Sequence record: OR352954 | Length of the DNA stretch: 64,000 nucleotides | Origin: Escherichia phage AV124 | Direction: 5' to 3' (one strand) | Shown: piece by piece, positions 1 through 64,000 of the stretch | Numbering within the stretch: position 1 is the first letter of the stretch | Layout: each line of letters opens with the position of its first letter | Program-made: the position numbers and the translations under genes | The notes under the pieces: model-generated | What the model saw: only the letters and a program-made list of their open reading frames with translations | Database searches by the model: none | What the model was told of the DNA's origin: nothing

Positions 1-76
1 TAGACGAGCGAGTGCCGTCGAAATGGGGAGCATCCTGAAAAGGATGGTGATATGGTCCGATCCTACGTGAAAACGT

Positions 77-475
77 ATGGCAACACGTAATGGTGTGGGC
101 GAGATTAACGACCTCGCTAAACTTTTGGATGAATACCAGCTCCAGGTTCCTAAGAAATACCTGAAGAAGTGGGAGTTCGACACCCTGGAAGAGGCAACAG
201 CTTTCGTCAAAGAATGGGAAGCAAAAGGCCGGGTATTTGACGGACATGAATGGAGAAAGGCCGTCAAAGATGACAACGGTGATAAAGTCAAGGATGCGGA
301 AGGCAATACAGTCTACGAAGGTATTTTCGGGGACGATGGTAAAATCCACATCCAGTATTGCCCTGTTGGTGAAATGGTCGTAAGATGTGTAGAGAAGGCC
401 GCTCGTATCATGGGCAGTCCTGTACATATCACAGGGGCATATCTTACGGGCGCCAATTGGGCGCAATGTCATTGA
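77..475 (+). CDS. hypothetical protein (132 aa)
   Basis: Intact ORF in the track; weak RBS; no recognisable motif. Confidence 0.5.
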   Translation: MATRNGVGEINDLAKLLDEYQLQVPKKYLKKWEFDTLEEATAFVKEWEAKGRVFDGHEWRKAVKDDNGDKVKDAEGNTVYEGIFGDDGKIHIQYCPVGEMVVRCVEKAARIMGSPVHITGAYLTGANWAQCH

Positions 476-493
476 TATATAAGGATATTTTAT

Positions 494-1129
494 ATGGAAT
501 TATGGAAAGACATCCCCTCTACGGAGGGGAGATACCAAGTAAGTAATTATGGAAGAATAAAAAGGCAACGGTATTCTCGCATAAACAGCAATCAAGCAGC
601 AAGTTGGGAGCAAGTATATGAAACAAAGATATTAAAGCCTTCAAAGGACACACACGGTTACCTACAAGCTTGTTACCTTGTGGAAGGAGAGAGGACTATA
701 GCCCTGGTCCATAGGCTTGTTGCAGAAGCCTTCCTTGCACCGCCAAGTCAAGAGTTGATAGATGAATGTATGAAGGCTGGTCACAAAGTGGTTCTTGTCA
801 ACCACAAGGATGGAAACCCACTTAACAACCATGTTGACAACCTTGAGTGGTGTACTCCTTCTTACAACAATGAGTATAGTCCCCAAGATTATTCAAATAG
901 GTCTGGGGATAACTGTAAACATGCGGTTCTTAAAGAATCTGATGTTGACAAAATACTGGAACTACGTGGTAAAATGAGTCAGCAGGCCATCGCGGATATG
1001 TTCGATGTGAAACAGATCACTATCAGCAACATTTTCACCGGAAGGTCTTGGTCTTCTTATACCGGAATACCTCGCAAAGAGCGTAACAAAGGAAAACGTG
1101 CAGCTAAGACCAAACTGTTATCACAATAG
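494..1129 (+). CDS. HNH homing endonuclease (NUMOD4-like N-terminal motif)
   Basis: N-terminus WKDIPSTEGRYQVSNYGRIKRQ matches the NUMOD4 pattern of phage HNH homing endonucleases; C-terminal helix-turn-helix-like segment; RBS AAGGA upstream. Confidence 0.75.
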   Translation: MELWKDIPSTEGRYQVSNYGRIKRQRYSRINSNQAASWEQVYETKILKPSKDTHGYLQACYLVEGERTIALVHRLVAEAFLAPPSQELIDECMKAGHKVVLVNHKDGNPLNNHVDNLEWCTPSYNNEYSPQDYSNRSGDNCKHAVLKESDVDKILELRGKMSQQAIADMFDVKQITISNIFTGRSWSSYTGIPRKERNKGKRAAKTKLLSQ

Positions 1130-1137
1130 GAGATACC

Positions 1138-1365
1138 ATGTTTCCGAACAAACCTAAAGAAGCCACCCATTATTTTATGTATCCAGGGCATCCTACTCCG
1201 GGTGGTAATTGGGCATACTATGTCAGCTTTTTCAGGAAAGTTGCAGGTGAGTGGATGGTGTACACTACCGATACCGACAATGAGTACCCAGGCTGGACAT
1301 TAGCTTCTCGACGCTATAAGAATAAAAGCTTAGAGACTATGATTGAATATTTGCAAGAAATTTAA
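1138..1365 (+). CDS. hypothetical protein (75 aa)
   Basis: ORF with RBS GGAGAT 6 nt upstream of ATG. Confidence 0.55.
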   Translation: MFPNKPKEATHYFMYPGHPTPGGNWAYYVSFFRKVAGEWMVYTTDTDNEYPGWTLASRRYKNKSLETMIEYLQEI

Positions 1366-1374
1366 AAAATAGTG

Positions 1375-1403
1375 TTGACACCCGTTTCGAATAGCATTAA
1401 AGT
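1375..1403 (+). promoter_or_regulatory. sigma70-like promoter candidate (TTGACA-N17-TAAAGT)
   Basis: Consensus -35 TTGACA at 1375..1380, 17-nt spacer, -10 TAAAGT at 1398..1403, about 60 nt upstream of the 1462 start. Confidence 0.4.
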
Positions 1404-1461
1404 GTATCACATGAAGACGAGAGATCTCGCTTCAAAACAACCTCACAAACAGGAGAACGAA

Positions 1462-3492
1462 ATGACCGCAAAATATGAAACCGTACCTTATGCTGACTTC
1501 GTAAAAGCTCTGAAAGCTCAGTTCGCTGTCATGCAAGCGCTGGGTGCGCTTTACACGGTCGATGTACCGAAAGATGAACTGTACGACCTGTACCTTGATT
1601 CTTTCCCGGAAGGCACCAACCTGATGTATAAAGAGCGCCGTGAATACGACTGCAACTGCTGCAAGAGCTACATCCGTACTCTGGGCCGCGTAGTTGCTAT
1701 TCACAACGGCAAGCTGGTATCTATTTGGGACGTTAAAGTTGGTGGTTATTACCAAGTAGTTGCCGATGCGATGAAAGCGCGTGTTGAAAGCTCCGAGATC
1801 CGCGATCGCTTCTTCCACTTCGAAGGCCGCGTTGGTACTGAGAGCAACGTAGTTCTCCTGGAAAATGGGAAAACCAAAACCTGGACCCACTTCCATCAGG
1901 CCCTGCCTCGCGAACTGGTTAAACGTGGTGAAGATATCCCTTCTGCCCTGGGTGAGTACCGTGACAACGCAACTGTGCTGGCACGTTCTCTGAAAGATAT
2001 CGATATGGACTCTGCCGAAACGGTAATGGACCTGATCAACCAAGGCTCTCTGTACCGTGGTGATGAGAAAAAGCACATTGTTGCTGCCTTTATTAAGGCG
2101 AAACGTGCATACGACAAAACGCCGGAAGACCAGCGAATGAACTTCTGCTGGAAACAAAGTGAAACGCTGGGTAGACTGGGTCGCTTCCGTAATGATGTCA
2201 TCGGAACACTGATGAGCGATCTGGCAGAAGGTGTTGATCTTGAAGCCGCAGTGAAGTCCTTTGAAGACAAAGTCTCAGGGACCAACTACAAACGTACTAC
2301 TGCTCTGGTAACTCCGGGCATGATCAAGGCAGCACAAGAGAAAGTTGAAGCCCTCGGCTTGACTGAATCTCTGGCACGTCGCTTTGCGGTGACCTCTGAC
2401 CTGACGATCAACAACGTGTTGTTTGCTGACCGTTCTGCAAAGGCCCAAATGAACGTATTCGAGCAACTGGCAGCGTCAACCAAAAACGCGCCTAAGTCAC
2501 TGTCGAAAGTGGAAGAGATCAGCATTGAGGATTTCATCAACAACGTTCTACCGAAAGCGGACACTATCGAAGCGCTGGTTGAAGGTCGTCTGACACCGAA
2601 CCTGATGAGCTTGGTTGCCCCGGCAAACGCAGGTGCTCCTAACCTGTTCAAATGGGATAACGGCTTCTCCTGGTCGTATAATGGCGAAGTAACTGACTCC
2701 ATCAAGGAGCGTGTGAAAGCCGCTGGCGGCAGCGTGACTGGTGACCTGCGTGTTTCGTTGTCTTGGTACAACAGTGATGACCTCGACCTGCACGTATTCG
2801 AGCCTGGTGGCGGTCAAATTTACTTCGGTAACAAACGTGGTCGCTCAACGGGTACGCTGGATGTGGATATGAATGCCTATGGCAAGTCAGACGCACACCA
2901 TCCGGTTGAGAACGTTACGTGGGAAAATGAGCGTAATATCACGGAAGGTGTTTACAAGGTTGTTGTTAACAACTATAATAAGCGCATGACTGATCGCGTT
3001 GGCTTCGAAGTCCAGATGGAATACAAAGGCCAAGTGTTCAACTTCGCATACCCGCAAGCTTTGGGTAATAGCAAGAGCCAGACCGTTGTAACATTTAAGT
3101 ATTCTCGTGCGAAAGGTGTTGAAATTGTAGACAGCATCGGGCATACTAAGCAATCTAAAGAAGTGTGGGGCGTCTCTACCGAGACCTTCCAGAAAGTTTC
3201 TCTGGTGCTAAATTCTCCTAACTTCTGGGATGGTCAGACCAAAGGTAACAAACACTACTTCTTTATGCTGGAAGGTTGCATTAACCCTGACGATACTCGT
3301 GGCTTCTACAATGAGTATCTGCGTGACGAGCTGCATGAGCATCGTAAAGTGTTCGAAGTGTTGGGTTCCAAGCTCAAAGCTGAACACTCCGCTGATCAAC
3401 TGAGCGGCCTGGGCTTCTCGTCTACCCAGCGTAATGAGTTGGTTGTGAAGGTGACTGGTTCTTTCAACCGCACCCTGAAGATTAAGTTCTAA
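1462..3492 (+). CDS. large hypothetical early protein (676 aa)
   Basis: Long ORF; start taken at internal ATG 1462 (MTAKYET) with RBS AGGAGAA; no motif recognised; hairpin immediately downstream. Confidence 0.7.
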   Translation: MTAKYETVPYADFVKALKAQFAVMQALGALYTVDVPKDELYDLYLDSFPEGTNLMYKERREYDCNCCKSYIRTLGRVVAIHNGKLVSIWDVKVGGYYQVVADAMKARVESSEIRDRFFHFEGRVGTESNVVLLENGKTKTWTHFHQALPRELVKRGEDIPSALGEYRDNATVLARSLKDIDMDSAETVMDLINQGSLYRGDEKKHIVAAFIKAKRAYDKTPEDQRMNFCWKQSETLGRLGRFRNDVIGTLMSDLAEGVDLEAAVKSFEDKVSGTNYKRTTALVTPGMIKAAQEKVEALGLTESLARRFAVTSDLTINNVLFADRSAKAQMNVFEQLAASTKNAPKSLSKVEEISIEDFINNVLPKADTIEALVEGRLTPNLMSLVAPANAGAPNLFKWDNGFSWSYNGEVTDSIKERVKAAGGSVTGDLRVSLSWYNSDDLDLHVFEPGGGQIYFGNKRGRSTGTLDVDMNAYGKSDAHHPVENVTWENERNITEGVYKVVVNNYNKRMTDRVGFEVQMEYKGQVFNFAYPQALGNSKSQTVVTFKYSRAKGVEIVDSIGHTKQSKEVWGVSTETFQKVSLVLNSPNFWDGQTKGNKHYFFMLEGCINPDDTRGFYNEYLRDELHEHRKVFEVLGSKLKAEHSADQLSGLGFSSTQRNELVVKVTGSFNRTLKIKF

Positions 3493-3542
3493 TTAAACAG
3501 CCCCTTCGGGGGCTAATATTGAAATCATAGAGGAGATAAAAG

Positions 3543-3938
3543 ATGACCACTACTAACCTGTTCGAAGTTGCCACCCGTAAAAAACTGCGTTTTGCAAGTC
3601 CGAAAGGTCTACTGACCACAGAAGATCTGTGGGATCTGCCGATGACTGGTAATACCAGCCTAGATACGGTTTCCAAACTGGCTAACCGTGATGTGAAAGC
3701 ATCTGCTGAAGAAAGTTTCGTTGTCGAGGCCAGTGCTGTAAATGGCGAAGCAAACCTGAAGCTGGATATCCTGAAGTACATCATCTCGGTGCGTAAAGCG
3801 GAGATCGCGGATCGCCAGGCAGCGAAAGAGAAGGTTGAGCGTAAGCGTAAACTTCTGGACCTGCTGGCAGAGAAGGATAACGAGAAAGATGCAGCGATGA
3901 CTCGTGAAGAAATCCTGAAAGAGCTGGAATCTCTGTAA
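3543..3938 (+). CDS. hypothetical protein (131 aa)
   Basis: ORF with RBS GAGGAGA upstream. Confidence 0.6.
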   Translation: MTTTNLFEVATRKKLRFASPKGLLTTEDLWDLPMTGNTSLDTVSKLANRDVKASAEESFVVEASAVNGEANLKLDILKYIISVRKAEIADRQAAKEKVERKRKLLDLLAEKDNEKDAAMTREEILKELESL

Positions 3939-3948
3939 TCTGCCCGCC

Positions 3949-3970
3949 AAGGCCCTTCGGGGCCTTTTTG
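3949..3970 (+). terminator. rho-independent terminator candidate
   Basis: GC hairpin AAGGCCC-TTCG-GGGCCTT followed by TTTTTG. Confidence 0.55.
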
Positions 3971-3983
3971 CATTGGAGAAAAA

Positions 3984-4343
3984 ATGAAAGTAACTGGCAA
4001 ACAAACTGTTGTACAGAACGTGGAAGTAGATATCTCTGATGAAGAGATCATGAATATTGTCAAGGCACAAACACCAGACTACCTCGCAGATGTCCTCACC
4101 AAAGAACTGCTGAGGAACTTCATCTATAGCTTGCCAGCAGATTTTACTGGTGAGCGGGCCGTGTGGGAAACACGTAAAAGAGGATATGAACCGTTTCTTG
4201 TACTTGTCCATGTAGACGCTTGGTGGGACTACCACAACAATGTTGGTGTGGATGAAGAAGTCAGACCGCTCACCGAAGAAGAAACGGCAAAATATAATAT
4301 GATTTGCGGTTTGCGGGACTACATTAAGCATCTGCAAAAATAA
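3984..4343 (+). CDS. hypothetical protein (119 aa)
   Basis: ORF with RBS GGAGAA upstream. Confidence 0.6.
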   Translation: MKVTGKQTVVQNVEVDISDEEIMNIVKAQTPDYLADVLTKELLRNFIYSLPADFTGERAVWETRKRGYEPFLVLVHVDAWWDYHNNVGVDEEVRPLTEEETAKYNMICGLRDYIKHLQK

Positions 4344-4349
4344 TTCAAA

Positions 4350-4384
4350 AGCCTCTTGACTTCATGGTTGAGGGGCTTTATTGT
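4350..4384 (+). terminator. terminator-like hairpin with T-rich tail
   Basis: Imperfect stem GCCTCTTGAC/GTTGAGGGGC followed by TTTATTGTT. Confidence 0.4.
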
Positions 4385-4412
4385 TATGGAAGCTAAATAA
4401 CCTGGGGGGTGT

Positions 4413-4580
4413 ATGTTAGAGGCAATCAATTATTTCTTTTTAGTTCTGGCAGCAGTGGCCTGTGTTTCTTGTGCCTTCGGTGCTGTCTTTTCAAAAGATG
4501 AAACACACCGTACGGTGTACGTGCTTTGTGCAGTCATCAACGCCGCTTTTACGGTGCATCTCTGGAGTATCGCCCTATGA
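4413..4580 (+). CDS. small hydrophobic protein (55 aa)
   Basis: Short ORF below the track cutoff, translated by eye (MLEAINYFFLVLAAVACVSCAFGAVF...); predicted TM helix; stop overlaps next start. Confidence 0.4.
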   Translation: MLEAINYFFLVLAAVACVSCAFGAVFSKDETHRTVYVLCAVINAAFTVHLWSIAL

Positions 4581-4771
4581 AGCTTTCACATTTTATTTAT
4601 GCTGTGTTAGGCCTTATGGCCCTGACCATGCTGACAACGTTGGGGCTTTCATTTACAGCAGGTCATGAGCAACAAACAAAAGAAATTTTGGGCGCAGGTT
4701 TCGGTATGTTCATGCTTGAATTCTTCCTGCTTCTTTTGGGAGGCGTGATTGTGGATACTTCCGGCTGGTAA
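4577..4771 (+). CDS. small membrane protein (64 aa)
   Basis: Start at internal ATG (MKLSHFIYAVLGLMALTMLTTLG...) overlapping the upstream stop; two hydrophobic segments. Confidence 0.5.
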   Translation: MKLSHFIYAVLGLMALTMLTTLGLSFTAGHEQQTKEILGAGFGMFMLEFFLLLLGGVIVDTSGW

Positions 4772-4781
4772 GGAGAAATAA

Positions 4782-4988
4782 ATGCGTGGATTTATGCCTT
4801 TGGTGAAACCTTTAGTAATCGTTGGAATAATTGTGGTAGTGGCGCTTTTTATTGTTGACACAGCAGATACCGTCACTCATAATTGTAAGCCTAACGGTGA
4901 GCAACGCCTTGCAAACAGTGCGGATGGCATTGTCGTTGAGAACAAACTGATCTGCGACGGTGGTCGCGTGAAGTGGTCTCGCTACTAA
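4782..4988 (+). CDS. small membrane protein (68 aa)
   Basis: RBS AAGGAGA; N-terminal hydrophobic helix. Confidence 0.55.
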   Translation: MRGFMPLVKPLVIVGIIVVVALFIVDTADTVTHNCKPNGEQRLANSADGIVVENKLICDGGRVKWSRY

Positions 4989-5023
4989 ATCCTGACTAAA
5001 TAATCTCAAGAGGAGAAAAACAA

Positions 5024-6112
5024 ATGACGATTACTCGCGGCCTTATCTTCGGGAAGTTTGCACCCCTGACCAACGGGCATATTGAATTCATTCGCCAGGC
5101 GGCTTCGCAGGTTAGTGCTCTGTACCTGTTCCTGTCATATGATCAGAAATTCGTTGATGCACAACCAGAATGGATTCGTCCAAAGCTGGGGCTTGCTGAT
5201 CGTTATCGTGACCTGCTGGATGTTATTGCCGATGAGGGACTTGACAACGTGAAGGTAGACTACGTTGATGAGTCGAATATCCCAGGATACCCTGAAGGCA
5301 GTGCTGCCTATGCAAAACTGATCCGTGAAAAGCAACCGTTCGTTAAGTACGATTTTGCTTTCTCTTCTGAGCCGGAGTATGAGTCTTACTTCAGTGAGTT
5401 CTTCCCTGAAGCGAAGCATGTAGTTATCGACGCAGAACGTAAAGCTGTTCCTATCTCAGCCACGATGATCCGTAATGATCCGTACAACAACTTCTACAAC
5501 CTAGCGTGGCCTGCACGTAAGCGCTTCATGAAGAAGGTTGCCATCATTGGTGTTGAGAGTACGGGCAAGACAACCCTGACAAAACATCTGGCGCATACCT
5601 TCGGTGCTGGTTGGATTCCTGAGATCGGACGGCTTATCTGTGAGCGTGAATATCACTCCAGTGAGTTCGCAATGTCTCGTGAAGACTACCTGCGTATCGC
5701 TATGGAGCACCGCCTGAAGGAGATGGAGTTGGCTGGTTGGGGTGATCGTGGGGTTATGTTCTCTGACACCACAAACCTGATCACACACTTCTCTGGTGTT
5801 TGTGCTGATAAGATCGACTACGCAGACCTGTTGTTCCGGACACTAAGCCGTGAAGAGAGCTACAACTTCTATGACCTGTTCCTGCTCCTCACACCAGAGG
5901 TTCCGTGGGTTGCTGATCCTCTTCGCTTGCAGGATACACCAGAGAAACGTAAAGAAACCCATTCTTTGCTTGACACAATGATCAGAGCATCTTACGATAC
6001 AAGCAAGGTGGTGGTTATCTCCGGCAGTGATTACGAAGAGCGTACTCAGAGAGCTGAAGAAGCTGTCCGTAAATTGCTGAATATCAAAGGAGAACAAGAT
6101 GGATCAAACTAA
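5024..6112 (+). CDS. bifunctional NMN adenylyltransferase / ribosylnicotinamide kinase (NadR-like, no DNA-binding domain)
   Basis: N-terminal nucleotidyltransferase motif GKFAPLTNGH (HxGH type); second half has P-loop IGVESTGKTT as in the NadR kinase domain; RBS AGAGGAG. Confidence 0.8.
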   Translation: MTITRGLIFGKFAPLTNGHIEFIRQAASQVSALYLFLSYDQKFVDAQPEWIRPKLGLADRYRDLLDVIADEGLDNVKVDYVDESNIPGYPEGSAAYAKLIREKQPFVKYDFAFSSEPEYESYFSEFFPEAKHVVIDAERKAVPISATMIRNDPYNNFYNLAWPARKRFMKKVAIIGVESTGKTTLTKHLAHTFGAGWIPEIGRLICEREYHSSEFAMSREDYLRIAMEHRLKEMELAGWGDRGVMFSDTTNLITHFSGVCADKIDYADLLFRTLSREESYNFYDLFLLLTPEVPWVADPLRLQDTPEKRKETHSLLDTMIRASYDTSKVVVISGSDYEERTQRAEEAVRKLLNIKGEQDGSN

Positions 6113-6524
6113 TCTGGCAATTCTTCAGTTCTTGAAAGAGGATTTGGAGAGAACCGAGGCATGGACTTTCCACTATGTTATTGAGGAGGCCTTAGACCTC
6201 AGTCCGATGGTGGTGGACATCTCCCTCACGCAACTGGAGCAGGGTAAGATGATCACTCGCTGCCTGTGTGGTTGCAATGGCATTATGATTGCCCCTGGTG
6301 GGTATGAGGTGCTTCCAAAGCCTGAAAAGAAAGAGCAGATTCTGGTCTGGAAAACAGCACAAGGAGATGTTGTCAGGTTGACTCATATGGCAGATGATCA
6401 TCTCCGTAACGCGATGGTATGGCTTCTGGAGCAGCCCTATTTGAGCGAAGAATACGAAGGTGTTGGTATAACGACATGGCTCAAGGAGATGTCAATTGAA
6501 CTGCACAGGAGATTTTCACTATAA
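6099..6524 (+). CDS. hypothetical protein (141 aa)
   Basis: ORF overlapping the upstream stop. Confidence 0.55.
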   Translation: MDQTNLAILQFLKEDLERTEAWTFHYVIEEALDLSPMVVDISLTQLEQGKMITRCLCGCNGIMIAPGGYEVLPKPEKKEQILVWKTAQGDVVRLTHMADDHLRNAMVWLLEQPYLSEEYEGVGITTWLKEMSIELHRRFSL

Positions 6525-6718
6525 TGGCGATCAAAGTAATCTCCGAAGGTACTCCGTTTACGGCAACGTGTAAGAGTTGCAGGTCTGTGGTTGAATACAA
6601 TTACACGGATACCTATGTATATTCCTACACTGTTGCTCGTGGAATGCGGGTAGGTCATGGTGCGTACCGCTGCATCACCTGTCCTGTGTGCTCATCAAGG
6701 ATCAGGCATAATGGCTAA
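6524..6718 (+). CDS. small Cys-rich protein, zinc-ribbon-like (64 aa)
   Basis: CxxC ... CxxC arrangement (CKSC ... CPVC). Confidence 0.5.
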   Translation: MAIKVISEGTPFTATCKSCRSVVEYNYTDTYVYSYTVARGMRVGHGAYRCITCPVCSSRIRHNG

Positions 6719-7064
6719 GGTGCTCAACTTCTACCACATTGGTAAAGTGATCCCTGAAAATGCCGAATACATGGGGCGAGCAATGCCCCATCTAGGCCTG
6801 AAGCAATCTAAATTCGCTAACCCATATAAGTTGTCGAAGGATGAGCCTCGTGGAGCCACCATTGAGCGCTATCGCGTGTGGTTGTGGCAACAGATCCGTT
6901 CTGGGAAAATTACTATTCAAGATCTTCTTGACTTGGATGGTAAAGACCTTGTATGCTTCTGTAAACAGCCGAACAAAGAGGTGGCATGTCATTGTGATGT
7001 GATACTTGCGGCAATCGAATGGGCAAAACAGAGGAAGACAAATGGCAATTCATGCAAAAAGTAA
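6711..7064 (+). CDS. hypothetical protein (117 aa)
   Basis: Start at ATG 6711 (MAKVLNF) overlapping the upstream stop; conserved Cys/His cluster. Confidence 0.5.
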   Translation: MAKVLNFYHIGKVIPENAEYMGRAMPHLGLKQSKFANPYKLSKDEPRGATIERYRVWLWQQIRSGKITIQDLLDLDGKDLVCFCKQPNKEVACHCDVILAAIEWAKQRKTNGNSCKK

Positions 7065-7278
7065 TGGTCTGCTGATCGGCGGTAAGATCATCGAGGAGAC
7101 ACTGACAGGCTGGGTTTTCCAGGCAATGGATAACAAAGGTACTAATTTTGTGTTCAAGTCAGATGAGAAGAACCAAGTTTTTGACGGACCGAATGCTGTT
7201 GACGAAGCAATGGCTTGGCAAACTAAAGTCCGGGCAGAAATGAAAAATAAAAAGAGAAAGGGGCGCAAAAATGGCTAA
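7042..7278 (+). CDS. hypothetical protein (78 aa)
   Basis: ATG 7042 preceded by AGAGGAAGA. Confidence 0.5.
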   Translation: MAIHAKSNGLLIGGKIIEETLTGWVFQAMDNKGTNFVFKSDEKNQVFDGPNAVDEAMAWQTKVRAEMKNKKRKGRKNG

Positions 7279-7531
7279 AGATACATGGGAAGTATTTCAG
7301 GATGACGACGAAATAAAGGTCATTGTCTCAGGCTCTCTTGAGGTAGGTGCCGGGTGGCGATCTTACAGCGACGTGTGTTCAGAGATTAATAACCTTGATG
7401 ATGCAAAACTCATTGCCGCAGCACCTGAATTGCTTGACGCGGTTCTGGATCTGAAGTATAAGTTATACGGTAACGGCGCAGCAAGTCCTAAAATCGAGGC
7501 ACTGTTGAAACGCTTGGAGAGAATTACATGA
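7271..7531 (+). CDS. hypothetical protein (86 aa)
   Basis: ORF in track, overlapping neighbours. Confidence 0.5.
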   Translation: MAKDTWEVFQDDDEIKVIVSGSLEVGAGWRSYSDVCSEINNLDDAKLIAAAPELLDAVLDLKYKLYGNGAASPKIEALLKRLERIT

Positions 7532-7758
7532 ACAAATACTACTTCGCCTTCGGAATGAACCAAGAAACGAAGGATGGTATGTCTCTCGGTAATTACTACG
7601 TCTGCATCGAAGCCAAACACCATTACGATGCCAGATTTGAGATGTTCGATGCTCGTGGCAGTTCTTGGTCTTTTTGCTACACAGAAGAAGAATTTGCTGG
7701 ACAACCAGAAAAATATGGATTAAAGTCTATTTCGTTAGACGAAGTTCGTATCCGATAA
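7528..7758 (+). CDS. hypothetical protein (76 aa)
   Basis: ORF in track. Confidence 0.5.
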   Translation: MNKYYFAFGMNQETKDGMSLGNYYVCIEAKHHYDARFEMFDARGSSWSFCYTEEEFAGQPEKYGLKSISLDEVRIR

Positions 7759-7778
7759 ACAATAGGAGAAAAGATTAC

Positions 7779-8480
7779 ATGATGAATCTATACGTAAAAA
7801 CAACCTGGACAGACTTCTATGGTTGGACAAAACTCGAATACCTTTGGCTTCTAATCTGTTCTGCATCCATTGCAACGGTCTCTATCGTTACAGGTGGTAC
7901 GGTGGTGGAGTTTATTTCCTCCGTCACAGGCATCGTCGGTGCGATTCTGGTTGCGAAAGGTAAACTTTCCAGCTACTATTGGGGCTTCATTGCCACGGTT
8001 CTGTATGCATATATCTCTTTCACGTACAAGTTGTACGGTGAGACGATTATGTACACCCTGTTGTTCACCCCCATGCAGGTCATTGGCGGGGTGATCTGGG
8101 CGCGTAAGTTAACCGTCTCTGCGGATGGTGAGCGTGCGGATGTCATAAAGAAATATCTGACCACAAAACAGCGCTGGATTGTTGGTATCGGGACATTGGT
8201 GACGATCGGATTATACGCCGAGTTCGTTAGCCTATTGAAAGGAAGTATGCCGGGTCTAGATTCTGCGACAGCAATCCTGTCAGTTCTAGCAACCTACCTG
8301 ATGATGGTTCGTTATGCAGAACAATGGCTGATTTGGCTACTGGTGAACACTGTTGCAATTGTTATGTGGGTACAAGCTACGATTCATCATCAAGGAGCTG
8401 GTTCTGCAATTTTGGCTATGTGGGTCACATTCTGGCTCAACTCTCTTTATGGTTGGTATAAGTGGAGAAAGAATGGCTAG
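7779..8480 (+). CDS. pnuC: PnuC-like nicotinamide riboside transporter
   Basis: Polytopic membrane protein (233 aa) with RYAEQWLIWLLVNTVAIV and C-terminal LYGWYKW, resembling conserved PnuC motifs; RBS AGGAGAA. Confidence 0.7.
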   Translation: MMNLYVKTTWTDFYGWTKLEYLWLLICSASIATVSIVTGGTVVEFISSVTGIVGAILVAKGKLSSYYWGFIATVLYAYISFTYKLYGETIMYTLLFTPMQVIGGVIWARKLTVSADGERADVIKKYLTTKQRWIVGIGTLVTIGLYAEFVSLLKGSMPGLDSATAILSVLATYLMMVRYAEQWLIWLLVNTVAIVMWVQATIHHQGAGSAILAMWVTFWLNSLYGWYKWRKNG

Positions 8481-8594
8481 AAAACTAGTGTACGGGGTGG
8501 GCGAGTGATTCAACGCTTTACGGAAGTTCTAGACGGTATACTGGAAGACATTTCAAATTTACGTGAAACAACCAATTTTGGAGGGGGGTAATAT

Positions 8595-8966
8595 ATGATT
8601 GGATTTTGGGAATGGTTGACCATGCACAACAACTGGGTTCCTGGCGTTATCATGTATGCAATGATGTTGCTATGGGCTTTGGTCATCGCTTTCCGTAGTA
8701 CGTGGAAAGGGTATGTTGTTGCAATCGTCTTGATGGCTGGTGTTGGTGGTACACTGTTTAACTTCCTCAGCACATACCTTGACGGTTATGGAATGTATCA
8801 GCGCCATTATACTACTTGCGCAAAGCCAGAGGCTGTGGTATCATTCTATGTGTTTGATGCAAAGAAAGAGCGCTGTTATAAACCTGTTGTTGGATTTGCA
8901 CCTGTTGATGATAATCAGGTAAAGACTCTGACACCGAAACAAATGGAGACTGGAGAATGGCTTTAA
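8595..8966 (+). CDS. membrane protein (123 aa)
   Basis: RBS GGAGGGGGG; two N-terminal hydrophobic helices. Confidence 0.55.
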   Translation: MIGFWEWLTMHNNWVPGVIMYAMMLLWALVIAFRSTWKGYVVAIVLMAGVGGTLFNFLSTYLDGYGMYQRHYTTCAKPEAVVSFYVFDAKKERCYKPVVGFAPVDDNQVKTLTPKQMETGEWL

Positions 8967-9241
8967 CTCGTGAAGAACGCACAGGTGCCAAGTTTGTCGA
9001 GATGTATGAAGCAAGCTTAGGGGACAATCCTAATCTGGAAGAACAGTTAGTTCTCTCATATTTCAAGAAAAATGTAGAGGACCTGCCCGTGGACTTGTCT
9101 GATCCAACAAGTTTCCACAAAGCATTCCGGCAGGTTGACATCTGCCGTAAAGGTTATCAAGACATGGTGATTTGGTCCCTGATGTCTGGTGGAGAATTAA
9201 ATACAATCTGGAAAGTTTTGGAGGAATTTTATGCTAATTGA
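8957..9241 (+). CDS. hypothetical protein (94 aa)
   Basis: ORF in track. Confidence 0.5.
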   Translation: MALTREERTGAKFVEMYEASLGDNPNLEEQLVLSYFKKNVEDLPVDLSDPTSFHKAFRQVDICRKGYQDMVIWSLMSGGELNTIWKVLEEFYAN

Positions 9242-9533
9242 TGAACTTGGTGTTAGTGGCCTTGTCCCAGATGCTTGGGCAGAGGCATATGGTAAGCCAC
9301 AAGCTGATCCTCATTCTGTTTTCGCAGAGCTGCTTGGTGTAACACGACAACAAGCGAAGGTAATCAATTATGAGTATATGTACTCTGAAGAGGCCAAGCA
9401 TGTTCGGGCGATCAAACTGTGGCATCTGGCGGGAAAAGAAACTCGGTATGTTTACCGGAAGCTTGCTAACCTCTTGTTGGAGAATGGGGTTATTGTTCCT
9501 CCACTGAGAGAAATTCTTGAAGAGATGGATTGA
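9231..9533 (+). CDS. hypothetical protein (100 aa)
   Basis: ORF in track. Confidence 0.5.
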   Translation: MLIDELGVSGLVPDAWAEAYGKPQADPHSVFAELLGVTRQQAKVINYEYMYSEEAKHVRAIKLWHLAGKETRYVYRKLANLLLENGVIVPPLREILEEMD

Positions 9534-9939
9534 AATGACTAAAATCCGAAAATTTTTCAAATGGTTATTGGGGTTATTCAGTACAACAACGGTCGTATCT
9601 ATAGGGAAAGGAAACAGCACTTTTGTTAGCCAAACAACCAAGGTGACCACAATATCTTCTGAAGAGCTTAATGAGATGCTCAACAAAGCCTTTCGTCAAG
9701 CAAGACAAAATAGTGAGCGTAGATTGAAAATGTCACCCCCAACGCCACCTTCACCGCCTAAAAGACGTGTGGTCGTGGAGGATGGCGGTTATCGCCGGAG
9801 AAATGATGATGCGGCGATCATCAATACAACCACGATTAGTGATACGTATACCCATCATACGCCAAGTCACTCGTCAAGTAGTCATGACTCGTATTCCTCC
9901 TGTGATTCGAGTTCATCATTTTCAGGTAGTTGTGATTAA
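9517..9939 (+). CDS. hypothetical protein with Ser/His-rich low-complexity C-terminus
   Basis: ORF; start uncertain (9517 or 9535). Confidence 0.45.
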   Translation: MKRWIEMTKIRKFFKWLLGLFSTTTVVSIGKGNSTFVSQTTKVTTISSEELNEMLNKAFRQARQNSERRLKMSPPTPPSPPKRRVVVEDGGYRRRNDDAAIINTTTISDTYTHHTPSHSSSSHDSYSSCDSSSSFSGSCD

Positions 9940-9948
9940 GGAGATAAA

Positions 9949-10170
9949 ATGAAAATTGGTTTCTTAGGTCTTTTGGCGTTGGTATTTATCACGCTTAAAC
10001 TGTGCGGCGTGATCGCCTGGTCTTGGTGGCTTGTTCTACTGCCGCTCTACTTCGGGTTGGCACTTGTTGTTAGTTTCGGGGTGGTTTTTGTTCTCGGAGC
10101 TTTCGGTGTATTCGCTGCTTCTGCGCTTATTGAAAAACTCAAATTCTGGAATAAAAAATCTGGAAAATAA
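9949..10170 (+). CDS. small membrane protein (73 aa)
   Basis: RBS AAGGAGA; almost entirely hydrophobic. Confidence 0.55.
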   Translation: MKIGFLGLLALVFITLKLCGVIAWSWWLVLLPLYFGLALVVSFGVVFVLGAFGVFAASALIEKLKFWNKKSGK

Positions 10171-10173
10171 TTA

Positions 10174-10202
10174 TTGACATAACGAGTGTAAAGGGGTAAG
10201 AT
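10174..10202 (+). promoter_or_regulatory. sigma70-like promoter candidate (TTGACA-N17-TAAGAT)
   Basis: TTGACA at 10174..10179, 17-nt spacer, TAAGAT at 10197..10202; overlaps a GGGG/CCCC hairpin. Confidence 0.4.
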
Positions 10203-10226
10203 ACCCCTTCACTCATAAATGGAGGA

Positions 10227-10568
10227 TTGATGACTGAAGAAGTAACCCCTACCAACGAAGCACGATTCCTTGGACTAGACCCCAATCAGTTCGGAACTGT
10301 GGTCTTCCTCTCAAGTGCCAGCGTTCAGATGGCTGACCATATCAATTCTGAACCCGTCAGAAAAGAAATGGAACGTTTAATCAGTGAAGGCAAACACGAA
10401 ACTATCGAAACGGCGTTGGCCTGGGTTCGTGGTCAGCGTAATGCTGTGATGCAACTGAGCGGAGCTTCAACCTTCGCGCAAAACCTTTTGGCGCAAGTTG
10501 AAGATATGTTGGTTGATCAACTTCTTGCTGTACCAGTTACACAAGCCGTTGAAGAAAAATCTGAGTAA
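10227..10568 (+). CDS. hypothetical protein (113 aa)
   Basis: RBS GGAGGA upstream. Confidence 0.55.
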   Translation: MMTEEVTPTNEARFLGLDPNQFGTVVFLSSASVQMADHINSEPVRKEMERLISEGKHETIETALAWVRGQRNAVMQLSGASTFAQNLLAQVEDMLVDQLLAVPVTQAVEEKSE

Positions 10569-10581
10569 TAAAGGAGAGAAG

Positions 10582-11769
10582 ATGAGCGTAGTAAACGAAT
10601 ACAAAGACCCAATGTCCGGCAAAGTAAACCACTTCGCAAAAGGCAGCATCAAATTCATCAGCATCAAACCCGTGAAGAATGCTGATCAAGATGGTATTAA
10701 GCGTACCCACATCCCTGCACGTAACGGTCAACCTGCTAAGGTGATTGAAGCCACCCACACTATCAGCTTTTTAATGCAGGAAGTTGATGCGGATAATAAC
10801 GTGGTAGACCCACAGAGCCAAGGCGATTGGATTGGTATGGGTGAGAAGAAACTTCACGCCAGCCACACGGATAAGGTTCAGGTCAAGTTTGATTCCGGTT
10901 ATAAAGATATTCTAGCTGGCATGGTTGTATCTTTCCCGCTGAAAGTCTCTAAGAATGGGGATAAAACCTATATCAACGGCACTTTAAGCGGTAAGACATT
11001 CAACATTCTGGATGAAAGCAAAGCGGGCCAAGCTGCCCCTCGTCAACAGCAGTCTTCTGCCCAGGCAGCACAGTCGGGCGGTGGTGTTAAGATCTATGGT
11101 GAGATTACCGAAATCGTAGGTAATCTGGCGACTGTTAATGACGAGAAGAACGGCCCCGGCGGTGTAGTTCTTTCCGATGAACAACTGGCACAGGTATCTG
11201 TTGGTGGACGAATGACTGCCTTTGTGGATATGTCTAACGGTAACATCCTGAATGGATTCAAAGCTTACGGCCCCGCAGGTCAGAACAACGGCGGTTCTGG
11301 TGGTAAAAAGAGTGGTGGGTACGACCAATTTGGTGTTGAAACAGGGCACGCCATTAACGGTCTGAAAGAGTTGATGGGTGCTGGTTATAAAGTGAAGGAT
11401 GAGCTGGAGACAGCTAAAGCCATTCACCGTGCCACATTGGATATGAAAGCGTTCGTTGCGGAGCGTACTGGTAAGCCAGTCGATTCTAACCCGGTTGGTG
11501 CAAGTGCAGGCAACGCAATTCTGGTTGCATGTAGCCGTTTCAATGCTAAGTCAGATGTTTCTGAAGCAACGATTCTGAACGCAGCCAAAGATGTGTATAC
11601 AAAGCTCTCTGAGCCGCTTTATACGTTCATTAGTGAAAGTGCCAAGGGTGCCGATCAAACTCCGTCACAGCCCGTCCAGGAGCGTTTAACGACACCTCCT
11701 GCCCAAGAGGCGCCCGCTATGGATTTTGATGAGCCACCGATGGACTGGGACGAAGAAATACCGTTTTGA
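10582..11769 (+). CDS. putative single-stranded DNA-binding protein
   Basis: Start at ATG 10582 with RBS AAGGAGAGA; Gly-rich linker; C-terminal acidic tip MDWDEEIPF resembling the bacterial SSB DDDIPF tail; OB fold not verifiable by eye. Confidence 0.45.
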   Translation: MSVVNEYKDPMSGKVNHFAKGSIKFISIKPVKNADQDGIKRTHIPARNGQPAKVIEATHTISFLMQEVDADNNVVDPQSQGDWIGMGEKKLHASHTDKVQVKFDSGYKDILAGMVVSFPLKVSKNGDKTYINGTLSGKTFNILDESKAGQAAPRQQQSSAQAAQSGGGVKIYGEITEIVGNLATVNDEKNGPGGVVLSDEQLAQVSVGGRMTAFVDMSNGNILNGFKAYGPAGQNNGGSGGKKSGGYDQFGVETGHAINGLKELMGAGYKVKDELETAKAIHRATLDMKAFVAERTGKPVDSNPVGASAGNAILVACSRFNAKSDVSEATILNAAKDVYTKLSEPLYTFISESAKGADQTPSQPVQERLTTPPAQEAPAMDFDEPPMDWDEEIPF

Positions 11770-12197
11770 TAATGAAAAGATGTTCTAATTGTGGGGCTGA
11801 AAAGCCCCTTGAACAATTTCAGATCAGGAGGGCTTCTAAGGATGGATATACCGCATCGTGCAAGATTTGTCTTAAGGAACGCGACCGAATCAGGGACCAA
11901 GATCCTGAACGTAAAGCAATGAAAGAACGATACGTTAAAGGTATCGGAAGAGAAGCGGCAGCACGAGCAAAGCGGAAGTATATCGAGAAGAATCCGAAGA
12001 AGAGATCTGTGCATATAAAAACAGGTAATGCGATCCGTGACGGCAAGATATTTAAACAGCCTTGTGAAGTTTGCGGAAGTGAAAATGTACAAGCTCATCA
12101 TTGTGATTACGATAAACCTTTAGAGGTTATGTGGCTATGTCCTATTCATCATGAAGAGTGGCACAGGCAATACGGCGAGGCAAAGAACGCTATATAA
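11766..12197 (+). CDS. HNH endonuclease
   Basis: Zn-finger Cys pairs plus HNH core HHCDYDKPLEVMWLCPIHHEEWH. Confidence 0.7.
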   Translation: MIMKRCSNCGAEKPLEQFQIRRASKDGYTASCKICLKERDRIRDQDPERKAMKERYVKGIGREAAARAKRKYIEKNPKKRSVHIKTGNAIRDGKIFKQPCEVCGSENVQAHHCDYDKPLEVMWLCPIHHEEWHRQYGEAKNAI

Positions 12198-12202
12198 AAG
12201 AA

Positions 12203-12230
12203 AAGGCTCCCAAATGGGAGCCTTTTTTAT
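12203..12230. terminator. bidirectional rho-independent terminator at the convergence point
   Basis: Perfect hairpin GGCTCCCA-AAT-GGGAGCC flanked by A-run upstream and T-run downstream, between convergent genes. Confidence 0.6.
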
Positions 12231-13990
12231 TACGGTCTTTGATAGACAGCTACATCATAGACAGTCCCTCTTCCACAATAGGTTACTTGTAGAATTGTAA
12301 CTGAATTTGCAGTAGTGCTGATCGTACCACCATTTATGATTTTATAAGATGCATCAAGGGTGACGGCATGTCCGCCAGTTGCATCCTGGAACAGATAGAT
12401 CGTGGCAGTAAAAGCACTACCAAGATTTGCCCAAGGCCCGATAGTTAAAGTATTTGTCACATCTACGTTGTAGATGTTATTCATCTTCGTCAGATCAGAG
12501 CCTGTCCCTCCTGGTGTCCAAGTTGTTCCTGCGGAAGGTGTGGTAACAGAACCAGGGGTTGTTCCTACAAAATTCGCAGTGACCTTAGGAGCCGTTGCTT
12601 CACCCGTAATAACGAGGGATGCACCTTTTAGAGACCCGTATGCCTCTATTGTGGTGGTTGCCAGAACGGAGTTAGGGTTAATGTCCTTCCCGTTGACATC
12701 AACAGAAACGCCCGTTAGAGTACCAAGTACGTTAAGATTGTTTACAGTTGTTGTGCCTGTCCCACCATTATTAAGGTTGGCGTTTCCAGTAACTGTAAGG
12801 TTGGTGCTTACCGTAGCTGCCCCAGTAACTGCAAGCAGGCCCGTGATGGAGAGGTTTCCTGCAACAGAGCTAGCACTACCGGCTGTAAATCCCCCAGTTA
12901 ATGTGCTGTTTCCATCGACTGTTAATGAACTTACTACGCCTAAATTCTGAATAGAGGCACTTCCGAGAGTTGTTACACCGTTTACAGTTAGATCAGACCC
13001 TATCTCGGCTGTTGTCGTTGTGGCAATAGAGTTGGGGAGAATGTCTAAGCCATCAACACCGACATTGACACCGGACAACGAACCCGTTACTCTTACGTTT
13101 TCAAGTTCTGTCGTTCCGGTTACCTTAAGTCTTGGTTCCGTAGAGGCCTTGGAAGAGTTCCCTCGGATATACACATAGTCGAAGGTGTTATTACCGACAC
13201 CAGTTAATGACATTGTGGTGTTATCTGCACTAGCTGTCCCATTCACAATAACTGCGGAAGTCAGATTATTGGTTTGAACAGAGTTCGGAGATATGATAGT
13301 CTTCAGATAGTTAGAGGCAGCGGTGTAGTCAAAAGAAAGAGTGGCAGTTTGTCCAGATAACGAAATTTTCTGGAATTTACCAAGCACACCAGAGGCATCA
13401 AGCGTCCCACCAAATTGGGATGTCCCAGAAACAACCAATGTGTTAAGGGTTGAAGCACCAACCACCGTAAGAGCAGCATAACTTGGAGAAGACCCAGCAA
13501 GAGAATTGATCGCTGCTGCGACAGCCAAGTTGACAAATGCAGTTGTCGCTATTGCACCACTATTACTTCCCTGAGCAGGGGTAGGCGCTGTCGGAGAACC
13601 GACAAATGCAGGGGTATTAAGAGGTGCAAATTTTTCAGAAACTACAACGGAGTCATTATAAACTTTCCAAGCGGTGCTTGTGGACGGATCGGCAGGTAAA
13701 GTGATAGGTGTAGATGGTGACGCTCCTGGGGCATACCACCAGAAAGTCCCTGCTGAATTGGTGAAGGAATACAGTTGATTAAAAACTGTCGCCTGTGTAC
13801 CAGCCACCCAAGGTTGTGGTGGTGTTTTAAAATACACATTGTCAAGAAGCGCTTTACGTAATGTTGGAATCGTGCTACCATCTTCTACAATAACAGTGTC
13901 GATCGCCGATCCGTTGACCACCTTATGGAGACGCTCAGAATCCTCGATAACCTGATCCACAGCCTGTTCAAATTGTGTTGTATCAGCCAT
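12230..13990 (-). CDS. tail fibre protein (586 aa)
   Basis: Large Ser/Thr/Gly/Asn-rich repetitive beta-type sequence; RBS AAGGAGA; position at end of tail module. Confidence 0.6.
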   Translation of the reverse strand: MADTTQFEQAVDQVIEDSERLHKVVNGSAIDTVIVEDGSTIPTLRKALLDNVYFKTPPQPWVAGTQATVFNQLYSFTNSAGTFWWYAPGASPSTPITLPADPSTSTAWKVYNDSVVVSEKFAPLNTPAFVGSPTAPTPAQGSNSGAIATTAFVNLAVAAAINSLAGSSPSYAALTVVGASTLNTLVVSGTSQFGGTLDASGVLGKFQKISLSGQTATLSFDYTAASNYLKTIISPNSVQTNNLTSAVIVNGTASADNTTMSLTGVGNNTFDYVYIRGNSSKASTEPRLKVTGTTELENVRVTGSLSGVNVGVDGLDILPNSIATTTTAEIGSDLTVNGVTTLGSASIQNLGVVSSLTVDGNSTLTGGFTAGSASSVAGNLSITGLLAVTGAATVSTNLTVTGNANLNNGGTGTTTVNNLNVLGTLTGVSVDVNGKDINPNSVLATTTIEAYGSLKGASLVITGEATAPKVTANFVGTTPGSVTTPSAGTTWTPGGTGSDLTKMNNIYNVDVTNTLTIGPWANLGSAFTATIYLFQDATGGHAVTLDASYKIINGGTISTTANSVTILQVTYCGRGTVYDVAVYQRP

Positions 13991-14001
13991 TTAAGGTCTC
14001 C

Positions 14002-14277
14002 TTATTTAATTTCTTGTTTATCTTCATCTTCCGCTGCCTTTATAGCTAAACCCCAGCGAAGTGAGATTAGCTTGCTTATAAGTTGTGGAGCTGCTACAGT
14101 AGGTGCATATACCCACATGTACCATTCTGTAAGGGTTCCTTTAAATCCCCAGTACAGGAAAACAGCCGTCATGGATGCCAGACCTATATTGCTCCAAAAC
14201 TTGGTATGTGAGGCCTTATCAGGGTCTATAGGGGACCTGACTAAGTCCTTTAGGAACTTCATTATTCGAGTTGGCAT
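14002..14277 (-). CDS. small membrane protein, holin-like candidate (91 aa)
   Basis: Start moved to ATG 14277 (MPTRIMKF...); central hydrophobic helix and charged C-terminus. Confidence 0.4.
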   Translation of the reverse strand: MPTRIMKFLKDLVRSPIDPDKASHTKFWSNIGLASMTAVFLYWGFKGTLTEWYMWVYAPTVAAPQLISKLISLRWGLAIKAAEDEDKQEIK

Positions 14278-14290
14278 TTTACCTCGGGGA

Positions 14291-14764
14291 TCAATGAGTG
14301 AAGAATGGTAATGCCCTGGCAATCACCAACAGGCTTATGACAGTTGCAGTTTTTATCCATTCCTTTATCGTCGTGTCTTTAAAATTTGCACAAAGTATGA
14401 TAATTTCCATCCAAGTTTGGTAGGAAGAATTTATTACAAAATCAAAGAGTCCGGGGATTATTAACGGAAACTGCATGGATATTATCTGGCAGAAGAGAAT
14501 TGGCACTGCTACAGAGAGTGTTAGCTTTTTCTTCCATCCCGATAATATACACGCAGCACCAAAGATAAAAGAGATATCTAGGAACCAACATAGATTAAGG
14601 TAAAGAGATAGATCGAAAAACTGGGTGTTTGAAGAAAACCACCATAGGAGGGTATTCTCAAGAAAGATATGGACCATGCCAAAAACAGACATGATCCTTA
14701 TACCTTTGTCAGAATGAAACAACAAAATAATAAAGCACAGAAAATAGAATACTGAGCTTATCAT
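14291..14764 (-). CDS. polytopic membrane protein (157 aa), AT-rich gene
   Basis: Strongly hydrophobic Phe/Ile/Leu-rich ORF; local base composition visibly AT-richer than flanking genes. Confidence 0.5.
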   Translation of the reverse strand: MISSVFYFLCFIILLFHSDKGIRIMSVFGMVHIFLENTLLWWFSSNTQFFDLSLYLNLCWFLDISFIFGAACILSGWKKKLTLSVAVPILFCQIISMQFPLIIPGLFDFVINSSYQTWMEIIILCANFKDTTIKEWIKTATVISLLVIARALPFFTH

Positions 14765-15075
14765 TTTGCGGATCTTTCCATTAACATCTGGAATTGCTTG
14801 GTGAGGTCTGTTCTTAAATCACCAACATCTCCCTTGATGTCCCTTCTAAGATCGGAAACATCATCCCTAATCGCTTTTAGCTTTTTATCTAAGATATCAT
14901 CCAGCTTTTCTTTAGTGACCATTTCGGCCCTTATACGGATGATATCTTTGTCAAGCTCATCAAGGCGCTCTTGAGTCTTTTTGTAATCCGAGTACGTTAT
15001 TCTTAGGACTCCGATCAGGACAAAGGTAATAACCCCCCAGACCGCCTTCAGGATAGCAAACAGGTCAATAGACAT
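14761..15075 (-). CDS. membrane-anchored coiled-coil protein (104 aa)
   Basis: N-terminal TM helix followed by charged heptad-like region; ATGA overlap with downstream gene. Confidence 0.5.
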   Translation of the reverse strand: MSIDLFAILKAVWGVITFVLIGVLRITYSDYKKTQERLDELDKDIIRIRAEMVTKEKLDDILDKKLKAIRDDVSDLRRDIKGDVGDLRTDLTKQFQMLMERSAK

Positions 15076-15084
15076 AGTGCCCCC

Positions 15085-15564
15085 TTAGGCTGTCTGCGGA
15101 AGCTCTGGTTGAGGGTCTCCCTTGGTCCATCCTCTGAGATCGATGATATATTTCTTCATTGTCTCAACCTTATCTTCTTCACCCAGTGCAGCGTAAGTTG
15201 ATAGCAGTATCGCGGCCCTTTGGAAAAGTCCTTGTTTCTTATTTTCAAAGATTCTGTCTTCCATCCACTCCACTTTTTCGAACTCTTCACCGTTAAAGAT
15301 ATGAGTTCTATTAGAGAAATCACTTGGGAGAGAATCTACAAGACGAAAGTAACAATCTTCCGGGAAGAATTTGGTCGGGTCCGTATCTGCCATATAGACC
15401 TGACCGTTAGAATCGTATTGAATATATAGGCCTTTTTGTTTTTCTTTTAATTGAGATACAAAATCGTACCAATCTTGACCGTTCTCATCTTTTAGATATA
15501 AGGCGCCAGGAACCGCAACCTTTTCTGGAGAATATCTAACCCATTTCATATCAGTTATTTTCAT
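15085..15564 (-). CDS. tail fibre assembly protein-like (159 aa)
   Basis: Start at ATG 15564 overlapping the upstream stop (TAATG); immediately downstream of a tail-fibre gene. Confidence 0.4.
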   Translation of the reverse strand: MKITDMKWVRYSPEKVAVPGALYLKDENGQDWYDFVSQLKEKQKGLYIQYDSNGQVYMADTDPTKFFPEDCYFRLVDSLPSDFSNRTHIFNGEEFEKVEWMEDRIFENKKQGLFQRAAILLSTYAALGEEDKVETMKKYIIDLRGWTKGDPQPELPQTA

Positions 15565-16610
15565 TAAAGCCCCACTGTATACCAAATGCCATCAAGAGCT
15601 TTCTGTAAAAATCTGAACCTTATCTCATCAATGTCGTGAAGATAAACATCTCCGCTGGCGTTCGCATCAATCAGGCCAGTCAATACAGAGCCGTCAGGTC
15701 CACGCGCGAAACGTCCACCTGGACCATAATTCTCAAAATCAACGTTGACTTTGTTTTGTTCTCCACTCCAACGAATGTCAGAAACCCCAATACTGATATG
15801 AAGATCACCATTGGCATTTGCAGCGGTACTATTTACTGCACGAACAATGGATCTTCCACCAACGGTTGCGTTGTTGGAGTTTACTACGAGGTTTTGTAAC
15901 GTAGCTGTACCACTAACACCAAGACTGGTTGTCTGAATATTACCACCATTATTAATGGTTGTCGATGCTAAGGTTCCTGTAGTCATCGTACCTGTGGCTG
16001 TAATATTACCCTGGACCCTTAACAGCGCAGTGTTTGTACCAGTTGCATTAAGCTCCATCATGTTGAATGGTGAAACTGTAGCAGAGTTGTTTACAGGAAC
16101 AAAGCGGAACCTCATGATATCAACATTAGATTGTCCAGCTACACCCGGATTATCACCAATTACAAAATCCAAATAGGTTTGGTCAGTACCTAAGGTGGTT
16201 GTGATGTGTGCAGTATCGCTTGCATCAGATGGGAAGGTAATACGCGGAACAGTCAAAGGACCTGTCATCGTGTCACCTTCAACATTCACATAACGATTAT
16301 CCCCTTCAGCTTTACTATAGACCTCTAGATTAGTACGAGCTGTGGCCTTATTCTCCACATCACTTAAGTTCTGGTCTTTTCTTAAATAATCGGCTGCCAT
16401 ACCAGGAATTTGCTCAGTGGAAATGTAAGACATCCACCAAGTCATCATGTTAAGAACATAGTTAAGTTCTTCACAAGCGGGTTTCTCACCCAAATCCCAA
16501 CCCTTATCCCAAAGATCAGCGATAGGGGAGATTTTATTTGCAGTATGAGCATTAGGTAACACGACGTCACTTTCAGCCCATATCTGAAGAGGAATAGTAG
16601 GAATTGCCAT
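15564..16610 (-). CDS. tail fibre protein (348 aa)
   Basis: Thr/Asn/Gly-rich beta-rich sequence; RBS GGGAGA. Confidence 0.5.
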   Translation of the reverse strand: MAIPTIPLQIWAESDVVLPNAHTANKISPIADLWDKGWDLGEKPACEELNYVLNMMTWWMSYISTEQIPGMAADYLRKDQNLSDVENKATARTNLEVYSKAEGDNRYVNVEGDTMTGPLTVPRITFPSDASDTAHITTTLGTDQTYLDFVIGDNPGVAGQSNVDIMRFRFVPVNNSATVSPFNMMELNATGTNTALLRVQGNITATGTMTTGTLASTTINNGGNIQTTSLGVSGTATLQNLVVNSNNATVGGRSIVRAVNSTAANANGDLHISIGVSDIRWSGEQNKVNVDFENYGPGGRFARGPDGSVLTGLIDANASGDVYLHDIDEIRFRFLQKALDGIWYTVGL

Positions 16611-16619
16611 GATTCTCCC

Positions 16620-17249
16620 TTATAATAGTGTGTTCTCTTCTTCGGAGGTATAGATAAGACTGGATAGGCCACCAGGCCCTGTTCGCGATGTGCTTACAGA
16701 CCCAAAACCAATTGCATAGGAATCGTTTTTAAACCCAAAAGGTAGCCCTTCTGATTTTACCAGTCGAAGGTACGTAGGCATAGGGAGCATATCTTTTATT
16801 TCTTGTATAGCTGTTTCTATCTCGAAACAGCTATTAAAGATATTGATATCAAAACGATAATTATCACCTTTGTAAGTGGTAAAATTCTCGGCTCCGAAGA
16901 GTTGCTTCAGCGTCCCAATTACCTCAGGCCTGGTCCCGTGTTTAGCTGTGCTTGAGAGCAGGATTGTGATAATGGCACGATAATTCATATCACTCAAGCC
17001 ATTTCTGTCAATTCCCACTTGAGCACCAATCTCATCCAAGTTGACTCCTCCGGCATTCTGGAGGAGACGCCCTTCTGCAAGATTGACCATCATCTCATCT
17101 ACAGCCTTCATTCGTTCCAGATACACGGATAAAAATTTTACAAGGTTTTCTTTTTCCCGTAAAAAGTCCCCCGGCAGGTAGTCAATACCGTCCGAAACGA
17201 AATCATCCAATGGATGGATGTGGTTGACATCTTTTATCGTATCTGCCAT
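16620..17249 (-). CDS. baseplate component (209 aa)
   Basis: Position between baseplate and fibre genes; RBS AGAGGGA. Confidence 0.4.
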   Translation of the reverse strand: MADTIKDVNHIHPLDDFVSDGIDYLPGDFLREKENLVKFLSVYLERMKAVDEMMVNLAEGRLLQNAGGVNLDEIGAQVGIDRNGLSDMNYRAIITILLSSTAKHGTRPEVIGTLKQLFGAENFTTYKGDNYRFDINIFNSCFEIETAIQEIKDMLPMPTYLRLVKSEGLPFGFKNDSYAIGFGSVSTSRTGPGGLSSLIYTSEEENTLL

Positions 17250-17257
17250 AATCCCTC

Positions 17258-18751
17258 TTAGATTATCTGTAGGAATGTAATATTATCAGTGTCGATAGAG
17301 AATACCTCATCCATCCCTGCAACAACATCAGAGGTTGTATAGGAAGTATCAGGATCTCCGACGTTCTTGACATCCACATAAAGTTGTGTAAATCTACCAG
17401 CAGAGATAGAAGAACCTACAGCAGATACAAGCTGGATGTTGTATAAAGTGTCAGCAATGTTAAGCGGGTCAATAACACCTTTGAGGGCGGACTTTATAGT
17501 ATCCTGTTCAGTGGTTGAGAGGACCTTTCCTTTATAACGGACACGGATAGCCAAATCCCGTGCCTGTGCTTTACTGTGATAAATTCGTTCTGTCTGATTA
17601 TCCTCAGTAGGGACATCATAAAAAACATTACCATAGGTAGCGTTAGACAAAGCAATTGAATTATAAAGTGCCTTGCTAATATCTTCAGTAGACCCACCAT
17701 ACACCACGGTCTCAAACTTGTACGGTGGTATTCCATTCTGGTCTGTAGTCCCTGTGTTATTTGAGAAGATTTTAACCTTACTTACACCACTCACCCCAAG
17801 GACAGCACTCACCACCGCAGGTCTGGTCGCAGCCGCACTCGATGCTGTTGTGTTAGAAGCCCTGACCTTGTATTCGGTGTCGGTCTCAACATCTGTACCC
17901 TCTGTGAAGGCATTCATGTTGTTAAGGCTGATGAACCCACCCGGTGTTGGGGAAATCGAGGTTACGGTGTTTTTCTCTCTCGACAGTTCACCTGCCTCAA
18001 CAGCAACAACATCCATTGTGATTGTACGTTCACCAACAATTGGTGATGTCCTGAAATCAACACGGCTATTAAGGCCGATCATTTCAAGATTAGTATCATA
18101 CCCAATGTACAATGCCCCGTTTTGAGAGTCAATGATGATCCTATCATTATTAAGCTCGGAGGTATTGTTGACAATAAAGCTCTTGACAGAGGCCATGAAA
18201 GTGTTAAGCTGAGAGCTATTAGGTGTTTTATTGGTCAACTGAAGAGTTGTTTGACTTGTGGTTCCGGTGTTTTGATTATTGATCTGGAAACTATAAGTAC
18301 CTACAACCCAGTCCTTATTGAGAATTTTTTGTGCCAGTATGTTACCTGCAAGGGTGGTGTCGTCATTTAATACAAATGTACCACTATCAAGTGTGTATGT
18401 GTTTTGGGCATATACCATGTTGTAAGGGACAGTATTATTAACTGTCATCTCAACAGATCCTGAACTTTTTGTCTTCCCTCGACGATAAACACCTCTTCGG
18501 GAAAGCAGCTCATCAAGATAAATCCCCTCAGCCCCTGCAAGGGTCTGAGCCGAATAAACTGACGCTGCCAGAAGGATAATCTGATATTCCCTTTCGTTGA
18601 AAATTGTTGTCAACTTGTCAGCAATTGTGTTAGTTTGCGTGTTGAAATTTTCACCAAAAGTTCTAATGAGGGTCTGTTTTGTGTCTGCGATAAGGTCATC
18701 AAGAGAGGGGATAGTGAAACCGTAATCGCTCAATCCATATTGAGTTGCCAA
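17258..18751 (-). CDS. baseplate protein (497 aa), TTG start
   Basis: Long ORF; TTG start preceded by strong RBS AAGGAGG at 5-nt spacing. Confidence 0.45.
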   Translation of the reverse strand: MATQYGLSDYGFTIPSLDDLIADTKQTLIRTFGENFNTQTNTIADKLTTIFNEREYQIILLAASVYSAQTLAGAEGIYLDELLSRRGVYRRGKTKSSGSVEMTVNNTVPYNMVYAQNTYTLDSGTFVLNDDTTLAGNILAQKILNKDWVVGTYSFQINNQNTGTTSQTTLQLTNKTPNSSQLNTFMASVKSFIVNNTSELNNDRIIIDSQNGALYIGYDTNLEMIGLNSRVDFRTSPIVGERTITMDVVAVEAGELSREKNTVTSISPTPGGFISLNNMNAFTEGTDVETDTEYKVRASNTTASSAAATRPAVVSAVLGVSGVSKVKIFSNNTGTTDQNGIPPYKFETVVYGGSTEDISKALYNSIALSNATYGNVFYDVPTEDNQTERIYHSKAQARDLAIRVRYKGKVLSTTEQDTIKSALKGVIDPLNIADTLYNIQLVSAVGSSISAGRFTQLYVDVKNVGDPDTSYTTSDVVAGMDEVFSIDTDNITFLQII

Positions 18752-18861
18752 TTCGTCCTCCTTTCAGGACCATGATTCTTTTGTATATTTTACCATACGC
18801 GGCAGTGTTTTGCAAATAAAGGGGAAGAAGCTACAAATGAAAAAACCACCCCGAAGGGTGG

Positions 18862-19695
18862 TTAGTTGCCGGACAAAGAGTCTTCCAAGGCTGAAAGGCG
18901 CTTGTCAAGATCCTCCTGCACCGCTATTGTTGCTCTAAGTATCCAGAATAAAAGCTCTTCTTTTCTGAAAGCGTACTCCTCGCCTGCTGGGTTATCACCA
19001 TTAGCTTCCCACTTATCATAGCAAAATGCTGAGTATTTCGTCCAATCAAGACCATACTTAAGCATAATCTTGATAGCATCTTGTACAGTAGGTCCCGAAT
19101 GGAGTCTAGCTAAACCTTTTTCAGAAGAGTATTTTGCCAACCATTGCCAGACAGAGTCTAGTTTTCCAATCTCATAGAACGCTTTTACTTCTGCGGTTGA
19201 AATTTGGCGAAGGTTGGTTTTCTTTTTCTTATTGGAAGTAGAAATCACACTATTCACAGCATAAACTTGATTCCAACGAAGAGCTGTAGTACCGTTTGAA
19301 ATAAAGTTATCCCGCTTAGGGTAAAATGCTGCTAATGATGTAGATATCTGGACACCATAAGATCTTTGCACTGGGCTTATAGATATTGTATCTGCATATG
19401 TCCCAACTTCGTTTCCAGAGGTGGCAAAATAATACCCATTAGATAGATTTTGCCACTTGTTTGAAAGACTGTCCAGAACTTGCTGGACAGTTGATCCTGA
19501 ATGTGTCCCGACCAAAGAGGCCCCTGAGACATCCATGATATCACCTTTCTTTAAGATTCCAATATCAGAAATGAACTTACTAATAGTGGTTTTTTCTGTA
19601 TCAACAGATGACTGGATGATTAGCTCATCAGTATCTGATACCAACACCTTATCAGAAAGATTTCTTATCTTAATGACTGGCAAATCAATTGACAT
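18862..19695 (-). CDS. tail fibre with C-terminal intramolecular-chaperone-like domain
   Basis: Start at ATG 19695 (MSIDLPVIKIRNLSD); C-terminal region resembles the self-cleaving chaperone domain of phage fibres. Confidence 0.45.
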   Translation of the reverse strand: MSIDLPVIKIRNLSDKVLVSDTDELIIQSSVDTEKTTISKFISDIGILKKGDIMDVSGASLVGTHSGSTVQQVLDSLSNKWQNLSNGYYFATSGNEVGTYADTISISPVQRSYGVQISTSLAAFYPKRDNFISNGTTALRWNQVYAVNSVISTSNKKKKTNLRQISTAEVKAFYEIGKLDSVWQWLAKYSSEKGLARLHSGPTVQDAIKIMLKYGLDWTKYSAFCYDKWEANGDNPAGEEYAFRKEELLFWILRATIAVQEDLDKRLSALEDSLSGN

Positions 19696-19756
19696 ATTAA
19701 CCTCGTTTTTAAGTCCCTCGTGACACGAAACGGATTTCTTTAAAGCCCCGTAACCG

Positions 19757-20557
19757 TTAGGCTGCAATCTTGCCAATCCGCTCCATCAGATATGCAAAAA
19801 TCACATCCTGGGCACTAGTCCCGTAGGAATACAGACCAGGTATCACTATTGCATCTGACAGTACAGACGTCAGAGGTGAAACAGACCCATCTCCTGCTCC
19901 GCCCAAATTCATTTTTTGAGACGTGGTGTATTCAGGTATCGTATAGCCAGTCACCTGTCTGGTTGTTACCGCAGACTGGTCAGACCTTTGGTATGCAATA
20001 GCGTAAGCCCCTGTATTTTTGTTAGAACACATAACCACGGCGCAAAACAGACCAGCCCCCATATTTGATGGAGTGAAAGGGACATCTGGCTGTGTGCCAC
20101 CATTAAAAAACACAGGGAAACTACCAGATGAAGTTGTGCGAATACCAACCCCATGAGGTGTTGTTTCTTGGGTTGCGATGGCTATCCTATCTGTCGGGGC
20201 TGATGATAATGCACCTGAAGGCAACTGGTAGATGAAGGCGAACGTATTGATGTTTGCGTCCATAACCACTTCGGTATCACCAGCCATACCGGATGCACCG
20301 GAGAAATTAATCCCCTGCAAAACAGGCCCATTCAGCTTTGTGGATGGCTCGAGGCCTGACTGGGAATTGAATTTTCCACCATCTACCCGGTTTGCGAGTG
20401 CGGAAACTTTTTGCCCGATCCCTAGTTTGATAAAATCAACCGTTGCAGGCGACCATATAGTGGGGTTTAAATTTGCCAGTGCTATTTCCGCAGCTGTCAA
20501 AGAATAAACGGGAAGCAATGGGTTATTTAACCCTGTGTCAGTGTAAAGAAGGCGCAT
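19757..20557 (-). CDS. structural protein (266 aa)
   Basis: ORF with RBS; Gly/Ser/Thr-rich. Confidence 0.45.
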   Translation of the reverse strand: MRLLYTDTGLNNPLLPVYSLTAAEIALANLNPTIWSPATVDFIKLGIGQKVSALANRVDGGKFNSQSGLEPSTKLNGPVLQGINFSGASGMAGDTEVVMDANINTFAFIYQLPSGALSSAPTDRIAIATQETTPHGVGIRTTSSGSFPVFFNGGTQPDVPFTPSNMGAGLFCAVVMCSNKNTGAYAIAYQRSDQSAVTTRQVTGYTIPEYTTSQKMNLGGAGDGSVSPLTSVLSDAIVIPGLYSYGTSAQDVIFAYLMERIGKIAA

Positions 20558-20569
20558 TTTTTTTTATCC

Positions 20570-23092
20570 TCAGAAAACGTTGATTCGAAAAGCCGGTAAC
20601 CAGTCGTAGAGGGTTACAGATGTATCGTATACCCACGCGATTCCGGCAGAAGATCTTACACACCCTCGTGCGCCCAAGGTCTTACCAGAAGGTTTGACAG
20701 TCGCACCGCTTTGAAGAGGATTTTCTACTGTCGCATAGGAAACCCGTCCAAAACGGCCAGTAGGAGCAGATGCTAGGTTAATCAGCACGCCCTTTCCGTC
20801 CGAGCTGATCGCTATGCTAGAAATGGCAGGGGGTGACGCCGATTCATCTGTGTAGTTAAAACCGTAATTTGCCAGGCCATCAATACTAATATTGGTCGTG
20901 TCTATCACCAGGTTGGTATACGAAGGGATGTTTATTTGTATTTGCGTGGGGGAGTTCCATACAAAACCATTCGGAACCATACCATACCAGCCGCTCGTAA
21001 ACCACTCCTGGATAATTGCTCTTGCCACAGCCGCTCCACGTTTATTTTGTGCAGCACAGGTGAGGTGCAAACCGTCCGTAATAAAATCGTACTGATACAA
21101 GGTATTTACGCAACGGAACTGCTCACGGCCATGTAGGTTGTTTACTGACATCCTTACACGCTGGCCTGTAAACGCACCATGCCCGTCATTGACATACCCC
21201 AGCTGGGTGATGGCGATGATCGGCGGTTCGTTTTGACCAGTCCTTGCCATGATGTCACTGATGACTTGCCTCTGGTACTGCTTCATCCTAGACTCATACA
21301 TCCCTTCCCGCAACCCAGACCAGTCCTCGTCTGACTCTCCTTGCATCCAGTCAACGCAGAGAACAATCGGCAGCCAGCCACGCGCTTTACAGGCCGTCAC
21401 GCAGTCTTCGATTGAATCCAGCATGTATTGGTACACGGCATTACCGCGTTTTTGGTACTCGTATGCCTGCCCGGATTGGGCACACACGATTGATAGTGTG
21501 CGCGGCATGATTCCGGTAGCTGCAGCCATATCGCGAATGAAGGTGTTTGCCAAGCCAGATGCTGCAGTCTCCTTATCAGTGCCGCTTACTGCCTCAACCA
21601 GTGGCACCAGAGTAGTGCTGCGTGCCCCCGTTCTCCTGACCCCGCCAGATAGCATAAACGCGTTATCAGGATAAACTGGCGTCGACGCGATAATGGTTTG
21701 ATCCGCATCTGGGCAATAGCCGCGTGCATTAGACTGCCCGGCAGTTACAAAAATGAAGCATACCGGAACATCTTCTGAATACGGGTAAGCCGTAGACCCT
21801 GACAAATGGAGTCCATACTCAGGGAGGATAGTCATATCATCGCCGCCACCCCCTCCACTCTCCTGGTTAACAAGAACCAAGCCGCTATCGGAGTAGATCC
21901 AGTGATGGCCGCCAACCGTGTAAGCCTCAACGATCTGGTTTGTCGTGGCGTCAACGATCATGCGCCACACCTTTTCACCGCCGATAAATTGCGGCACTGC
22001 CCCCTCAGTTCCGAGCGCATATAACTCAGCCTCTTGCGGCGTGAGCACTTCATAATATTTTCCGTCAGGACCAATTTGTATTAACCGCCCAGCGGCGTTT
22101 AAAAAAGGAGCCACTCTTTTTGTCTCCGGGTCATAACCCGCCAGGGCCACACTGTTTGATGATATCTGGTATGCGTAGTCGTCACGAGCTATCAACCTAT
22201 CTGTCGGATTAAGAACCCCTGAATTATTCACATACTCATTTGCTAGGGTTGAGTCTGAAGAATTTCTAACCCAACAATGTGCCCCATTTGGGATATTACC
22301 TGCCGCAACCTCATTCTGGGCTACCGCCAGCGATTCATATCCCCGGATGGTATTTATAATGGCCCCTGTTCCTGGAACAGCCGCGACTTCTTGAGCAACC
22401 CCTGCATTATTCTTGTACACTTTGAACGCTACAGAGCTACCACTTCCCTGAGGCACTTGGAAATATTGTCCATCCGTAGTTGCAGCAAGACCTTCACTAA
22501 CAGATGCGTATAAGTTTCCCAGCTCAGAGGCCTGCAATGCATATGCTTGTGCCTCATCTCTCGCATCTTCTGCTTGGTCTTTTGCCTCAACTGCTTCGTT
22601 TTTGATTTCTGTTACTTCATCGAGCAGACTCAAACCACCAACAGTTACCCATGCAGATGCTGAAACACCACCTGTTGTAGACGGGGTGGATTTTTCGGGT
22701 ACTGTCTTGGGGAATGTCCCTCCCCATGTGTAACATTGCGCTCCTGCAATATGCCAAATAGCATCGTTGGCATAGGTTAATGTTGCACCATCTTCGAAAG
22801 AACCTTCTACCAAAGTTAGCCCAAGATCATGAAGTGCTCTTCTCCATAATTCTCTCTCATTTGCACGGGCAGTGTCAAGACTTTGTTGGACATGTGTCCC
22901 ATCAGAGGTCCCTATAAGGGAGGCACCGCCATCCGCCGCCAAATCCCCTTTGTTAGCCAAGTCTAAGTCGGAGATAACCTGGGAGACAGTGGCCTTTTTG
23001 GTCTTATCTGGTTGTTCTACAACAAGGTAGTCGTCTCCGACCACTTGGGTTGCGGAGGGTAACTCCGCAATTTTAATTGTATCAAAGGCCAT
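20570..23092 (-). CDS. tailspike with SASA-type carbohydrate esterase domain
   Basis: Start at ATG 23092 (MAFDTIKIAELPSAT...) with RBS GGAGGG; shared N-terminal anchor motif; esterase signatures FVTAGQSNARG and WMQGESD. Confidence 0.65.
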   Translation of the reverse strand: MAFDTIKIAELPSATQVVGDDYLVVEQPDKTKKATVSQVISDLDLANKGDLAADGGASLIGTSDGTHVQQSLDTARANERELWRRALHDLGLTLVEGSFEDGATLTYANDAIWHIAGAQCYTWGGTFPKTVPEKSTPSTTGGVSASAWVTVGGLSLLDEVTEIKNEAVEAKDQAEDARDEAQAYALQASELGNLYASVSEGLAATTDGQYFQVPQGSGSSVAFKVYKNNAGVAQEVAAVPGTGAIINTIRGYESLAVAQNEVAAGNIPNGAHCWVRNSSDSTLANEYVNNSGVLNPTDRLIARDDYAYQISSNSVALAGYDPETKRVAPFLNAAGRLIQIGPDGKYYEVLTPQEAELYALGTEGAVPQFIGGEKVWRMIVDATTNQIVEAYTVGGHHWIYSDSGLVLVNQESGGGGGDDMTILPEYGLHLSGSTAYPYSEDVPVCFIFVTAGQSNARGYCPDADQTIIASTPVYPDNAFMLSGGVRRTGARSTTLVPLVEAVSGTDKETAASGLANTFIRDMAAATGIMPRTLSIVCAQSGQAYEYQKRGNAVYQYMLDSIEDCVTACKARGWLPIVLCVDWMQGESDEDWSGLREGMYESRMKQYQRQVISDIMARTGQNEPPIIAITQLGYVNDGHGAFTGQRVRMSVNNLHGREQFRCVNTLYQYDFITDGLHLTCAAQNKRGAAVARAIIQEWFTSGWYGMVPNGFVWNSPTQIQINIPSYTNLVIDTTNISIDGLANYGFNYTDESASPPAISSIAISSDGKGVLINLASAPTGRFGRVSYATVENPLQSGATVKPSGKTLGARGCVRSSAGIAWVYDTSVTLYDWLPAFRINVF

Positions 23093-23290
23093 TTTTTGCC
23101 CTCCAAGAAGTTTATTTAGAATAGTCAATGATGACTGTCATATAATTGTTAAAGCTTTACATGGCAGGGGTGGGCTATCATACCCGCAACGGTAGGCTGT
23201 TCTTCCCTAACCGTTGCAGGCCGTAGTTAGTGTGAATTGTTGCGTATGTCATTATTGTGGTCTATTTATACAAACAATAATATTCATAAA

Positions 23291-24970
23291 TTACATAGAT
23301 GGAAGTAGTGAAACGTTCACCGATCTAGCCAAACCATCTACGCTGGTAAGCAATACTGTAATTTCCCCATCTGTTGCTGATATAGACAAAGCAACCTTGA
23401 CCCCTGTGCCAGAAAGGCCAATCCTTCCAGAGTTTGCGACAATTCCGCTGGTGATGATATCAAGATAGAAGTTGTTTTCGTGCCTTACACCTATAGGTAT
23501 TTTTATATAATCACTCTGCGCAGTACTACCAATCCTACACTCAATCAATATGGCTCTGGTGATATACGTATCATATATGCCTTGCAAAATATTAGTTTTA
23601 GTGAATGATAATGTTGCGCCAGCAGATGCGGCAAGGATTCCTGAAGAAAGTGGCCCTATTATACGTCTACCATTGACTACCTGATTCATCCCCACGTTTA
23701 CATCGTCATTAATCCCAAGACATCCAGTAATAGACTTCCTTACCGTCGAGGCTTTTTGATTAATGGCAGATGTCACAAATCCAGTCATATCCGAGCCTGA
23801 AATAAGAAGTGTTCCACCTCCAGCCCCAAGTATTGACACGTTGAAAGATGGCGATGTTGTCCCGCCGTCTCCGCTATCGTTTGCACCCTTCCCGGTTCTT
23901 ACGTTTCCAATTTGTAACTTGCCATTATCAATGATGATGAAGTTAGCAGAGTAATCACTTCCCTCTGGCTGGCTTGCGCCGCATCGCCTTACGTCAGCGC
24001 CGGTTACAATCCATTGTGCATCTTTGCCAGCCACTACACCGCCACGCCCAGCGCGGTCGCACAATTCGCCAATAATTGTATTTTCTACGGACTCATAAGC
24101 ATAATAGTTGTCTGTGGCATTCCATTCGTTTCTGCATGAATCAAAGTTGTTGTTATTTGATCCACCAGTCAAGGCAACGCCGCGATTGTTTGCGTTAATC
24201 ACGCAAGCAACAAGGTTGGAATCAATCAGGTTTCTCACACCGTCACCGCACCCAGACACAGAACAACGGGTGGCAAACAACGTCCCGGTGTAACCAGACC
24301 AACCAAGACCAACCGTAAAGTTGTATATGCCGCAACCTTCAAATCGCGTGCCGTTAAATTGCTCTGAAGAATTGGTGGAATAGAGCAGATAAGTAGTTCT
24401 ATCTCTACCGTTAAAAACAATATCCCTGAAAACGTGCCTTTTGTTGGAGTAAAACGGGAACGTTTTTCCTGTAGCCACTTCAATCACAACGCCGCAATCG
24501 TCAAATGCACTGTCTGTCAATGGGTTGTATGGCCTAAAGCAACCCTCACCAATCATAAAGAAACCAGAAGGTAGTGTGGCAGGGGAGTTCCCAAAGATGT
24601 AGCGACCTTTTACCCTAGGCAGGCATAGTGTCATTACTCCGTCAGAAATAGCATCCTTTAACGCATAGTCACAATCAACCTTAGCCCCGGTTGTTGAAAG
24701 AAGGGTTGCACGGTCAGTATCGTTCAAATAGCTAAAAATTGACTTTTGCGTTATTTCATCAAGTGGCGCTTTGCCTTTGTATACTTTACCAGAACCATCC
24801 GGCTGCGCCAAAGCCGCCAGCGTTGACTGCCCAACAACATCTCCAAGATAATTTAAAACTTGAAATAAAGTTGCCTTCTTTGTATCGTCGGGTTGATCGA
24901 CCACGATCAGATCGTCTTCTGTTAGAGTGTCCGCGCTTGGCAACTCTGAAATTTTAACACTCTGTAGCAT
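23291..24970 (-). CDS. tailspike, beta-helix type (559 aa)
   Basis: Start at ATG 24970 (MLQSVKISELPSADT...) with RBS GAGGGG; same N-terminal anchor motif; Asn/Gly-rich repetitive body. Confidence 0.55.
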   Translation of the reverse strand: MLQSVKISELPSADTLTEDDLIVVDQPDDTKKATLFQVLNYLGDVVGQSTLAALAQPDGSGKVYKGKAPLDEITQKSIFSYLNDTDRATLLSTTGAKVDCDYALKDAISDGVMTLCLPRVKGRYIFGNSPATLPSGFFMIGEGCFRPYNPLTDSAFDDCGVVIEVATGKTFPFYSNKRHVFRDIVFNGRDRTTYLLYSTNSSEQFNGTRFEGCGIYNFTVGLGWSGYTGTLFATRCSVSGCGDGVRNLIDSNLVACVINANNRGVALTGGSNNNNFDSCRNEWNATDNYYAYESVENTIIGELCDRAGRGGVVAGKDAQWIVTGADVRRCGASQPEGSDYSANFIIIDNGKLQIGNVRTGKGANDSGDGGTTSPSFNVSILGAGGGTLLISGSDMTGFVTSAINQKASTVRKSITGCLGINDDVNVGMNQVVNGRRIIGPLSSGILAASAGATLSFTKTNILQGIYDTYITRAILIECRIGSTAQSDYIKIPIGVRHENNFYLDIITSGIVANSGRIGLSGTGVKVALSISATDGEITVLLTSVDGLARSVNVSLLPSM

Positions 24971-25057
24971 CTTATATTTACCCCTCTTCTTAACATTAGT
25001 ACATTTTACCACAAAGTTCAAAGATTTAAAAGAAGGGACCTTACGGTCCCTTGCTAA

Positions 25058-26701
25058 TCATGTTCCAAATCCAACAATTCTATATTTCAAGGATGAGTTG
25101 TTGGTTGTGATGGAGACAACAACACCACCATCGGTTGTCCCATCTACTGTGGACAAAGTAAAGAGTCTTGAACCACCTGTCGTAGAACCAGTTCCTGGTG
25201 TCTGGTCATGATTACCGATAACCGTATAAGTGACCACCCCTTCCCGGTTAGTAGCAATCAGTTCAACAGCCTGCGCCCAACTTGTTTGAGCAGAGGTCCA
25301 AACATCGATAAAAATTTTCTTGGTTGTCCGGTTCGGTATGGTGATAAGTTGAGTATCTCCGGCGGCATAAAGCCCTTTAGTCCTAGTGTGATATTCGATC
25401 CATTGTAGATTATAACCCGGACTGGAAGTTGTCGGTTCTTGAGAGGTGTAGGACCATCTTGTTACTTCCCCGACTTGGCTAACATGCTCAATTTTTCTTG
25501 AAAACTTATCTCTCAGCACGAAACTATAAGACCTCACACCATTGCTTTGGAGGTCTACGTCAGCCTCTTTAGGATTTGGGTAGCTCCCTGTACCACCTAC
25601 TTCGAACAGATCTTTTTTGCCAGCATCTGGCGCAATCCATCCATTTTTATCCATGTTGGCAAAGAATTCCTCAAATGCAAGCCAATACGATTCTTGATGC
25701 CCCAGAAGGTTGGGGTGAACAGTTTGCCCACTGTTAAACAATGAGCTAATGCCATACTTGGCAAGGGCATCGAACCAATATTTTTCGACATCGATAAGAA
25801 CACAACCCATTTCTACAGCAATCTGGCGAATAGCATCGTTTCCTCGCAAGAAACGATGGCCCACCGTAATGGTCACACCATTCCATACTAAATCTACATT
25901 TGACTCGGCAGCGGAAGGGATGATACTATCATCAGAAACGGGGGCCGGGGAAGGGGAAGGCCATACTTGGGCGACACCCGGAGGCATACTCCAAGAATAA
26001 ATGGGGATATTAGGATGTGGGGTGGTAGTAAGAATAACGTCACCACCTGCATCCCTAACATTTCTGATTGCAGCTCTTAATCTTTGCTTAAACCCATTCT
26101 CGTTGAAAGTCTGACCTGCGTTGTAGTTTGCTGTGGGAAAATCATTCATCCCATACACGAATAAGGCAATATCTGGATATGTCCCAGTAGCAACAACAGC
26201 AGGCCATTGGTCAACCAAAAAATTATTGATCGTTGACCCGTTTACAGACCTATTTACAAAGGATAGTGGATATATCCCACCTTTATTAATGGATTTGTTA
26301 AAGAATTCAAAGAATTTAGCCACAGGAGCTTGGGTGGCAGGATCTGGTAATGTTGCACCATTCCCCACAGAAGACCCAAATCCGTACAGTAGAAACTGCG
26401 TCTGCCCAGAGGCACCATGACGATAGGCGGTTAGTTTGTTAATAAGTTGGGGAAAGAGTGCCTGTGAATTCCCCGAAGCAGCCCTAATGGATTCCTCAAC
26501 TGTTTTACCTGTGGCTGTCCCTATAAGGCTCGCACCATCATCATCAGCAAACATAGTTTCTCTGGATATATCCATATCAGAAACTAGTTGACTTAAGGTT
26601 GTCTTTTTCGTAGCATCTACTTGCTCCACAACAAGCAGGTCAGTCCCTGCAAGTGTAGAGGATGGAGGAAGTTCCGAGATCCTTGTGGTTGGTATTGACA
26701 T
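25058..26701 (-). CDS. tailspike with SGNH/GDSL-type hydrolase-like domain
   Basis: N-terminal anchor MSIPTTRISELPPSSTLAGTDLLVVEQVDATKKTT; candidate SGNH blocks (YGFGSS, YGMND); RBS GGGAGAA. Confidence 0.55.
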   Translation of the reverse strand: MSIPTTRISELPPSSTLAGTDLLVVEQVDATKKTTLSQLVSDMDISRETMFADDDGASLIGTATGKTVEESIRAASGNSQALFPQLINKLTAYRHGASGQTQFLLYGFGSSVGNGATLPDPATQAPVAKFFEFFNKSINKGGIYPLSFVNRSVNGSTINNFLVDQWPAVVATGTYPDIALFVYGMNDFPTANYNAGQTFNENGFKQRLRAAIRNVRDAGGDVILTTTPHPNIPIYSWSMPPGVAQVWPSPSPAPVSDDSIIPSAAESNVDLVWNGVTITVGHRFLRGNDAIRQIAVEMGCVLIDVEKYWFDALAKYGISSLFNSGQTVHPNLLGHQESYWLAFEEFFANMDKNGWIAPDAGKKDLFEVGGTGSYPNPKEADVDLQSNGVRSYSFVLRDKFSRKIEHVSQVGEVTRWSYTSQEPTTSSPGYNLQWIEYHTRTKGLYAAGDTQLITIPNRTTKKIFIDVWTSAQTSWAQAVELIATNREGVVTYTVIGNHDQTPGTGSTTGGSRLFTLSTVDGTTDGGVVVSITTNNSSLKYRIVGFGT

Positions 26702-26713
26702 TTTTTCTCCCGA

Positions 26714-27328
26714 TTATTTAATAGTATTAATTGTGTTGTCTTCTGGCGTAACAATAGGCGTACTTTTACGAGTTAGTAATGATCCGGGGGTCACCGGATT
26801 TTCCATATCGCCTGCCCAAGTATTCCACCAAGTTGCATCACCAGTCTTAGGTAATCTAAAGTTGATAAGGTAGTATAACTTATTTCCCCAAGGTATCCAA
26901 CCCTCATCCCCGCAAAGAGTTGTTGTTTCAGGCACCGGCGTCGGGTAGTAGTAATCATCACCGCCTACGAAGGCTATTCTTACAATCTCCTGCTCTTTTG
27001 TTAAGACTTCAAAGAAGGCAGAATAGCTTCTTGTTGTATGGTCCATTACAGACTGGAAATCTGCAATTTCTAAAACATCTGGTTCAAGACGGGTTATTTC
27101 CTTTATCTTATTATCAAGGACCGTCTTCATAACCTTTTTGCTTATGTAGGTTCTATAGGGAAATCCAAAGGTCTCATCAAAATACCAATCCCCTGCCCAC
27201 ACATTAAACCTTAGCCATAAGCGCTGTCGTAGACTTACTTGATTGGAGTCTATCAACTGAAGACCTGTAGAAACATCAAGGTCTCCTGTTACCGGGTCCA
27301 TTAAGAAGTCAGAATAAAGTGTCGCCAT
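26714..27328 (-). CDS. structural protein (204 aa)
   Basis: RBS GGTGAGGAG; within the tailspike cluster. Confidence 0.45.
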   Translation of the reverse strand: MATLYSDFLMDPVTGDLDVSTGLQLIDSNQVSLRQRLWLRFNVWAGDWYFDETFGFPYRTYISKKVMKTVLDNKIKEITRLEPDVLEIADFQSVMDHTTRSYSAFFEVLTKEQEIVRIAFVGGDDYYYPTPVPETTTLCGDEGWIPWGNKLYYLINFRLPKTGDATWWNTWAGDMENPVTPGSLLTRKSTPIVTPEDNTINTIK

Positions 27329-27339
27329 TGCTCCTCACC

Positions 27340-28575
27340 TTAAAGTTGGTCTGGGAATGCGTTATTCTCAGAAATGATATTAGAAATTCCATCTACAATT
27401 GCGGTAGACGCCCTTTTAACGCCTATTCCAAGACCATTTTTTACAGTTACCGATCCTGTTACTGTTCCCTTGGCATTATCCAGCCAAGCACAACCCGCCT
27501 GATTGGCAATGGTCCCGGCGGTATTACCAAGACGCATATTCCCATCCATTACAACAGGTCCGTACTCAGTATCTCCATGAATATCACATGTTCCTGACTC
27601 TATAACAACCATACCGCCAGACACATTATGGTTAAAAGTCCCACCATTGAGTATCATTGTGGTTGTTTCATGATTAGATGCCCCTTGAGCAGATTGTCCT
27701 GGAGCATCTCCATTATAGCTACCATCACAACCATTGAGTATCATGAGGCCAGCGCCTCCAGTTGGGGCATGTTGTCCAAAACCATCGTTACTTATACGAT
27801 AAGCCTTTACATTGGTACATTCTATTCTTTCATTTCTTCCTGTACCACCAACGCCTCCATTAGCACAGTATTCAACCACAGAGTCATACACCGTTAGAAA
27901 ACCTGTACCAGCAGGTTGAGTTGATAAGCCGCAGGATATCCCATTAATCATACAATATCTTGAGACTACATCCCTTACCGTAAGTAACCCGAAACCAACC
28001 GTACCGACACCGAAGTTTCTTCTTGAAACCTCTATTTGATGGGTATTCGGGTCTGAATCATCAGGAAGCCTGACGTATATTGTCGAACCACTATAGCCGT
28101 ATTGTCCTAAACCTGGAGTTGTTGGGGTGGTAGTATTCTGGACAAGCTTAAGATAAAAATCATCTTTGTCGGCTATTGTCTCTGTCATCGTGGTAACAAC
28201 CACTTGCATTACAGATGTGTAATTTATAACCTTAGAATAAATGTTTCCAGAGAGTACCCATCCTGAAGTATGCATTTCAGAACCATATATGTGCCAAGGT
28301 TCATTGTCAATACCCTCCAAGAAAACATTCATGGAAGTATCAAAAATAACTTCCTGGCGTAAAGGGTTTGTTTCTGGTGCAGCAATTTTTATGACATAGT
28401 CAGGAAGCCCAGCGCAGAGACCTAGTGCGAGGGACAAGGAGTTGACAGGATTGTTTAATGATCCTGTTCCTGCTGCGGAACCTCTCACAGTATCAACATA
28501 AAGAGGGTTTGGTGGGTATGTCCTAAGGACCCCCGGCGTGGGAACTCCTGTTCTCCAAGTTTGGGTAACACTCAT
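27340..28575 (-). CDS. tailspike-like beta-helix protein (411 aa)
   Basis: Gly/Asn/Thr-rich repetitive sequence; lacks the N-terminal anchor motif; RBS AAGGTGG. Confidence 0.45.
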   Translation of the reverse strand: MSVTQTWRTGVPTPGVLRTYPPNPLYVDTVRGSAAGTGSLNNPVNSLSLALGLCAGLPDYVIKIAAPETNPLRQEVIFDTSMNVFLEGIDNEPWHIYGSEMHTSGWVLSGNIYSKVINYTSVMQVVVTTMTETIADKDDFYLKLVQNTTTPTTPGLGQYGYSGSTIYVRLPDDSDPNTHQIEVSRRNFGVGTVGFGLLTVRDVVSRYCMINGISCGLSTQPAGTGFLTVYDSVVEYCANGGVGGTGRNERIECTNVKAYRISNDGFGQHAPTGGAGLMILNGCDGSYNGDAPGQSAQGASNHETTTMILNGGTFNHNVSGGMVVIESGTCDIHGDTEYGPVVMDGNMRLGNTAGTIANQAGCAWLDNAKGTVTGSVTVKNGLGIGVKRASTAIVDGISNIISENNAFPDQL

Positions 28576-28576
28576 C

Positions 28577-29329
28577 TTATGCCACCTTTGTCAATCTTAC
28601 TGCCAGAAGAACAATAGCTGTTGCAACGGTATCGTTAGCTGATGTACCATTTCTACCGACACGGACAGTGGTATGTCTTGTTGGGTCAACAGTTAGATCT
28701 TGCAATATCTGTGATTCAACCGCAATATACGGTGTTGCATTTGCCACGGGAATTACTGCTCCGCCTGCTGGCGCTTGGTTGAATGATTCCCCTGCTGACC
28801 AACTGTTGATCAAACCTGAAAAGCTTACTGAACCAGAATTAGATACCATATTTGACCAGATCAAGGAGATTCTCATCTTTGTCCAATGGGACGGGAGGTC
28901 TATCATCTTTGATACGGAAGCATCTACACCGTGATTAAACTGCCAGCCCCCAAGACGTTGTGCGACAGCTCCGTAAGTTGCTGTTCCAATAACGAGATCG
29001 AAATCTTTCGCAGGAATGACTATGGAAGTTACAGCATTTTCAGGATCTGCGGTAATTGCGTCAACGGATGTTTGAAGTTCTGTAAATTGTTGTTTTGTTG
29101 GTAGCTGGCTAGCTGTCTGTTCTGCGCTATCTGCTGCTTGGACGGCTTCATCTTTGGCAGCAACCGCCTCATCCTTGATGTCAGTAATGTCTTGAATAAT
29201 TCCAATATCATTCATTGCCTTATCAAATGTAGCTTTCTTAGTTCCACCTGCCTGCTCAAATATGATAAGGTCGTTACCAGAAACGCTATCTGCATCAGGA
29301 AGCTCTGGAATACGGATTGTAAGACTCAT
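28577..29329 (-). CDS. receptor-binding protein with N-terminal anchor (250 aa)
   Basis: MSLTIRIPELPDADSVSGNDLIIFEQAGGTKKATF matches the anchor shared by three other spikes; RBS AAGGAAA. Confidence 0.5.
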   Translation of the reverse strand: MSLTIRIPELPDADSVSGNDLIIFEQAGGTKKATFDKAMNDIGIIQDITDIKDEAVAAKDEAVQAADSAEQTASQLPTKQQFTELQTSVDAITADPENAVTSIVIPAKDFDLVIGTATYGAVAQRLGGWQFNHGVDASVSKMIDLPSHWTKMRISLIWSNMVSNSGSVSFSGLINSWSAGESFNQAPAGGAVIPVANATPYIAVESQILQDLTVDPTRHTTVRVGRNGTSANDTVATAIVLLAVRLTKVA

Positions 29330-29341
29330 TATGTTTTCCTT

Positions 29342-30043
29342 TTATTGGTTTGGGGCATCAGTATTGTTCTGACCACCATCATCTGTCCAAGTATAGTGAT
29401 GTGTATGGCGAATAAAATAATCATAAAAATCATTCATGTTGACACCACGCGCAGTAATAATATTGCCATCAGGGGTAACTTGAGCGCCATTCATCTTAAT
29501 CGTACCACCAGATTCTGCTGTCAGGTTTGCCGCTCCATTATCGAATTTGAAATTCCCAGATTGGTCAACCACTAATTTACCTACTGGCGTCTCCAGTGTG
29601 AAATCACCAGCAGGCGTCATTGAGAAATGCACCTTGTCGTTCCAAAGTTCAACATTGTCTGGATCTATGGTCATGGCATTCCCATCGCTGTGAACACCAA
29701 TTATTGCCCACCCTGGGAACATATTATGAGTTGTCTGGTCATTATTATCATTCTCATTTCTTTCTGAGAAGCTTAGACCCACAATATCACCAGGCTTCAC
29801 AGGAAGCGTTAGGCGGGCTTTTCCTCCATTACCTGAAGGCATTGATAGAGGAACATCAAAAACAGAACCATAGGCATCCACGGTGCCATCTGGGAAGTTT
29901 GTACTTGCAAGGGGTTGAACTGTTGCAGATGGGATGCTATAGTCTACATCAACTACCTTTGCCCTTAGCCCTGTGTGAATATCTCTGGCCTGTTTCGCAA
30001 ACCATTGATTAAGGGCTGCATCCATACGAGTTATTGCTGCCAT
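29342..30043 (-). CDS. baseplate central spike-like protein
   Basis: Start at ATG 30043 with RBS GGAGGG; C-terminal His cluster RHTHHY reminiscent of spike-tip metal sites. Confidence 0.4.
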   Translation of the reverse strand: MAAITRMDAALNQWFAKQARDIHTGLRAKVVDVDYSIPSATVQPLASTNFPDGTVDAYGSVFDVPLSMPSGNGGKARLTLPVKPGDIVGLSFSERNENDNNDQTTHNMFPGWAIIGVHSDGNAMTIDPDNVELWNDKVHFSMTPAGDFTLETPVGKLVVDQSGNFKFDNGAANLTAESGGTIKMNGAQVTPDGNIITARGVNMNDFYDYFIRHTHHYTWTDDGGQNNTDAPNQ

Positions 30044-31032
30044 TAGCCCTCCACAATTCCACCACGGGTTTCTGCAAGTCCTAACTCTGTGATCCAATCC
30101 CCACCTTCGAGCTGGCCTTTGTGAGTTAAGTATACAACCTTGTAAAAACCTGTATATTTCTGGCTCTTTAAAAATACCGTTGATTCTGGTATGATAGCGC
30201 CATTCATTTCTGTTACCACCACCAACCCAGCGTCTTCTTTTATCTCTGCGGAAGTAGGTTCATGAGGCTTAGAGGATTTTCTCTTAGACTTCGCCTTTTT
30301 TTCCTGTCTCCTCTTTGCAGGCTCGGGGTTCTGTGGCGTTGGAGAATCATGCATACCAGATTCAGCGCTGATCTCAAAAACTGCCCTTTGAAATCTTTTC
30401 CCTTGCGTTGTCCAGTATACAGCCCCATCTTGAACACTGAAAGTAGACCCTGTATTCTTGGCTAATCTCTCCAGGTTATTTGCGGCGAGACCCGTAAAGG
30501 ACATAGAGTGCTGAAGCGTCTGGTCTCCAAACTTGACGATTTTACCAACAGGGAGCTTCATATCAGAAGCGAGATCACTAATTACCGTATCTATTGGCGT
30601 ACCTTTCTTATAAGAGCGGGAGGTCTTTGCCGTTTTAATGTTTACTGTCGCATCACCGAGGATCATCTTTGTCTGACGGGTATTGCCGTCCCACTTATCC
30701 TGAACAAACTCTACGGTCCCAGAAAAGATAGTCTGATTCTCACCATCAAACCCGGCCTCAAGAACGATAGCAATGGACTCTCGTTGGTTAGCATCGAGGT
30801 AGCTCACCGTCTCATCGGAGAGGTTGTAGATGGTAACATACCCTTTATTAGGCTCCTTCGAGTTGTCTTTTTTGACCTCGAACTCGATGTTTGCGGCACC
30901 AGTTTCATTACTGATATAATACGCATCTTTGGCGTTCTGATTAGTGTAATCTGAGATATTGGTAGGCTTTTCACCAACATACACTGGTTTGCCTATCGTT
31001 AGCTTATAGGTTCTTGTTCTGTAAGCAGGCAT
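30043..31032 (-). CDS. baseplate / tail structural protein (329 aa)
   Basis: RBS GAGGAG; position in tail module. Confidence 0.45.
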   Translation of the reverse strand: MPAYRTRTYKLTIGKPVYVGEKPTNISDYTNQNAKDAYYISNETGAANIEFEVKKDNSKEPNKGYVTIYNLSDETVSYLDANQRESIAIVLEAGFDGENQTIFSGTVEFVQDKWDGNTRQTKMILGDATVNIKTAKTSRSYKKGTPIDTVISDLASDMKLPVGKIVKFGDQTLQHSMSFTGLAANNLERLAKNTGSTFSVQDGAVYWTTQGKRFQRAVFEISAESGMHDSPTPQNPEPAKRRQEKKAKSKRKSSKPHEPTSAEIKEDAGLVVVTEMNGAIIPESTVFLKSQKYTGFYKVVYLTHKGQLEGGDWITELGLAETRGGIVEG

Positions 31033-31035
31033 TGT

Positions 31036-31389
31036 TTACTCCTCAGCGGTCGTTACCTCATCATCAGGAGACGAGTAAAGTAGTTGCAAGTCTGACAAAA
31101 ATCCAATATTGTATCTCCCTACACGTTTAGTTGATTGAGTAAAAGAAAATACTCTCAACTGACCATCGGGAATATTGTCAAGATATTTGAAAGGCGCGAA
31201 TATATCGAAAATTGTAGTTAATTTGAAAGATATTGTAGGTTCAGAACCAACATCCCCGAAATAGACAAGCCAAGACTCATCTCTTTCGTTCCATTGAAAA
31301 CGCATTTCATAAGTTTGGCTATCTAGAACCACACGCATTGTCTGATCAGCAAAGCCGTCTATGTCCCAAGAAAATGTGATCGCCGCCAT
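31036..31389 (-). CDS. tail structural protein (117 aa)
   Basis: ORF in track; position. Confidence 0.45.
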   Translation of the reverse strand: MAAITFSWDIDGFADQTMRVVLDSQTYEMRFQWNERDESWLVYFGDVGSEPTISFKLTTIFDIFAPFKYLDNIPDGQLRVFSFTQSTKRVGRYNIGFLSDLQLLYSSPDDEVTTAEE

Positions 31390-32261
31390 TAGTTACCTAC
31401 CGCTTTATTATAGTCGATGATATTACCATTTTGGTCCTTGAGCTTGCCATCCGGCGTCAACGTACCAACCACCTGGTCTTGCTTGGTATAATCGCCGATA
31501 CCCATCTCATCTGCAACCTTTTGCCAACCATCTTGATTAGGACCAGCAAACTTAGTTCTCCTTGCAGTGACTTCTACTTCGTCATCTGTAGCCGAAGACT
31601 GAACAGAACCTTTCTGCTTTGTTTTCCCACCAGATTTTTTAGGGTCGGTATATACCGTGGCTAAGGCTGTCTTCCCAAGGGTAAAAGTACGGAACTCTGT
31701 AAACTCAAGTTGGAACACCAAAGCCGCCCCATCAGAATTGCTACGACTTGCTTCCAAGGAAGTCAAGATATAGTTTTCAATGATACGATCTTCCGTTACA
31801 AGCGTAACGATTTGGCGATCAGTGATGAGCCTTTCTAAAACCTCTAAGGCCTTTTCAGGACGTCGTGATTCGACAGGATTGTTAGGGTCGGTATCTTTGT
31901 CGATATAGTTGTTTTCGATCATATATAGTGGTGAGCTGTTTATTCTCGCACTAAAAGAGAATTTACCATCCTCTATTACGCCGTGATCACTGTATTTGAC
32001 CTTATTCTCTACTGCGTAGGAGGTTTTGTCAACAGTTCTTGTATACGTATGGTCTTCAACAACATCAAATAAGATCGCAATATTATCCGTATAGTTTTTA
32101 TTTTTTAATTCTACATTCCTTCCGCCATTATTAAGGCCGCTAGCAAACAACGTATATTGAACTTCACTACTGGCATTCTGAGCCGTAGAGATCTTTTGCT
32201 CAACGTTTGCTGTAGCCTTACCTTGTTGCGGTTTGGACTGGTTGCTTGCTACAACTGCCAT
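31389..32261 (-). CDS. tail structural protein (290 aa)
   Basis: ORF in track; position downstream of tape measure. Confidence 0.45.
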   Translation of the reverse strand: MAVVASNQSKPQQGKATANVEQKISTAQNASSEVQYTLFASGLNNGGRNVELKNKNYTDNIAILFDVVEDHTYTRTVDKTSYAVENKVKYSDHGVIEDGKFSFSARINSSPLYMIENNYIDKDTDPNNPVESRRPEKALEVLERLITDRQIVTLVTEDRIIENYILTSLEASRSNSDGAALVFQLEFTEFRTFTLGKTALATVYTDPKKSGGKTKQKGSVQSSATDDEVEVTARRTKFAGPNQDGWQKVADEMGIGDYTKQDQVVGTLTPDGKLKDQNGNIIDYNKAVGN

Positions 32262-32342
32262 AAAACCTCCTCAATAAGCTTGTTATGATTTTATCATAAA
32301 TCTTCAAATAAAACAACGAAAAAGGGGCCGAAGCCCCTTGTG

Positions 32343-34754
32343 TTAATCTGGGACACCAAGGATTAAATTGATGTTGCCCATATTCGATGCTTCGATCTGT
32401 TGGTCAATCATATCCTTCAGCTCTCCGGCATCCAGTTTGATAGTTATCTCACCAGAGACAGGCTCTGTCGGAATAACCATAGGCGGGGCAGCAGAAGACT
32501 TACCATTCGCCCCAGGCATCTGATTGTTCAGATAATCTAGGGTTGCCTTATCAGGCCCCCAGAGGTTAGAGAACCAGCTTCCTGTTTTTCCACTGACAAT
32601 GCTATCATGCACATTGGAGAACACTTTACCACGCTCTTCGTTGAAGTCGCTGTACGGATTATATCTGTCGTTAAGTTCAGATCCTAAAGTGAACAGGGAC
32701 AGCAGTCCACCTAAGGAACCTGCCCCTTTAAAGAACTTACCTACACGAGAGAATCTACCACCCTTAGCAGGGCCAGCTCCGCCACCACCTTCGCCACCTT
32801 TAGGCGTAGCTCCATCACCTTTACCAAAAACAGCACCAATACTCTTGATCGCCCCAGCAAGGCCTGCGATCTTAGCGAGGATGTTGAACACCCTGACCAG
32901 AGATGTTGCAAAGAATATAGCACCTATTCCCCAGCCTACCCAGTTCCATGTCTTAGAAATATCTTCCCCATTCTTTCTGAATATGGGAATATATCTTTCT
33001 AAGATCGCATTAACCATCGTAAAGGCATTATACAGAGCATAAGGTATCTTCATAAACCCGTCTATGAATCCTGCGACAAACTGCCCCACAGCTGCGGCGA
33101 GTGGACCATTAGAGTCCAAGATCTTGGCAAGGTTATTAAATGTCTCTGTCATCTTATCACCAAAACCAGATTCGAAGATCTTGTTCTGGAAGTTCATCCA
33201 AGTCTGGGTAAGGCGTTGCATAGCAACCCGGTTACCTTGTAAAGCTTTCTGTAGTGCTCCACCCTTGTTAGCAGCTTCAGCATAGTATTTAGCAACGAAC
33301 GGAAGCACTTTAGCAGCCTTCAGCTCACCCTTCTGCATCATATCCATCAATTTAGTAACGTCGATGGTGGAGTCGTTAAAAGCTTCTTGCGATGCCTTTA
33401 TGAACACCTGTAATGATCCGGGGATACCTTCAGCAAGCTGTTGCTTAAGTTCTTCAGCCATGATCTGGCCTTTACCCATCATCTGTTGAATAGCTGTAAT
33501 ACCGCGTTGGTATTTTACAGGGTCAACCTGAAGGGCAGTTGCATACTCAGAGAATGACTTGAAGAGTTGGTCGTTTTGTGATTTAGTAAGCACACCGTTT
33601 GCTGCGATAGACATTTGTGTGTAACCCTGGGCCGCTACCTTAAGGTCGAGACCTAAACGATACGCCTGGTTTCTCACAAATTCAATACGCTTACCAGCCT
33701 CTGCGGAGTCATCGGATACCATCAGCATTGTTGCTTCCATACCCTGGAAGAACTGACCCGTTTTCAGAACACTTGCAGCGGCATTAAACGCCCCGTATGC
33801 TGCTGTAACGCTGATCAATGTGCTACGTAAAGTTCTCAGACCATCATTCAGGGAAAGAGTATTAGCGCTGGCCTTACGAAGTCCAGTTTCCATAGAGGCA
33901 AGTTCTGCACGGAAATTTGATGCCTTCATGTTCCCGCTCTTCATATAGCGGTTGACTAAAGAATCATACCCCGGCATCTTTCTTGCATATTTGTCACCAT
34001 ACTTGGCACGAAGACGAACGTTGGCGTTAGAGATTGTGCTGATCTTCGCTTCACGCGCTCTTGCTCTTCTCCCTGCCTCGCGCTCTTCATCGCGAATCAT
34101 TTTCTCTCTGGCTTTATTGTCAGCCTTGTCCTGTTTTACTTGTTCTCGGCGTATTCTCGCATGGCCACGTTCCATTGCCTTGCGTTGCTGTTCAGCAACT
34201 TTCGGGTCATAAGCCGTAGCATTTGCATTGAGAATCGGAGATCCCCAGCCCTGAGAACCTTTATTTTTTAGACTCTCTTCATATGCTGCCATGCGAGCGG
34301 CAGCGATAGAAGGATTCGTACCATACGTACCATTCTTAGCCGCAAGCTTTTCTTGTTGACGCAGTTGAGCCTTTAAAGCATTATAGTTTGCCTGAGATTC
34401 TGGAGACCGTCCAGCCGTTAATCTCGATACGGCTGCTTTTCTCCTGGCTTTTTCTATCTTATCAATGGCCTCTCTTGCACGAGCTTCCTTTTTAGCCATC
34501 GCGATGTTATGTGCGGTAGTTTTTGCTGCTTCAGCTCGTTCTACTTGATTGAGACGCTTGTTTACCATCCTTGCTTGCATGGCAGAACGTTTAAGAGCAG
34601 CAGCGGGATCGGCTTTAGCAGAAGAAAAAGCTTTCCCGGTCTTTTCCCATTCGGAGCGAATTTGCTTTACAGCCTTCAAGGCGCGTCCAAAGGACGTTTT
34701 GTCAACGTCCCATGTGACCTTGTTGACTGTAGAAGTCACTATAATATTTGCCAT
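32343..34754 (-). CDS. tail tape measure protein (803 aa)
   Basis: Ala/Lys/Arg-rich coiled-coil N-terminal half, Gly-rich C-terminal segment; RBS GAGGAAA; downstream of the chaperone. Confidence 0.75.
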   Translation of the reverse strand: MANIIVTSTVNKVTWDVDKTSFGRALKAVKQIRSEWEKTGKAFSSAKADPAAALKRSAMQARMVNKRLNQVERAEAAKTTAHNIAMAKKEARAREAIDKIEKARRKAAVSRLTAGRSPESQANYNALKAQLRQQEKLAAKNGTYGTNPSIAAARMAAYEESLKNKGSQGWGSPILNANATAYDPKVAEQQRKAMERGHARIRREQVKQDKADNKAREKMIRDEEREAGRRARAREAKISTISNANVRLRAKYGDKYARKMPGYDSLVNRYMKSGNMKASNFRAELASMETGLRKASANTLSLNDGLRTLRSTLISVTAAYGAFNAAASVLKTGQFFQGMEATMLMVSDDSAEAGKRIEFVRNQAYRLGLDLKVAAQGYTQMSIAANGVLTKSQNDQLFKSFSEYATALQVDPVKYQRGITAIQQMMGKGQIMAEELKQQLAEGIPGSLQVFIKASQEAFNDSTIDVTKLMDMMQKGELKAAKVLPFVAKYYAEAANKGGALQKALQGNRVAMQRLTQTWMNFQNKIFESGFGDKMTETFNNLAKILDSNGPLAAAVGQFVAGFIDGFMKIPYALYNAFTMVNAILERYIPIFRKNGEDISKTWNWVGWGIGAIFFATSLVRVFNILAKIAGLAGAIKSIGAVFGKGDGATPKGGEGGGGAGPAKGGRFSRVGKFFKGAGSLGGLLSLFTLGSELNDRYNPYSDFNEERGKVFSNVHDSIVSGKTGSWFSNLWGPDKATLDYLNNQMPGANGKSSAAPPMVIPTEPVSGEITIKLDAGELKDMIDQQIEASNMGNINLILGVPD

Positions 34755-34804
34755 AATTTCCTCAATAAAAAAGCCAGGCTCCTGAAAAGGAACCTGGCTT
34801 GAGA

Positions 34805-35082
34805 TTAACCTCTTCTGCCTTTGCTTCGGGGTTTAGCTGCTTCGGCGTCTGCTCTCGATTTCTCTTCTTTCTCATTAACATCGTTGATGAAATCTTCGAC
34901 ATCGAGATATTCGTTTAGCTTAAGCAAATATTCCATATCGGCAGACTCAAGGGAGATATAAGATTCTCCCTTAAAGTTCTTCAGAGCACGGCACCAGAGA
35001 TAGTCGAACCACGTCAGGGAACTATTTTTTCTTGCATAATCAATAGCTCTTTGGACGACTTTAGAAATTTTGGACGGTGTTA
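34805..35082 (-). other. -1 frame extension of tail assembly chaperone (putative programmed frameshift product)
   Basis: The -1 frame stays open from inside the chaperone gene for about 90 further codons with no start codon of its own, filling the gap to the tape measure gene. Confidence 0.35.
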
Positions 35083-35559
35083 TTCCGCTGCCACTTCCGT
35101 CGGTTCCTGATCCACCGTCGCTACTTGGTGAACCATCCCGAAGTTGCCCAGAAGTCCCTGAAGGTCTGCGAAACCGTCTTTCGTGAAAAAACAGCCGTAG
35201 TTAATCTTCAGAACCTCCGCTACCAATTTGATCAGATCCAACATCTTGTCCTGGAAGATTGTATCAATATCAATCTTGCCAGCCATTCCGTTCACAGACA
35301 CATCTTCAAGGATGAGGTCGAATAATTTTTCGATATCATCTTGCTCCATCTGCTCAAACAGGTATAGAATTGCGGTAGGTAGTGCTTCAGAGAGGTTAGA
35401 CCCTCCGGTAAACAATGCACCACTAATAGTAGCCATTGGAACTGCGATATAACGACCAATCTTAGGAAGGTTTTTCATAACCTTGGACGGAGACCAGTGT
35501 GTGATTACAAAGTTCTTACCAGCCAGATCGATTTCTGTGGTAGGTCTAAAATTCATCAT
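35080..35559 (-). CDS. tail assembly chaperone (159 aa)
   Basis: Start at ATG 35559 with RBS AGGAG; lies between tube and tape measure as in contractile-tail modules. Confidence 0.5.
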   Translation of the reverse strand: MMNFRPTTEIDLAGKNFVITHWSPSKVMKNLPKIGRYIAVPMATISGALFTGGSNLSEALPTAILYLFEQMEQDDIEKLFDLILEDVSVNGMAGKIDIDTIFQDKMLDLIKLVAEVLKINYGCFFTKDGFADLQGLLGNFGMVHQVATVDQEPTEVAAE

Positions 35560-35640
35560 GTGTACGCTCCTGCGTCTTTTAAAGTGTGGATATCCATGCG
35601 TGTTTGAAAAGGCCACATCCTTGTGGCACACGAAACGCTA

Positions 35641-36114
35641 TTAGATGATACCTGCAAGGCCAGCCAGACCGAAGCCTGTAGCGTACAGAGTATCTGGGCT
35701 TAACCATGCGTCCAGGATTCCGATTTCCCAGTCCATTTGGCCTACTTCAGTACCGTAGGTCAGGTCAGGCTGTTTCTGAATCCAACCAACTGTGCTCAGA
35801 CCCATACCCTGGGAGCCTTCAAGAAGGACAGGGAAGAAAATCAGACCAGTGATGGAAGCTTGTTTCTGCCAGTTAGCCAAGTACCCGTTCCATACCGAAG
35901 TGTTCTGTAGAGAGACAGTCAGGACACCAGATTGGTTACGAGACAGCGCTGCTGACAGTTCACCATCAACCCCCATGTGGGGGATGATGTTATCTTCGTT
36001 GCGAGCAACGACGATCTTGGTATCCGCTGCGAACCCAGTGACGCGCTGAGTCATCATATAGAGACGCGCTTTCTGTGGGTCGTAGGCATACGGGGTTAAA
36101 ATTCTTGTATCCAT
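35641..36114 (-). CDS. tail tube protein (157 aa)
   Basis: Size and position directly downstream of sheath gene; RBS AGGAGTG. Confidence 0.55.
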   Translation of the reverse strand: MDTRILTPYAYDPQKARLYMMTQRVTGFAADTKIVVARNEDNIIPHMGVDGELSAALSRNQSGVLTVSLQNTSVWNGYLANWQKQASITGLIFFPVLLEGSQGMGLSTVGWIQKQPDLTYGTEVGQMDWEIGILDAWLSPDTLYATGFGLAGLAGII

Positions 36115-36117
36115 TTA

Positions 36118-37614
36118 TTACACTCCTGCTGTTACTTGTCCGCTGGAAGAAGTAGACCCGGTTTTGTCTAGCAGAACAGAGATGCGAATCTTGACGAAAT
36201 GCAAGGAACTGTTGTAGACTAACTCTACCTTAACATTGTTAAGGGTACGAGATGCAAGGTCGTTAGATGGGATGCTTGCACGAAGCGGAATTGTTACAAC
36301 CGGATCGTAGAACACCTTGTTGACGGAATCATATCCGGTCAAAATAGACCCATTAGTGATACCGACGTTCAGAGGACTGTTCATCAGGACTGCTTTTAGG
36401 TTCGGCATATCATCATCGCTCATCTTCATGGAAAGGCCAAGATTAGAACGGCGAGACATATATGCGAAGATACTCTCTTCACTTCTGAATTTCAGCCAGT
36501 GTCCGAAACGAACTACGTCAACATACTGACCGGAAGCACACTTACCTTCCCAGAATGCACCAACACCATTAATCATACGATAGAAGTTCAGGTTCTGTCC
36601 CCAAATTGTTGGGCGATCGGAAGAACTGAGTGTTGGAGCAACTACGCCAGGCATTGTCTTCAGGTGAATAGAATCACCATATGAAGGATCATTAGAAGCC
36701 ATAGCCCCTATGATTCCTCCTTCGGAGAATGCACTATCCGCAAGAGGGTCGTACATACCAATACTGGTATCATATTGGAGAGCTTTTAGCTGATTAGCGA
36801 TAGAATTGCCATCAACAACCAAGGATAGTTGGTCAGCTGTTGAATATACATGCAGCTTATAATTAGCAGATGCATAAGCGGCTGCACCAAGAATCGCAGA
36901 TGCAATATGTTGCTCTGTACTCAGGAAATACCAGTTGTTATTTGCGGTTTCAATCTCCGGGAGAATTCCGCTAACTGTTTCCGTAGAGGTATTTGTAAGT
37001 GTACAATTACCATAATCGATACCGATGCTGAATGGCTCGCCGATAACATCAGAAGATGTTGCCATAATGCCCTGGTCAGATTCGGTTGTAACCACCTCGT
37101 CATTGTTAGTCGCCAGCAGAGAGCCGTCGCCTTTCGGGGTGATTGTTACAACACCAGCGGTAGCTACTGCACCGACAATTACGTTAAGCGTGGTATCAGA
37201 GTTGATTGCAGATGCTAGGGCTGTTGCAATACTGTCTGGCGTAGATGCGGCAGTAACAGGAATAACGATGCTTTTAGTATATGCGCCTGCTGCAACGTTG
37301 AAACTTACCGGGTTATTAGGATCTACGTTTGTCTGCCCTGTGAAATTGATAACTGTTGATTCCCATGCTTGTCTTCCGATCATAAGCGCTTGGGGGCGGA
37401 AAGTCCCAGCAAAGGCTTTTGTCGCAAAAGTATACGCAGGGGAACCTACAGCGAAACCATCCGCAGCGAGTTCATCCAGATCTGTATATGTACGTACTCG
37501 TTCTGGGAAAACGTTGTGAATTGCGATAAATAGAGGGGTTTCAAACCCTACGGTGTCGATTGGTTGTGTCCCGAGAACAACCGTTACGTCAACAACCTTA
37601 TCATTATAAGCCAT
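36118..37614 (-). CDS. tail sheath protein (498 aa)
   Basis: Size, composition and position upstream of tube; RBS GAGGAAA. Confidence 0.6.
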   Translation of the reverse strand: MAYNDKVVDVTVVLGTQPIDTVGFETPLFIAIHNVFPERVRTYTDLDELAADGFAVGSPAYTFATKAFAGTFRPQALMIGRQAWESTVINFTGQTNVDPNNPVSFNVAAGAYTKSIVIPVTAASTPDSIATALASAINSDTTLNVIVGAVATAGVVTITPKGDGSLLATNNDEVVTTESDQGIMATSSDVIGEPFSIGIDYGNCTLTNTSTETVSGILPEIETANNNWYFLSTEQHIASAILGAAAYASANYKLHVYSTADQLSLVVDGNSIANQLKALQYDTSIGMYDPLADSAFSEGGIIGAMASNDPSYGDSIHLKTMPGVVAPTLSSSDRPTIWGQNLNFYRMINGVGAFWEGKCASGQYVDVVRFGHWLKFRSEESIFAYMSRRSNLGLSMKMSDDDMPNLKAVLMNSPLNVGITNGSILTGYDSVNKVFYDPVVTIPLRASIPSNDLASRTLNNVKVELVYNSSLHFVKIRISVLLDKTGSTSSSGQVTAGV

Positions 37615-37646
37615 TGATTTCCTCTTCTTCTATTTCTTTCATAAAG

Positions 37647-38192
37647 TTATTGTTGATCATCTGGAGCCGGATAGTAATAAACCATCTCTGCATTCACCCT
37701 TTCGATATCCTCGAAGGCCCCTGTATCTGTCACGCCAACGCAGACGTTAAACGTGATAAGTACAGTTGCACGGTTTTCGAAGGTTTGCATGTTCAACGGA
37801 ACTCTCTGGCGCGATACCGTTGAGGAAGAAGAATATGCAAATGGGGAATTGGTTGGAAAATACTTGTCGCAGATGTAGGGGAGGCTCAAGGCCTGTAGAA
37901 TCCGAGTTAATGCATTTGATGCTTTTCCTCGAAATGCTGTCAGGTTGTAAACCACCTCGTAGTTGTGAGTTATTACAGCGTTACCGCTCTCATCTACCCA
38001 CTCGTTCGCAGCCCAGTCCATCTGGTCAGCGGTAACTTGGTTGAGCATGATGAACTCACCCTCTACCTTGGATATGACGTCTCCGTCCCCGTCAATTATT
38101 TTTCTCCCCGTGACTTCTTTGCAAAATCTGGCGAGCGTAACTGCGAGGGCGTCAAAAATATCATCGGAGTTTGTTACGAAGTCTGCCATCAT
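37647..38192 (-). CDS. head-tail joining / tail completion protein (181 aa)
   Basis: Position between capsid and tail modules. Confidence 0.4.
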   Translation of the reverse strand: MMADFVTNSDDIFDALAVTLARFCKEVTGRKIIDGDGDVISKVEGEFIMLNQVTADQMDWAANEWVDESGNAVITHNYEVVYNLTAFRGKASNALTRILQALSLPYICDKYFPTNSPFAYSSSSTVSRQRVPLNMQTFENRATVLITFNVCVGVTDTGAFEDIERVNAEMVYYYPAPDDQQ

Positions 38193-38626
38193 AGGCCTCC
38201 TTCTGTCCCCGCAGGCGTAGAGATCACATACGCTCTGTAACGGCTCACCCCTGTCGTCTGATACGGATCAGACTTGATAACAGTAAACCATTCCATTTCC
38301 CCACGGGAATTCATGAGCTGGATTTGATCTGCTAGCAGGAAAGAACCTTCGACAGGACCTTTAAGAAGAGTTGACGAATATACAGTGAATGAATCATACT
38401 GTCTGCCGCCAGCCTCGGTCAACTGAGAAGTGTAGTCTCTTGCTGCCTTGCCTGTCAGAGGCTGAACAACGCATTCCAAGACATCAAACTCTTCATACTG
38501 AATAGCGATCTCTTGGTTTTCGAATGGATTGTCTGGGTCTGGCTGGGAAAAAGTACGATGTCTTCCGATGAAGGTCTTTCTCGGAATCAGCTTATTCCTG
38601 CCTATTAGTCTGTAGCCTGGTGTCAT
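38189..38626 (-). CDS. head-tail joining protein (145 aa)
   Basis: Position; overlapping stop/start. Confidence 0.4.
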   Translation of the reverse strand: MTPGYRLIGRNKLIPRKTFIGRHRTFSQPDPDNPFENQEIAIQYEEFDVLECVVQPLTGKAARDYTSQLTEAGGRQYDSFTVYSSTLLKGPVEGSFLLADQIQLMNSRGEMEWFTVIKSDPYQTTGVSRYRAYVISTPAGTEGGL

Positions 38627-39096
38627 TTAGTCCCCTTCCCAGTGGAAATCTTATAGGTTGCAGATGACTTCAGGTCGCCGTAGTGGAACATGGCCTCTTT
38701 AAATCCTTTGACATCAGCCCACGCATCAGATACGATGTTATTAGGGAACAGACCACCTTCGATGACATATCTAATCTTGTCTGCACCTGCTTGACCGATT
38801 TGTTTCAGGACTGGAGTCGGGTCTTGTGCTCCCGCAGCCAATTGACCAAAGAGGTCGATCTGAAATTTTTTAAGTTCTTTCTGGAAAAGAACACCCGCGC
38901 TGGTCATGAAAGTACGAGCCGGGAGGTTATTCCAACCCTCTTGATGAATCGCTGCAAGAGTTGCAGTATTCAGGCCGGAATAGTGAGGATCGTCGAAAAA
39001 GCCGTAGCTTACCTGACGATAATCCAGCTTCTTAACCACATTAAAGAAGTTCATCAGCTGGCTAAGATCTTGCGTACTTGTGAAATTTGGTCTCAT
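38623..39096 (-). CDS. head-tail joining protein (157 aa)
   Basis: Position; overlapping stop/start. Confidence 0.4.
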   Translation of the reverse strand: MRPNFTSTQDLSQLMNFFNVVKKLDYRQVSYGFFDDPHYSGLNTATLAAIHQEGWNNLPARTFMTSAGVLFQKELKKFQIDLFGQLAAGAQDPTPVLKQIGQAGADKIRYVIEGGLFPNNIVSDAWADVKGFKEAMFHYGDLKSSATYKISTGKGTK

Positions 39097-39161
39097 GACT
39101 GCATCCGTTTAGGTATTTTACCACATTATCTTAGCAAAATCAATGATAAAGGTTTGGATAA

Positions 39162-39680
39162 TTAGTAAGGCCAACGGCGAGGGTATCGACGAGGAATTCC
39201 GGGTACTCCAGTCTGTGGAATTATGCCACCCACATCGAAAGGTCCACGGGAGTTTCTGTCGTATTTAACACGGTTGAACTCGTCTTCACGAACGCCCCCA
39301 ACGATAACAAGGCCTCTGACCGCACTTAAGCAATCATTGACATAGTCAGGGTTTTCAAGCAGCCAGTCGAGGAAGTCTTTCCAATTCTGGTAAGGAGAAC
39401 CACCTTTAATCTGGATAGTTTCATCACCAATCTTTTCAAGGCGATCCGTGATTGATGCCTCTCCTGTGTTCACTTCCTGAAGAATCAACCAACGTACCAC
39501 GTCAACAAGGGTATTGTAAATAACGTAGTAAACGGTGCATGGCGTGTTATCATCACTGGGGTAATTAGCCTTTGATTTCTCTATTGCCAAAAAGGCAAGG
39601 ATAATCTCGTCGGGTAAGACTTCCGGGGAAATGGACCCAAGGAGCAGGCGGATATAAGCAACAATTTCTTGGTCTGTCAT
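39162..39680 (-). CDS. head completion protein (172 aa)
   Basis: Position. Confidence 0.4.
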   Translation of the reverse strand: MTDQEIVAYIRLLLGSISPEVLPDEIILAFLAIEKSKANYPSDDNTPCTVYYVIYNTLVDVVRWLILQEVNTGEASITDRLEKIGDETIQIKGGSPYQNWKDFLDWLLENPDYVNDCLSAVRGLVIVGGVREDEFNRVKYDRNSRGPFDVGGIIPQTGVPGIPRRYPRRWPY

Positions 39681-39804
39681 TTTCGCTCCTTCAAGCTCTT
39701 CTATTTATCAATATCTTATCATAGAACGTCGATTTTGTCATCAAAAACACTTGACATCGTGGAACAGGGTGCTATTCTCAAAGAAAATTATTGAGGAGAA
39801 TCCC

Positions 39805-40203
39805 ATGAAAGCAGTAATAGCCGGTGTTATCACAGCCATCGTTGTCTCGGGTGGACTTATCTACTTTATGAAAACCAACCCCAATATGAACAAATTCGAC
39901 GATGTTTCTTCAAGCTGGTTGTCGGCTGAAGAAAAAACAGAGGCCATTCATCGGATTGCTGGGATGAAATGCGATACAGAATTCAGAAAGGCATTCATTC
40001 CCGGCACTCTGACGACGCAGACAGGTATGTTAGATGAGATGGAAGAACAAGAAGATAGTTTCCAAGTAATGAGAAATATGGGGATAGTGAACGGTACTGT
40101 TCTTGCAACAGGAACTTACATCTGTAAATATTATAAGGATGGCCGACAACCTTATCTTCAGGTATCTTTGAAACCGGAGGCGAGACCGCTACTAAAAAAA
40201 TAA
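39805..40203 (+). CDS. membrane-anchored protein on the opposite strand (132 aa), moron candidate
   Basis: Start ATG 39805 with RBS GAGGAGAA; N-terminal hydrophobic anchor; the only plus-strand gene inside the minus-strand structural block; TTGACA about 50 nt upstream; hairpin at its 3-prime end. Confidence 0.5.
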   Translation: MKAVIAGVITAIVVSGGLIYFMKTNPNMNKFDDVSSSWLSAEEKTEAIHRIAGMKCDTEFRKAFIPGTLTTQTGMLDEMEEQEDSFQVMRNMGIVNGTVLATGTYICKYYKDGRQPYLQVSLKPEARPLLKK

Positions 40204-40222
40204 GGCCCCGGAGGGCCTTTAT
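40203..40222. terminator. hairpin between convergent genes
   Basis: GGCCCCGGAGGGCC hairpin followed by TTT. Confidence 0.4.
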
Positions 40223-40223
40223 A

Positions 40224-40520
40224 TTACGCCATAATGCCAGCAGCCTTCAGCTTGGAAAGAAGGGCATTAAAGTCGGTAACCAGTCCAGCTACGTCAGTCG
40301 CCACCGTGTTGGCCTGTGTTTCTGCCATTTTAACACCGCCAACCACAGAAGTGGTTGCAGCCACGGGAGCAAAAGTGGTAGGCTTGCCAGTAATGTCGGC
40401 CCATGCCACAGCTCCACCGCCTGCGACAGCGATTACATCAGCGAAGGAAATAACTCCGCCAGTTGCAAGGTCAATCAGTTTTGTACCGTAGACCAGTCCA
40501 GCTACACCAGATGTTGCCAT
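40224..40520 (-). CDS. small Gly/Ala-rich protein, N-terminal paralog of the collagen-like protein
   Basis: N-terminus MATSGVAGLVYGTKLIDLATGG resembles [23 protein letters not shown] of the upstream gene; RBS AAGGAG. Confidence 0.5.
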   Translation of the reverse strand: MATSGVAGLVYGTKLIDLATGGVISFADVIAVAGGGAVAWADITGKPTTFAPVAATTSVVGGVKMAETQANTVATDVAGLVTDFNALLSKLKAAGIMA

Positions 40521-40532
40521 TTTTCAATCTCC

Positions 40533-41672
40533 TTAGATTGCGGGTAATTGTGTTGCAGATTCAGGTACAACCTGTTCTGCGATTAACAAAATAGTTGAAG
40601 GGATGAATGTTGATCCAACAGCGGAAATCAAACACTGAGTCCCGTTTGTCGCCATATTGCCATTAACATCCACGCTGAACATATTGAGTAAGTTAATTGT
40701 ATCCTGTTGAGATGTACCTTGTACACGAGCTGCCGTTAGTCTGTTACCGACTGAAGGTGGGAAATTTAATTCTATCGCACGGTTACTTGAACTACTCGAC
40801 CAAGTTCCAATCAAATTCAGCTTAAAGTAAACGCTAAAGTTTGAGTTGTATACAATCATCTTATCGACGGTGGTATTGAAGAGCGGAGATAAACTACCGG
40901 AATGGGGTATATTCTTCAGAAGAGTGATAAGATTTGTTTCTGGACCTATCGTTACATCTGTAAGATTTGTCCAAGTAACTTCCACCTTTCTTCTTATACG
41001 AGATTCCGCAGGGGTTCCTGGCTCACCATCATCACCTTTTGGTCCCTCTGGACCCTGAGGTCCAGATGGGCCTTGTGGACCAGCAGGCCCTGTAGGCCCG
41101 ACCGGGCCTGTAGCACCTTGTGCTGCCATTAATGCCCAGTGTGTGGCAGAAGCCGGGTCTCCAGTAGGAGGCACTCCAGTTGACGTCAGTGTGTTGAAAT
41201 ACAATGCCCCGTTGTAAACAGCAGCATCGTTCTCAACATATGTTGTCGTTGAGGAATAGTTACCTTTAAACTCTAGACCCGTAGCCCCAGAAGGTCCCGT
41301 AGGTCCCTGTGGCCCCGTTGGGCCTTGAGGCCCTTGAGGGCCAGTTGGTCCTGCTGGTCCTTCTTCACCTTGAGGCCCTTCCGGGCCTTGAACTCCACGA
41401 GGTCCCTGCGGGCCTTGGGTTCCAGGTATTCCTTGGATTCCCTGAGGACCTGTAGCCCCATCCTGCACATTTATAATCGTTTTTACAGCATCTTGGTCAG
41501 CTGCTTTTAATATCTCTTTACCAATATCAGACGCATCGGTGATAGATTCAACAGTAATCTCACCTGACCCGCCATTCATGATATCATCAAAATCGATCTT
41601 ATTACCAGTCTTCTGACTAACAAGTGTTCTTCCATAAACAACACCAGCTACGCCAGCCGAAGCTATTGACAT
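40533..41672 (-). CDS. collagen-like repeat protein (379 aa)
   Basis: Uninterrupted Gly-X-Y tract ([58 protein letters not shown]) plus a second shorter tract. Confidence 0.7.
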
Positions 41673-41688
41673 ACTCTACCTCTCAGGC

Positions 41689-42222
41689 TTAAGCTGTCAG
41701 CGCTGCCTCAAGATCAGCCAACATGTTTTCGAAGGTCTTGGTCTTCGACAGAGTAACACCTTTGTTTGCTGCGAATTCAGCAAGTTTATCTTTGCTGCCT
41801 TTTTTATCCGCATCATCTCGTAAAGCAGAGGCTTCCGCAATAATTGCTTTCACATCGGGGTTTACTTGCTCATTGGCTTTTGCATTATCTTCTATAACCT
41901 GTGCAACCACGGTTTCTTCAACCTTTTGTTTAGCCACTGACGACTTAACATCAGAAGGTGGTGTAATCTCACCATTAAAGAATACGATAAAGTTGCCCAT
42001 TCTCAGGGTGGAGGCCTTAGTATCTACAGGAAGACCTGACAGGTCTGCAAGTTCCTGGAAGAACTCCATGAAAGAACGAAAAGCCTTCATTTGCTTACCA
42101 AGGGCGAATCCATTTAGGGGTAAGCGGCTTGAAGCACTAATGTTCAATTCGGGAATGTATGCACCAAAGAACTTGAAAAGCTCTACCTTGTTCGGGAAAA
42201 TGCGATAATTTTGATTTGCCAT
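41689..42222 (-). CDS. head-associated protein (177 aa)
   Basis: Start at ATG 42222 (MANQNY) with RBS AAGGAG. Confidence 0.45.
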   Translation of the reverse strand: MANQNYRIFPNKVELFKFFGAYIPELNISASSRLPLNGFALGKQMKAFRSFMEFFQELADLSGLPVDTKASTLRMGNFIVFFNGEITPPSDVKSSVAKQKVEETVVAQVIEDNAKANEQVNPDVKAIIAEASALRDDADKKGSKDKLAEFAANKGVTLSKTKTFENMLADLEAALTA

Positions 42223-42280
42223 AGAATCTCCTTTGATCCTCATAAACCTCTTGACATATAAGATCACTATGCTAATCTTA

Positions 42281-42320
42281 AAATGAAAAAAGGGAGAGGT
42301 GATTAACACCTCCCCCTCTT
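42281..42320 (-). terminator. rho-independent terminator downstream of capsid gene
   Basis: On the minus strand: hairpin GAGGGGGAGGTG-TTAATC-ACCTCTCCC followed by TTTTTTCATTTT. Confidence 0.55.
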
Positions 42321-42340
42321 AGAGGTAGCTTTAAGCTATA

Positions 42341-43354
42341 TTACGCGAAAGTACCAGTCAGTTTAACAACCAGCTCTGGGCGGCAGTTAACTGTCAGGAA
42401 GGAAGTTTCAGACTCTACCTTCTCTTCACGCAGGTAAGCAGAAGATTTGTACCACAGGTACAGTTCTTGTGCCGGAGTATTCGCTTCACGAACATCATCT
42501 GCTGGCGCATAGTGGATCTGGAACATGTTGTCGATACCGCGCGGCAGCATGTAAGCTTCACCGTCCGGGATGTAACCGGAGATATCTTCGATGTACAGAA
42601 CGTTTTTGTGAACGAAGGAACGGTTGTTAGCGTTTTCCTGACCTTCACCAAGACGACGACGCAGCGGCTCTTGAGTAGAGCTGTAGTATTGGTATGCGTT
42701 CATGATCAGCGGGTGAGCGATGAAAGCAGAGAACCATTTACGAGAAGCCAGGACTACGATGTCGTAGTTGTTTCCGTTGTCACCAGCGTTGTCGATGATG
42801 AATGCACGACCATCGTTTTCGAGCAGGTCAGACGGGTCAACTGCAACGTCAGTGAAATCTACGTTAACAACTTCCTGGGTAACACCCCATTCGGTGAAGT
42901 AGTTATACTGAGCGGTCGGGTCCTGCGGTGCCCAAGATTTACCCATGATTGCCTGAAGCATTGCTTTTTCTTTAAGCTGTTCATGAGAAATACGGATACG
43001 ACGAACAACACGTTCAACTACGTCCTGTACAGATTTAGGAGCATCCGCAGTGAAATATTTACGGAAGTTCTGTACGTCTGCCGGAGTGATCTGACGATCC
43101 AGCGGGAAGAACGGGATGTTGAAGTTTTTCAGTTGGGCCTTTTCAGTACCAACGTAGTTACGTTCACCCTGACGACGACGAGCTGGGAAGTCGGTTACAA
43201 CTTCGTCAACACGCTCGATCTGGGCGATAGTAGAGACACCGTGATAAGCCTCGAAAAGGTTCATGTTGGTGATCATACGGTACTGACGAGGTACGATTTC
43301 CAGAGTTGCGCCTAGATCGACGATCTGGAAATCATTAGTGCGTACTACTGCCAT
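42341..43354 (-). CDS. major capsid protein (337 aa)
   Basis: Size, strong RBS AAGGAGA, position after scaffold/protease and before a strong terminator; fold not verifiable by eye. Confidence 0.55.
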   Translation of the reverse strand: MAVVRTNDFQIVDLGATLEIVPRQYRMITNMNLFEAYHGVSTIAQIERVDEVVTDFPARRRQGERNYVGTEKAQLKNFNIPFFPLDRQITPADVQNFRKYFTADAPKSVQDVVERVVRRIRISHEQLKEKAMLQAIMGKSWAPQDPTAQYNYFTEWGVTQEVVNVDFTDVAVDPSDLLENDGRAFIIDNAGDNGNNYDIVVLASRKWFSAFIAHPLIMNAYQYYSSTQEPLRRRLGEGQENANNRSFVHKNVLYIEDISGYIPDGEAYMLPRGIDNMFQIHYAPADDVREANTPAQELYLWYKSSAYLREEKVESETSFLTVNCRPELVVKLTGTFA

Positions 43355-43374
43355 TATTTTCTCCTTGGTGTAGA

Positions 43375-43794
43375 TTAGATAGACGTTACTGGGATCTCAA
43401 CGGAGCCGTCGTAATATTTATCAGTGATCTTCAGACCTTTGGCCTCAAGAGCAGCGATAGCAGCAGCGTTGATAGCAGTAGTACCGTCAGCAAAGAACAG
43501 TTTGGATTTGTTCAGGGTCAGACCACGAACAGCCACAACGAAGTTGTATTTAGTACCAACAACAAACTCACGAGGAGCATCGTATGCAGGAACCAAATCG
43601 CGGTCGGTGATTACACCAAATGCGCTTGCAGCGTCGGAAGTTGCAGCCAGAGTACCATCAGACTTGACGATCATCCCAGCCTTCAGCCCTGCGGAATAAG
43701 TGATTTCCATTTCCAGGAAGCTGTAGCCCTGATCAGAAGAATCAACTTTACCCAGGACGATGTCAGAGTAGTACCCTTGAATCGGATTAGCCAT
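43375..43794 (-). CDS. head decoration / capsid accessory protein (139 aa)
   Basis: Position between scaffold and capsid genes; RBS GAGGAGA. Confidence 0.4.
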   Translation of the reverse strand: MANPIQGYYSDIVLGKVDSSDQGYSFLEMEITYSAGLKAGMIVKSDGTLAATSDAASAFGVITDRDLVPAYDAPREFVVGTKYNFVVAVRGLTLNKSKLFFADGTTAINAAAIAALEAKGLKITDKYYDGSVEIPVTSI

Positions 43795-43813
43795 TTATAT
43801 TATCTCCTCGATA

Positions 43814-44809
43814 TTAGGCAGTTTTGCGAGCGCGAGCAGCTTCTAGAGCTTTCTGCACGTTTGCTTTAAGAACGTCTTCGGCAGATTTAGCCAGGTCATC
43901 AGTCACAACCTCTTGGTTGATGCCATTTTCCTGAGTGCCGAACTCTTTCTTCACAGTTTCAACTTCTGTTTCCAGTTCGCTAATACGAGCTTGGGCTTTT
44001 TCCAGAAGAGCCACCACTGGGGCGTTAGCTTTTTCAATGATGAAGTCAGCAAGAGATTCATGATCTTCTTCAGCGGCAAAAGTAAAACCTTTGGCTTTTG
44101 TAAGAGCATTTTTCTTTTCTGCTTCAACAGCAGCCTTGATAATCAGTTCTGCTTGGGCATTTTTTGCATTAGCTTCTTCAAGCTTTTTAACCAGGTCCAG
44201 GTACTCCTGGGATTTGGTTACATCAACAGTATCGGACACAGAGGTCTCCTTGTTTTCAATTGTATTTTGAACAGGTACGTCTGGTTTAGCAGCGTCCTTG
44301 ATGACCTCAGTCTCCTGAGTGTCTTTGGCATCAAAAATGACACCGTGCTCTGCAACACCCTTCTCAAACATCTGTTGGAGTTTGATTAGTTCATATTGCT
44401 TCACAAGGTCCAGCTCTTCACCTGCATTTGCAGCTTTGGCGATAGAGATGGACTCCATCTTCGATTCTAACCATTCTTGGTTATCATCATTCCAACGTTG
44501 CAGCCACTCATCATCAGGATTTTCAGCAGCAGCGTTTTCCAGTTCTGTTTCGAAGCCCAAAAGTTTGGCAAGGAGTTCAGCATCACTACTCCACATATCG
44601 AAGAAGCGACGAAGGAATTCTTCAAAGCTCATATCGACAGTAACTTGGCGAAGTGCCTTAACCACGTCTTTGGTAATCTGTTCAGGTGCAAGGTCAGACT
44701 TCATCAGAAGACTAACCGGACGCATATTTGCAGAATAACCTTGACTCTTGTGGCAGAGTGCGATACCCTTATCCTTAATAGTTTTGGCCTTGACTACGAG
44801 TGCGCTCAT
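43814..44809 (-). CDS. scaffolding protein (331 aa)
   Basis: Highly acidic, Ala/Glu/Lys-rich coiled-coil sequence; RBS GAGGAAA. Confidence 0.5.
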   Translation of the reverse strand: MSALVVKAKTIKDKGIALCHKSQGYSANMRPVSLLMKSDLAPEQITKDVVKALRQVTVDMSFEEFLRRFFDMWSSDAELLAKLLGFETELENAAAENPDDEWLQRWNDDNQEWLESKMESISIAKAANAGEELDLVKQYELIKLQQMFEKGVAEHGVIFDAKDTQETEVIKDAAKPDVPVQNTIENKETSVSDTVDVTKSQEYLDLVKKLEEANAKNAQAELIIKAAVEAEKKNALTKAKGFTFAAEEDHESLADFIIEKANAPVVALLEKAQARISELETEVETVKKEFGTQENGINQEVVTDDLAKSAEDVLKANVQKALEAARARKTA

Positions 44810-45435
44810 TCGTTTTCCTCGGCAATCTCAATCCCGAAATCGAGTCCGGTGATTTCACCAGTCTCCTTGTCTGTGTAGCCAGAGCATTGAATGCTCAGTC
44901 CACCGACAGCGTTGGCCTTTTTCAAGAGCCACAGTTCAGGATCATTGTATTTAACCTTAGCTACCCAGGTGCCAGCTTTAATGATTTGCTCGCTACCGAT
45001 AACCACGACATCGAACTCTTCTTGAATCCAAGTCTTCTCGATGGTAAAGGCATCAGTCTCGACAATGTGGAACAGGTTCTCTTTAACAAGACCAGCCGCT
45101 CGCGCAGCATCGAAACTTTCCTTACCTTTGACGATTGTCTCTGGAGACATCCATTCACCGTGGGCATCCCTAGTGTTTGGTTCATAAATGACTTCGTAAG
45201 AAATCATTTGTTCTCCAGCATCTTTGACAACAGATACAGGCTTGGCATTCTTTTGAATTGCTGTCTTCTTCAGCCCTACATGGAGTACATCTTTAGATGC
45301 TTTCTCAATAGCGGCTTCAGGAGATAGGCCTGAATCAATCAGGCCATTTGCGAGAACCAGTACCTTGCTCTTCTGAATGAGAGACAGATTCGATACTGAT
45401 GCAGGAAGGTCAGCAATACTTGAGTATTTCATCAT
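44806..45435 (-). CDS. prohead protease candidate (209 aa)
   Basis: Position between portal and scaffold; overlapping stop/start; catalytic residues not confirmed. Confidence 0.4.
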   Translation of the reverse strand: MMKYSSIADLPASVSNLSLIQKSKVLVLANGLIDSGLSPEAAIEKASKDVLHVGLKKTAIQKNAKPVSVVKDAGEQMISYEVIYEPNTRDAHGEWMSPETIVKGKESFDAARAAGLVKENLFHIVETDAFTIEKTWIQEEFDVVVIGSEQIIKAGTWVAKVKYNDPELWLLKKANAVGGLSIQCSGYTDKETGEITGLDFGIEIAEENE

Positions 45436-45499
45436 TTTCCCCGTTGATAGTTATTTTAACACCGTTTATTTTCTTTTGCAAGTTATTTCAGTGAGTTGC

Positions 45500-47047
45500 T
45501 TAGTTATCCAAGTTAGAGACAGAATTATCTCTTACTTTAGACGTCCCATTACCAGAAGTACCTTGCTTCATTCCATCACCGGAGCGACTGGTATCTTCCC
45601 CAAGGATCTTGAGTAGTTCCTCTTGAGATGTGTTTTCAGGAATCTCTTCATCAAACCCACCAACCTCAAGGATCTTATTGATAACTGTAGGTGTCTTCGG
45701 CAGATAACCAACAGCACCAATTCTCTGAACAAATTTGGAGAAGCTTTCCATATCAACTTCCTGGATAGCTCCAGGCTTAAGTCTCGGCATGTCTTCATCA
45801 GACAAACGGATATTATTAAGAGCGAGTAGTTGAGGAATCAAGTTCTTGTTGAATGATTCACAAATAATATCGATATCTCGTTGAACAAAATGCCCGTGGA
45901 TTGTTTGTTTTGATTCCGACAGGTTGTAAGACCCTTGACCATCATTCCCTAAGTTGATGAACCCCGCACCAAATCTGTCCAAGATCGCCTTCTTACGCTC
46001 TTGTATTAGATCCTTGGTACTATACTGTTTACCAACCCCATCGATTCCCTTAAGGGTCATCTTATACTGCTCACCGCCCTTATCATTCATATCTGAAGGT
46101 AAGATGAAGTAAGATTGTTCACCTGAGTGTGCGTTTGCAGCGTCAGCCATCAGACCACGAACCATATCTGCTTCAGGTGATCTCGGGTCCATAGACGCCT
46201 TATTCAGAATTGAAGAAGGGATCTTTAATTCAATGATACCACCGAGGTCCTTAGATGCCCCTATAACTTCAAGGTTTTCGATCAGGATTTTTTCACGGAA
46301 TGCACGGTAACAACCAACAAGAGGTGATACACCTGTAGGGTTTGATTCTGTCCCACCAAGAGACATTATCATCAACTTATTCACAGGGATGAATTTCTCA
46401 TCCGCACTTCCTGACAGATTTGTGACGAGACTCATAGCCCCAGCAATCTGGTTCATCCCGTTCTGAAAATTAGCAAAAGCCAGTGCGCTTTGATAAACAC
46501 CCGTAATTGTCCTTCCATCATCGCTGAAGACAAAAGGTTTTGTACGAGAGAGGCTTGACTGAGGACGGAAAGCAATTTTGTCGATCGTCATATAGCCTGC
46601 GTACTTAGATGGCGCGGATTCTGTTCTGTAGACCTTTTCGAATACAGAGAAACCATACTCGTTAAATGTCGCAGCACTTCTCGCCACATCGCGAAGCGTC
46701 TGTTGGTTAGCAAGATTCTTCAGAGCATACTCGACGAAATCTGCCGCTTTTTTAGACTCTTCACTATCTCGGTTGAAAAGAATTTTAAAATCATTGAAAG
46801 CCTTGGTGACAAAAACATATTTCGTATCCAGCGCTGTGGCAACAGTATGGTCTTGCTTCATGGAATCCACTGTTGCGAGGAACATAGGCCAGCGGAGTTC
46901 TTCAACCTTCATAATCTCAGATTCAGCACGAATCTGAGACAATGCTCCACTACCAAGTTCTCCAGTACGGACACGACTCACAGCAAGGTTTTCATTCCCT
47001 GCTTTTGCCACCGCATTCTTTCTTTTTCTGTTTCTGCGATTTGACAC
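45500..47047 (-). CDS. portal protein (515 aa), GTG start
   Basis: Size and position directly downstream of large terminase; GTG start preceded by RBS GAGGGGA. Confidence 0.55.
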   Translation of the reverse strand: MSNRRNRKRKNAVAKAGNENLAVSRVRTGELGSGALSQIRAESEIMKVEELRWPMFLATVDSMKQDHTVATALDTKYVFVTKAFNDFKILFNRDSEESKKAADFVEYALKNLANQQTLRDVARSAATFNEYGFSVFEKVYRTESAPSKYAGYMTIDKIAFRPQSSLSRTKPFVFSDDGRTITGVYQSALAFANFQNGMNQIAGAMSLVTNLSGSADEKFIPVNKLMIMSLGGTESNPTGVSPLVGCYRAFREKILIENLEVIGASKDLGGIIELKIPSSILNKASMDPRSPEADMVRGLMADAANAHSGEQSYFILPSDMNDKGGEQYKMTLKGIDGVGKQYSTKDLIQERKKAILDRFGAGFINLGNDGQGSYNLSESKQTIHGHFVQRDIDIICESFNKNLIPQLLALNNIRLSDEDMPRLKPGAIQEVDMESFSKFVQRIGAVGYLPKTPTVINKILEVGGFDEEIPENTSQEELLKILGEDTSRSGDGMKQGTSGNGTSKVRDNSVSNLDN

Positions 47048-47062
47048 GAGTCATCCCCTCTA

Positions 47063-48562
47063 TTATAATCGTGTATACATAGTCGGAGCAACAATCCTTG
47101 GGATTACGACAGGTCTGATGATCTCCGTTTTCTCCAGGAAGTTAATACCTGAAGAGATGGCGTCAACCCAATCGTCCTTACGGGACACGGTGCTTCGCTC
47201 GCCATTAAATTTCTCAAGCTCATTCATGAGGGCTTCATATGTCTTTGCATCAAAACTACTACGTACAATACGGACAAAGCCTTGCTGTGCAAGCTGGGCA
47301 AATGGTGCAAAACGAGTAAGTTTCGACTTGTTGCCTGGCGTAGGGTCTTTCTCAACCACATAACCATCCGCGAGCAATGCTCTTGAGCTGGTGAGGAATT
47401 CGCTTATACCAGCTTGGCCTGGGTCAACTGAGAAAATAATCGTTACATCATCGCCATCATGTTCTGCTTGTTTTTTGATAATTGCATCACGTTCGCCAGC
47501 CTTCTTACAGAAGCGGCCCTGCGTCCCGGTAGAATAAGGACCATCATCAACAAAATCTGGGTGATAGTCACCAGAAAGATAATAGAATCCCTCGGTATCT
47601 TTACTTACCTTGACCGATGCAGTAAAGTCAGGGAACTTGTTGCCTGTTGAGCGTTCAGTTCCCGCCTTGTCGTATGGTCTTACAGAAGTGCAGCCTAAAG
47701 GTAGCGTCGCGACTTCTTTCAAGAAAGACCTTTGGAAATAGTTTGCACCTTCTGGGCGAACCTTCCAGTTACCATACAACAGCTGTGCTTTTTCAACTTC
47801 AGGAAGACCTTCAAGAAATGCAAGATAATCTGGGTTGTTTTCCAGCATTGGCGGATTATCGAAAATTGTTGCGCTAATAAACGAGAAGGAGAGCGGCTTA
47901 GGCTTCTTGTGGATATCTTCACCATCCCAGTATCGTTCAATCAATTCTTCTGCGCTATCACCCCAAATGAAATCACCATCACGACGGATGAACCAACGGA
48001 TAACACCATCACGTTCTGGGATAGGATAACCATCCTCGTCGAGATACCAATCTATCAACTCTTTAATCTTATGATCAGGATCAGGGTTACAAGAGATGAC
48101 CATACGGCTTGGGTATTTAGATTCGGAACGTAAACGAGACATCAGATATTCGATCTGCGTCCATTCAAACTGTGTTCCTTCGTCAAACCCTACAAAAGTA
48201 TACTGAAGGCCCTGATGAGAAAGCTTGTCTTTCTCATATTCCATGTGCGACCATTTAACTTTTGCACCCGAAGGGAAGATAGCCTTCAGGTCTTTTTCTC
48301 GGAAGCGCGGCTTCCACTCAGGCGACAATTCACTATAGATACCACGAGCTGTTTCATACAAACCACCCGCACCGACAATCTGCGGTGTAAGTCTTCGGAA
48401 CATGATACAGTTTGAGCGAGGATCATCTATTAAGGCTAAGGGCATAAGTTGCAACAGGTAAGATTTACCTGATCCCGCAGCGCCCCCAATGATCAGGATT
48501 TGCGCCTTGTTTTCCAGGATCATTTTCTGCTTGGGGCTGGCGGGTCCAAAAGTGGTACTCAA
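47063..48562 (-). CDS. terminase large subunit, TTG start
   Basis: Walker A P-loop IIGGAAGSGKS near the N-terminus; TTG start with RBS GGAGGT. Confidence 0.8.
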   Translation of the reverse strand: MSTTFGPASPKQKMILENKAQILIIGGAAGSGKSYLLQLMPLALIDDPRSNCIMFRRLTPQIVGAGGLYETARGIYSELSPEWKPRFREKDLKAIFPSGAKVKWSHMEYEKDKLSHQGLQYTFVGFDEGTQFEWTQIEYLMSRLRSESKYPSRMVISCNPDPDHKIKELIDWYLDEDGYPIPERDGVIRWFIRRDGDFIWGDSAEELIERYWDGEDIHKKPKPLSFSFISATIFDNPPMLENNPDYLAFLEGLPEVEKAQLLYGNWKVRPEGANYFQRSFLKEVATLPLGCTSVRPYDKAGTERSTGNKFPDFTASVKVSKDTEGFYYLSGDYHPDFVDDGPYSTGTQGRFCKKAGERDAIIKKQAEHDGDDVTIIFSVDPGQAGISEFLTSSRALLADGYVVEKDPTPGNKSKLTRFAPFAQLAQQGFVRIVRSSFDAKTYEALMNELEKFNGERSTVSRKDDWVDAISSGINFLEKTEIIRPVVIPRIVAPTMYTRL

Positions 48563-48651
48563 AGGACCTCCATTATTATATGCTATAGGAGGATTTTACC
48601 ACGAAAGATCATAAAAATAAAGCCCTTATCACGAAATAAGGGCCTTGTCAA

Positions 48652-48942
48652 TCACTTTTGAGGTGTAAATATGTTACGAATGTATGCCTGAAGGATAAGC
48701 AACTTGCTACGTGTATCTGCTGCTTCAAGATTATTTTTCTTAACAATAGCACTGTTTTTAGCGTTATCAGCACCATAGGGAAGTGGTGTTGGGTCAGAAG
48801 GGGGAATCATCGCGTGAGCAGGCGGCTTAGAAAGCACCTCAGAGGGATTAAACTTCTCAACCACTGGAACTACCTTCTGTGGAGACTCGCATCCAACAAG
48901 CATGATTACAGAGAGGAATATGGCAAGCAAACTCTTTCTCAT
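48652..48942 (-). CDS. o-spanin (outer-membrane lipoprotein, Rz1-like)
   Basis: Signal peptide with lipobox LVGC; Pro-rich mature part; overlaps the i-spanin stop by 4 nt. Confidence 0.65.
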   Translation of the reverse strand: MRKSLLAIFLSVIMLVGCESPQKVVPVVEKFNPSEVLSKPPAHAMIPPSDPTPLPYGADNAKNSAIVKKNNLEAADTRSKLLILQAYIRNIFTPQK

Positions 48943-49343
48943 TTAACCCCCAAGCTTTCATTATAGATATCAACAAAGTCGTTATCCAGCCCAAACTTTT
49001 TACCCGCTTCAGATTTGTTATATGCCTGTTGTTTTTCATCGAGTCGGGATCTAAGTAAATCATTCTTAGCCTTCTCTTCTGCAAGCTGGCGACTCAGTTC
49101 ATCAGAGAAGTCTTGCTGCCCATTTTTGAAATCTTGATTTGCATATTTGTTGTTTCTCATTTGCAGAACCCATTTGTTATCCGTATCATTAACCCCACGG
49201 CTATAGGCCTGCTGTATTTGGTCATCATACCACCACTTAACTTCAAAAGCGCCCCACAGGAGCGCCAGAGAAAGGACAGCAATGATAACCAGTTTGGTGT
49301 GTCCCTTTATAAAGGTCCAAACCACACTGATAAAATTTATCAT
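48939..49343 (-). CDS. i-spanin (Rz-like)
   Basis: N-terminal TM helix followed by charged coiled-coil periplasmic domain; ATGA overlap with upstream gene. Confidence 0.6.
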   Translation of the reverse strand: MINFISVVWTFIKGHTKLVIIAVLSLALLWGAFEVKWWYDDQIQQAYSRGVNDTDNKWVLQMRNNKYANQDFKNGQQDFSDELSRQLAEEKAKNDLLRSRLDEKQQAYNKSEAGKKFGLDNDFVDIYNESLGVK

Positions 49344-50797
49344 GAGATATCCCCATCACAATCTAATAATTCAACAATAGTCACCTTATTCCGAGGAGCC
49401 TTATCTTCTCGGTTTACAGACACTCGCCCATCTCCCTCGTACTCAAGGATAAGCGGGTCTTCCACGATAACCTTAAACAGACAAGCACCAGGTTCTATAC
49501 CCCCAACGTGCCAACTCCCCTGCACCCCATTCTTGCATAGCAGCTTATACCTCTCTTGTGCAGCATCAAGATCAAAATAAATACTGATCTTATCTAGCAT
49601 CTCTGGATTGTCGATGCTATTGCTATTAAGGCCGAATACGTGTTTTTCGGTATGCGCTTGCATCATGTAAAAATGCACAGCACTAGATACAGCCCAGAAC
49701 TCCTTAAAGTACAGGCGATCGGTGTTTTTACGCAGGCGTTGGAAAACATTGAAGATATCTTTAGCTTCAAGATTGAAACGCCGTTGCCCTTTACGCTTGT
49801 CGGTGATAGTGGCAATCGTACTGATAGTAATATCCCCTGCGTTATCCAGTTTATCAAATAATCGTTCAAATGAAAACGGTTCTTTTGTATCGAAGAGTTC
49901 TTCAACGTTTGTCCCGTACATACCACTAAGATGCTTTTTGGCATCCTCCCAGCTTTCCATTTTGAGACCTGCAACGGCAACACCCAACTTCATTGTTTCT
50001 CGACGGGAGATTGTATACCCACGGGCCTCGTACTTTGACGCTCGGAGCATACTGATGATCGGGTAGTCTGTCGCTGGATTAAGAACCAACACCTTCTGTG
50101 CAGCATGTTTAAGAAAACGACTGTCAAACACCCATGTTTCATCACCAAATGAGAAGGCACCCATATTGATGGTATAGTCAAACTTATCAAAGATCTGCCC
50201 AGCGTTCTCAAATACCGAGAATGCAATGCATTGCATCACCGGATTAGAACCCTCTGAAAACATAATGCTTTTGTCTGTCATGCCGATATTACGAACATAT
50301 GAGACTTTCTCCTTTCTACTTTCGAGCAGTTTTTCAATACCATCCCAAGTCGATTCAGAGATATCAGACAGATCAAAAGGGCAGTCACTGGCAAACTTAT
50401 CTTCCATCTCCACGATCTCTTGCTTAGACACTTTCTGAGAAAGAACCTTGAATCTTGGCGCACGGGATTCCCATACCTCTTTCCCATTGTCTAAAATGAA
50501 GAAATCACGATAAACACGTTTCTCTTCATTGTATCCCTTCGTTTTAGGCGACAGGTCATGTTCACCTTTTCGTAGGTCTATGTCGATCATATAAGTAATA
50601 AAGATCTCTAGGTCATCCCATGAACGGAAGTACAGGTCGAGATCATTAACTTCCCGGTTGGTAAAGAGAGCCGTGATAGCGCCTCCTGCGATTATAACAT
50701 CGAGGCTGCGAAGGATATGGTAAATATCCTCAGAGAAAAAACTTTTTAGTAAACGGTATTCTCGAAGATGTTCACTCTTCTCGTAAGTGTGGATCAT
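49340..50797 (-). CDS. Pol-beta-superfamily nucleotidyltransferase, CCA-adding-enzyme-like head motif (485 aa)
   Basis: Start at ATG 50797 (MIHTYEK) with RBS AAAGGAGACC; motif VIIAGGAITALFTNREVNDLDLYF (GGA, 11 residues, DxD) has the same spacing as the tRNA nucleotidyltransferase / poly(A) polymerase head domain but lacks the RD of GGxVRD. Confidence 0.55.
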   Translation of the reverse strand: MIHTYEKSEHLREYRLLKSFFSEDIYHILRSLDVIIAGGAITALFTNREVNDLDLYFRSWDDLEIFITYMIDIDLRKGEHDLSPKTKGYNEEKRVYRDFFILDNGKEVWESRAPRFKVLSQKVSKQEIVEMEDKFASDCPFDLSDISESTWDGIEKLLESRKEKVSYVRNIGMTDKSIMFSEGSNPVMQCIAFSVFENAGQIFDKFDYTINMGAFSFGDETWVFDSRFLKHAAQKVLVLNPATDYPIISMLRASKYEARGYTISRRETMKLGVAVAGLKMESWEDAKKHLSGMYGTNVEELFDTKEPFSFERLFDKLDNAGDITISTIATITDKRKGQRRFNLEAKDIFNVFQRLRKNTDRLYFKEFWAVSSAVHFYMMQAHTEKHVFGLNSNSIDNPEMLDKISIYFDLDAAQERYKLLCKNGVQGSWHVGGIEPGACLFKVIVEDPLILEYEGDGRVSVNREDKAPRNKVTIVELLDCDGDIS

Positions 50798-50829
50798 TCT
50801 GGTCTCCTTTAGTAAGTTACTTTTAGAGT

Positions 50830-50864
50830 GTACCAGAAAAAGAAAAGCCCCGCAAGAGCGGGGC
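50830..50864 (-). terminator. rho-independent terminator between tRNA array and nucleotidyltransferase gene
   Basis: On the minus strand: hairpin GCCCCGC-TCTT-GCGGGGC followed by TTTTCTTTTTCT. Confidence 0.55.
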
Positions 50865-50908
50865 GAGGCAAAGGAGAGGAGATATAATAATTTATTGTTA
50901 TTAGAATT

Positions 50909-50984
50909 TGGTTGCGAGCAGCGGAATCGAACCCCTCTGAACAAGCTTATGAGACTCGTGAATTCACCAGAATTCTAGCTCGCA
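50909..50984 (-). tRNA. tRNA-Met/Ile2 (anticodon CAT)
   Basis: Cloverleaf read by eye: acceptor TGCGAGC/GCTCGCA, D-arm GAAT-TCTGGTGA-ATTC, anticodon stem CGAGT/GCTTG with wobble pairs, loop CTCATAA, T-loop TTCGATT; CCA encoded. Confidence 0.7.
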
Positions 50985-50990
50985 ATTGTT

Positions 50991-51067
50991 TGGCGGGACG
51001 GGGTGGATTCGAACCACCGACACCATGATCTTCAATCAAGTGCTCTACCAAACTGAGCTACCGACCC
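50991..51067 (-). tRNA. tRNA-Phe (GAA)
   Basis: D-arm GCTC-AGTTTGGTA-GAGC, anticodon loop TTGAAGA, T-arm GGTGG-TTCGAAT-CCACC; CCA encoded. Confidence 0.75.
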
Positions 51068-51073
51068 GATGTG

Positions 51074-51158
51074 TGGTGGGCAAGGAGAGACTCGAACTCT
51101 CACGTCATAGGACGCCAGAACCTAAATCTGGTGCGTCTACCAATTTCGCCACTTGCCC
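51074..51158 (-). tRNA. tRNA-Leu (TAG)
   Basis: Anticodon arm CCAGA-TTTAGGT-TCTGG, long variable arm, T-loop TTCGAGT; CCA encoded. Confidence 0.75.
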
Positions 51159-51403
51159 TAATCGATCCTTCGGGAGAATGCCACCCTCGGACAAATACCA
51201 TGATAAGCACTTATAGGCAATATACTCATCAATCCTCGCTCCGTTTTGATATCGTTACCGCCACAAGGACGCATTGCGAACCATCAATATCCGAAGACTC
51301 GCCTTATCGTTGTACACCGAGTCGGGCTTCCTCTTTATTAGTTTGCTCTGTTACGCCACACGTAAATCCTGCAAGCCAGAAGGTCTCTACAGGAGAGCAA
51401 ATA

Positions 51404-51476
51404 TGGTGTGGATGGAAGGACTCGAACCTACATCAAACGGCTTCGTAGACCGTTGCCTGTCCGTCAGGACACCCAC
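51404..51476 (-). tRNA. tRNA-Arg (ACG)
   Basis: Anticodon arm ACGGT-CTACGAA-GCCGT, T-loop TTCGAGT, acceptor GTGGGTG/CATCCAC; CCA encoded. Confidence 0.75.
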
Positions 51477-51482
51477 ATAATT

Positions 51483-51559
51483 TGGTCTCCATAGAGTGAC
51501 TCGAACACTCAACCTCCTGGTCCCAAACCAGGCGCTCTACACTATTGAGCTACACGGAG
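51483..51559 (-). tRNA. tRNA-Pro (TGG)
   Basis: D-arm GCTC-AATAGTGTA-GAGC, anticodon arm CCTGG-TTTGGGA-CCAGG, T-arm GAGTG-TTCGAGT-CACTC; CCA encoded. Confidence 0.8.
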
Positions 51560-51657
51560 AGAAGTGCAGAATTTTAATTATCCCAGACACTGCAACTGGT
51601 ATTGCTGGCTAGCTAATAAGTTCTCCAAGCAAAGTTTTAATTTGCAAGGAGGATGTT

Positions 51658-51734
51658 TGGCGGGACCGAAGGGAATCGAACCCTCATTTTCCGCATCGAC
51701 AGTGCGGCACCATTACCTTGTCAGCCACGGCCCC
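51658..51734 (-). tRNA. tRNA-Asp (GTC)
   Basis: Anticodon arm CCGCA-CTGTCGA-TGCGG, T-loop TTCGATT, acceptor GGGGCCG/CGGTCCC; CCA encoded. Confidence 0.8.
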
Positions 51735-51741
51735 ATAAATT

Positions 51742-51826
51742 TGGCGACGAGCGTAGGAATTGAACCTACATAGAGCTAATGCTCGCGGATTAACAGTCCG
51801 CCGTTCTACCAATGAACCAGCTCGTC
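51742..51826 (-). tRNA. tRNA-Asn (GTT) with enlarged variable region
   Basis: D-arm GTTC-ATTGGTA-GAAC and anticodon arm GCGGA-CTGTTAA-TCCGC; variable region is 15 nt with a GAGC-ATTA-GCTC mini-hairpin; CCA encoded. Confidence 0.65.
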
Positions 51827-51886
51827 ATTTAAATACTTTATCAGTGAAAACAACCTTTTGCAAGAATTATTTTAACTGATTTAATT

Positions 51887-51962
51887 TGGCGGGAAGGGAA
51901 GGATTTTAACCCATCGTCTCTTCGCTTAAAAAGCGAATGCCTGACCGCTCGGCTACCTACCC
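51887..51962 (-). tRNA. tRNA-Lys (TTT)
   Basis: Anticodon arm TTCGC-TTTTTAA-GCGAA, T-loop TTAAAAT; acceptor has one mismatch; CCA encoded. Confidence 0.65.
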
Positions 51963-51970
51963 ATATTGTT

Positions 51971-52059
51971 TGGAGGAGAGCAACAGAATCGAACTGTCAC
52001 CGTATCTCTACGGTGGGACCGGGTTCAAACCGGAGCCTGCACCATGCAGCCTGCTCTCC
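51971..52059 (-). tRNA. tRNA-Ser (TGA)
   Basis: Anticodon arm CCGG-TTTGAAC-CCGG, long variable arm, T-loop TTCGATT; CCA encoded. Confidence 0.7.
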
Positions 52060-52064
52060 AAAAT

Positions 52065-52150
52065 TGGCGGAAGATGCAAGGGTTGAACTTGCACACCCTT
52101 TCGGATGGCGGTTTAGCAAACCGCTGTGGCTACCATTTCACCAATCTTCC
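52065..52150 (-). tRNA. tRNA-Ser (GCT)
   Basis: Anticodon arm GCGGT-TTGCTAA-ACCGC, long variable arm, T-arm GCAAG-TTCAACC-CTTGC; CCA encoded. Confidence 0.75.
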
Positions 52151-52296
52151 AATTGTTCTTTAATTTCTTTACGAAGATCTGCTTTTTCTTTCGCACGAGT
52201 AATAGGGACTGATTGAATCTCTTCTGCAACACCACAGTTACTACCGTGAAGTCTACAGCGTCCAAACACTTTCTTGCAACGCAAAAGTTTCTGCAT
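52138..52296 (-). CDS. small Cys-containing protein inside the tRNA array (52 aa)
   Basis: Start at internal ATG 52296 (MQKLLRCKKVFGRCRLHGSNCGV...) with RBS GGAGG at 4-nt spacing; three Cys in 13 residues; the 3-prime end of the frame runs into the adjacent tRNA-Ser. Confidence 0.35.
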   Translation of the reverse strand: MQKLLRCKKVFGRCRLHGSNCGVAEEIQSVPITRAKEKADLRKEIKEQLEDW

Positions 52297-52311
52297 AAAT
52301 CCTCCATAAAG

Positions 52312-52401
52312 TGGCGGAGAAGGAGAGAATTGAACTCTCAAGCCGTTTTACCAGTCAGCACCTTTCCAAGGTGTTTTCGTCACCTATCGATTTGCTTCTC
52401 C
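52312..52401 (-). tRNA. atypical type-II tRNA, possibly tRNA-Ser (GGA)
   Basis: Acceptor GGAGAAG/CTTCTCC and T-arm GAGAG-TTCAATT-CTCTC are clear; candidate anticodon arm ACACC-TTGGAAA-GGTGC; D-arm irregular; 90 nt; CCA encoded. Confidence 0.45.
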
Positions 52402-52405
52402 ATAT

Positions 52406-52482
52406 TGGGGTGGCTAGTGGGACTCGAACCCACATAGGACTGCCTCACAAGCAGTGTCATTATCCAGTTATGATATAGCCAC
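52406..52482 (-). tRNA. tRNA-His (GTG)
   Basis: Anticodon arm ACTGC-TTGTGAG-GCAGT, T-arm GTGGG-TTCGAGT-CCCAC; CCA encoded. Confidence 0.7.
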
Positions 52483-52554
52483 ATCAAAAGGCACTCCCAG
52501 CTTTCGGGTGAATTTCAAGAGCGGCTGCGCAACCACTTGAAGTACCTTTTGATA

Positions 52555-52630
52555 TGGCAGGAAGATCAGGACTTGAACCTGAACTACGGATTTCAAAGAC
52601 CCGTGTGCTAACCAATTACACCATCTTCCT
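52555..52630 (-). tRNA. tRNA-Gln (TTG)
   Basis: Anticodon arm CGGGT-CTTTGAA-ATCCG, T-loop TTCAAGT, D-arm GTGT-AATTGGTTAG-CACA; CCA encoded. Confidence 0.75.
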
Positions 52631-52785
52631 ATAATCGGTGAGGGCGCCTGAAACCGAGCCAGGCTAAGTATTGGACTGCAATCCTCAACTTATTTTGTTG
52701 CCGCCATGCTTACTTATGACCGACAAGAGTTCCCGTTGCAGCGGTAGATCATAGTCATTTTCAACATCCGGTCGCCCCCATTATT

Positions 52786-52859
52786 TGGAGCGTCTAGAGG
52801 GAATCGAACCCTACTCTGCGAGGCTTGGAAGGCCTGCGACACACCTCGTGCTTAGACGC
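52786..52859 (-). tRNA. tRNA-Trp (CCA)
   Basis: Anticodon arm AGGCC-TTCCAAG-GGCCT, T-loop TTCGATT; CCA encoded. Confidence 0.7.
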
Positions 52860-52866
52860 TTTAAAT

Positions 52867-52941
52867 TGGTGGGAGTATCTGGGATCGAACCAGAGACCTC
52901 TCGATTATCGGTCGAGCGTTCTACCGCTGAACTATACTCCC
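52867..52941 (-). tRNA. tRNA-Ile (GAT)
   Basis: D-arm GTTC-AGCGGTA-GAAC, anticodon arm CTCGA-CCGATAA-TCGAG, T-arm TCTGG-TTCGATC-CCAGA; CCA encoded. Confidence 0.8.
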
Positions 52942-53074
52942 ATTAATTGGTGCGCCCCTTTATAAAAATGTCTTCAAGCGGAGTCTTTATTGAAACAATA
53001 AATTTACTCACTCACCTAATCTTATTTTTACTCAGATGGACGTCTTTAGCGGAGCGTCCTCCACCTTCTTCGTT

Positions 53075-53161
53075 TGGTACGCCGTGATAGAGTCGAACTA
53101 CCCGAGCCTTTTGAGCAACAGATTTACAGTCTGTCCCGCTACCCCTACGGTCTAACGGCGC
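53075..53161 (-). tRNA. tRNA-Tyr (GTA)
   Basis: Anticodon arm ACAGA-CTGTAAA-TCTGT, long variable arm, T-loop TTCGACT; CCA encoded. Confidence 0.7.
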
Positions 53162-53163
53162 AT

Positions 53164-53514
53164 TTAGCCTTGTTTGAACTGAACAATATCTGTTGTGAAT
53201 GGCTTACTCATAGGAGTAGATTTCTTATCATCAACATTAGTTGTTTCAGCTTCTTCATTCTCTTCATCGAAGTAATCAGAAAGCATTTGTTCACCTTTCT
53301 CAATTACAAATCGAGCAATATTTTCCCTGATGTTGTCCTTTGTTGTGGCGCTTGTCATAAGGTCTTTTAGCACTTTATGAGCATCAGGAATCATAGCAAT
53401 CATATTGGTCTTAAGGTCAAGGATATTCTTCTCAAGCTGAATAGCATTAGACTCTTCTTTAAGGGGTCTACCTTTTCCTCTACGACGCTTTGTAAGTTGT
53501 TGTTTTACTGCCAT
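53164..53514 (-). CDS. hypothetical acidic protein inside the tRNA array (116 aa)
   Basis: ORF with ATG start; Lys/Glu-rich. Confidence 0.5.
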   Translation of the reverse strand: MAVKQQLTKRRRGKGRPLKEESNAIQLEKNILDLKTNMIAMIPDAHKVLKDLMTSATTKDNIRENIARFVIEKGEQMLSDYFDEENEEAETTNVDDKKSTPMSKPFTTDIVQFKQG

Positions 53515-53599
53515 AATAACCCCACTTATTAATATTATCAGATTTAAATTTATCTGTCAAGGGTCATTTTATCATTTTTTATAAAAATATTCAACAACT

Positions 53600-53674
53600 T
53601 GGAGCACGGTAGGTGAATCGAACACCTGACATTTCTTTTGCAGAGAAAGCTGTTGCCACTCCAGCAACCGTGCT
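53600..53674 (-). tRNA. tRNA-Cys (GCA)
   Basis: Anticodon arm TTTCT-CTGCAAA-AGAAA, T-arm AGGTG-TTCGATT-CACCT; CCA encoded. Confidence 0.75.
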
Positions 53675-53789
53675 TTCGGGGGACCCGATTATTTCAATTC
53701 GCTTCCACACATTCGGGTCAAGACGTGTCCTATAGTCTTTCGACGCTTCCACAGCTCGGAGTAAACCCGTCCCGGCTGTCCTGTGAATT

Positions 53790-53871
53790 TGGCGAAGGCG
53801 GCAGGATTCGAACCCGCATACTCCAATTACTCGATTAACGACGGGTTAGAAGCCCGTTGAGATACGCCCTC
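53790..53871 (-). tRNA. atypical tRNA-like gene (anticodon-like loop TCT, no recognisable D-arm)
   Basis: Acceptor GAGGGCG/CGCCTTC and T-arm GCGGG-TTCGAAT-CCTGC are clear; only one further hairpin ACGGG-CTTCTAA-CCCGT, followed by a 23-nt unpaired region; CCA encoded. Confidence 0.4.
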
Positions 53872-53877
53872 TTAAAC

Positions 53878-53966
53878 TGGTGCGGGATGAGGGATTCGAA
53901 CCCTCAAGGCCTAGAGGCCTACGAAGTCTTAAGCCTCGTGTGTACTGCCAATACCACCAATCCCGC
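53878..53966 (-). tRNA. tRNA-Leu (TAA)
   Basis: Anticodon arm CGAGG-CTTAAGA-CTTCG, long variable arm, T-arm GAGGG-TTCGAAT-CCCTC; CCA encoded. Confidence 0.75.
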
Positions 53967-54148
53967 AGAAATCTATTTTGTGAAGTCCCGATGTCCTGAC
54001 AACCGCCGTTGTCTCTCCGAAGCGCCTCTACTTGCGAAGAAGAGCCTACGCCATCCCTTTCATCAACTTGATATCAAAGCCGACACAGAGATCACACCCC
54101 ACTAGATGCAGGAGATTTTAAGTGTTTCAGAACCTCGCAGAATAGATT

Positions 54149-54257
54149 TGGAGCAGGGTGGTGGAATCTAACCACCTATGTATTTAGCCATGCTGTTAGT
54201 TCTGGCATATTTTTCAGGTCTGGATGGACCTCGCGGTTGACAAACCGCCTACCCTGC
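54149..54257 (-). tRNA. oversized tRNA-like gene (109 nt) with internal insertion
   Basis: Acceptor GCAGGGT/ACCCTGC, D-arm GCGG-TTTGTCAA-CCGC, T-arm GGTGG-TTAGATT-CCACC; stem AGGTC/GACCT closes a 6-nt loop; about 37 extra nt before the T-arm; CCA encoded. Confidence 0.35.
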
Positions 54258-54259
54258 AT

Positions 54260-54334
54260 TGGCTTCTCGAACAGGAATCGAACCTGTACCGTCCCTATCG
54301 TGGGACCGCTCTAACCAAAGTAAGCTATCGAGAA
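54260..54334 (-). tRNA. tRNA-like gene with 6-nt anticodon-position loop
   Basis: Acceptor TTCTCGA/TCGAGAA, D-arm GCTT-ACTTTGGTTA-GAGC, T-arm ACAGG-TTCGATT-CCTGT; stem GTCCC/GGGAC closes loop ACGATA; CCA encoded. Confidence 0.5.
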
Positions 54335-54340
54335 ATTGTT

Positions 54341-54416
54341 TGGTGCTCGCAGTAGGACTTGAACCCACGACCTTCTCCTTACAAGGGAGTTGCTCTACCA
54401 ACTGAGCTATACGAGC
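54341..54416 (-). tRNA. tRNA-Thr (TGT)
   Basis: D-arm GCTC-AGTTGGTA-GAGC, anticodon loop CTTGTAA, T-arm GTGGG-TTCAAGT-CCTAC; CCA encoded. Confidence 0.75.
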
Positions 54417-54817
54417 AAGAAATGCTGTTTCCGATTAACAGCCTGGAGGAGTCAGTTAGCCATATCTTGTGAGCTAAGATCCTATATCCAGGATTTAAGT
54501 AATCAAAGAAATTTTAGCTTTATGGTTTAGAAGTTTCAAGTTTAAACATTAAGCTTTGAACGATAATCTTTGAATGCTGAATGTTGAAGTCTTTCGAATT
54601 CGCGATTCGACAATTTCGATCAAGCCGCATCATTGTGCGGTCTGACGGAAAGATATGTTTAAGTATCATCCTATACGATTATGTTCGGAGCAGTTTAACC
54701 TCCGGCCCCGGTAGAGGCAAGATGTTTCTGACTTCGCTAACCAAAAACAGCATTTAAAAACTTTACCAGCTATCCACAGGAATTACAAGATGTTAATCAA
54801 GAATTCCTGCAAATATT

Positions 54818-55465
54818 TTAGATTGATCCTTCAATCTCTACTTCAGTCCGTGCATTTGACTCGGAAAGAACAAAGTCAACGTTAGACTTAAAGTCTTCAA
54901 TCTCTGCTTCCAGAGAACGAATGCGATCTGCCAGGCCCAGTGGATCGACAATGGAAGGAGTTCCCATGCTACGAACTGGCGCTTCTACTACAGCCAACTG
55001 TGCAGCGTCTGGCGCTTTATCACGTTGGACATATGGAGCACGAGCTGCTTCAAGCTTCGCTTCGAATTCCTGTGTATCACGGTTCAGGCGAACCTGAGCA
55101 TGATTATACTGAGACTTCAGTTTGCCAAGCAGAAGCTCTTTGAAAACGATGGTGCGTTTACGCTCAATCGCCTGAGCTACGGTCATAGACTCGCCAGCGA
55201 TCTCAACTTTTGTTACAGCGTTTGACTGAACAACTTTCGCCTTCAGGTCGTCGCGAACAGCCAGAAGATCCTGAACACCCTGGAAGTCTGCCTGAGCAGA
55301 TTTCTCGAAGTCCTCAACGCTCTGGATAGAGCCTGGGATCTGACGGTTTGCGTCAGTGCCTTTCGCGATGTGAATCGTGTTCAGCGCTTCGATACGCTTC
55401 TGAATCTTTTCCTCAACCTTGGTCAGGGTAGCCAGAGCGCGGGTTACAGACATCTTAGTAGACAT
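54818..55465 (-). CDS. coiled-coil protein (215 aa)
   Basis: Ala/Glu/Lys/Arg-rich heptad-like sequence. Confidence 0.5.
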   Translation of the reverse strand: MSTKMSVTRALATLTKVEEKIQKRIEALNTIHIAKGTDANRQIPGSIQSVEDFEKSAQADFQGVQDLLAVRDDLKAKVVQSNAVTKVEIAGESMTVAQAIERKRTIVFKELLLGKLKSQYNHAQVRLNRDTQEFEAKLEAARAPYVQRDKAPDAAQLAVVEAPVRSMGTPSIVDPLGLADRIRSLEAEIEDFKSNVDFVLSESNARTEVEIEGSI

Positions 55466-55539
55466 AGAATTCTCCTCTCATGAAATTTAAAATTTAAGTT
55501 ACTTCAAATATTTGCCGACATCCGTGTCGGCACTACGCA

Positions 55540-56151
55540 TTAGTTTTTGCCAGTATTAACAACTACGCCCTGGCGGTTAGCATCAGCTTTTGCGATTTCC
55601 AGACGGGTTTCGCGTTCAGCCTTCAGATCACCACGCGCTGCTTCAAGCTGTTCGGTCAGCATTGCAATGCGGTCATCCTTAGCCTTGCTATTAGCAGTAA
55701 GTTCTGCAATTGCAACCTTGTGAGCAGATTCCAGATTTGCCTTAACCGCATTCAGTTCGATTGCAGCGCTACGTTTAACGTCGGCAACTGCGCTTTCTAC
55801 AGCTTCAGCATTGTTCTGCTGAGAGATCGCCAGCTCTGCACGAAGGTCTTCAACAACACCCGGTTCTACAGCTACAAGGCCGCGAGATTTCAGGATAGAG
55901 TTCAGAACGGAATCTTCGTTTTCCAGAACTTTGATCTTCAGCTTGGATTTTTCTTCAGCCAGTTTTTCGTTGAACTGAACTTCAATTTGTCCCAGTTCCT
56001 GCTGCTTAAACTGAATTTCCTGACTGATCTTTTCAGACCCTTCTGCCAGAGATTGCAGTTCAGCGACTACTTTAGTCAGACCAGTAGCGGCAGTGGTTAC
56101 TGCTTTAGTGGCACGTTCAGTTACGGAAATTACAGTTTTAGAATCAGTCAT
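55540..56151 (-). CDS. coiled-coil protein (203 aa)
   Basis: Ala/Glu/Lys-rich heptad-like sequence. Confidence 0.5.
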   Translation of the reverse strand: MTDSKTVISVTERATKAVTTAATGLTKVVAELQSLAEGSEKISQEIQFKQQELGQIEVQFNEKLAEEKSKLKIKVLENEDSVLNSILKSRGLVAVEPGVVEDLRAELAISQQNNAEAVESAVADVKRSAAIELNAVKANLESAHKVAIAELTANSKAKDDRIAMLTEQLEAARGDLKAERETRLEIAKADANRQGVVVNTGKN

Positions 56152-56189
56152 TAAGTTATCCTTTGCGTTAAATTAGGTTTTAAATACTA

Positions 56190-56330
56190 CACTTACAGAT
56201 TGTGTTTGTCAAGCGAATCTTTGATTATTTCTTCGGTGGTAGGGTTGTTTTCAAACCATGACCAATAATACCAAAGAACAAGCAGGAAAGAGATCACTGA
56301 CATGATGATGAAGATAACACCGACACTCAT
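56190..56330 (-). CDS. small membrane peptide (46 aa)
   Basis: Below the track cutoff; translated by eye (MSVGVIFIIMSVISFLLVLWYYWSWF...); ATGA overlap with upstream gene. Confidence 0.4.
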
Positions 56331-56515
56331 CGTACAACGTCCTTAATGGAGTCACAAACTTCACCAACGACGTCTGCGGTAGGTGATACGACAATCTCAT
56401 CAGCGGCGTCAAAAACTTCTGCGGCTACATCTACAAAAGGTTCTGCAACAGTTGCAGTGACAACAACAGCAGTACCAACAATATCGCCAGCCATACGTAA
56501 TAATGTCCCTAACAT
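56327..56515 (-). CDS. small acidic protein (62 aa)
   Basis: Start at internal ATG (MLGTLLR) with RBS AAGGAGAA. Confidence 0.45.
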   Translation of the reverse strand: MLGTLLRMAGDIVGTAVVVTATVAEPFVDVAAEVFDAADEIVVSPTADVVGEVCDSIKDVVR

Positions 56516-56642
56516 TTTGTTCTCCTTTTGGTTCCGATTTGAAACGAGAGCACTTTCGTCCATTTAAGCTATCGCCCTGTGCCACTACGCGAGCCGGTCC
56601 AGCAAGAACGGGAGTCGAACCCGTATCTCTCTCATTTCAAAT

Positions 56643-56717
56643 TTGGTGGGGCATGAAGGATTCGAACCTTAGACAAACCGATTAAGAGTCTGCTACTCTA
56701 CCACTGAGTTAATACCC
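56643..56717 (-). tRNA. tRNA-Lys (CTT), anticodon stem imperfect
   Basis: Acceptor GGGGTAT/ATGCCCC, D-arm ACTC-AGTGGTA-GAGT, T-loop TTCGAAT, anticodon loop CTCTTAA with one stem mismatch; CCA encoded. Confidence 0.6.
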
Positions 56718-56782
56718 CGAAATAAGATCCGTGTTTTTAAAGACGTTTCACGGAATCGTCATTGTTCCCCATGCCGGAGGAA

Positions 56783-57094
56783 TTATTTTTTCTTCTTACC
56801 ATTTGGAGCTACGGTTTCAATAACCTTAGCTTCCTTCACTTTACCAGCACGTTCACGTTTTGTCTTACCTGTGCGAACACGGTAAGATGCAGAGATAATC
56901 TGACCACCCTCAATGCGGGTTTCTGACTTGTATTCACCCTTACGGCGATCAAATACCGAAACAGTCTTCTCTACACCACCAAGACGTACATCATGCGGAG
57001 CAGAATGCGTCTGAGTAGACTTTGACTCAAACTGGAAAGGCTGTTTGATAGCGTCAATAGCAGATACTTTCTTAGTAGAATTTTTCTTAGTCAT
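56783..57094 (-). CDS. basic hypothetical protein (103 aa)
   Basis: ORF with Lys/Arg-rich termini. Confidence 0.5.
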   Translation of the reverse strand: MTKKNSTKKVSAIDAIKQPFQFESKSTQTHSAPHDVRLGGVEKTVSVFDRRKGEYKSETRIEGGQIISASYRVRTGKTKRERAGKVKEAKVIETVAPNGKKKK

Positions 57095-57186
57095 AATTTT
57101 CTCCTTTGCATTTTATTTGGGAATTTCTCCCGTTTATGTTCATGAGGATATTAACTCAATCAATTATCCTCGTCAACATTTTTTAA

Positions 57187-57264
57187 TTGGTGACCCCCGG
57201 AGGATTCGAACCTACCTACCTCTCGATTATGAGTCGATTGCTCATACCTTATGAGCTTGAGGGC
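57187..57264 (-). tRNA. tRNA-Met/Ile2 (CAT)
   Basis: Anticodon loop CTCATAA, T-loop TTCGAAT, acceptor GGCCCTC/GGGGGTC with wobble pairs; CCA encoded. Confidence 0.65.
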
Positions 57265-57267
57265 CTT

Positions 57268-57340
57268 ATCGTTCAGAGTGGACTTGAACCACTGACCTTA
57301 TCCGTATGAAGAACATGCTCTACCAACTAAGCTACTGAAC
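57268..57340 (-). tRNA. tRNA-Met/Ile2 (CAT), no encoded CCA
   Basis: Acceptor CGTTCAG/CTGAACG, D-arm GCTT-AGTTGGTA-GAGC, anticodon arm TGTTC-TTCATAC-GGATA, T-arm AGTGG-TTCAAGT-CCACT; 3-prime end lacks CCA. Confidence 0.65.
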
Positions 57341-57365
57341 GGTTGTACTGTTGATGTGGTAGATA

Positions 57366-57566
57366 TTATAGATTGCCTGTTTCATTGTCAACGTCTTTTT
57401 TACTATTCTCGCAAATAAAACAGAAAATTTCTCTTTTAGGACCTATGTACTCCTTCCCGCAGTTAGTACAGGCTGAATGATAATACATACCCCGCAGACT
57501 TTCACCAGGCCAGTCTCTTTCAGAGAATGCGATGCAGTGATTGGAATTAGAAGTCTGGGTGCTCAT
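57366..57566 (-). CDS. small zinc-ribbon protein (66 aa)
   Basis: Start at internal ATG (MSTQTSN...); two CxxC pairs (CTNC ... CFIC). Confidence 0.45.
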   Translation of the reverse strand: MSTQTSNSNHCIAFSERDWPGESLRGMYYHSACTNCGKEYIGPKREIFCFICENSKKDVDNETGNL

Positions 57567-57666
57567 CAGAAGAAATCCCCTCTCCGAAACCAACGAAAAC
57601 ATCTACGTCTTCAGCCTGACGAATTCCTTCGCCGTAAACAATAAAGCCGTCAAATTCATCTTTCAT
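57547..57666 (-). CDS. small acidic protein (39 aa), overlapping the downstream gene start
   Basis: Below the track cutoff; translated by eye (MKDEFDGFIVYGEGIRQAEDVDVF...) with RBS AAAAGGAG. Confidence 0.35.
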   Translation of the reverse strand: MKDEFDGFIVYGEGIRQAEDVDVFVGFGEGISSDEHPDF

Positions 57667-57729
57667 CGTTTTGCTCCTTTTCGTTTTGAACGACTGATCG
57701 CCGCTTCAGCACGGCGTTGTTTGCGATTC

Positions 57730-57975
57730 TTAAATTGTTCGGAAGATTCGGAGAGCGTATTTGATTGTGAGATCTTCGTCATTGGGGTAGAAATAGTATA
57801 ATCCACCTTCTTCGCCGAAGGAGGCAACGTATTTCCAGGCTTCAATTCCAAAACCAGTTGTAGAAAAAGCGATCTCATCCGCTTCATCAGTGGCTTCATC
57901 CAGTTCCCTATGATTCGATTCGTGTTCAATATACTCTCCGTTATCAGATTTATAAACGAGTTTTAGTTTAAACAT
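57730..57975 (-). CDS. hypothetical acidic protein (81 aa)
   Basis: ORF in track. Confidence 0.45.
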   Translation of the reverse strand: MFKLKLVYKSDNGEYIEHESNHRELDEATDEADEIAFSTTGFGIEAWKYVASFGEEGGLYYFYPNDEDLTIKYALRIFRTI

Positions 57976-58049
57976 AGTGTCCTACCGTGTAAGTTGTTAA
58001 GAGTCAAGTTATTTCGATAACTCAATCTTACCAGCGGACACCTTTTTTG

Positions 58050-58298
58050 TCAATCCATGATACCTGAGTCGTTGACACCACGACGGTATTCTGCTATGGA
58101 AAGTGCTCTGATACGTTCTATGAACTCATCATCAGTTTCCCATTCACAGTCATCATCGTAATATTCATCAAGACCATCTTCAATCTCAGGAACCCAAGAC
58201 TTCTTCTGATCTTCATGAACAGATGCCCTATTGAAATCGTGTTTAGCGACTAAATTACGCACTGAAATCAGACCCCTTAATCTGTTTTGCGGTTTCAA
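58050..58298 (-). CDS. hypothetical protein (82 aa)
   Basis: ORF in track; 3-prime overlap with neighbour. Confidence 0.4.
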   Translation of the reverse strand: MKPQNRLRGLISVRNLVAKHDFNRASVHEDQKKSWVPEIEDGLDEYYDDDCEWETDDEFIERIRALSIAEYRRGVNDSGIMD

Positions 58299-58566
58299 CG
58301 AGATCTACATTTCCCGTTTTCGTGTTTACCCAGCGGGTTTCGGTCTTTGTTGCGTGCATTGTATGTCCACAACCAAAGGAAATGATGCAAACACCTGGTC
58401 CATGAGCCTCAAGATCGGCTTCAAACTCCTGTTTACAGACTTTACATTCCATCATTACGGGTCCAAACATTTTAGGCTCCTTAATATAATACGGGTTTGT
58501 CGGTGTATTATTACATGTTAGGCAATCATGTACCGGGACTTCATGCCACTTGCATGGATTTTCCAT
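58255..58566 (-). CDS. Cys-rich protein, zinc-finger-like (103 aa)
   Basis: Multiple CxxC pairs (CLTC, CKVC, CIISFGC). Confidence 0.45.
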   Translation of the reverse strand: MENPCKWHEVPVHDCLTCNNTPTNPYYIKEPKMFGPVMMECKVCKQEFEADLEAHGPGVCIISFGCGHTMHATKTETRWVNTKTGNVDLVETAKQIKGSDFSA

Positions 58567-58574
58567 AGTGTACC

Positions 58575-58600
58575 TATCAGAAAAGCCCCCGAAGGGGCTT
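58575..58600 (-). terminator. rho-independent terminator downstream of nadV
   Basis: On the minus strand: hairpin AGCCCC-TTCG-GGGGCT followed by TTTTCTGAT. Confidence 0.55.
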
Positions 58601-58605
58601 ATTGA

Positions 58606-60282
58606 TTACAGTTGAGCGGCTGCGCGTTCACGAATCGTTGTCAGGTCTTCATCGACAATCAATTTACCGTTGTAGAACACACGACGCAGTTCATTATCTT
58701 CAGACTGTACTTCTTCCAGTTGGCAATTGTCAATCAGTTCTAACTGACCGAACATGTTGCGAACAACTTTGAGGAAGCCTTTCGCAGATTTCTTACTGAG
58801 GTCGGTCTTAGGCTCTTTGACAACCATGATCTGCTGACCATCAATCACAGCACCAGTTGCCTTCACAGCCATGCCCAGTGAATCGCGGGTTGTATACTGA
58901 GTGGTGAAAGAACCGACGCCGTAAACAATGTTGCTGGATGCGAAGCCTTTTTCTTTCAGACGTTCAAAGATGTCTTTTGCACGAGCAACAGTGATTGAGT
59001 CACCGTAGATCAGACCAACGTGGGTGTCGAGGACCTTGTAACCTTTGGAGTTAACTTCACCACCAAAGATCTCCCACAGGCACTGAATTGCACCAATTGC
59101 CTCATGACGAGTAATCTCTTTATCGTCATCATCTGTCTGTGACAGAAGAACATAACGGTCGGTGTCTTTGAAGTATGCAACTTCTGTCTTCAGTGCGAAG
59201 GAACCTTTGTTATAGAAACCGTCTTCTGTTTCGAATTCTTCAATTCGATAACCAGCAATGATATGTTCAGGAATGCCGGAGTCAGGACGGAAAACAACAC
59301 GACCATCACGTGCCATGATTTCCTGTTTCAGGATCGCTGCTGCTTTGGTGATAATAGCCCAGAAATCATAGCTGTCTGCTACGTAGGAAACAAAACCTTT
59401 CGGGAAAATTTCCGTGATATAGCGTTTCAGGAACTCAACTTCAGCCAGAAAACGTTTCTGGTCGAGGCTCATAAACTCTTGTGTTACAGTATTCTCTTCG
59501 ATTTCTTTTACAATAAATCCGATGTTCGTGGTTGCAACAGAGTGTTCAGATGCAGGAATAGAACCAGCAACGAACTTGCCTTTCATGTTGTAATAACGAC
59601 GAGCATACAGAATCGCTGGGATAGTGTCTGTACCCATAGAGTTGATCAGTTGACCGAATTCGCTCTGTGCTGCGTCGTGAGTACCAGCTTCACCGCGATA
59701 TGCGAAGCAGTGGTTCTGGAATGCAACATGGTCGTTGTTATCACAGGTCGCAGCAGCCCATTTTTCGGACAGCTTGCGATACTGCCAGAACGTCGTTGCA
59801 GTTGTGATAGTTTTCCAAGTTTCTGCGGAGATCACACTTTCCAAGAAGTTAGGCAACCAGTAAAAATCCGGGTGCGTATTCTGGATTGTAAACATTGGGA
59901 TCTGAACCGGAGAAAGCGTTCCTTCTGGAAGAGCACGGATTTCCAGAGGAAGATAACCGAGATCATGAAGAGCCTCAAAGCCCCAGGTTTCTACCATGCC
60001 AATGCCGATGCTGGAGTCGCAAACCTCACGATAATCAGCAACCGCTACTTCTTTCGGGAGGTTGAAGAAGTTATTGTTGAACATGTCGATAAGGAACCAC
60101 TTAATAAATCCCTGAAGGCCAGCAAACATGACACGCTGGTCGTTATCAGCGAAGTGAATGAAGTGCTTCGCGTTACGAGGGGTCATGTTATCCTGAACAA
60201 TTTCAGAACGTTTATCATACATGGAGATGTGTGAAGGTTTGTAAAAGTCAGCGAACAGGATAGGACTTTCTTGATTAAGCAT
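58606..60282 (-). CDS. nadV: nicotinamide phosphoribosyltransferase (Nampt)
   Basis: Start at ATG 60282 with RBS AAGGAGAAA; N-terminal LFADFYKPSH resembles the Nampt signature (LLATDSYKVTH in the human enzyme); size about 558 aa; adjacent to prs. Confidence 0.75.
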   Translation of the reverse strand: MLNQESPILFADFYKPSHISMYDKRSEIVQDNMTPRNAKHFIHFADNDQRVMFAGLQGFIKWFLIDMFNNNFFNLPKEVAVADYREVCDSSIGIGMVETWGFEALHDLGYLPLEIRALPEGTLSPVQIPMFTIQNTHPDFYWLPNFLESVISAETWKTITTATTFWQYRKLSEKWAAATCDNNDHVAFQNHCFAYRGEAGTHDAAQSEFGQLINSMGTDTIPAILYARRYYNMKGKFVAGSIPASEHSVATTNIGFIVKEIEENTVTQEFMSLDQKRFLAEVEFLKRYITEIFPKGFVSYVADSYDFWAIITKAAAILKQEIMARDGRVVFRPDSGIPEHIIAGYRIEEFETEDGFYNKGSFALKTEVAYFKDTDRYVLLSQTDDDDKEITRHEAIGAIQCLWEIFGGEVNSKGYKVLDTHVGLIYGDSITVARAKDIFERLKEKGFASSNIVYGVGSFTTQYTTRDSLGMAVKATGAVIDGQQIMVVKEPKTDLSKKSAKGFLKVVRNMFGQLELIDNCQLEEVQSEDNELRRVFYNGKLIVDEDLTTIRERAAAQL

Positions 60283-60343
60283 GTTTTGTTTCTCCTTTGT
60301 TTGTTTAATAGGGCGATTGTACGCCCACTTATTCATTTGTCAA

Positions 60344-61144
60344 TTAAAAGTTTTCGGTCCAGTCGTGGTACGCATAGATTTCATCAACGCCGCCTTCGTA
60401 GATAACTTCTTTGCCGAAGGAAAAGATACCGTGTGTTACGTAAAGAATAACACGTTTTGCACCTTTTGCCTTCAATGCTTGTGCCAGGGCAATGAATGTG
60501 CGACCACCATCGCAGATATCATCGACAATAACACACTCGCGACCTTCAACATCACCGAAAACAGCAGTCCCGGTAATTTCATTTGTCTTCAGATCGCGCA
60601 CTTTTCCAGCTTCCACCAGAGGGAGGCGGAGACGATCGGAAACTTTCTGAGCTTTTTTACGTGCTCCGGCGTCAGGTGCCACGATAACAACATCTTTTCC
60701 AACCAGGCCTTCATGGAATTTCGCAATAAGAGCATCCTGACCACGAATTTTAACGTTGTTAAGTAGTGCTGCGGAGACATCGCTGTGCGGATCATCGACA
60801 ATTATCTTATCAAACCCAAGAGAGTTGACGATATTTGCGAAAACTTTGATGGATAACGCTTCACCAGGTTGCATTACGCGGTCCTGACGTGCATATGGAA
60901 TATATGGCAAGTGCAAAGTAAATTGTGCAGTATGATGGAGACCTTCAAGGCGAGAACATGCATCCACCAACATGGCAAGTGCCATAACATCAGTAGAATT
61001 TTTAATTTTCGCAGTGATGTCTACGAAACCAATACCACCTTTTGGGGTATGCGTCATGTCAATTTTAACCTGTTCTTCACCACCTTTGAACGTAAAGTGA
61101 TCAACAGGAACTACCAGTTTGTTCAGACGAAGTTCTAAACTCAT
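60344..61144 (-). CDS. prs: ribose-phosphate pyrophosphokinase (PRPP synthetase)
   Basis: Type I phosphoribosyltransferase PRPP-binding motif VIVDDICDGGRT plus upstream VIVAPDAGA. Confidence 0.8.
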   Translation of the reverse strand: MSLELRLNKLVVPVDHFTFKGGEEQVKIDMTHTPKGGIGFVDITAKIKNSTDVMALAMLVDACSRLEGLHHTAQFTLHLPYIPYARQDRVMQPGEALSIKVFANIVNSLGFDKIIVDDPHSDVSAALLNNVKIRGQDALIAKFHEGLVGKDVVIVAPDAGARKKAQKVSDRLRLPLVEAGKVRDLKTNEITGTAVFGDVEGRECVIVDDICDGGRTFIALAQALKAKGAKRVILYVTHGIFSFGKEVIYEGGVDEIYAYHDWTENF

Positions 61145-61515
61145 TTCATGTATCCTCTATTAACAATTATGTAATGTCTGGGTTTTGCATTCCCATTTGA
61201 ATCCTGAAAACCAGAACGTATCCTTCGAATGTATCCAAGAGACTCCATCTTTGTCAAGAACTCTGATACTTTCGGTTGTGACTTCTCGCTCAACCCAAAC
61301 AGATGACACAAAGATTTTTGAGATGGGTAAAAAACTTCATCGCCACCATCTGGGTTTAGACTCTTGAAGTAATCATACCTCCACCAAAGCTTGATTAATC
61401 TTTGCAAATCTTGGGGTGAGAGACGATCATCAAAAAGCCACTGCGTCGGAATGGTGACATATGCCCCATCTCTGATATTCACAGTGTTGTCACCAATCTT
61501 TATCTCCACCACCAT
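61141..61515 (-). CDS. hypothetical protein, possible DNA-binding regulator (124 aa)
   Basis: First gene of the minus-strand early unit, next to palindromic operators; the RBS AGGAG directly abuts the ATG, so the true start may be the GTG one or two codons downstream. Confidence 0.45.
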   Translation of the reverse strand: MVVEIKIGDNTVNIRDGAYVTIPTQWLFDDRLSPQDLQRLIKLWWRYDYFKSLNPDGGDEVFYPSQKSLCHLFGLSEKSQPKVSEFLTKMESLGYIRRIRSGFQDSNGNAKPRHYIIVNRGYMK

Positions 61516-61582
61516 CTCCTATTTATTCCGCCATAGGTATAATTAGAGACTACACCACTAACCCAATACTGTCAACTCTAAT

Positions 61583-61624
61583 TATTCCCGATTAGGAATA
61601 TCTAATTATTCCCGAACAGGAATA
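61583..61624. promoter_or_regulatory. tandem palindromic operator candidates (2 x TATTCC-N6-GGAATA)
   Basis: TATTCCCGATTAGGAATA at 61583..61600 and TATTCCCGAACAGGAATA at 61607..61624, each within a CTAATTATTCCCGA direct repeat, 24 bp centre to centre. Confidence 0.45.
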
Positions 61625-61784
61625 CAATACTAACTTATCATTTAAACTAACTTATGATCTTTAAAAACAATAAAACATAAGATCTAAAACAAGATCTTTT
61701 ACTACAGAGTATAAATATTCTATATCATAGAGTCGATGACTCGATGAGTTTGATTATCGTATGAAGAAAAGATGATGTCAAGTG

Positions 61785-61812
61785 TTGACATGAACTTTTT
61801 AACGTGTAAAAT
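61785..61812 (+). promoter_or_regulatory. sigma70-like promoter candidate (TTGACA-N16-TAAAAT)
   Basis: TTGACA at 61785..61790, 16-nt spacer, TAAAAT at 61807..61812, about 25 nt upstream of the ATG at 61838 (RBS AAGGAG between them). Confidence 0.5.
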
Positions 61813-61837
61813 CTAGGTAATGTTAAAGGAGATTGCT

Positions 61838-62161
61838 ATGTTTTCAAGTAAAGAAACAAAAGTTATTGGTGAAATAGTCTGTGGTAAGCCACGACGGAAA
61901 ACGGAGCAGACCGATGAAGAGAAGACCAAGCTGATGATGATACGTGAAGTGTATCATGAATGTGGTGAAGACCACAATGTGTGCGTGGTATTACCAGATG
62001 GTATACCAGTTGACAAGGTCTTCGATAACTTCTATGCTTCGATAAAGTCGAGACTAGCTCGACGTAATGTGTGTGTAACATATGCAAAGGACTTGACTGT
62101 GGAACACATCGAGAACAACAATGTTGTAGTGGATCTAAGCGAAATCCGTATAACGCTCTAG
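61838..62161 (+). CDS. hypothetical early protein (107 aa)
   Basis: Start at ATG 61838 (MFSSKETK) with RBS AAGGAGA. Confidence 0.55.
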   Translation: MFSSKETKVIGEIVCGKPRRKTEQTDEEKTKLMMIREVYHECGEDHNVCVVLPDGIPVDKVFDNFYASIKSRLARRNVCVTYAKDLTVEHIENNNVVVDLSEIRITL

Positions 62162-62278
62162 GACGCATCCTAAGGCGTTATAAGTGTGTGGTGGTACACT
62201 TGGGTTACCAACCCGTATTAAATTAAATACAGGGCCTCCCAGAGGCTCTGAGAGGTATTGTGGAGGATTATTTTGGAT

Positions 62279-62548
62279 ATGAAGAGCATTACCCGTGATG
62301 ACTCCATCTATAAAGGTGCTTATCTAGCTCTGAGAGACATCATGAAGTCTATGGAGAAAAAGTATGGTGTGAAACTGTACTTAGATAGCCGGGTAGACTG
62401 GGGAAAGACATGGATGGATGCTTCAGTTTACATTCATGGTGATAGGCATATCGTTAACTTGGTGTGCATGAAACTTATTGTGTGGCAGCACTACCAGAAA
62501 ATAAGGGATGGAATTCTGTTCGCCTACCCCGCTGAGGATATGAAATGA
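62279..62548 (+). CDS. hypothetical protein (89 aa)
   Basis: Start at ATG 62279 (MKSITRD); RBS GGAGG upstream; track start 62258 is TTG. Confidence 0.5.
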   Translation: MKSITRDDSIYKGAYLALRDIMKSMEKKYGVKLYLDSRVDWGKTWMDASVYIHGDRHIVNLVCMKLIVWQHYQKIRDGILFAYPAEDMK

Positions 62549-62829
62549 AGAAAGATATCAAGAAACCTGTCAAGGAAAAGTTTGATACCTCTGCATTTGT
62601 GTTCACAACCGATGTGGGTGTGATTAAAGATGCTCTACAGCTACTGAATGAACAGGAGGCAGATCCTGAAGCGGAACCACTGACAAAGGATCAGATCTAT
62701 TGGATGGGTTGGTGGGAGCTTAACATGCCGGAGGTTGATCGTCGCGGATTAACACGTGTATTGACATGTGCTCAGGAAAATGCTGCACTGGGTCTGTATA
62801 AGAAAACTACGAAGAGGAAGAAAAAATGA
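62545..62829 (+). CDS. hypothetical protein (94 aa)
   Basis: ATGA overlap with upstream gene. Confidence 0.5.
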   Translation: MKKDIKKPVKEKFDTSAFVFTTDVGVIKDALQLLNEQEADPEAEPLTKDQIYWMGWWELNMPEVDRRGLTRVLTCAQENAALGLYKKTTKRKKK

Positions 62830-63065
62830 GCAGACTTGCAAAACTAAACAGAAGAAAGAAAATGTTGAAAGAAAAGCAGAAAAACATCACGGCTACTTTC
62901 CAAGTATGCCGAGAGGCTATGAAGGCAAATCTGATAACACCTTCGCAGAGACAGTTGATCCGTGATATTCTTCGTCCTGTGCTCCACGACCTTGAAGGTG
63001 AAGTTCGTGATGTTACACTTCATATTCAAGAGGAACTTGTAAAAAGATATCAGGAGGATACATGA
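62826..63065 (+). CDS. hypothetical protein (79 aa)
   Basis: ATGA overlap with upstream gene. Confidence 0.5.
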   Translation: MSRLAKLNRRKKMLKEKQKNITATFQVCREAMKANLITPSQRQLIRDILRPVLHDLEGEVRDVTLHIQEELVKRYQEDT

Positions 63066-63655
63066 TCGACCACGTCACGTCAGACACGCATTGGTGGCAT
63101 ACCAACATCCTTGGTTTCCCATCGTGTGATAAATTCCGTAAGAACCTGTACGGTCCAAAAGAAGACCGTGAAAGTCTGTATGCAATGAATGAAGGTATGA
63201 TTGAAATCTGGAATAAGCACGTTAAACCAGATGATGTCGTAGCGCACCTTGGTGACTTCGTGATTGCTTACGGACGTTACATGGAGCCTCGCGTTCGTGA
63301 CATCCTTGAAAAGATCAACGGAAAGATCATTCTGGTTGGTGGTAACCATGACAACCGAGATACGAAACGTATCTTCCGTGAATTCGGTCATGAAGTTGTT
63401 GATTATAAAGAGATTAACTTCAGCACTGGAAAAGAGAAGGTGCATGTGTGTATGTCTCACTATCCGTTCGCATCGTGGAACAAAGCACACCACGGGTCAG
63501 TTATGTTGCACGGGCATAGCCACGGCTCCTATACAGCCCCCGGTGGACGTATTCTCGATGTAGGTTGGGATGTTCATGGTCGTCCTCTGACGATGCGTGA
63601 GGCCGTCCTGATGTGCCTCAAAAAACCAATCTACACTGCTGACCACGGAGAATAA
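63062..63655 (+). CDS. calcineurin-like metallophosphoesterase
   Basis: Metal-ligand motifs in canonical order: SDTHWWH (DxH), LGDFV (GD), GGNHD (GNHD), then His cluster HGHSHG. Confidence 0.65.
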   Translation: MIDHVTSDTHWWHTNILGFPSCDKFRKNLYGPKEDRESLYAMNEGMIEIWNKHVKPDDVVAHLGDFVIAYGRYMEPRVRDILEKINGKIILVGGNHDNRDTKRIFREFGHEVVDYKEINFSTGKEKVHVCMSHYPFASWNKAHHGSVMLHGHSHGSYTAPGGRILDVGWDVHGRPLTMREAVLMCLKKPIYTADHGE

Positions 63656-63656
63656 G

Positions 63657-64000
63657 ATGCATAACAAAGAACGAAATTTCATAGCACGTAACACGGCGAA
63701 GTCTTTCTTCGCTACTATTCACATTGCCGGGGATTATGCTCAGGCCGAGAATTTGTGTCGCCAGTGGGTTATGCAAGGTGCTTGTGTGCAGATTGCTCCA
63801 TGCACCTATGTTTACACAGGTGGTGTCGAAGATGGTATGACTGTGCGGTTGATGCAGTATCCACGTTTCCAGCGTCAGGAGCATGAGATATTATCAATGG
63901 CTGTCGAACTTGGAAAATATCTTGCTCAGGAGATGTGCCAGATAAGCTTCAGTATAGAAACTCCTTATAATACAACATATTATCAGGCGGAAGGTTATGA
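63657..64000 (+). CDS. hypothetical protein, 3-prime partial
   Basis: ATG at 63657 (MHNKERNF...) immediately after the upstream stop; frame open to window end. Confidence 0.4.
   Translation, partial: MHNKERNFIARNTAKSFFATIHIAGDYAQAENLCRQWVMQGACVQIAPCTYVYTGGVEDGMTVRLMQYPRFQRQEHEILSMAVELGKYLAQEMCQISFSIETPYNTTYYQAEGY

What the first reader, a model, noticed from the sequence alone, without database searches (positions are those of the whole stretch)
39751..40222. Single opposite-strand gene inside the structural block, with its own promoter-like and terminator-like signals
A 132-aa protein with an N-terminal membrane anchor is the only plus-strand gene in 38 kb of minus-strand structural genes. 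A TTGACA element lies about 50 nt upstream and a GC hairpin follows it. This arrangement is typical of morons that act on the host envelope.
Basis: seen in the sequence. Interest (0 to 1): 0.4.

Follow-up and report, generated by a model that had tools for sequence, protein, structure and literature searches.

The report
Conserved early membrane-protein gene between head/neck operons
A real, conserved phage gene for a small inner-membrane protein with a cystatin-like domain probably facing the periplasm sits backwards between the head and neck gene blocks of a Klebsiella rV5-type phage, with a host-type promoter of its own; its function is untested, so this is a modestly interesting accessory gene.

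Summary
ATG 39805..40203 (+) encodes a 132-aa protein and is the only plus-strand gene in a 38.7-kb minus-strand structural block of a Mydovirus-type Klebsiella phage (Vequintavirinae, about 97% to KNP2/Mydo). The gene is under purifying selection (dN/dS 0.04-0.18). It occupies the same slot, between the head-fibre and adaptor genes, in Mydovirus, Seunavirus, Avunavirus and two metagenomic lineages. It is absent from rV5, Hena1 and CR8.

In 11 phages CTTGACA and the G, T, A and final T of a TGnTAnnnT extended -10 are invariant, while the spacer varies freely. The hairpin shows three compensatory pairs. However, it is the ancestral head-operon terminator: it is stronger on the minus strand, squeezed between two convergent stop codons, and used in both directions.

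My best reading is an early-expressed, membrane-tethered periplasmic binding or inhibitor protein, most likely protecting the infected envelope in the manner of superinfection exclusion. The function is inferred, not shown. The moron-like anatomy is supported. Recent acquisition and "its own terminator" are not.

The parts
39707..39741 (-). Divergent minus-strand promoter-like element (ATGACA-N17-TG-A-TAAGAT) ahead of the adaptor/neck-tail operon. It does not belong to the plus-strand gene but shares the 124-bp intergenic region with it.
   Evidence: Found by the scan (39741..39713, TG before the -10). The core TATGATAAGATATTGAT is unique in the window. It is almost invariant in 11 phages. Analogous promoter-like sequences follow the terminator in CR8 and Hena1, which lack the plus gene.
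39743..39778 (+). Sigma70-type promoter of the plus-strand gene: A-tract 39743-47, -35 TTGACA 39751-56, 16-nt spacer, extended -10 TG 39770-71, -10 TATTCT 39773-78. Predicted transcription start near 39785 (inferred).
   Evidence: Phylogenetic footprint in 11 phages with a free spacer. TTGACA-N16/17-TAnnnT sites, several with an upstream A-tract, head genes only in the non-structural flanks of the window. A sigma70-like early promoter consensus AAAA(N3-4)TGTTGAC(N17-19)TATAAT has been reported for the sister genus Certrevirus (PMC7344957).
39793..39798 (+). Shine-Dalgarno GAGGAG, 6 nt before the ATG
   Evidence: Sequence. A GGAG-type motif is kept in the orthologues. It is annotated as an RBS in phage Mydo.
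39805..40203 (+). CDS, 132 aa. Transmembrane helix about aa 3-23 (nt 39811-39873). Conserved P26. SSWLS-EEK motif aa 36-44. Helix 41-61. Strands 69-81, 85-96, 99-110, 117-122. Invariant C56 and C107.
40194..40200 (-). A7 run. It encodes the C-terminal Lys-Lys of the plus gene and, read on the minus strand, forms the U-tract of the head-operon terminator.
   Evidence: Sequence. The terminator scan reports the minus-strand tail ATTTTTTTAG. An A-rich run precedes the hairpin in all 11 phages, with four invariant A columns.
40202..40219 (.). Bidirectional rho-independent terminator hairpin (7-bp stem, 4-nt loop), shared by the plus gene and the convergent head-fibre gene (stop codon at 40224-40226).
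   Evidence: Covariation is seen in 3 of 7 pairs. In PVP-SE1 it is annotated as a terminator on both strands. Equivalent hairpins follow the head block in rV5, Hena1 and CR8.

Best explanation
This is a real accessory gene. In an ancestor of the Mydovirus/Seunavirus/Avunavirus clade it was inserted, in reverse orientation, into the short gap between the terminator of the head operon and the promoter of the neck-tail operon.

It is read by host RNA polymerase from its own extended -10 sigma70 promoter. That promoter is of the same type as those heading genes in the non-structural flanks of the window, so the gene is probably expressed early, independently of the late structural genes around it. 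Transcription stops at the pre-existing head-operon hairpin, which works in both directions.

The product is a bitopic inner-membrane protein: a 2-5-residue cytoplasmic N-terminus, one transmembrane helix, and a periplasmic domain of about 100 aa. That domain has a cystatin-like fold (one helix packed on a four-stranded sheet) and is probably stapled by a C56-C107 disulfide.

The most likely mode of action is as a membrane-tethered binding or inhibitor module in the periplasm, close to the inner membrane, protecting the infected cell's envelope. My preferred version is superinfection exclusion, meaning a block on the entry machinery of incoming related phages, analogous in role to T4 Imm and Sp.

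Shown here: the gene, selection on it, synteny, conservation of the promoter and terminator, and the predicted fold. Inferred: early timing, topology, the disulfide, and the entire function. The confidence of 0.4 is for the whole statement including the function. For the anatomical part alone (gene, insertion site, promoter, shared terminator, fold) I would put it at about 0.85.
For: Gene reality:
- dN/dS is 0.04-0.18 in five orthologue pairs.
- It has a Shine-Dalgarno and conserved length.
- The fold prediction is confident, pLDDT 89.4.

Insertion at an operon boundary:
- rV5, Hena1 and CR8 lack the gene. All three have a terminator hairpin after the head block; a promoter-like sequence before the adaptor gene was noted in Hena1 and CR8.
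- All 11 carriers have the gene in the same slot.

Promoter:
- CTTGACA and the G, T, A and final T of TGnTAnnnT are invariant across phages whose proteins are only 24-45% identical. The leading T is kept in 10 of 11. The spacer is variable.
- Inside the 38.7-kb block this is the only such site that heads a gene. Similar sites head genes in the flanking non-structural regions.
- A comparable sigma70-like early promoter is described for Certrevirus (PMC7344957).

Terminator: 98.7% of cells are paired and 3 pairs covary.

Topology: the hydrophobic 19-mer has a mean Kyte-Doolittle score of 2.1-2.4. The N-flank carries net +1 to +2 and the C-flank -1 to +1. Two Cys are invariant in all 18 aligned sequences down to 24% identity.

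Fast divergence: 30-43% identity, against 53-81% for the four neighbouring neck genes in the same phage pairs. This fits a protein locked in an interaction that changes between lineages.

Not part of the lysis cassette: the Rz-like spanin pair is at 48652-49343, and the holin and endolysin of KP12 are placed elsewhere (PMC9902359).
Against: - There is no experimental or homology-based link to any superinfection-exclusion protein.
- The fold match is generic. Foldseek against PDB finds nothing at E <= 0.001, and BFVD returns only the protein itself.
- There is no PADLOC, Pfam or NCBIfam hit.
- Early timing is inferred from promoter type only. No transcript data were found.
- The neck-operon promoter next door also looks sigma70-like, so a sigma70-like sequence alone does not prove early expression.
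- The positive-inside signal is weak.
Confidence: 0.4

Rival explanations
1. Inhibitor of a host periplasmic enzyme. The cystatin/latexin/PepSY-like domain, held at the inner membrane, blocks a periplasmic protease or peptidoglycan hydrolase. That enzyme would otherwise damage phage proteins in transit or destabilise the wall before the programmed lysis.
Against: The cystatin signature motifs (QxVxG in loop 1, PW in loop 2) are absent from the sequence. There is no sequence-profile link to any inhibitor family. Host periplasmic enzymes are highly conserved among Klebsiella, Salmonella and Escherichia, whereas this protein diverges faster than its neighbours.
Confidence: 0.2
2. Lysis-timing regulator of the antiholin type. 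It would be a signal-anchor (possibly releasable) protein whose periplasmic domain binds the holin's periplasmic part and delays lysis, as T4 RI does with holin T.
For: The architecture resembles RI: a very short N-terminus, a transmembrane segment with 37-47% Gly/Ala/Ser/Thr, and a small periplasmic domain. Lysis genes in this clade are dispersed (spanins at 48652-49343; PMC7344957 notes that Certrevirus has no classic cassette). The holin could not be identified for KPP-1 (PMC9862379).
Confidence: 0.15
3. Morphogenesis helper. It would be a membrane-bound factor with the globular domain in the cytoplasm that assists head or neck assembly. This would explain why the gene sits between the head and neck modules.
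For: Its position is between the head-fibre and adaptor genes in every carrier. The charge bias across the membrane segment is weak.
Against: rV5, Hena1 and CR8 build the same virion type without it. It is on the opposite strand, with a promoter of the type that heads non-structural genes. The invariant Cys pair suits an oxidising compartment. It evolves much faster than the structural neighbours.
Confidence: 0.07
4. Not a functional gene: a chance ORF in a spacer that is conserved only for its regulatory signals.
For: The spacer does carry two promoters and a terminator.
Against: dN/dS is 0.04-0.18, with many synonymous changes. Length is conserved at 131-137 aa and the Shine-Dalgarno is kept. 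The fold is confident. Homologues at 24-31% identity occupy the same slot.
Confidence: 0.02

Closest known systems
Morons of lambdoid phages (for example the HK97 gp15 superinfection-exclusion moron, cited via PMC9902359 and from my own knowledge of Juhala/Hendrix and Cumby et al.)
   Same: An extra gene between genes that are adjacent in relatives. It has its own sigma70 promoter and is followed by a terminator. It encodes a small single-pass inner-membrane protein.
   Different: The host phage is, as far as I know, virulent rather than temperate (not tested here). The gene's composition is not atypical. It is fixed across several genera. Its terminator is borrowed from the neighbouring operon. 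There is no sequence similarity.
T4 early envelope-protection proteins Imm and Sp (Spackle) (own knowledge)
   Same: Small, early-expressed, envelope-located proteins of a virulent myovirus that are not part of the virion.
   Different: There is no sequence or fold similarity. The function here is untested.
Cystatin / latexin / monellin-like fold
   Different: Sequence identity is 0-10%. The QxVxG and PW motifs are missing. The sheet has four rather than five strands. The protein is membrane-anchored. Foldseek is not significant.
VirB8/TraE/DotI-type bitopic proteins of type IV secretion systems
   Different: The periplasmic domain is about 95 aa rather than about 140 aa and has far fewer helices. 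There is no Pfam VirB8 hit. The context is a phage, not a secretion system.
PHROG 11434 ('membrane protein', category 'moron, auxiliary metabolic gene and host takeover')
   Same: Full-length match, E 1e-67. This is the family the protein belongs to.
   Different: The family has no tested function. Some database members are misnamed 'adenosine deaminase' or 'putative portal protein'.

Membership tests
Moron (Hendrix/Juhala sense) | Extra gene lying between two genes that are adjacent in related phages | tested here: met
   rV5_ev147, Hena1 and CR8 go from the head block straight to the adaptor gene. Eleven other phages carry the gene in that slot.
Moron (Hendrix/Juhala sense) | Own promoter upstream and terminator downstream | tested here: met
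   The promoter footprint is conserved. The hairpin shows covariation. However, the hairpin predates the gene and is shared with the head operon.
Moron (Hendrix/Juhala sense) | Nucleotide composition different from the flanking genes | tested here: not met
   GC is 41.9% and GC3 41.4%, against block means of 44.5 +/- 3.2% and 41.7 +/- 5.3%.
Moron (Hendrix/Juhala sense) | Expressed from the repressed prophage to the benefit of the lysogen | not testable with these tools
   To my knowledge Vequintavirinae are virulent, so the criterion would not apply in its original sense. This was not tested here.
PHROG 11434 | Full-length profile match | tested here: met
   E 1.1e-67, residues 1-131 matched to profile positions 4-134 of 134.
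Sigma70 extended -10 promoter | -35 TTGACA, 16-18 nt spacer, TGn, -10 TAnnnT | tested here: met
   TTGACA-16-TG-c-TATTCT. The key positions are invariant or nearly so in 11 phages. Activity was not tested.
Rho-independent terminator | GC-rich stem followed by a U-run | tested here: met
   7-bp stem with 5 GC pairs. The U7 tail is on the minus strand; the plus strand has the weaker tail UUUAUAUU. There are 3 covarying pairs.
Cystatin superfamily inhibitors | Cystatin fold | tested here: met
Cystatin superfamily inhibitors | Inhibitory motifs QxVxG (loop 1) and PW (loop 2), or a sequence-profile match | tested here: not met
   The motifs are absent from the alignment. There is no Pfam hit and no PDB sequence hit.
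VirB8-like proteins | Bitopic N-in topology with a periplasmic NTF2-like domain of about 140 aa, and a VirB8 profile match | tested here: not met
i-spanin (Rz type) | N-terminal transmembrane segment plus a periplasmic coiled coil, with a partner o-spanin lipoprotein gene adjacent or embedded | tested here: not met
   The domain is globular alpha+beta and the neighbours are the adaptor and head-fibre genes. The phage's Rz-like pair is at 48652-49343.
T4 RI-type antiholin / T-type holin | Structural or sequence similarity to RI or T; linkage to the holin | tested here: not met
Known anti-phage defence or superinfection-exclusion proteins (PADLOC) | Profile match | tested here: not met
   No families at E <= 1 for five family members.

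The most novel reading that the evidence does not exclude
PHROG 11434 may be a previously unrecognised class of phage envelope effector: an early-expressed, inner-membrane-tethered, disulfide-stabilised cystatin-fold module. It would use a conserved three-part edge (the SSWLS segment plus the E81/Q82 and K111-P116 hairpin loops) to block either the entry apparatus of competing phages or a periplasmic host enzyme. It would have been acquired once by a virulent Vequintavirinae lineage and wired into an existing operon boundary.
Probability: 0.3. Interest if true: 0.5.

Novelty: new member of a known kind. Interest (0 to 1): 0.3.

Why it matters
If the function is confirmed, it would add a new fold and family to the short list of envelope-protection or superinfection-exclusion proteins of virulent phages. 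It would do so in a group (Mydovirus/Seunavirus) that is being developed for therapy against Klebsiella and Salmonella. Exclusion between cocktail members matters there.

The locus also gives a clean example of how an accessory gene can be slotted between an existing terminator and promoter and reuse the terminator in reverse.

As things stand, this is an uncharacterised accessory gene that is already catalogued in dozens of GenBank genomes.

Tried and rejected
Foldseek against PDB gave no hit at E <= 0.001. BFVD returned only the protein itself.
- Profile libraries: Pfam, NCBIfam, PADLOC and PDB sequence searches gave nothing meaningful.
- Wide homology search: a profile search of 1.84 billion representatives found only about five real clusters, all in the same phage slot. 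The long multi-stretch hits (P0020-P0025, P0027, P0028) look like spurious matches to repetitive proteins; only P0025 was inspected, and it is a repeat. An IMG/VR scan added no new lineages.
- Literature: searches for transcript or functional data on this clade found none. The PVP-SE1 genome paper is not held.
- Rfam: only sub-threshold miRNA noise.
- i-spanin: rejected because of the globular fold and the canonical Rz-like pair 9 kb away. KP12.peg.134/135, named as spanins in PMC9902359, are not this gene, which is peg.125.
- Lipoprotein: rejected from my reading of the alignment, which shows no conserved lipobox.
- The 150-aa TTG start: rejected because that TTG is the -35 hexamer.
- The minus-strand motif TATGATAAGATATTGAT was tested as a possible recurring late promoter. 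It occurs only once in the window.

Full report
**What the window is.** The 2 kb around the finding matches Klebsiella/Proteus phages KNP2, Mydo, KB57, KpS8 and others at about 97%. These are classified as Vequintavirinae, genus Mydovirus. The neighbours of the finding are:
- the major capsid protein gene (42341-43354, PF03864);
- a 98-aa head-fibre protein gene (40224-40520, PF11133);
- the adaptor gene (39162-39680, phrog_2663; its metagenomic homologues carry PF26075 Phage_Adaptor_PhiTE);
- the Neck1, head-completion and tail-sheath genes.

All of these are on the minus strand.

**Checking the observation.**
- *The ORF.* The mechanical ORF starts at TTG 39751. That TTG is part of the TTGACA hexamer.
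- *The block.* Minus-strand ORFs tile 12230-50944 (38.7 kb). The only sizeable gap, 39681-40223, contains this gene. The smaller gaps hold nothing credible on the plus strand. In the curated Mydo record this gene is the sole opposite-strand CDS in the fetched stretches between the terminase large subunit and the last tail fibre.
- *The promoter.* TTGACA (39751-56), a 16-nt spacer, TG, and TATTCT (39773-78) are present. A consensus scan alone is not above chance, with 15 hits against 13.5 expected in 10 kb.
- *The hairpin.* It lies at 40202-40219 and folds at -11.7 kcal/mol on the plus strand and -14.1 on the minus strand.

**Comparative evidence that the signals are real.** I collected the orthologous locus from Ro1, FENT2, PVP-SE1, 4MG, GAP31, EspYZU15, TH18 and Av-05. 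I added two metagenomic phages found through a profile search (P0019 and P0026).
- In all 11 the gene is on the opposite strand between the adaptor gene and the head-fibre gene.
- In the alignment of the intergenic region, CTTGACA is invariant, and so are the G, T, A and final T of TGnTAnnnT. The leading T is kept in 10 of 11. The 13 or so bases between the two elements are free to vary. This is the expected footprint of an extended -10 sigma70 promoter.
- The hairpin is paired in 98.7% of cells. Three of its seven pairs show changes on both sides, for example G-C to A-U in TH18 and Av-05 and C-G to U-A in L016. No shuffle out of 500 reaches the observed covariation score, and slid controls collapse.

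**Where the gene came from.**
- rV5_ev147 (Vequintavirus), Hena1 (Henunavirus) and CR8 (Certrevirus) have the homologous adaptor gene but no opposite-strand gene. In those phages the head block ends in a hairpin with a T-run. In Hena1 and CR8 a promoter-like sequence follows before the adaptor gene; in rV5 the gap is only 59 bp.
- The head/neck junction is therefore an old transcription-unit boundary. The plus-strand gene was inserted exactly between the old terminator and the old promoter.
- The hairpin downstream of the gene is that old terminator. Its U7 tail is on the minus strand. Its stem begins inside the plus gene's TAA and ends four nt before the head-fibre stop codon. The A7 run that supplies the minus-strand U-tract also encodes the C-terminal Lys-Lys of the plus gene.
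- PVP-SE1's annotators marked terminators in both directions there.
- The minus-strand promoter-like element (ATGACA-N17-TGATAAGAT, 39741-39713) is as conserved as the plus-strand one and occurs only once in the window.

**Is it a gene under selection?** Yes.
- dN/dS is 0.13 against Mydo and Ro1, and 0.04-0.18 in Seunavirus and Avunavirus pairs.
- GC content is ordinary for the block, so there is no sign of recent foreign origin.
- At the protein level it is the fastest-changing gene in its neighbourhood. It shows 30-43% identity to PVP-SE1, 4MG, Av-05, L013 and L016. The four neck genes show 53-81% and the head fibre 35-83% in the same phage pairs.

**Expression class.** TTGACA-16/17-TAnnnT sites located 25-60 nt before a start codon with a Shine-Dalgarno occur at 1375, 10174, 61785 and, on the minus strand, 60343, 58053, 57176 and 56212. 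Several of them, including the one at 39751, have an upstream A-tract. All of these sites lie in the non-structural flanks of the window. Inside the structural block only the 39751 site heads a gene. A similar sigma70-like promoter with an A-rich upstream element, concentrated in presumed early regions, has been described for the sister genus Certrevirus (PMC7344957). I therefore infer early, host-polymerase-driven expression. No transcript data for this clade were found.

**The protein.**
- *Family.* PHROG 11434, 'membrane protein', E 1e-67. Nothing was found in Pfam, NCBIfam, PADLOC or PDB sequences. A profile search of 1.84 billion representative proteins finds only about five genuine clusters, and IMG/VR adds none. 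The family is confined to this phage clade.
- *Predicted structure.* AlphaFold2 with a 19-sequence alignment gives pLDDT 89.4. It predicts helix 2-24 (the membrane anchor), short helix 31-35, helix 41-61, strands 69-81, 85-96, 99-110 and 117-122, and a short terminal helix.
- *Conserved residues.* C56 (in the helix) and C107 (in strand 3) are invariant in all 18 aligned sequences down to 24% identity. So are P26, S37, E43, F64, Y105 and K111.
- *Topology.* The N-flank of the anchor is net positive (+1 to +2). The C-flank is about neutral. Together with the invariant Cys pair, this favours an N-in, C-out orientation with a disulfide-bonded periplasmic domain. This is an inference. I could not read the model coordinates.
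- *Possible binding surface.* By the topology of the fold, the conserved SSWLS segment and the two conserved hairpin loops (E81/Q82 and K111-P116) should lie at the same end of the sheet as the cystatin inhibitory wedge, close to the membrane. This is also an inference.

**What it most likely does.** The features are:
- an early-type promoter;
- no place in the virion gene order of relatives;
- a membrane anchor;
- a small periplasmic binding-type domain;
- rapid divergence.

These fit a protein that acts on the infected cell's envelope. I rank the candidate roles as follows, with the remainder left for other or unknown roles:

| Reading | Probability |
|---|---|
| Superinfection-exclusion-type role (blocking entry of related phages) | about 0.35-0.4 |
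| Inhibitor of a host periplasmic protease or hydrolase | 0.2 |
| Antiholin-like lysis-timing role | 0.15 |
| Cytoplasmic morphogenesis helper | 0.07 |
| Non-gene | 0.02 |

- *Not an i-spanin.* The domain is globular, and the phage's Rz-like pair is at 48652-49343. In KP12 the spanins are peg.134/135, whereas this gene is peg.125 (PMC9902359).
- *Against the antiholin reading.* No T4 RI, T or Spackle structure appears among the listed structural matches.
- None of the functional readings is tested.

The anatomy is moron-like, and that part is supported. The differences are these:
- The element is old and fixed in a clade rather than sporadic.
- It is compositionally ordinary.
- It is carried by phages that I take to be virulent (general knowledge, not tested here).
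- It borrows a pre-existing terminator.

**Verdict.** This is a real, well-defined accessory gene with conserved expression signals and a confident fold. It is already catalogued as a hypothetical membrane protein, and its function is unknown. Interest is modest, at 0.3.

Noticed in passing
window 40533-41672 (-): A 379-aa protein whose first 35 or so residues resemble the N-terminus of the adjacent 98-aa head-fibre protein. It then has collagen Gly-X-Y repeats (PF01391) and a C-terminal Sf6-type tail-needle knob (PF16532, E 2e-29). All close relatives lose similarity at 40539. No record among 50,697 phage genomes covers 80% or more of the protein; only the knob domain matches, at about 46% identity. 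It looks like an extra, so far unique, collagen-stalk-plus-knob capsid fibre in a variable slot. The same slot holds an 872-aa collagen protein in L013, a 'tail fiber' in PVP-SE1, and a capsid fibre plus EPS depolymerase in Hena1.
   Followed up: partly
window 39707-39741 (-): A strongly conserved minus-strand extended -10 promoter-like element (ATGACA-N17-TGATAAGAT) ahead of the adaptor/neck-tail operon. It occurs once in the window. Analogous promoter-like sequences follow the head-operon terminator in CR8 and Hena1. If active, it would mean this structural operon starts at a sigma70-like promoter.
   Followed up: partly
window 40194-40203: Dual-use sequence. The A7 run encodes the conserved C-terminal Lys-Lys of the plus gene and is also the U-tract of the minus-strand head-operon terminator. 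The TAA stop codon forms the first two stem bases.
   Followed up: yes
window 50909-57341 (-): An array of 21 tRNA genes just upstream of the structural block. It includes one call with an odd two-base anticodon (tRNA-???, 54260-54334). The first tRNA overlaps the 5' end of the mechanical ORF 49340-50944, so that ORF's true start is probably further in; the phrog_16176 match begins at residue 50.
   Followed up: no
window 1375, 10174, 61785 (+); 60343, 58053, 57176, 56212 (-): A recurring promoter class, TTGACA-16/17-TAnnnT 25-60 nt before start codons that have a Shine-Dalgarno. Several sites carry an upstream A-tract. The class is confined to the non-structural flanks of the window and resembles the Certrevirus early promoter consensus in PMC7344957.
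   Followed up: partly
L006 2938-3342 (phage TH18); Salmonella phage 19 (P0007); L004 2798-2935 (FENT2): Database misannotations of this family: 'adenosine deaminase' in TH18 and in phages 19-1-2 and 24-2-1, and 'putative portal protein' in Salmonella phages 19 and GEC_vB_MG. FENT2 also annotates a 45-aa ORF lying over the conserved promoter region, which is probably spurious.
   Followed up: no
window 48652-49343 (-): The Rz-like spanin pair (phrog_4297 and phrog_1267) sits inside the minus-strand late block, just upstream of the terminase gene (47063-48562). It is far from any endolysin or holin, so lysis genes are dispersed in this phage (PMC9902359).
   Followed up: partly

Follow-up and report, generated by a model that had tools for sequence, protein, structure and literature searches.

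Two candidate head-fibre proteins with a shared N-terminal module between the capsid and head-tail adaptor genes of Escherichia phage AV124

Two adjacent genes of Escherichia phage AV124 (sequence record OR352954) raise the question of why a long collagen-like protein and a much shorter neighbour should begin alike, and of where in the virion such a pair of proteins would be placed. The genes, here called A and B, occupy positions 40,224 to 41,672 of the window, by which we mean the whole 64,000-nucleotide stretch that was analysed. A sequence-only reading had taken both products to be trimeric head or neck fibres with a common attachment domain. Our study leads us to favour, with some reserve, the view that A and B both form trimeric fibres on the phage head and dock at one virion site via a shared module of approximately 31 residues. 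The trimeric state, the presence of the proteins in AV124 virions, the hexamer site and the adhesin role discussed below are parts of this view that we infer.

The region lies among the structural genes of a myophage of the Klebsiella type that is Mydovirus-like (Vequintavirinae). Approximately 5 kb around gene A are 95-96 % identical to the Klebsiella phages VLCpiM5b, P8734, KpS8 and BIS47 and to Proteus phage Mydo, and the same 5-kb alignment splits into two pieces, with the gap at the position of the 379-aa gene A. On the minus strand the order is portal, prohead protease-like, scaffold-like, decoration protein, major capsid protein (MCP), Phage_Inh_N-like, A, B and adaptor. The location between head-completion and capsid genes had been described correctly, with the MCP gene upstream and the head-tail adaptor gene downstream. 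The features of the locus are as follows.

43794-43375, minus strand: decoration protein
43354-42341, minus strand: major capsid protein (MCP)
42288..42320, minus strand: strong terminator 3' of the MCP gene, with a 14-bp stem and a T run; the upstream limit of the Inh_N-A-B unit
41689..42222, minus strand: Phage_Inh_N-like gene, 177 aa from its ATG, first gene of the unit (phrog_3259, E 6e-62)
40533..41672, minus strand: gene A, 379 aa, putative accessory long fibre (open reading frame; Pfam Collagen and Phage_tail_NK; PHROG tail needle knob and tail fiber families)
40224..40520, minus strand: gene B, 98 aa, putative short head-fibre protein (Pfam PF11133; PHROG head fiber families)
40202..40219, minus strand: intrinsic terminator 3' of B, with a GC-rich stem of 7 pairs (5 of them G-C) followed by a T run
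39751-40203, opposite strand to A and B: membrane-protein gene
39680-39162, minus strand: head-tail adaptor, after which come the neck and sheath genes

The terminators 3' of the MCP gene and 3' of B delimit a transcription unit consisting of the Phage_Inh_N-like gene, A and B, and the second of them is equivalent to the post-B terminator annotated in PVP-SE1 and phiTE. A Shine-Dalgarno sequence is present for A (GAGAGG, 41684-41679) and for B (AAGGAG, 40534-40529), the latter overlapping the stop codon of A. These signals point to co-expression of A and B from a tight operon with a terminator on each side. The true start of the Phage_Inh_N-like gene is almost certainly the ATG that gives MANQNYRIF, and the GTG start was over-called; the 206-aa open reading frame from the GTG overlaps the post-MCP terminator, and homologues begin MANQNYRIF. 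In other genomes, equivalents of this gene were found to contain PF26097.

Gene B is recognizable by its relatives as a conserved Vequintavirinae 'head fiber', a kind of protein that has already been annotated. It occurs at 90-95 % identity in 29 phage records, where it is labelled 'head fiber protein' or hypothetical, and in Seunavirus, Avunavirus and Henunavirus the whole protein can still be recognized. Two parts were distinguished within it.

40428..40520, minus strand: B residues 1-31, N-terminal anchor module (MATSGVAGLVYGTKLIDLATGGVISFADVIA), paralogous to the N-terminus of A
40227..40394, minus strand: B residues 43-98, head-fibre C-terminal domain (PF11133 profile positions 222-277, E 5e-11)

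Ahead of the C-terminal domain stands the motif W-x-D-I-T-G-K-P-x-x-F, at residues 40-50. The match to Pfam Phage_head_fibr (PF11133) reached 43 bits (cut-off 24.6), covering only the last 56 of the 277 profile positions. Residues 29-98 matched 9D82 (9d82_J, residues 27-99 of gp45 of Shigella podophage B2) with an E-value of 6.7e-12, and further matches were obtained to 7QOF, the crAss001 head fibre (E 1e-6), and to 3QC7 and 6QVK, phi29 gp8.5 (E about 1e-5). The AF2 monomer of B had a mean pLDDT of 51.5, with the anchor below 50.

The layout of A is anchor, linker, collagen, an insert resembling CBM5/12, collagen again and an Sf6-type knob, and its modules map as follows.

41580..41672, minus strand: A residues 1-31, N-terminal anchor module, paralogous to B residues 1-29 (anchor profile search; hhalign)
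41460..41579, minus strand: A residues 32-71, hinge rich in Gly with a short helical linker; the motif recurs ahead of collagen in two other proteins (P0022 and L003:6489-7991)
41271..41459, minus strand: A residues 72-134, collagen tract 1, 21 G-X-Y triplets
41118..41270, minus strand: A residues 135-185, aromatic-rich insert resembling CBM5/12 and containing HWALMA (phrog_5073)
41010..41117, minus strand: A residues 186-221, collagen tract 2, 12 G-X-Y triplets
40536..41009, minus strand: A residues 222-379, Sf6-type knob domain (PF16532; PDB 3rwn, 4k6b)

The first collagen tract had been described as about 19 uninterrupted Gly-X-Y triplets; the tract itself was borne out, but the count is 21, and the second, shorter tract reported there is present as well. 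Proline favours the X position (13 of 21 triplets in tract 1 and 8 of 12 in tract 2), and Pfam Collagen (PF01391) matched with an E-value of 4e-15 and 55.7 bits against a cut-off of 27.2. Recent expansion of the tracts by DNA slippage was rejected, since Tandem Repeats Finder detected only two weak, short arrays. The phrog_5073 match to the insert spans residues 123-219 (E 7e-38). Membership of the CBM5/12 family (PF02839) was likewise rejected, as residues 130-190 scored 14.3 bits against a cut-off of 26.2, which amounts to a resemblance only; relatives have weak precomputed PF02839 matches and reach 16-19 bits.

The knob of A matched PF16532 with an E-value of 2.2e-29 and 102.7 bits (cut-off 27), the match beginning at profile position 34 with collagen as the sequence upstream, and residues 224-367 align end to end with the knob of Sf6 gp9 (PDB 3rwn, E 2.5e-28); 4k6b was also matched. 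The AF2 monomer of A had a mean pLDDT of 54.7 and was confident in the knob only, which was beta-rich, with pLDDT mostly 66-93 over residues 225-370 and a dip to approximately 52 near 331-342. The anchor and the collagen tracts fell below 50, and the linker helices, at residues 49-55 and 60-66, were of low confidence.

Such matches could be taken to mean that A is a tail component, whether needle tip, baseplate or side fibre, and that its N-terminal likeness to B is incidental. A scores best against the families 'tail needle knob' and 'tail fiber protein', homologues in CR8, A7_1 and W70 carry tail fibre or side tail fibre annotations, and collagen and CBM-like modules are common in tail fibres. 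A was nevertheless rejected as a P22/Sf6 tail needle protein (gp26/gp9), because it has no coiled-coil needle shaft, with collagen and a head-fibre anchor upstream of the knob, and because it is encoded among the head genes of a myophage. This contractile-tailed phage has its own baseplate spike and carries six tail fibre/spike genes elsewhere in the window; another N-terminal adaptor, of the phrog_23437 type, is common to three of these six. The N-terminus of A, by contrast, is common to head fibres across genera and is found only in head-slot proteins. We regard a tail role for A as quite improbable.

The N-termini of A and B had been reported as alike over approximately 20 residues. The likeness held, but its length is about 31 residues, with 14 identities (45 %), and the local alignment score of 80 compares with 33.3 +/- 5.2 for 2000 shuffles, the maximum of which was 56, with none at 80. 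An anchor profile of six anchors, searched against 1.84 billion representative proteins at E<=1e-3, matched 32 cluster representatives of 54-587 aa, in 30 of which the match lies inside the first 43 residues. The distal parts behind the anchor are varied: some are collagen tracts of different lengths, which may or may not hold the CBM-like insert, others are Sf6-type knobs, tail-fibre-repeat-like stretches with no Pfam match or one of several unknown globular domains, and others again are head-fibre C-termini in which the W-x-D-I-T-G-K-P-x-x-F motif occurs once or twice. The anchor is kept in Mydovirus, Seunavirus, Certrevirus, Henunavirus and Septuagintavirus while these distal parts differ.

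The genomic position of the anchor genes was constant, as they sit between MCP/Inh_N and the adaptor in all contexts examined, often as two to three tandem paralogues. Three were counted at one locus (L003) and two each at six others (L004, L005, L007, L011, L013 and CR8); phiTE and PVP-SE1 have one at the slot and rV5 none. In the 64-kb window the anchor HMM matched A and B only. A first anchor HMM, made from three sequences, gave marginal E-values for phiTE-type proteins, and the link to these was settled by profile-profile comparison with reversed controls. Using hhalign, the Mydo/Seuna-type anchor aligned with the phiTE pTE217 group at a probability of 94.8 %, in register (9-40 on 9-40), and with the W70_129 group at 97 %, whereas the reversed-sequence controls stayed below 0.5 %. 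By these comparisons the shared N-terminus is shown to be a discrete, N-terminal module, defining a family that is tied to the capsid-adaptor slot. The suggestion of a common attachment domain gains support from the joining of this module to many distal domains, from the single genomic slot and from the homology to pTE217. The literature searched gave no account of this anchor or of its use as a module.

In Mydo and most Mydovirus genomes, the Phage_Inh_N-like gene is followed directly by B and the locus is 1146 bp shorter; A is an accessory, dispensable paralogue that most relatives do not have. Full-length A was not found in 50,697 phage genomes, the best coverage being 46 % in VLCpiM5b, P8734 and LNA4. 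These three carry short versions of 183-210 aa, and in LNA4 the anchor is joined straight to the knob. Among 5.8 billion clustered proteins, full-length A was represented by two clusters only (P0001 at 98 % and P0002 at 72 %). This scarcity among close relatives, together with an anchor fold that was not confidently predicted, would suit a reading in which the shared N-terminus is a relic of duplication or serves as a folding, chaperoning or export tag, and A is non-structural or decaying and has no virion role. We find this very doubtful, given that the anchor is conserved across five genera while the distal parts are replaced, that A is intact, with a Shine-Dalgarno sequence and in an operon with B, that P0001 is 98 % identical to A over its full length, and that anchor-bearing homologues are present in purified virions.

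The history of A was resolved by comparing the window with VLCpiM5b (L001) and with a Seunavirus-like contig (L005). Identities to each were as follows.

Flanking proteins (MCP, Inh_N, B, adaptor and membrane protein): 97-100 % to VLCpiM5b, 41-90 % to L005
A anchor: 97 % to VLCpiM5b, 77 % to L005
A knob: 44 % to VLCpiM5b, 91 % to L005

The anchor follows the resident head genes and the knob follows another lineage; A therefore arose by module swapping and is mosaic in origin, with the junction between the two histories just behind the anchor. This is the pattern expected of a capsid-specific docking peptide with an exchangeable working end. That the anchor co-varies with the head genes, and not with the distal part, also argues against the tail role considered above.

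Evidence as to the site in the virion comes from relatives. In phiTE, pTE217 ranks fifth in abundance among the virion proteins, and it has been proposed as the 'Pagoda' decoration at hexamer centres, a putative assignment from MS abundance only, for density that is unmodelled (PMC11972413). The phiTE authors obtained no confident AlphaFold model of pTE217 (PMC11972413). In W70, purified virions yielded 728 spectra of W70_129, which was also visible as a gel band, although spectral counts in that dataset are not copy numbers and the portal, at 12 copies, was also high (PMC11370258). The virion proteome of Pectobacterium phage CB7 (Certrevirus) includes a collagen protein, CB7_10, which may be the large cassette protein and not a bearer of the anchor. 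No head fibre is reported in the phi92 and Pakpunavirus structure papers.

Virion fibres of this kind might instead be located at the neck or collar, as whiskers of 6-12 trimers, or at another low-copy site away from the hexamers. A and B directly precede the head-tail adaptor and neck genes, and related myophages, Sf14 for example, do have whisker genes in their head/neck modules. We nevertheless consider such a site rather unlikely: the phiTE paper mentions neither whiskers nor a collar, the sole unassigned density that it notes being at the hexamer centres (PMC11972413), virions contain pTE217 and W70_129 in great abundance, and the C-terminal domain of B matches capsid-face proteins and not neck proteins. 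Where the sequence-only reading had left head and neck as alternatives, the head is better supported than the neck, both by analogy of B with capsid fibres placed by cryo-EM and by the head-module genes. Analogy also supports the trimeric state proposed there, through the collagen tracts, the Sf6-type knob (a trimer in 3rwn) and the match of B to the homotrimeric B2 gp45. The separate lines of evidence are indirect, but they converge in favour of that reading of the two proteins.

If A and B are indeed two head fibres with one docking site, B would be the resident short fibre, forming a short stub and present in nearly all relatives, and A would be an optional long fibre of approximately 35-40 nm, with collagen stalks of approximately 18 and 10 nm, the small CBM5/12-like insert and the distal knob. 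Their docking site would most likely be the capsid hexamer centre, with a trimer on the quasi-sixfold axis as in B2 gp45 and SPP1 gp12, and as proposed for the phiTE 'Pagoda', and each virion would carry a mix of short (B) and long (A) fibres. A would probably bind a surface polysaccharide of the host or the environment, weakly and reversibly, and binding of this kind could raise the encounter rate ahead of tail-fibre engagement. New fibres may form by recombination just behind the anchor, which would stay capsid-matched while the distal part is exchanged.

As a tentative extension, which we hold to be possible but doubtful, the capsid-adaptor slot of the Vequintavirinae may be a plug-in site for capsid-mounted host-interaction modules, held by the anchor of approximately 30 residues at hexamer centres. 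Tail-fibre-like receptor binders would be among these modules, as would collagen/knob adhesins of the A type and the full exopolysaccharide depolymerase of Erwinia phage Hena1. Were this true, the approximately 120 hexamers of the head would form a second, programmable surface for adsorption or enzyme display, one that helps to set the host range and lends itself to redesign by exchange of the part behind the anchor. Head fibres and hexamer-centre decorations were known before and have usually been treated as single, fixed proteins; here a common, putative docking module is joined to distal parts of receptor-binding type that have moved from one phage genus to another. The short and the long version occur together in one Klebsiella phage lineage of therapeutic type. 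Confirmation would provide a sequence handle on the unmodelled 'Pagoda' protein of phiTE, correct the widespread 'tail fibre / tail needle knob' annotations and make available a small anchor peptide for the display of proteins on these capsids. It would also suggest that capsid-borne adhesins, and possibly depolymerases, affect adsorption in capsulated hosts.

The nearest comparisons are with proteins of the same slot. Pectobacterium phage phiTE also belongs to the Vequintavirinae, and its pTE217 has a homologous anchor and is encoded by the last gene ahead of the terminator and adaptor; however, its distal 130 residues show no relationship to either A or B. W70_129 of Escherichia phage W70 (and likewise CR8 gp011 and A7_1 gp112) resembles A in its succession of anchor, collagen, CBM-like insert, collagen and globular C-terminal domain, and in occupying the same slot. 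It differs in belonging to a divergent anchor subgroup, in having a C-terminal domain that is not a knob and in being annotated as a tail fibre or side tail fibre.

For B, the closest structural parallel is gp45 of Shigella podophage B2 (PDB 9D82), a 99-aa homotrimer at the quasi-sixfold axes of the capsid (PMC11654681). The two are similar in size (approximately 99 aa) and the C-terminal part of B aligns, but approximately 26 N-terminal residues are unaligned, and the anchor of B lies outside the match. B2 is, moreover, an N4-like podophage with a T=9 capsid, and has no long paralogue sharing the N-terminus of gp45. The last 56 residues of B also match the C-terminal end of phi29 gp8.5 and of the crAss001 head fibres gp21/gp29. 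These fibres are dispensable and trimeric, are mounted on the capsid and are thought to be attachment aids (PMC7602432). Neither the capsid-binding base at the N-terminus of phi29 gp8.5 nor its helix-turn-helix stalk finds a match in B, and phi29 fibres occupy quasi-threefold positions, in contrast to the hexamer-centre site proposed here. The only link between the phi29/crAss001 fibres and A is the anchor of B.

The trimeric tail needle knob of Sf6 gp9 and of HS1 (3RWN, 4K6B) aligns with the knob of A, but in Sf6 it caps the coiled-coil tail needle of a podophage, whereas in A it caps a collagen stalk that is joined to a head-fibre anchor and encoded in the head module of a myophage. The head spike of RcGTA, a capsid-mounted fibre that binds the capsular polysaccharide of the recipient (PMC10218006), offers a precedent for the adhesin role proposed for A, although it belongs to an unrelated particle and its sequence is unrelated as far as tested. 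By function, the nearest analogue of a collagen fibre on the capsid face is SPP1 gp12. SPP1 gp12 is a collagen-like trimer that binds reversibly at the centres of capsid hexamers; it is very short and is not known to have a distal globular domain. Together with T4 Hoc, it stands alongside the phi29 head fibres as a capsid-protein precedent (PMC7602432) for the weak, reversible binding to surface glycans that we propose for A.

The head-fibre anchor, the N-terminal module of about 31 residues common to the 379-aa accessory long fibre (A) and the 98-aa short head-fibre protein (B), was also found in Erwinia phage Hena1, at the start of a protein whose gene adjoins that of a small capsid fibre protein, both being in the head slot between the capsid and head-tail adaptor genes.

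L018:4314-6890, Hena1_01450, 'putative EPS-depolymerase', 858 aa
L018:3982-4272, Hena1 'capsid fiber protein', 96 aa

Hena1_01450 carries the anchor at its N-terminus as MATTGSGGVVYATKLVDLKTKVVIEVSQL…GGG, and its body matched the tailspike-like WceF structure 6TGF (E 1.5e-66). Taken together, the anchor at its start, its position beside the capsid fiber protein and its WceF-like body indicate that the Hena1 capsid may be a mount for this depolymerase.

Large cassette proteins of 875-1266 aa, which were missing from the window, were seen in phiTE, PVP-SE1, A7_1/W70 and related contigs, and were compared with the tail sheath of the window.

L006:4386-7685, L008:2737-5493 and L010:3813-7613, large cassette proteins
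36118-37614, minus strand, tail sheath of the window

These proteins start MA(D/Q/E)Y(N/E)DKVV…, closely resembling the sheath N-terminus (MAYNDKVVDVTVV), and might dock by mimicry of the sheath N-terminal strand. W70_131 had the top spectral count in W70 virions (PMC11370258).

Of the six tail fibre/spike genes in the window, three have a different N-terminal module in common, which corresponds to phrog_23437 in its N-terminal part.

18862-19776, 20570-23128 and 25058-26701, minus strand, tail fibre/spike genes with the common module

This sharing suggests that the tail fibres form a branched system built on one common adaptor, which differs from the anchor of A and B.

Two further genes of the window flank A and B.

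41689-42309, minus strand, mechanically called 206-aa ORF, Phage_Inh_N-like
39751-40203, plus strand, small membrane-protein gene, phrog_11434, 'moron' category

The GTG start of the former lies inside a terminator (42288-42320) 3' of the capsid gene; its homologues begin MANQNYRIF, for which the matching ATG at 42222 gives 177 aa, and its C-terminus resembles the 'minor head protein inhibitor of protease' family. The phrog_11434 gene lies between B and the adaptor on the strand opposite to both, and a bidirectional terminator region is common to this gene and B; the gene is kept in Mydovirus and Seunavirus, and is missing at the corresponding position in phiTE, CR8 and A7_1.

One ENA metagenome contig combined a phage head module with bacterial-looking genes.

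L012:4463-11155, head module, then bacterial-looking genes

The module encodes a 384-aa fibre with the anchor, together with a DUF4376 protein, and is directly followed by Usp, porin and pyruvate:ferredoxin oxidoreductase genes. Either chimeric assembly or integration of an element could account for this arrangement.

Matches in the phage collection placed Sf6-type knob domains, as at the tip of A, in myophages of two further kinds, T4-like (RB43 group, Citrobacter phages) and jumbo (PBECO4), with records including RB43, Margaery, Miller and PBECO4, where the proteins are mostly annotated as hypothetical. This distribution shows the Sf6-type knob to be a fibre tip that has been widely shuffled, rather than a speciality of podophage needles.

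Follow-up and report, generated by a model that had tools for sequence, protein, structure and literature searches.

A two-component spanin gene pair of the rV5/PVP-SE1 type, apart from recognisable endolysin and holin genes, in a Mydovirus sequence

Two small genes between the gene for a 485-residue protein and the large terminase gene, in the 64,000-nucleotide stretch of DNA analysed here (the window), very probably encode a functional two-component spanin of the rV5/PVP-SE1 type. On the basis of sequence similarity, the pair is already catalogued, belonging to the rv5 and PVP-SE1 spanin families of the 2018 census. The scattered, T4-like layout of the lysis genes is normal and published for the whole subfamily, and does not set the window apart. 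A 4-kb region with the pair inside it is 97.8% identical to Klebsiella phage vB_KpnM_BIS47, with 96–98% identity to VLCpiM5b (97.7%), KNP2, DP and Proteus phage Mydo, all of which belong to Mydovirus, subfamily Vequintavirinae (rV5-like myophages). By this measure of identity, the window is assigned to an rV5-like Klebsiella myophage of the same genus. No record of the phage collection is identical to it, and none covers more than 75% of the tail-fibre region, which points to a relative whose receptor-binding genes differ. The finding is of low interest, because it concerns a catalogued spanin family in a documented genomic position; layout and family were already known, and there is little significance beyond correct annotation.

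The spanin genes and their products

48939..49343, minus strand: i-spanin gene, 134 aa (ORF list and PHROG 4297)
48652..48942, minus strand: o-spanin gene, 96 aa (ORF list and PHROG 1267)

The i-spanin gene directly precedes the o-spanin gene, and the two share the tetranucleotide ATGA, in which the stop codon of the former overlaps the start codon of the latter. A first, sequence-only reading of this DNA had described the o-spanin gene as overlapping; the overlap is real, but it amounts to only 4 nt, and a gap of −4 is scored as 'separated' (class 'sep, -4') in the spanin census (PMC6139136 supplement). In a PHROGs search, the i-spanin matched PHROG 4297 ('Rz-like spanin') with E=2.3e-51 and the o-spanin matched PHROG 1267 (also 'Rz-like spanin') with E=2.9e-24. 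Both scores are well above chance level, and none of the other spanin PHROGs matched the pair better than E=4e-6 in this search. The recognition of an i-spanin and an o-spanin with the lipobox LVGC, originally made from the letters alone, is thus borne out by these matches, and both ORFs lie exactly at the coordinates first stated. The same pair is annotated as 'I-spanin' and 'O-spanin' in Proteus phage Mydo, and also in a BASEL rV5-like phage.

Hydrophobicity in the i-spanin is confined to one segment at the N-terminus (about residues 14–37, maximum Kyte-Doolittle value 2.07), and the protein contains neither cysteine nor proline. Its AlphaFold2 model, built from the single sequence, has helices at residues 4–116 and 121–130, with a mean pLDDT of 78 (moderate confidence); a PDB sequence search with this protein yielded no match. 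Alignment with the proteins of Mydo, PVP-SE1 and rV5 revealed a conserved C-terminal motif, DIYNES, and homologues are present in 214 phage records, across the Vequintavirinae.

The o-spanin begins with MRKSLLAIFLSVIMLVGC, a sequence containing the lipobox LVGC, the cysteine of which is Cys18. Residues L15, G17 and C18 of the lipobox are invariant in the four phages of the o-spanin alignment, which include Mydo, PVP-SE1 and rV5, and this is the sole ORF with a lipobox among the approximately 95 ORFs called in the window. In the Lol pathway, an aspartate at position +2 bars the sorting of a lipoprotein to the outer membrane. The residue following the lipidated cysteine is Glu in the window protein, whereas PVP-SE1 has Gln and rV5 has Ala; because this +2 residue is Glu rather than Asp, the o-spanin is predicted to be a protein that should be sorted to the outer membrane. 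The protein is rich in proline (11.5%) and Cys18 is its only cysteine. A conserved segment, NNL..R.KL..LQ.Y.R..F, lies at the C-terminus, where a helix is predicted. The most conserved stretches of the two proteins are, therefore, both C-terminal (DIYNES and NNL..R.KL..LQ.Y.R..F), and these segments are expected, from their conservation, to form the site at which the two spanins bind each other.

Endolysin and holin genes in the window and its relatives

The sequence-only reading had remarked on the lack of a recognisable endolysin or holin beside the pair, and this held in every type of search. Two pooled Pfam scans, which took in 77 ORFs, and a further targeted one detected no peptidoglycan-hydrolase or holin family in the window; nor did PHROGs for 13 of its small membrane proteins, or NCBIfam for ten of its proteins. 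A tblastn search of the window with five endolysins (two Mydovirus hydrolases and three others, namely T4 E, lambda R and T7 lysozyme) gave a best match of only E=0.3. Between the tRNA array and the terminase gene, there is no membrane-protein ORF other than the spanins. The arrangement of the classic lambda-like cassette, with an endolysin gene contiguous with the spanin genes and a holin gene contiguous with the spanin or endolysin genes, is not seen; the neighbours of the pair are the genes for the 485-residue protein and the terminase.

The positions of the hydrolase genes can be read from relatives, and from VLCpiM5b in particular, the whole annotation of which was examined. The spanin genes of this phage lie at 74,728–75,419 on the minus strand. 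A GH19 endolysin gene (184 aa) lies at 112,016–112,570 on the plus strand; it is unannotated in the record and was located via the published primer sequence for the KPP-1 endolysin. The gene is about 98–99% identical in all the Mydovirus genomes among the matches listed, and its product has no export signal. The purified KPP-1 orthologue lysed Klebsiella variicola in vitro (PMC9862379). The annotated 'endolysin' of VLCpiM5b, at about 15.5–15.7 kb on the plus strand and beside rIIA/rIIB, is a SleB-like hydrolase (Pfam Hydrolase_2, E=1.8e-19). A TTG lying 49 codons ahead of the annotated start is probably the true start of this gene; the version of the protein with this start has a typical signal peptide, and a 51-aa membrane ORF comes next after the gene.

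In VLCpiM5b, about 37 kb separate the GH19 gene from the spanin genes, and about 59 kb separate the SleB-like gene from them, both hydrolase genes being on the opposite strand; in BIS47 and Mydo, the GH19 gene lies 38–40 kb from the spanin genes. Transferred to the window by means of shared genes, this map would place the GH19 gene about 21 kb beyond the right end and the SleB-like gene about 13 kb beyond the left end. It had been proposed that the endolysin and holin either lie outside the window or are dispersed; for the endolysins, both statements hold in every close relative examined. Hydrolase domains, for which a whole-genome search had been suggested as a check, were not found in the window; in relatives, GH19 and SleB-like (Hydrolase_2) domains were found, outside the span of the window. 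With the hydrolases of relatives 37 and 59 kb away, there is no sign of a canonical endolysin and holin that share the spanin operon just beyond the ends of the window.

Several apparent candidates were discarded. The 'hydrolase' of VLCpiM5b at 121 kb, considered together with the small membrane protein preceding it as a holin–endolysin pair, matched no cell-wall hydrolase family; its match to the peptidyl-tRNA hydrolase family PTH2 (E=0.008) is below the Pfam cut-off. The labels 'endolysin' and 'RIIA' in the matching record OY978796.1 reflect an annotation-register error, the DNA concerned being 96% identical to the terminase/spanin region of the window; in this record, moreover, the GH19 gene goes under the name 'tail spike protein'. 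The protein encoded upstream of the rV5 spanins, gp069, was rejected as a holin because it has no hydrophobic segment.

The analysis establishes how the genes are built, their membrane signals and family, the conserved synteny, the lack of a recognisable endolysin or holin in the window and the endolysin sites in relatives; a membrane topology, an i–o complex, membrane fusion and late expression timing are deduced for the pair by analogy with lambda and T4. The N-terminal helix of the i-spanin would anchor it in the inner membrane, with the long helical domain extending into the periplasm, and the o-spanin would be exported, lipidated at Cys18 and sorted to the outer membrane. Binding between the C-terminal parts of the two proteins would create a bridge that passes through the peptidoglycan. 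When infection comes to its end, a putative holin would release the cytoplasmic GH19 endolysin, encoded about 37 kb away, and the peptidoglycan mesh would be destroyed. The bridges would then be free to move, and the inner and outer membranes would be fused, completing lysis.

A holin is needed in this scheme because the GH19 endolysin has no export signal, and one place to look for it is the group of small membrane proteins encoded in the tail-fibre module of the window.

14002..15075: three small membrane-protein genes (14002..14277, 14291..14764 and 14761..15075), after the tail-fibre assembly gene

The 104-aa protein has a transmembrane helix at its N-terminus and a tail that is helical and charged, the 157-aa protein has about four hydrophobic segments, and the 91-aa protein is weakly hydrophobic, matches PHROG 1322 ('membrane protein') and has homologues in 375 phage records. 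The proposal that one of these is the holin, which would be an addition to the spanin reading rather than a strict rival to it, is unlikely, although it has points in its favour. The location after the tail-fibre assembly gene is T4-like, the T4 holin gene t coming after tail-fibre genes 37 and 38, and the 104-aa and roughly 90-aa proteins are kept at the same place in PVP-SE1 and rV5. Published annotation of the rV5-like phage LL12 did not yield a positive identification of its holin (PMC6658697), and that of the Mydovirus KPP-1 turned up none (PMC9862379). However, the three proteins have no match to a holin family in Pfam, PHROGs or NCBIfam; they were left hypothetical in Mydo by curators specialised in lysis and are called merely 'membrane protein' elsewhere. 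A role in tail-fibre assembly is equally possible for them. Small membrane-protein ORFs are also found elsewhere in the window, at least ten in number; that at 9949..10170, for example, encodes two hydrophobic segments and ends in a charged C-terminus. Other authors favour the small proteins adjoining the SleB-like hydrolase as holin candidates (PMC7344957), the place occupied by the 51-aa ORF in VLCpiM5b. The missing holin of the rV5-like phages has a bearing on those members of the group that are therapeutic phages for Klebsiella and E. coli.

Genes and signals flanking the pair

49340..50797, minus strand: gene for a 485-aa protein, with a putative nucleotidyltransferase fold at the N-terminus (weak); PHROG 16176 ('unknown function'), E=1.5e-268
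47063..48562, minus strand: large terminase subunit gene (TerL), directly downstream of the o-spanin gene; PHROG 979, E=3.9e-212
45500..47047: portal gene, after TerL; PHROG 113, E=1.4e-85
48563..48651, minus strand: conserved intergenic element of 89 nt between the o-spanin gene and TerL, containing the next feature
48619..48646, minus strand: terminator-like hairpin with a 12-bp stem and a UCGU loop, followed by UUUAUUUUUAU (pattern scan)
50847..50864, minus strand: second terminator-like hairpin, GCCCCGC/GCGGGGC followed by a T-run, located after tRNA-Met and before the 485-aa gene (pattern scan)

The terminase named in the sequence-only reading as the downstream neighbour is confirmed by its PHROG 979 match, and its TTG start and GGAGG ribosome-binding site are kept across genera. 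An array of 21 tRNA genes lies further upstream of the 485-aa gene, and tRNAs were the only matches to Rfam in the whole window. The 485-aa gene, the i-spanin gene and the o-spanin gene form a three-gene unit bracketed by the two terminator-like hairpins. Together with the hairpin following the o-spanin gene, they are a short unit that comes after the tRNA array and heads the packaging/head-morphogenesis block, and they do not constitute a lysis cassette.

The hairpin at 48619..48646 begins 6 nt past the o-spanin stop codon and its RNA fold has a dG of −17.4 kcal/mol (z −3.2). The 89-nt element around it is conserved in four genera (Mydo-, Seuna-, Henuna- and Avunavirus), its core being 86% identical, versus 61% for the adjacent coding DNA at the 3' end of the o-spanin gene. 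It consists, in order, of TTGACA, the hairpin and U-run, a TGGTAAAAT box and CCTCC. Pairing in the hairpin is kept in 96.6% of cells of the alignment, which shows little variation and only one compensatory pair; because there is only this one compensatory change, the support for the hairpin comes from conservation and folding energy, and not from covariation. From its composition and conservation, the element is read here as a putative terminator closing the spanin unit, combined with putative start signals for the terminase gene. The TGGTAAAAT box resembles an extended −10, and CCTCC is complementary to the GGAGG of the terminase ribosome-binding site.

The upstream gene has its start at the ATG at 50797, and the protein is taken to be 485 aa long, rather than the 534 aa of the maximal ORF, because this ATG is preceded by an AAGGAG ribosome-binding site. 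The sequence-only reading had called the protein nucleotidyltransferase-like. The basis of this description is a weak match of the N-terminus to PHROG 1614 (E=1.2e-6) and a GG-x12-DLD motif read from the sequence; there is no match in Pfam, NCBIfam or PDB sequences, and the length had to be corrected from 534 aa. Given this lack of matches, and given that the stop codon of the gene overlaps the i-spanin start (ATGA) and that a homologue, corresponding to PVP-SE1 gp80 plus gp79, holds the same position in that phage, the protein might be a novel endolysin or lysis factor, translationally coupled to the spanins in a cryptic cassette. This idea seems highly improbable. Lysis-related features were not found in the protein, which has no signal peptide and was not called a membrane protein in the sequence-only reading or in annotated relatives, and its only similarity is to proteins of the nucleotidyltransferase fold. 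Furthermore, relatives carry the GH19 endolysin elsewhere, with demonstrated lytic activity, and the 485-aa gene is not a conserved partner of the spanin genes, because rV5 has an unrelated soluble protein of 89 aa (gp069) in its place.

That the pair is instead some other duo of membrane protein and lipoprotein, involved for instance in superinfection exclusion or receptor blocking like T5 Llp or T4 Imm/Sp, is barely credible: the lack of periplasmic cysteines is atypical of two-component spanins, but the pair shows every element expected of a spanin (a helical protein with its anchor at the N-terminus and, directly after it, a lipoprotein rich in proline, both with C-terminal segments that are conserved), matches spanin PHROGs strongly, was assigned to spanin families in a curated census by the researchers who defined these proteins, and is conserved in every Vequintavirinae genus, no other spanin being annotated in the relatives examined (VLCpiM5b, rV5 and PVP-SE1).

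Comparison with known spanins and lysis-gene layouts

As a two-component spanin, the pair occupies the usual place for its subfamily. The order tRNA array, i-spanin, o-spanin, TerL, portal is found in the window, rV5, PVP-SE1, VLCpiM5b and the BASEL rV5-like phage, with the endolysin gene elsewhere, and Mydo also fits this organisation. The spanin/terminase order has been described for CB7, rV5 and PVP-SE1 and is the published norm for Vequintavirinae; the stop codon of Rz overlaps the start codon of Rz1 as in T4, and a similar arrangement exists in SP6 and VP4 (PMC7344957). In the spanin census, rv5, PVP-SE1, GAP31 and their relatives are scored as 'separated', with a gap of −4 (Kongari et al., 2018; PMC6139136), and a coiled coil is predicted for the i-spanins of PVP-SE1, rv5 and GAP31 (PMC6139136). 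Lysis genes in the rV5-like group are not findable by looking beside the spanins, a point already in the literature.

The closest known counterparts are gp068/gp067 of rV5 and gp78/gp77 of PVP-SE1. They are full-length homologues, with 50% and 30% identity for the i-spanin and 60% and 36% for the o-spanin, and have the same ATGA junction ('separated, -4') and the same site, with the tRNA array on one side and the large terminase gene on the other. PVP-SE1 gp78 is annotated with one TMD (Octopus, TMHMM). The census families concerned are '4MG, Av-05, PVP-SE1, GAP31' and 'rv5, 2_JES-2013, FV3' for i-spanins, and 'rv5 (7)' for o-spanins (PMC6139136). The rV5 pair differs from that of the window in three respects. 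The upstream gene encodes the 89-aa rather than the 485-aa protein. The rV5 o-spanin stop codon overlaps the terminase start, and rV5 lacks the intergenic element, whereas the 89-nt element with its terminator-like hairpin separates these genes here. Finally, the rV5 o-spanin has one periplasmic cysteine (NNLSCSNDR), where the window, Mydo and PVP-SE1 have EAA or NAA.

The i-spanin of the window has no cysteine, and the o-spanin has only the lipidated Cys18, so neither protein has a periplasmic cysteine. At least one such cysteine is present in 507 out of 528 surveyed two-component spanins, the other 21 (about 4%) having none, and lambda and T4 depend on disulfide-linked dimers (PMC6139136). 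By its sequence, the pair falls into this cysteine-less minority of about 4%, and its lineage is a convenient test case for the need for covalent dimerisation. A lysis system in which spanins act without disulfide-linked dimers, together with an rV5-like holin of unrecognised type encoded within 14002..15075, is conceivable but improbable.

The T4 spanin PseT.3/PseT.2 resembles the window pair in its separated architecture, the T4 spanin families including two members, from S16 and PST, with a −4 gap, and in having genes that are not linked to those for the holin and the endolysin (PMC6139136, Fig. 8 legend). The window pair is also T4-like in its cysteine-free i-spanin and in an o-spanin that is larger than lambda Rz1 and has a predicted C-terminal helix. 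However, the T4 o-spanin needs the periplasmic cysteines C87 and C98, neither of which is present in the window o-spanin, and the genomic neighbours also differ. By analogy, lambda Rz/Rz1 would represent the same functional class, with the same presumed mechanism (an inner-membrane helical protein and an outer-membrane lipoprotein, joined in a complex that spans the periplasm and fuses the membranes once the peptidoglycan has been degraded), but has an embedded architecture within the S-R-Rz/Rz1 cassette, unlike the window pair. Lambda also has three intermolecular disulfides, at least one of two being required (PMC6139136), whereas the window pair has no periplasmic cysteine, and the sole cross-family signal between the two is the weak match to other spanin PHROGs. 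The proximity to the terminase gene has a parallel further afield: in SP6 and Vibrio phage VP4, the spanin genes likewise adjoin the terminase gene (PMC7344957, citing Summer et al., 2007), although these phages are unrelated podoviruses with spanins of different families (PMC6139136), likened here by published description.

Spanin genes and their neighbours

48563..48651, minus strand: spacer between the o-spanin and terminase genes, conserved across genera
49340..50797, minus strand: gene for a 485-aa protein of unassigned function, with a GG-x12-DLD motif

Neither protein of the spanin pair (48652..49343) contains a periplasmic cysteine, and cysteine-less two-component spanins made up only about 4% of the 2018 census of such systems (PMC6139136). 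The o-spanin of the related phage rV5 has a single periplasmic cysteine, in the triplet SCS, whereas the same position is occupied by EAA in the window phage and Mydo, and by NAA in PVP-SE1. The spacer downstream from the o-spanin gene displayed 86% identity in a comparison of four Vequintavirinae genera, versus 61% for the flanking genes. It contains a TTGACA motif, an extended -10-like box (TGGTAAAAT), a terminator-like hairpin with a U-run, and a CCTCC sequence complementary to the ribosome-binding site of the terminase gene. This element is present in the window phage but not in rV5. On the other side, the i-spanin gene is translationally coupled to that of the 485-aa protein, in which the GG-x12-DLD motif lies close to the N-terminus and is nucleotidyltransferase-like. 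Two genes of PVP-SE1 (gp80 and gp79) cover the region homologous to this protein, which is absent from rV5.

Candidate holins and lysis genes in relatives

14002..15075, minus strand: genes for small membrane proteins of 104, 157 and 91 aa, with a tail-fibre assembly gene on one side and a tail-fibre gene on the other

These three proteins, two of which are retained at the same place in PVP-SE1 and rV5, were assigned a function by no family, and are possible holins. In VLCpiM5b (ON602729.1), a GH19 endolysin gene with a TTG start (36017..36571 in locus L003 of that genome, corresponding to genome positions 112,016-112,570, plus strand) is missing from the annotation of the record. A second locus (L005 15545..16235) carries a SleB-like "endolysin" gene with an annotated start at an internal ATG, cutting off the signal peptide, and an unannotated 51-aa membrane ORF between this gene and rIIA. 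The feature tables of OY978796.1, OY978784.1, OY757067.1 and OY979426.1 are shifted relative to the underlying sequences, with "endolysin / RIIA" placed on the terminase and spanin region, for example, and "tail spike protein" on the GH19 gene. Such GenBank tables could mislead readers of gene neighbourhoods from these records.

Tail fibres and other features of the window

77..1129: region with a NUMOD4/HNH_3 homing-endonuclease ORF (494..1129) after a 132-aa DNA-polymerase fragment
5024..8480 and 58606..61144: NAD+ salvage gene set
20570..26701, minus strand: large tail-fibre or tail-spike genes, unlike those of all deposited Mydovirus genomes
50909..57341, minus strand: array of 21 tRNA genes (ARAGORN)

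The best coverage of 12001..37000 by deposited Mydovirus genomes was 75%. Sialate-acetylesterase (SASA) and GDSL esterase domains were found among the structural proteins (Pfam), suggesting a distinct capsule or receptor specificity. One of the 21 tRNA genes (54260..54334) has an unreadable anticodon, and two tRNA-like Rfam matches (53793..53871 and 57191..57265) are additional to the ARAGORN list. The polymerase of VLCpiM5b is annotated in two pieces, and this phage lacks the NUMOD4/HNH_3 endonuclease at that spot. The NAD+ salvage set comprises an NMN transporter PnuC-like protein, an AAA_28/cytidylyltransferase-like protein, a NAPRTase-family enzyme and a ribose-phosphate pyrophosphokinase. 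Genes with the same annotations are present in VLCpiM5b and Mydo, both of which are close relatives.

Follow-up and report, generated by a model that had tools for sequence, protein, structure and literature searches.

We identified a gene for a two-domain protein, probably an enzyme, of the Gad2 family in a 64,000-nucleotide stretch of DNA from Escherichia phage AV124 (record OR352954; hereafter the window), and our preferred reading, held with moderate confidence, is that the protein most likely shields the phage catalytically from the host Gabija system (GajAB). The gene and its translation signal are located as follows:

49340..50797, minus strand: complete coding sequence of the Gad2-family protein, 485 amino acids plus stop (open reading frame and translation)
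50804..50809, minus strand: Shine-Dalgarno sequence AAGGAG, 6 nt 5' of the ATG (sequence reading)

The start codon is the ATG at 50797, and the 485-residue frame that an earlier note on this DNA had delimited is real. A longer TTG-started frame reaching to 50944 was rejected, as it overruns a tRNA-Met gene and a terminator and all homologs have the ATG start. The phage is a Mydovirus (Vequintavirinae) with about 97% identity to Klebsiella phages BIS47, KNP2 and DP, where the same gene is annotated "hypothetical protein".

Judged by its sequence, the protein is a member of the Gad2 family (Gabija anti-defence 2, Pfam PF26128), a known family that the earlier note overlooked and in which this member had previously gone unannotated. 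All 55 homologs found carry a precomputed match to PF26128 (PF26128.2), including one with 97% identity and full coverage, and PF26128 is labelled "Gad2" in the gene-context table. The protein also matches PHROG 16176 over its full length (E 1e-268). When the family profile was aligned by hhalign with the Gad2 protein of SPbetaL7 (GenBank OQ921347.1, annotated Gad2), the probability was 100% and the E-value 1.7e-65 over 327 columns spanning both domains (query 9-455 versus SPbetaL7 Gad2 2-371). BLASTP of SPbetaL7 Gad2 against a 93%-identical ortholog of our protein gave E-values of 4e-29 and 4e-11, and tBLASTN searches using our protein or Gad2 returned 138 and 140 phage records with matching phage-genus make-up. 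Pfam scans at E-values up to 10 found no family for our protein, and scans of five homologs yielded nothing useful, the model set lacking PF26128 in both cases; NCBIfam and PADLOC scans gave insignificant matches only. A literature search on "PF26128" returned nothing, and the companion paper on the structure of Gabija makes no mention of Gad2. With about 4,400 clusters (50% identity) matching at E-values up to 1e-3, the family is much larger than first reported, the original study having counted 170 homologs (10.1101/2023.05.01.538930).

The protein can be divided into a nucleotidyltransferase core, a linker and a C-terminal domain:

49832..50797, minus strand: nucleotidyltransferase core, residues 1-322, class II CCA-adding/poly(A) polymerase-like head and neck
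50627..50698, minus strand: motif A, residues 34-57, VIIAGGAITALFTNREVNDLDLYF; contains the glycine turn as well as the catalytic aspartates D52 and D54
50303..50566, minus strand: lineage-specific helical insertion, residues 78-165 (88 residues; pLDDT 56-79)
50153..50200, minus strand: motif B-like segment, residues 200-215, GQIFDKFDYTINMGAF, with invariant D207
50006..50080, minus strand: motif D-like segment, residues 240-264, NPATDYPIISMLRASKYEARGYTIS
49772..49831, minus strand: low-confidence linker, residues 323-342 (pLDDT below 50 at residues 325-342)
49343..49771, minus strand: C-terminal domain, residues 343-485, ADP-ribosyltransferase-like fold (structure comparison)

The earlier note had described motif A correctly in its GGA, 11-residue, DxD spacing and in the missing RD of GGxVRD, but had put it at the start of the protein, while it actually lies at residues 34-57. 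Aligned with PcnB in the hhalign register, motif A retains the GG and DxD of the GGxVRD...DxD pattern, both invariant, whereas T42 and S/A43 occupy the place of the RD. Each of G38, G39, D52 and D54 is kept in 196 of 197 diverse homologs, and PHROG 1614 ('nucleotidyltransferase') matches residues 29-73 with an E-value of 2e-6. The fold check that the note had proposed found a Pol-beta head and neck in the predicted structure, with the motif A residues sitting in this Pol-beta-type fold. Given this conservation and predicted fold, motif A is no chance match. The motif B-like segment aligns by hhalign with RRDFTINS of PcnB and RRDLTINA of Cca, and D207 is kept in all 197 homologs, F203 in 196 and M212 in 195; compared with RRDFTINA, the D(F/Y)TIN(M) part is present, with D204 and K205 in the positions of the two arginines. 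In the motif D-like segment, also aligned with PcnB by hhalign, all 197 homologs share T243, P246, K255 and Y256, and 196 share R252. However, a counterpart of EDxxR is absent, the E and D falling in a gap and the R opposite the near-invariant S249 in the hhalign register; farther downstream, R252 and K255 alone are retained. The view that the 400 residues beyond the head match nothing recognisable thus does not hold, as motifs B and D can be recognised and the C-terminal fold is known. With G38, G39, D52, D54 and D207 conserved almost without exception across the 197 homologs, the protein is probably an active enzyme, and a catalytically dead binder was rejected on the same ground. The insertion at residues 78-165 has an alignment occupancy of only 9-28% across the 197 homologs, and varies in sequence and length among those of the Vequintavirinae type.

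The C-terminal domain has the ADP-ribosyltransferase fold in common with BC2332 (PDB 2aua) and the RNA 2'-phosphotransferase KptA/Tpt1, at a sequence identity of 6-15%, but the Tpt1-type Arg/His residues of the latter are not conserved in the Gad2 family. In a dedicated re-alignment of this domain none of the ADP-ribosyltransferase catalytic motifs (H-Y-E, R-S-E and Tpt1-type R-H-R-R) was conserved, and residues 343-485 contain no polar residue conserved across the family, in many members of which the domain is variable or absent. The isoelectric point of our protein is 5.3, versus 9.7 for PcnB, and the values for the family are a median of 5.4 and, for the C-terminal domain, 5.2; since the family is acidic, a general polynucleotide-binding surface is not favoured.

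The nearest solved folds are class II tRNA nucleotidyltransferases and poly(A) polymerase (PDB 3aql, 3h37, 1ou5, 9kma and 1miv). However, only 171-188 residues align with these structures, and our protein has the ADP-ribosyltransferase-like domain in the place of their tRNA-binding body and tail. The fold was revealed by structure comparison alone: no nucleotidyltransferase came up when PDB sequences were searched by sequence or by profile, and hhalign gave a probability of 8% (E 0.004) against PcnB and of 0.3% against Cca. The earlier note had suggested comparisons with PF01743 and the CD-NTase families; the protein has no match to the PF01743 model at E-values up to 10 in the Pfam scan, and CD-NTase or cGAS-DncV-like models and folds are likewise unmatched; a CD-NTase role was considered and rejected.

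Among characterized proteins, SPbetaL7 Gad2 resembles ours in near-full-length homology, in an equal two-domain layout and in acidity; both have the motif B-like and D-like segments, and D52 and D54 correspond to its D45 and D47. On the other hand, identity is only about 28% over aligned columns, and SPbetaL7 Gad2 is without the 88-residue insertion; both differences speak against an anti-Gabija reading of our protein. The phages also differ, ours being a lytic myovirus of the Klebsiella-phage type with the gene between a tRNA array and spanin/terminase genes, whereas SPbetaL7 is a temperate Bacillus siphovirus with gad2 in the SPbeta anti-Gabija locus. Gad1 and Gad2 share the anti-Gabija phenotype and their genomic locus in SPbeta-like phages (10.1101/2023.05.01.538930), but have no sequence similarity, and Gad1 binds around the GajAB complex. 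In proteins of the Gad2 family, by contrast, the catalytic site is conserved, and this suggests that they act as enzymes.

The surroundings of the gene contain the following features:

50837..50864, minus strand: intrinsic-terminator-like hairpin GCCCCGCTCTTGCGGGGC plus T-run, between tRNA-Met and the coding sequence (consensus scan)
49340..49343, minus strand: ATGA stop/start overlap of the Gad2-family and i-spanin genes, ATCTCATGATAAAT
48939..49343, minus strand: i-spanin, 134 amino acids, a neighbour separate from the enzyme (PHROG 4297 Rz-like spanin, E 2.3e-51)
48652..48942, minus strand: o-spanin, 96 amino acids, lipobox LVGC, a neighbour (PHROG 1267 Rz-like spanin, E 2.9e-24)

The reading of this neighbourhood in the earlier note is borne out in several respects. 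The terminator proposed to close the tRNA array ahead of the gene is present as a hairpin at 50864..50847, made of seven G-C pairs with a loop of 4 and followed by the tail TTTTCTTTTT, just after tRNA-Met at 50909..50984; the ATGA overlap is there, and the annotations of phages Mydo and 4MG show an identical overlap of 4 nt; both downstream frames match Rz-like spanins; and the single CCA-less tRNA gene was found as a tRNA-Met at 57269..57341, CCA being encoded in 22 of the 23 tRNA-like genes. An array of 21-23 tRNA genes immediately precedes the gene here and in Mydo, 4MG and a phiTE-like contig, and the order from the gene through the spanins to the terminase is kept across Vequintavirinae-like phages. 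The position 5' of the spanins is conserved synteny and no evidence for a lysis role. Outside this lineage, no tRNA gene was found within flanks of 3-8 kb at 11 loci with homologs, and tRNA adjacency is restricted to the Vequintavirinae-like lineage rather than being a family-wide trait. The gene stands first in an apparent late block (spanins, terminase, portal), and this place, together with the coupling to the i-spanin, is unusual for an anti-defence gene and counts against the anti-Gabija reading. One distant homolog adjoins an Acb2/Tad1-hairpin gene, another has a Mu-Gam-like gene at a distance of 0.7 kb, and further ones are near DNA ligase; the homolog of the GAP32-type lineage of jumbo phages is 1.5 kb from RNA ligase 1 (Rnl1) and 3.3 kb from PNKP. 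Gam-type end-binding proteins have been reported to license Gabija (PMC12407980), and the contexts of the distant homologs fit counter-defence or DNA-end biology.

The function of the family is known from SPbetaL7, where knockout of gad2 makes the phage sensitive to Gabija, and co-expression of a Gad2 homolog with Gabija abolishes defence (10.1101/2023.05.01.538930, Yirmiya et al. preprint). In the same study a homolog from a Brevibacillus prophage was non-toxic and inhibited Gabija fully, and AlphaFold predicted a nucleotidyltransferase domain in Gad2; as of February 2026 its mechanism was still regarded as unsettled (PMC12904381). By analogy with SPbetaL7 Gad2, we infer the same anti-Gabija phenotype for our protein, and likewise infer that catalysis is required for it. 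The earlier note was right in spirit in suggesting that the protein might counter a host defence, but the family's documented target is Gabija and not an anticodon nuclease. We propose that a nucleotidyltransferase head and neck of divergent class II CCA/PAP type, with an intact metal-binding DxD and a third invariant Asp, coupled to an ADP-ribosyltransferase-like domain without a conserved catalytic triad, would protect the phage from the host GajAB nuclease-helicase system by Mg2+-dependent nucleotide transfer onto a hydroxyl of its target, and not by stoichiometric caging as with Gad1. Among candidate acceptors we rank a polynucleotide 3' end first, because the close structural relatives all add tails to the 3' ends of RNA and the ends of DNA are where Gabija acts; second comes a subunit of Gabija or a small nucleotide. 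Searching the literature on Vequintavirinae and Gabija at title and abstract level returned nothing bearing on the gene in the window.

Several other roles have to be weighed against this one. Completion or repair of tRNA 3' ends (CCA) for the adjacent array, or a counter to nucleases trimming tRNA ends, would be in line with CCA-adding enzymes and poly(A) polymerase as the closest solved folds, with the location directly after the tRNA array here, in Mydo, in 4MG and in the phiTE-like contig, with the RNA ligase 1 and PNKP genes near the GAP32-type homolog, and with the one tRNA-Met lacking an encoded CCA. Yet the protein lacks the EDxxR residues that template C and A, as well as the RD of motif A and the RR of motif B, and has no PF01743 match; an acidic ADP-ribosyltransferase-like domain replaces the tRNA-binding body and tail; nearly all tRNA-like genes of the phage already encode CCA; the fetched flanks of the 11 other-lineage loci contain no tRNA gene; and the validated member has an anti-Gabija phenotype (10.1101/2023.05.01.538930). 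We therefore regard this role, which the earlier note had proposed, as unsupported and improbable. General RNA tailing by a poly(A) or poly(N) polymerase, serving host takeover or RNA turnover with an indirect effect on Gabija, appears similarly improbable, as the Brevibacillus homolog inhibits Gabija fully without being toxic (10.1101/2023.05.01.538930), and our protein is far more acidic than PcnB and lacks the C-terminal region with which PAP I binds RNA.

A target other than a polynucleotide, with GajA or GajB being nucleotidylylated as by MNT/GlnE-like enzymes, or a small nucleotide being made or consumed so as to keep the nucleotide-sensitive Gabija off, seems a little less improbable than these, though still doubtful. 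A lysis protein, i.e., an unconventional endolysin or holin partner, is suggested by the ATGA overlap that couples the gene to that of the i-spanin and by the gene order conserved in Vequintavirinae-like phages, but both domains have folds other than muralytic or membrane ones, no lysis family was matched in Pfam, PHROGs or NCBIfam, and homologs in other phage lineages are not adjacent to lysis genes; we consider a lysis role effectively refuted by the folds of the two domains.

Returning to an enzymatic anti-Gabija factor, this anatomy, namely a class II CCA/PAP-type catalytic core without a base template joined to an ADP-ribosyltransferase-like domain without a catalytic triad, offers concrete residues (D52, D54, D207, R252 and K255) as well as candidate substrates bearing on the mechanism of Gad2. 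A wider and rather speculative reading is that Gad2 proteins are terminal transferases derived from CCA/poly(A) polymerases, which may have lost the C/A template and may modify either tRNA ends or the phage DNA termini inspected by Gabija, the ADP-ribosyltransferase-like domain possibly reading the end phosphate or NAD/ADP-ribose. A tRNA substrate, if it proved to be the true one, would link Gabija to the cleavage of tRNA shown for its ABC-ATPase/TOPRIM relatives OLD and PARIS, and would account for the retention of the gene at the end of the tRNA array in Vequintavirinae. Gabija is a defence system whose prevalence has been described as high (PMC12407980), and phages of Mydovirus and Vequintavirinae are candidates for Klebsiella phage therapy; recognition of a "hypothetical protein" as a Gad2 homolog accordingly predicts a host-range determinant in them.

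The open reading frame at 49340..50797 (minus strand) is real, as proposed in the earlier note: it begins with an ATG at 50797, preceded by an AAGGAG site 6 nt upstream, and comprises 485 codons followed by TGA. A longer frame starting from a TTG at 50944, taken from a mechanical ORF list, was rejected, since all homologs start at the ATG and the extension overlaps two features:

50909..50984, tRNA-Met
50864..50847, terminator-like hairpin

Stop and start codons overlap (ATGA) at the junction with the following gene, and the two genes downstream encode Rz-like spanins, both as previously described. The motif VIIAGGAITALFTNREVNDLDLYF is also present, but it occupies residues 34-57, not the first residues of the protein. 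The operon of this gene (48652..50797) runs on to the terminase (47063..48562). A strong terminator separates it from the tRNA array, and no sigma-70-like promoter was found by scanning the 50-nt gap upstream of the gene.

Comparison of the 485-aa protein with local Pfam, NCBIfam and PADLOC models and with PDB sequences returned nothing significant. The local Pfam-A copy evidently lacks PF26128, as no match was obtained even for proteins with a precomputed PF26128 annotation; thus, the negative Pfam scan did not mean that the family was absent. By PHROGs, the protein belongs to phrog_16176 (E 1e-268), a group of unknown function, and its residues 29-73 have a weak local match (E 2e-6) to a PHROG labelled "nucleotidyltransferase". 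All 55 homologs identified in a large protein database carry the precomputed annotation PF26128.2, named Gad2 according to a gene-context look-up. When the family profile was compared with the Gad2 of Bacillus phage SPbetaL7 (OQ921347.1, 109563..110765), the two matched with a probability of 100% and an E-value of 1.7e-65 over 327 columns. The alignment pairs residues 9-455 with Gad2 2-371, therefore both domains are common to the two proteins; an 88-residue insertion (aa 78-165) is absent from SPbetaL7 Gad2. The Gad2 family is already known, named and in Pfam, and it is large: 4,446 clusters (50% identity) match with E-values up to 1e-3, and 699 with E-values up to 1e-30. The protein itself is a divergent member that carries no annotation, and its insertion is specific to its lineage.

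In DNA sequence, the region shares 94-97% identity with Klebsiella phages vB_KpnM_BIS47, KNP2, DP and KP12 and with Proteus phage Mydo (genus Mydovirus, Vequintavirinae), all five of which annotate the gene as a "hypothetical protein". The order tRNA array, Gad2 homolog, i-spanin, o-spanin, terminase, portal recurs in Mydo, in Seunavirus 4MG (48% protein identity) and in a phiTE-like metagenomic contig, where 26 tRNAs precede the gene.

An AlphaFold2 model built from 40 sequences has a mean pLDDT of 79.8 and a pTM of 0.80, with low confidence only in the insertion and the linker 325-342. Its fold was matched to the following structures.

Fold comparison (structure, PDB entry, final figure of the row, which stands without a unit or column label)
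E. coli poly(A) polymerase I (PcnB), 3aql, 10.6
CCA-adding enzyme, 3h37, 10.1
CCA-adding enzyme, 1ou5, 9.5
CCA-adding enzyme, 9kma, 9.3
CCA-adding enzyme, 1miv, 7.2
Aquifex CC- and A-adding enzymes, 3wfo and 4wby, about 8.5
TENT5B, 6jyj, 8.9

Alignment of the profile with the PcnB and Cca sequences from NC_000913 is statistically weak (E 0.004 and probability 8% for PcnB), and we judged its register informative. It sets IAGGAITSLF..NDLDxYF opposite motif A, IFDKFDFTINMGAF opposite RRDFTINS of motif B, and NPxTxYP--IISMLRxxKYxxRGYTIS opposite motif D. Three elements of class II enzymes are absent from the protein: RD in motif A, RR in motif B, and the three named residues of EDxxR (E, D, R), of which only this last set forms the protein template selecting CTP and ATP. 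In an alignment of 197 sequences (the protein, SPbetaL7 Gad2 and 195 cluster representatives), all positions conserved in at least 85% fall within residues 37-308; D207, T243, P246, K255 and Y256 are found in 197/197, and G38, G39, D52, D54, Y56 and R252 in 196 each. This conservation pattern, with three acidic residues and basic residues retained, points to a working active site and is at odds with a degenerate scaffold. The modeled core, apparently of the class II CCA/PAP type without a base template, may be a useful addition to the description of the family. A BFVD Foldseek search with the full model also returned, beyond phage homologs, matches in Pithovirus, Klosneuvirus, Pandoravirus and an entomopoxvirus (E 1e-6 to 1e-2). 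The matched proteins carry ankyrin-repeat, F-box or uncharacterised annotations, and the matches suggest that giant viruses have a related module resembling a nucleotidyltransferase.

Fold matches of the C-terminal domain include TreTu, PARP15, pertussis toxin S1, IcmQ, diphtheria toxin, Arr, Tne2, ParT, MbcT, CC0527, AcrF11 and DarT; BC2332 is itself diphtheria-toxin-like by structural classification. An ADP-ribosyltransferase-like fold predicted for this domain may likewise be a useful addition. None of the H-Y-E, R-S-E or Tpt1-type residues is conserved in a dedicated re-alignment of C-terminal domains. The domain is variable or absent across the wider family: many representatives cover only profile positions about 9-258, and occupancy of this region in the 197-sequence alignment is 31-84%. 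We interpret it as an accessory module for binding, not a second catalytic center. Its extreme C-terminus (aa 470-485), (I/V)(E/D)(S/C)xG(D/E)(I/F)(S/T), is kept among Vequintavirinae-type homologs, in which the preceding 30 residues vary. Several distant homologs (P0049-P0053) end in LPF, e.g. TDTLPF and QLPLPF, and these ends look like clamp-binding or SSB-tail peptides.

Yirmiya et al. (preprint, 10.1101/2023.05.01.538930) described Gad2, "Gabija anti-defence 2", as a 400-aa protein with a nucleotidyltransferase domain predicted by AlphaFold and 170 homologs in phages and prophages. Knockout of gad2 rendered SPbetaL7 fully Gabija-sensitive, and co-expression of a Brevibacillus prophage homolog with Gabija abolished defense; its mechanism was still given as not elucidated in a review of February 2026 (PMC12904381). 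The fold, domain architecture, conserved active site and family membership of our protein come from the present analysis, and the anti-Gabija phenotype was established by others for these two members. We infer that this phenotype carries over to the Klebsiella phage protein encoded here and that catalysis is required for it, so that the protein would be an enzymatic anti-Gabija factor. Among candidate acceptors we rank a nucleic-acid end first, since 3' ends of polynucleotides are extended by all of the nearest structural relatives and DNA ends are where Gabija works. Transfer to a protein or a small molecule is a serious rival because the family is uniformly acidic (median pI 5.4; C-terminal domain 5.2), in contrast to PcnB (pI 9.7).

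The earlier note listed tRNA 3'-end completion or repair by a CCA-adding-like enzyme among the plausible roles; we consider it unlikely. Its observation of a tRNA gene without CCA holds for tRNA-Met 57269..57341 only; the other 22 of the 23 tRNA-like genes (21 by ARAGORN, two more by Rfam) encode it. At 11 loci outside the Vequintavirinae-like lineage (GAP32, FBKp34, Vibrio S4-7, BUCT083, SPbetaL7 and six metagenomic contigs), no tRNA gene occurs within the 3-8 kb flanks examined, and the neighbors are typical of early or accessory regions. They include DNA ligases and, in the GAP32-type jumbo lineage, RNA ligase 1 and PNKP. A Mu-Gam-like gene lies 0.7 kb from one homolog, a single case with a weak Pfam match; since end-binding proteins of the Gam type reportedly license Gabija through exclusion of RecBCD (PMC12407980), this position at least fits an anti-Gabija role. 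Conversely, the Vequintavirinae gene is translationally coupled to spanins and heads an apparent late block (terminase, portal), an unusual place for a counter-defense gene.

At one locus (L016), a homolog without the C-terminal domain (2922..3773) directly follows a gene that encodes an Acb2/Tad1 hairpin domain (2636..2863, PF24729), a family of anti-CBASS and anti-Thoeris sponges, and the arrangement resembles an anti-defense gene cluster. A DNA polymerase III beta-clamp gene (4045..5106) is located two genes downstream of the homolog.

Within the tRNA array, the two genes reported by Rfam and not by ARAGORN, 57191..57265 (-) and 53793..53871 (-), score 42.3 and 34.9 bits, respectively, and both are followed by CCA. 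The ARAGORN "tRNA-???" at 54260..54334 (-) has an odd anticodon loop with a two-base anticodon and is missing from the Rfam gathering-threshold scan. Adjacent genes match the PHROGs "nicotinamide phosphoribosyl transferase" (58606..60336 (-), E 1.6e-193) and "ribose-phosphate pyrophosphokinase" (60344..61144 (-), E 8.5e-95), and such a Prs-like and NAMPT-like pair characterizes NARP1 (Adps and Namat), by which phages reconstitute NAD+. If the two genes encode this pathway, 58606..61144 is probably a second counter-defense locus, with the tRNA array between it and the Gad2 homolog.
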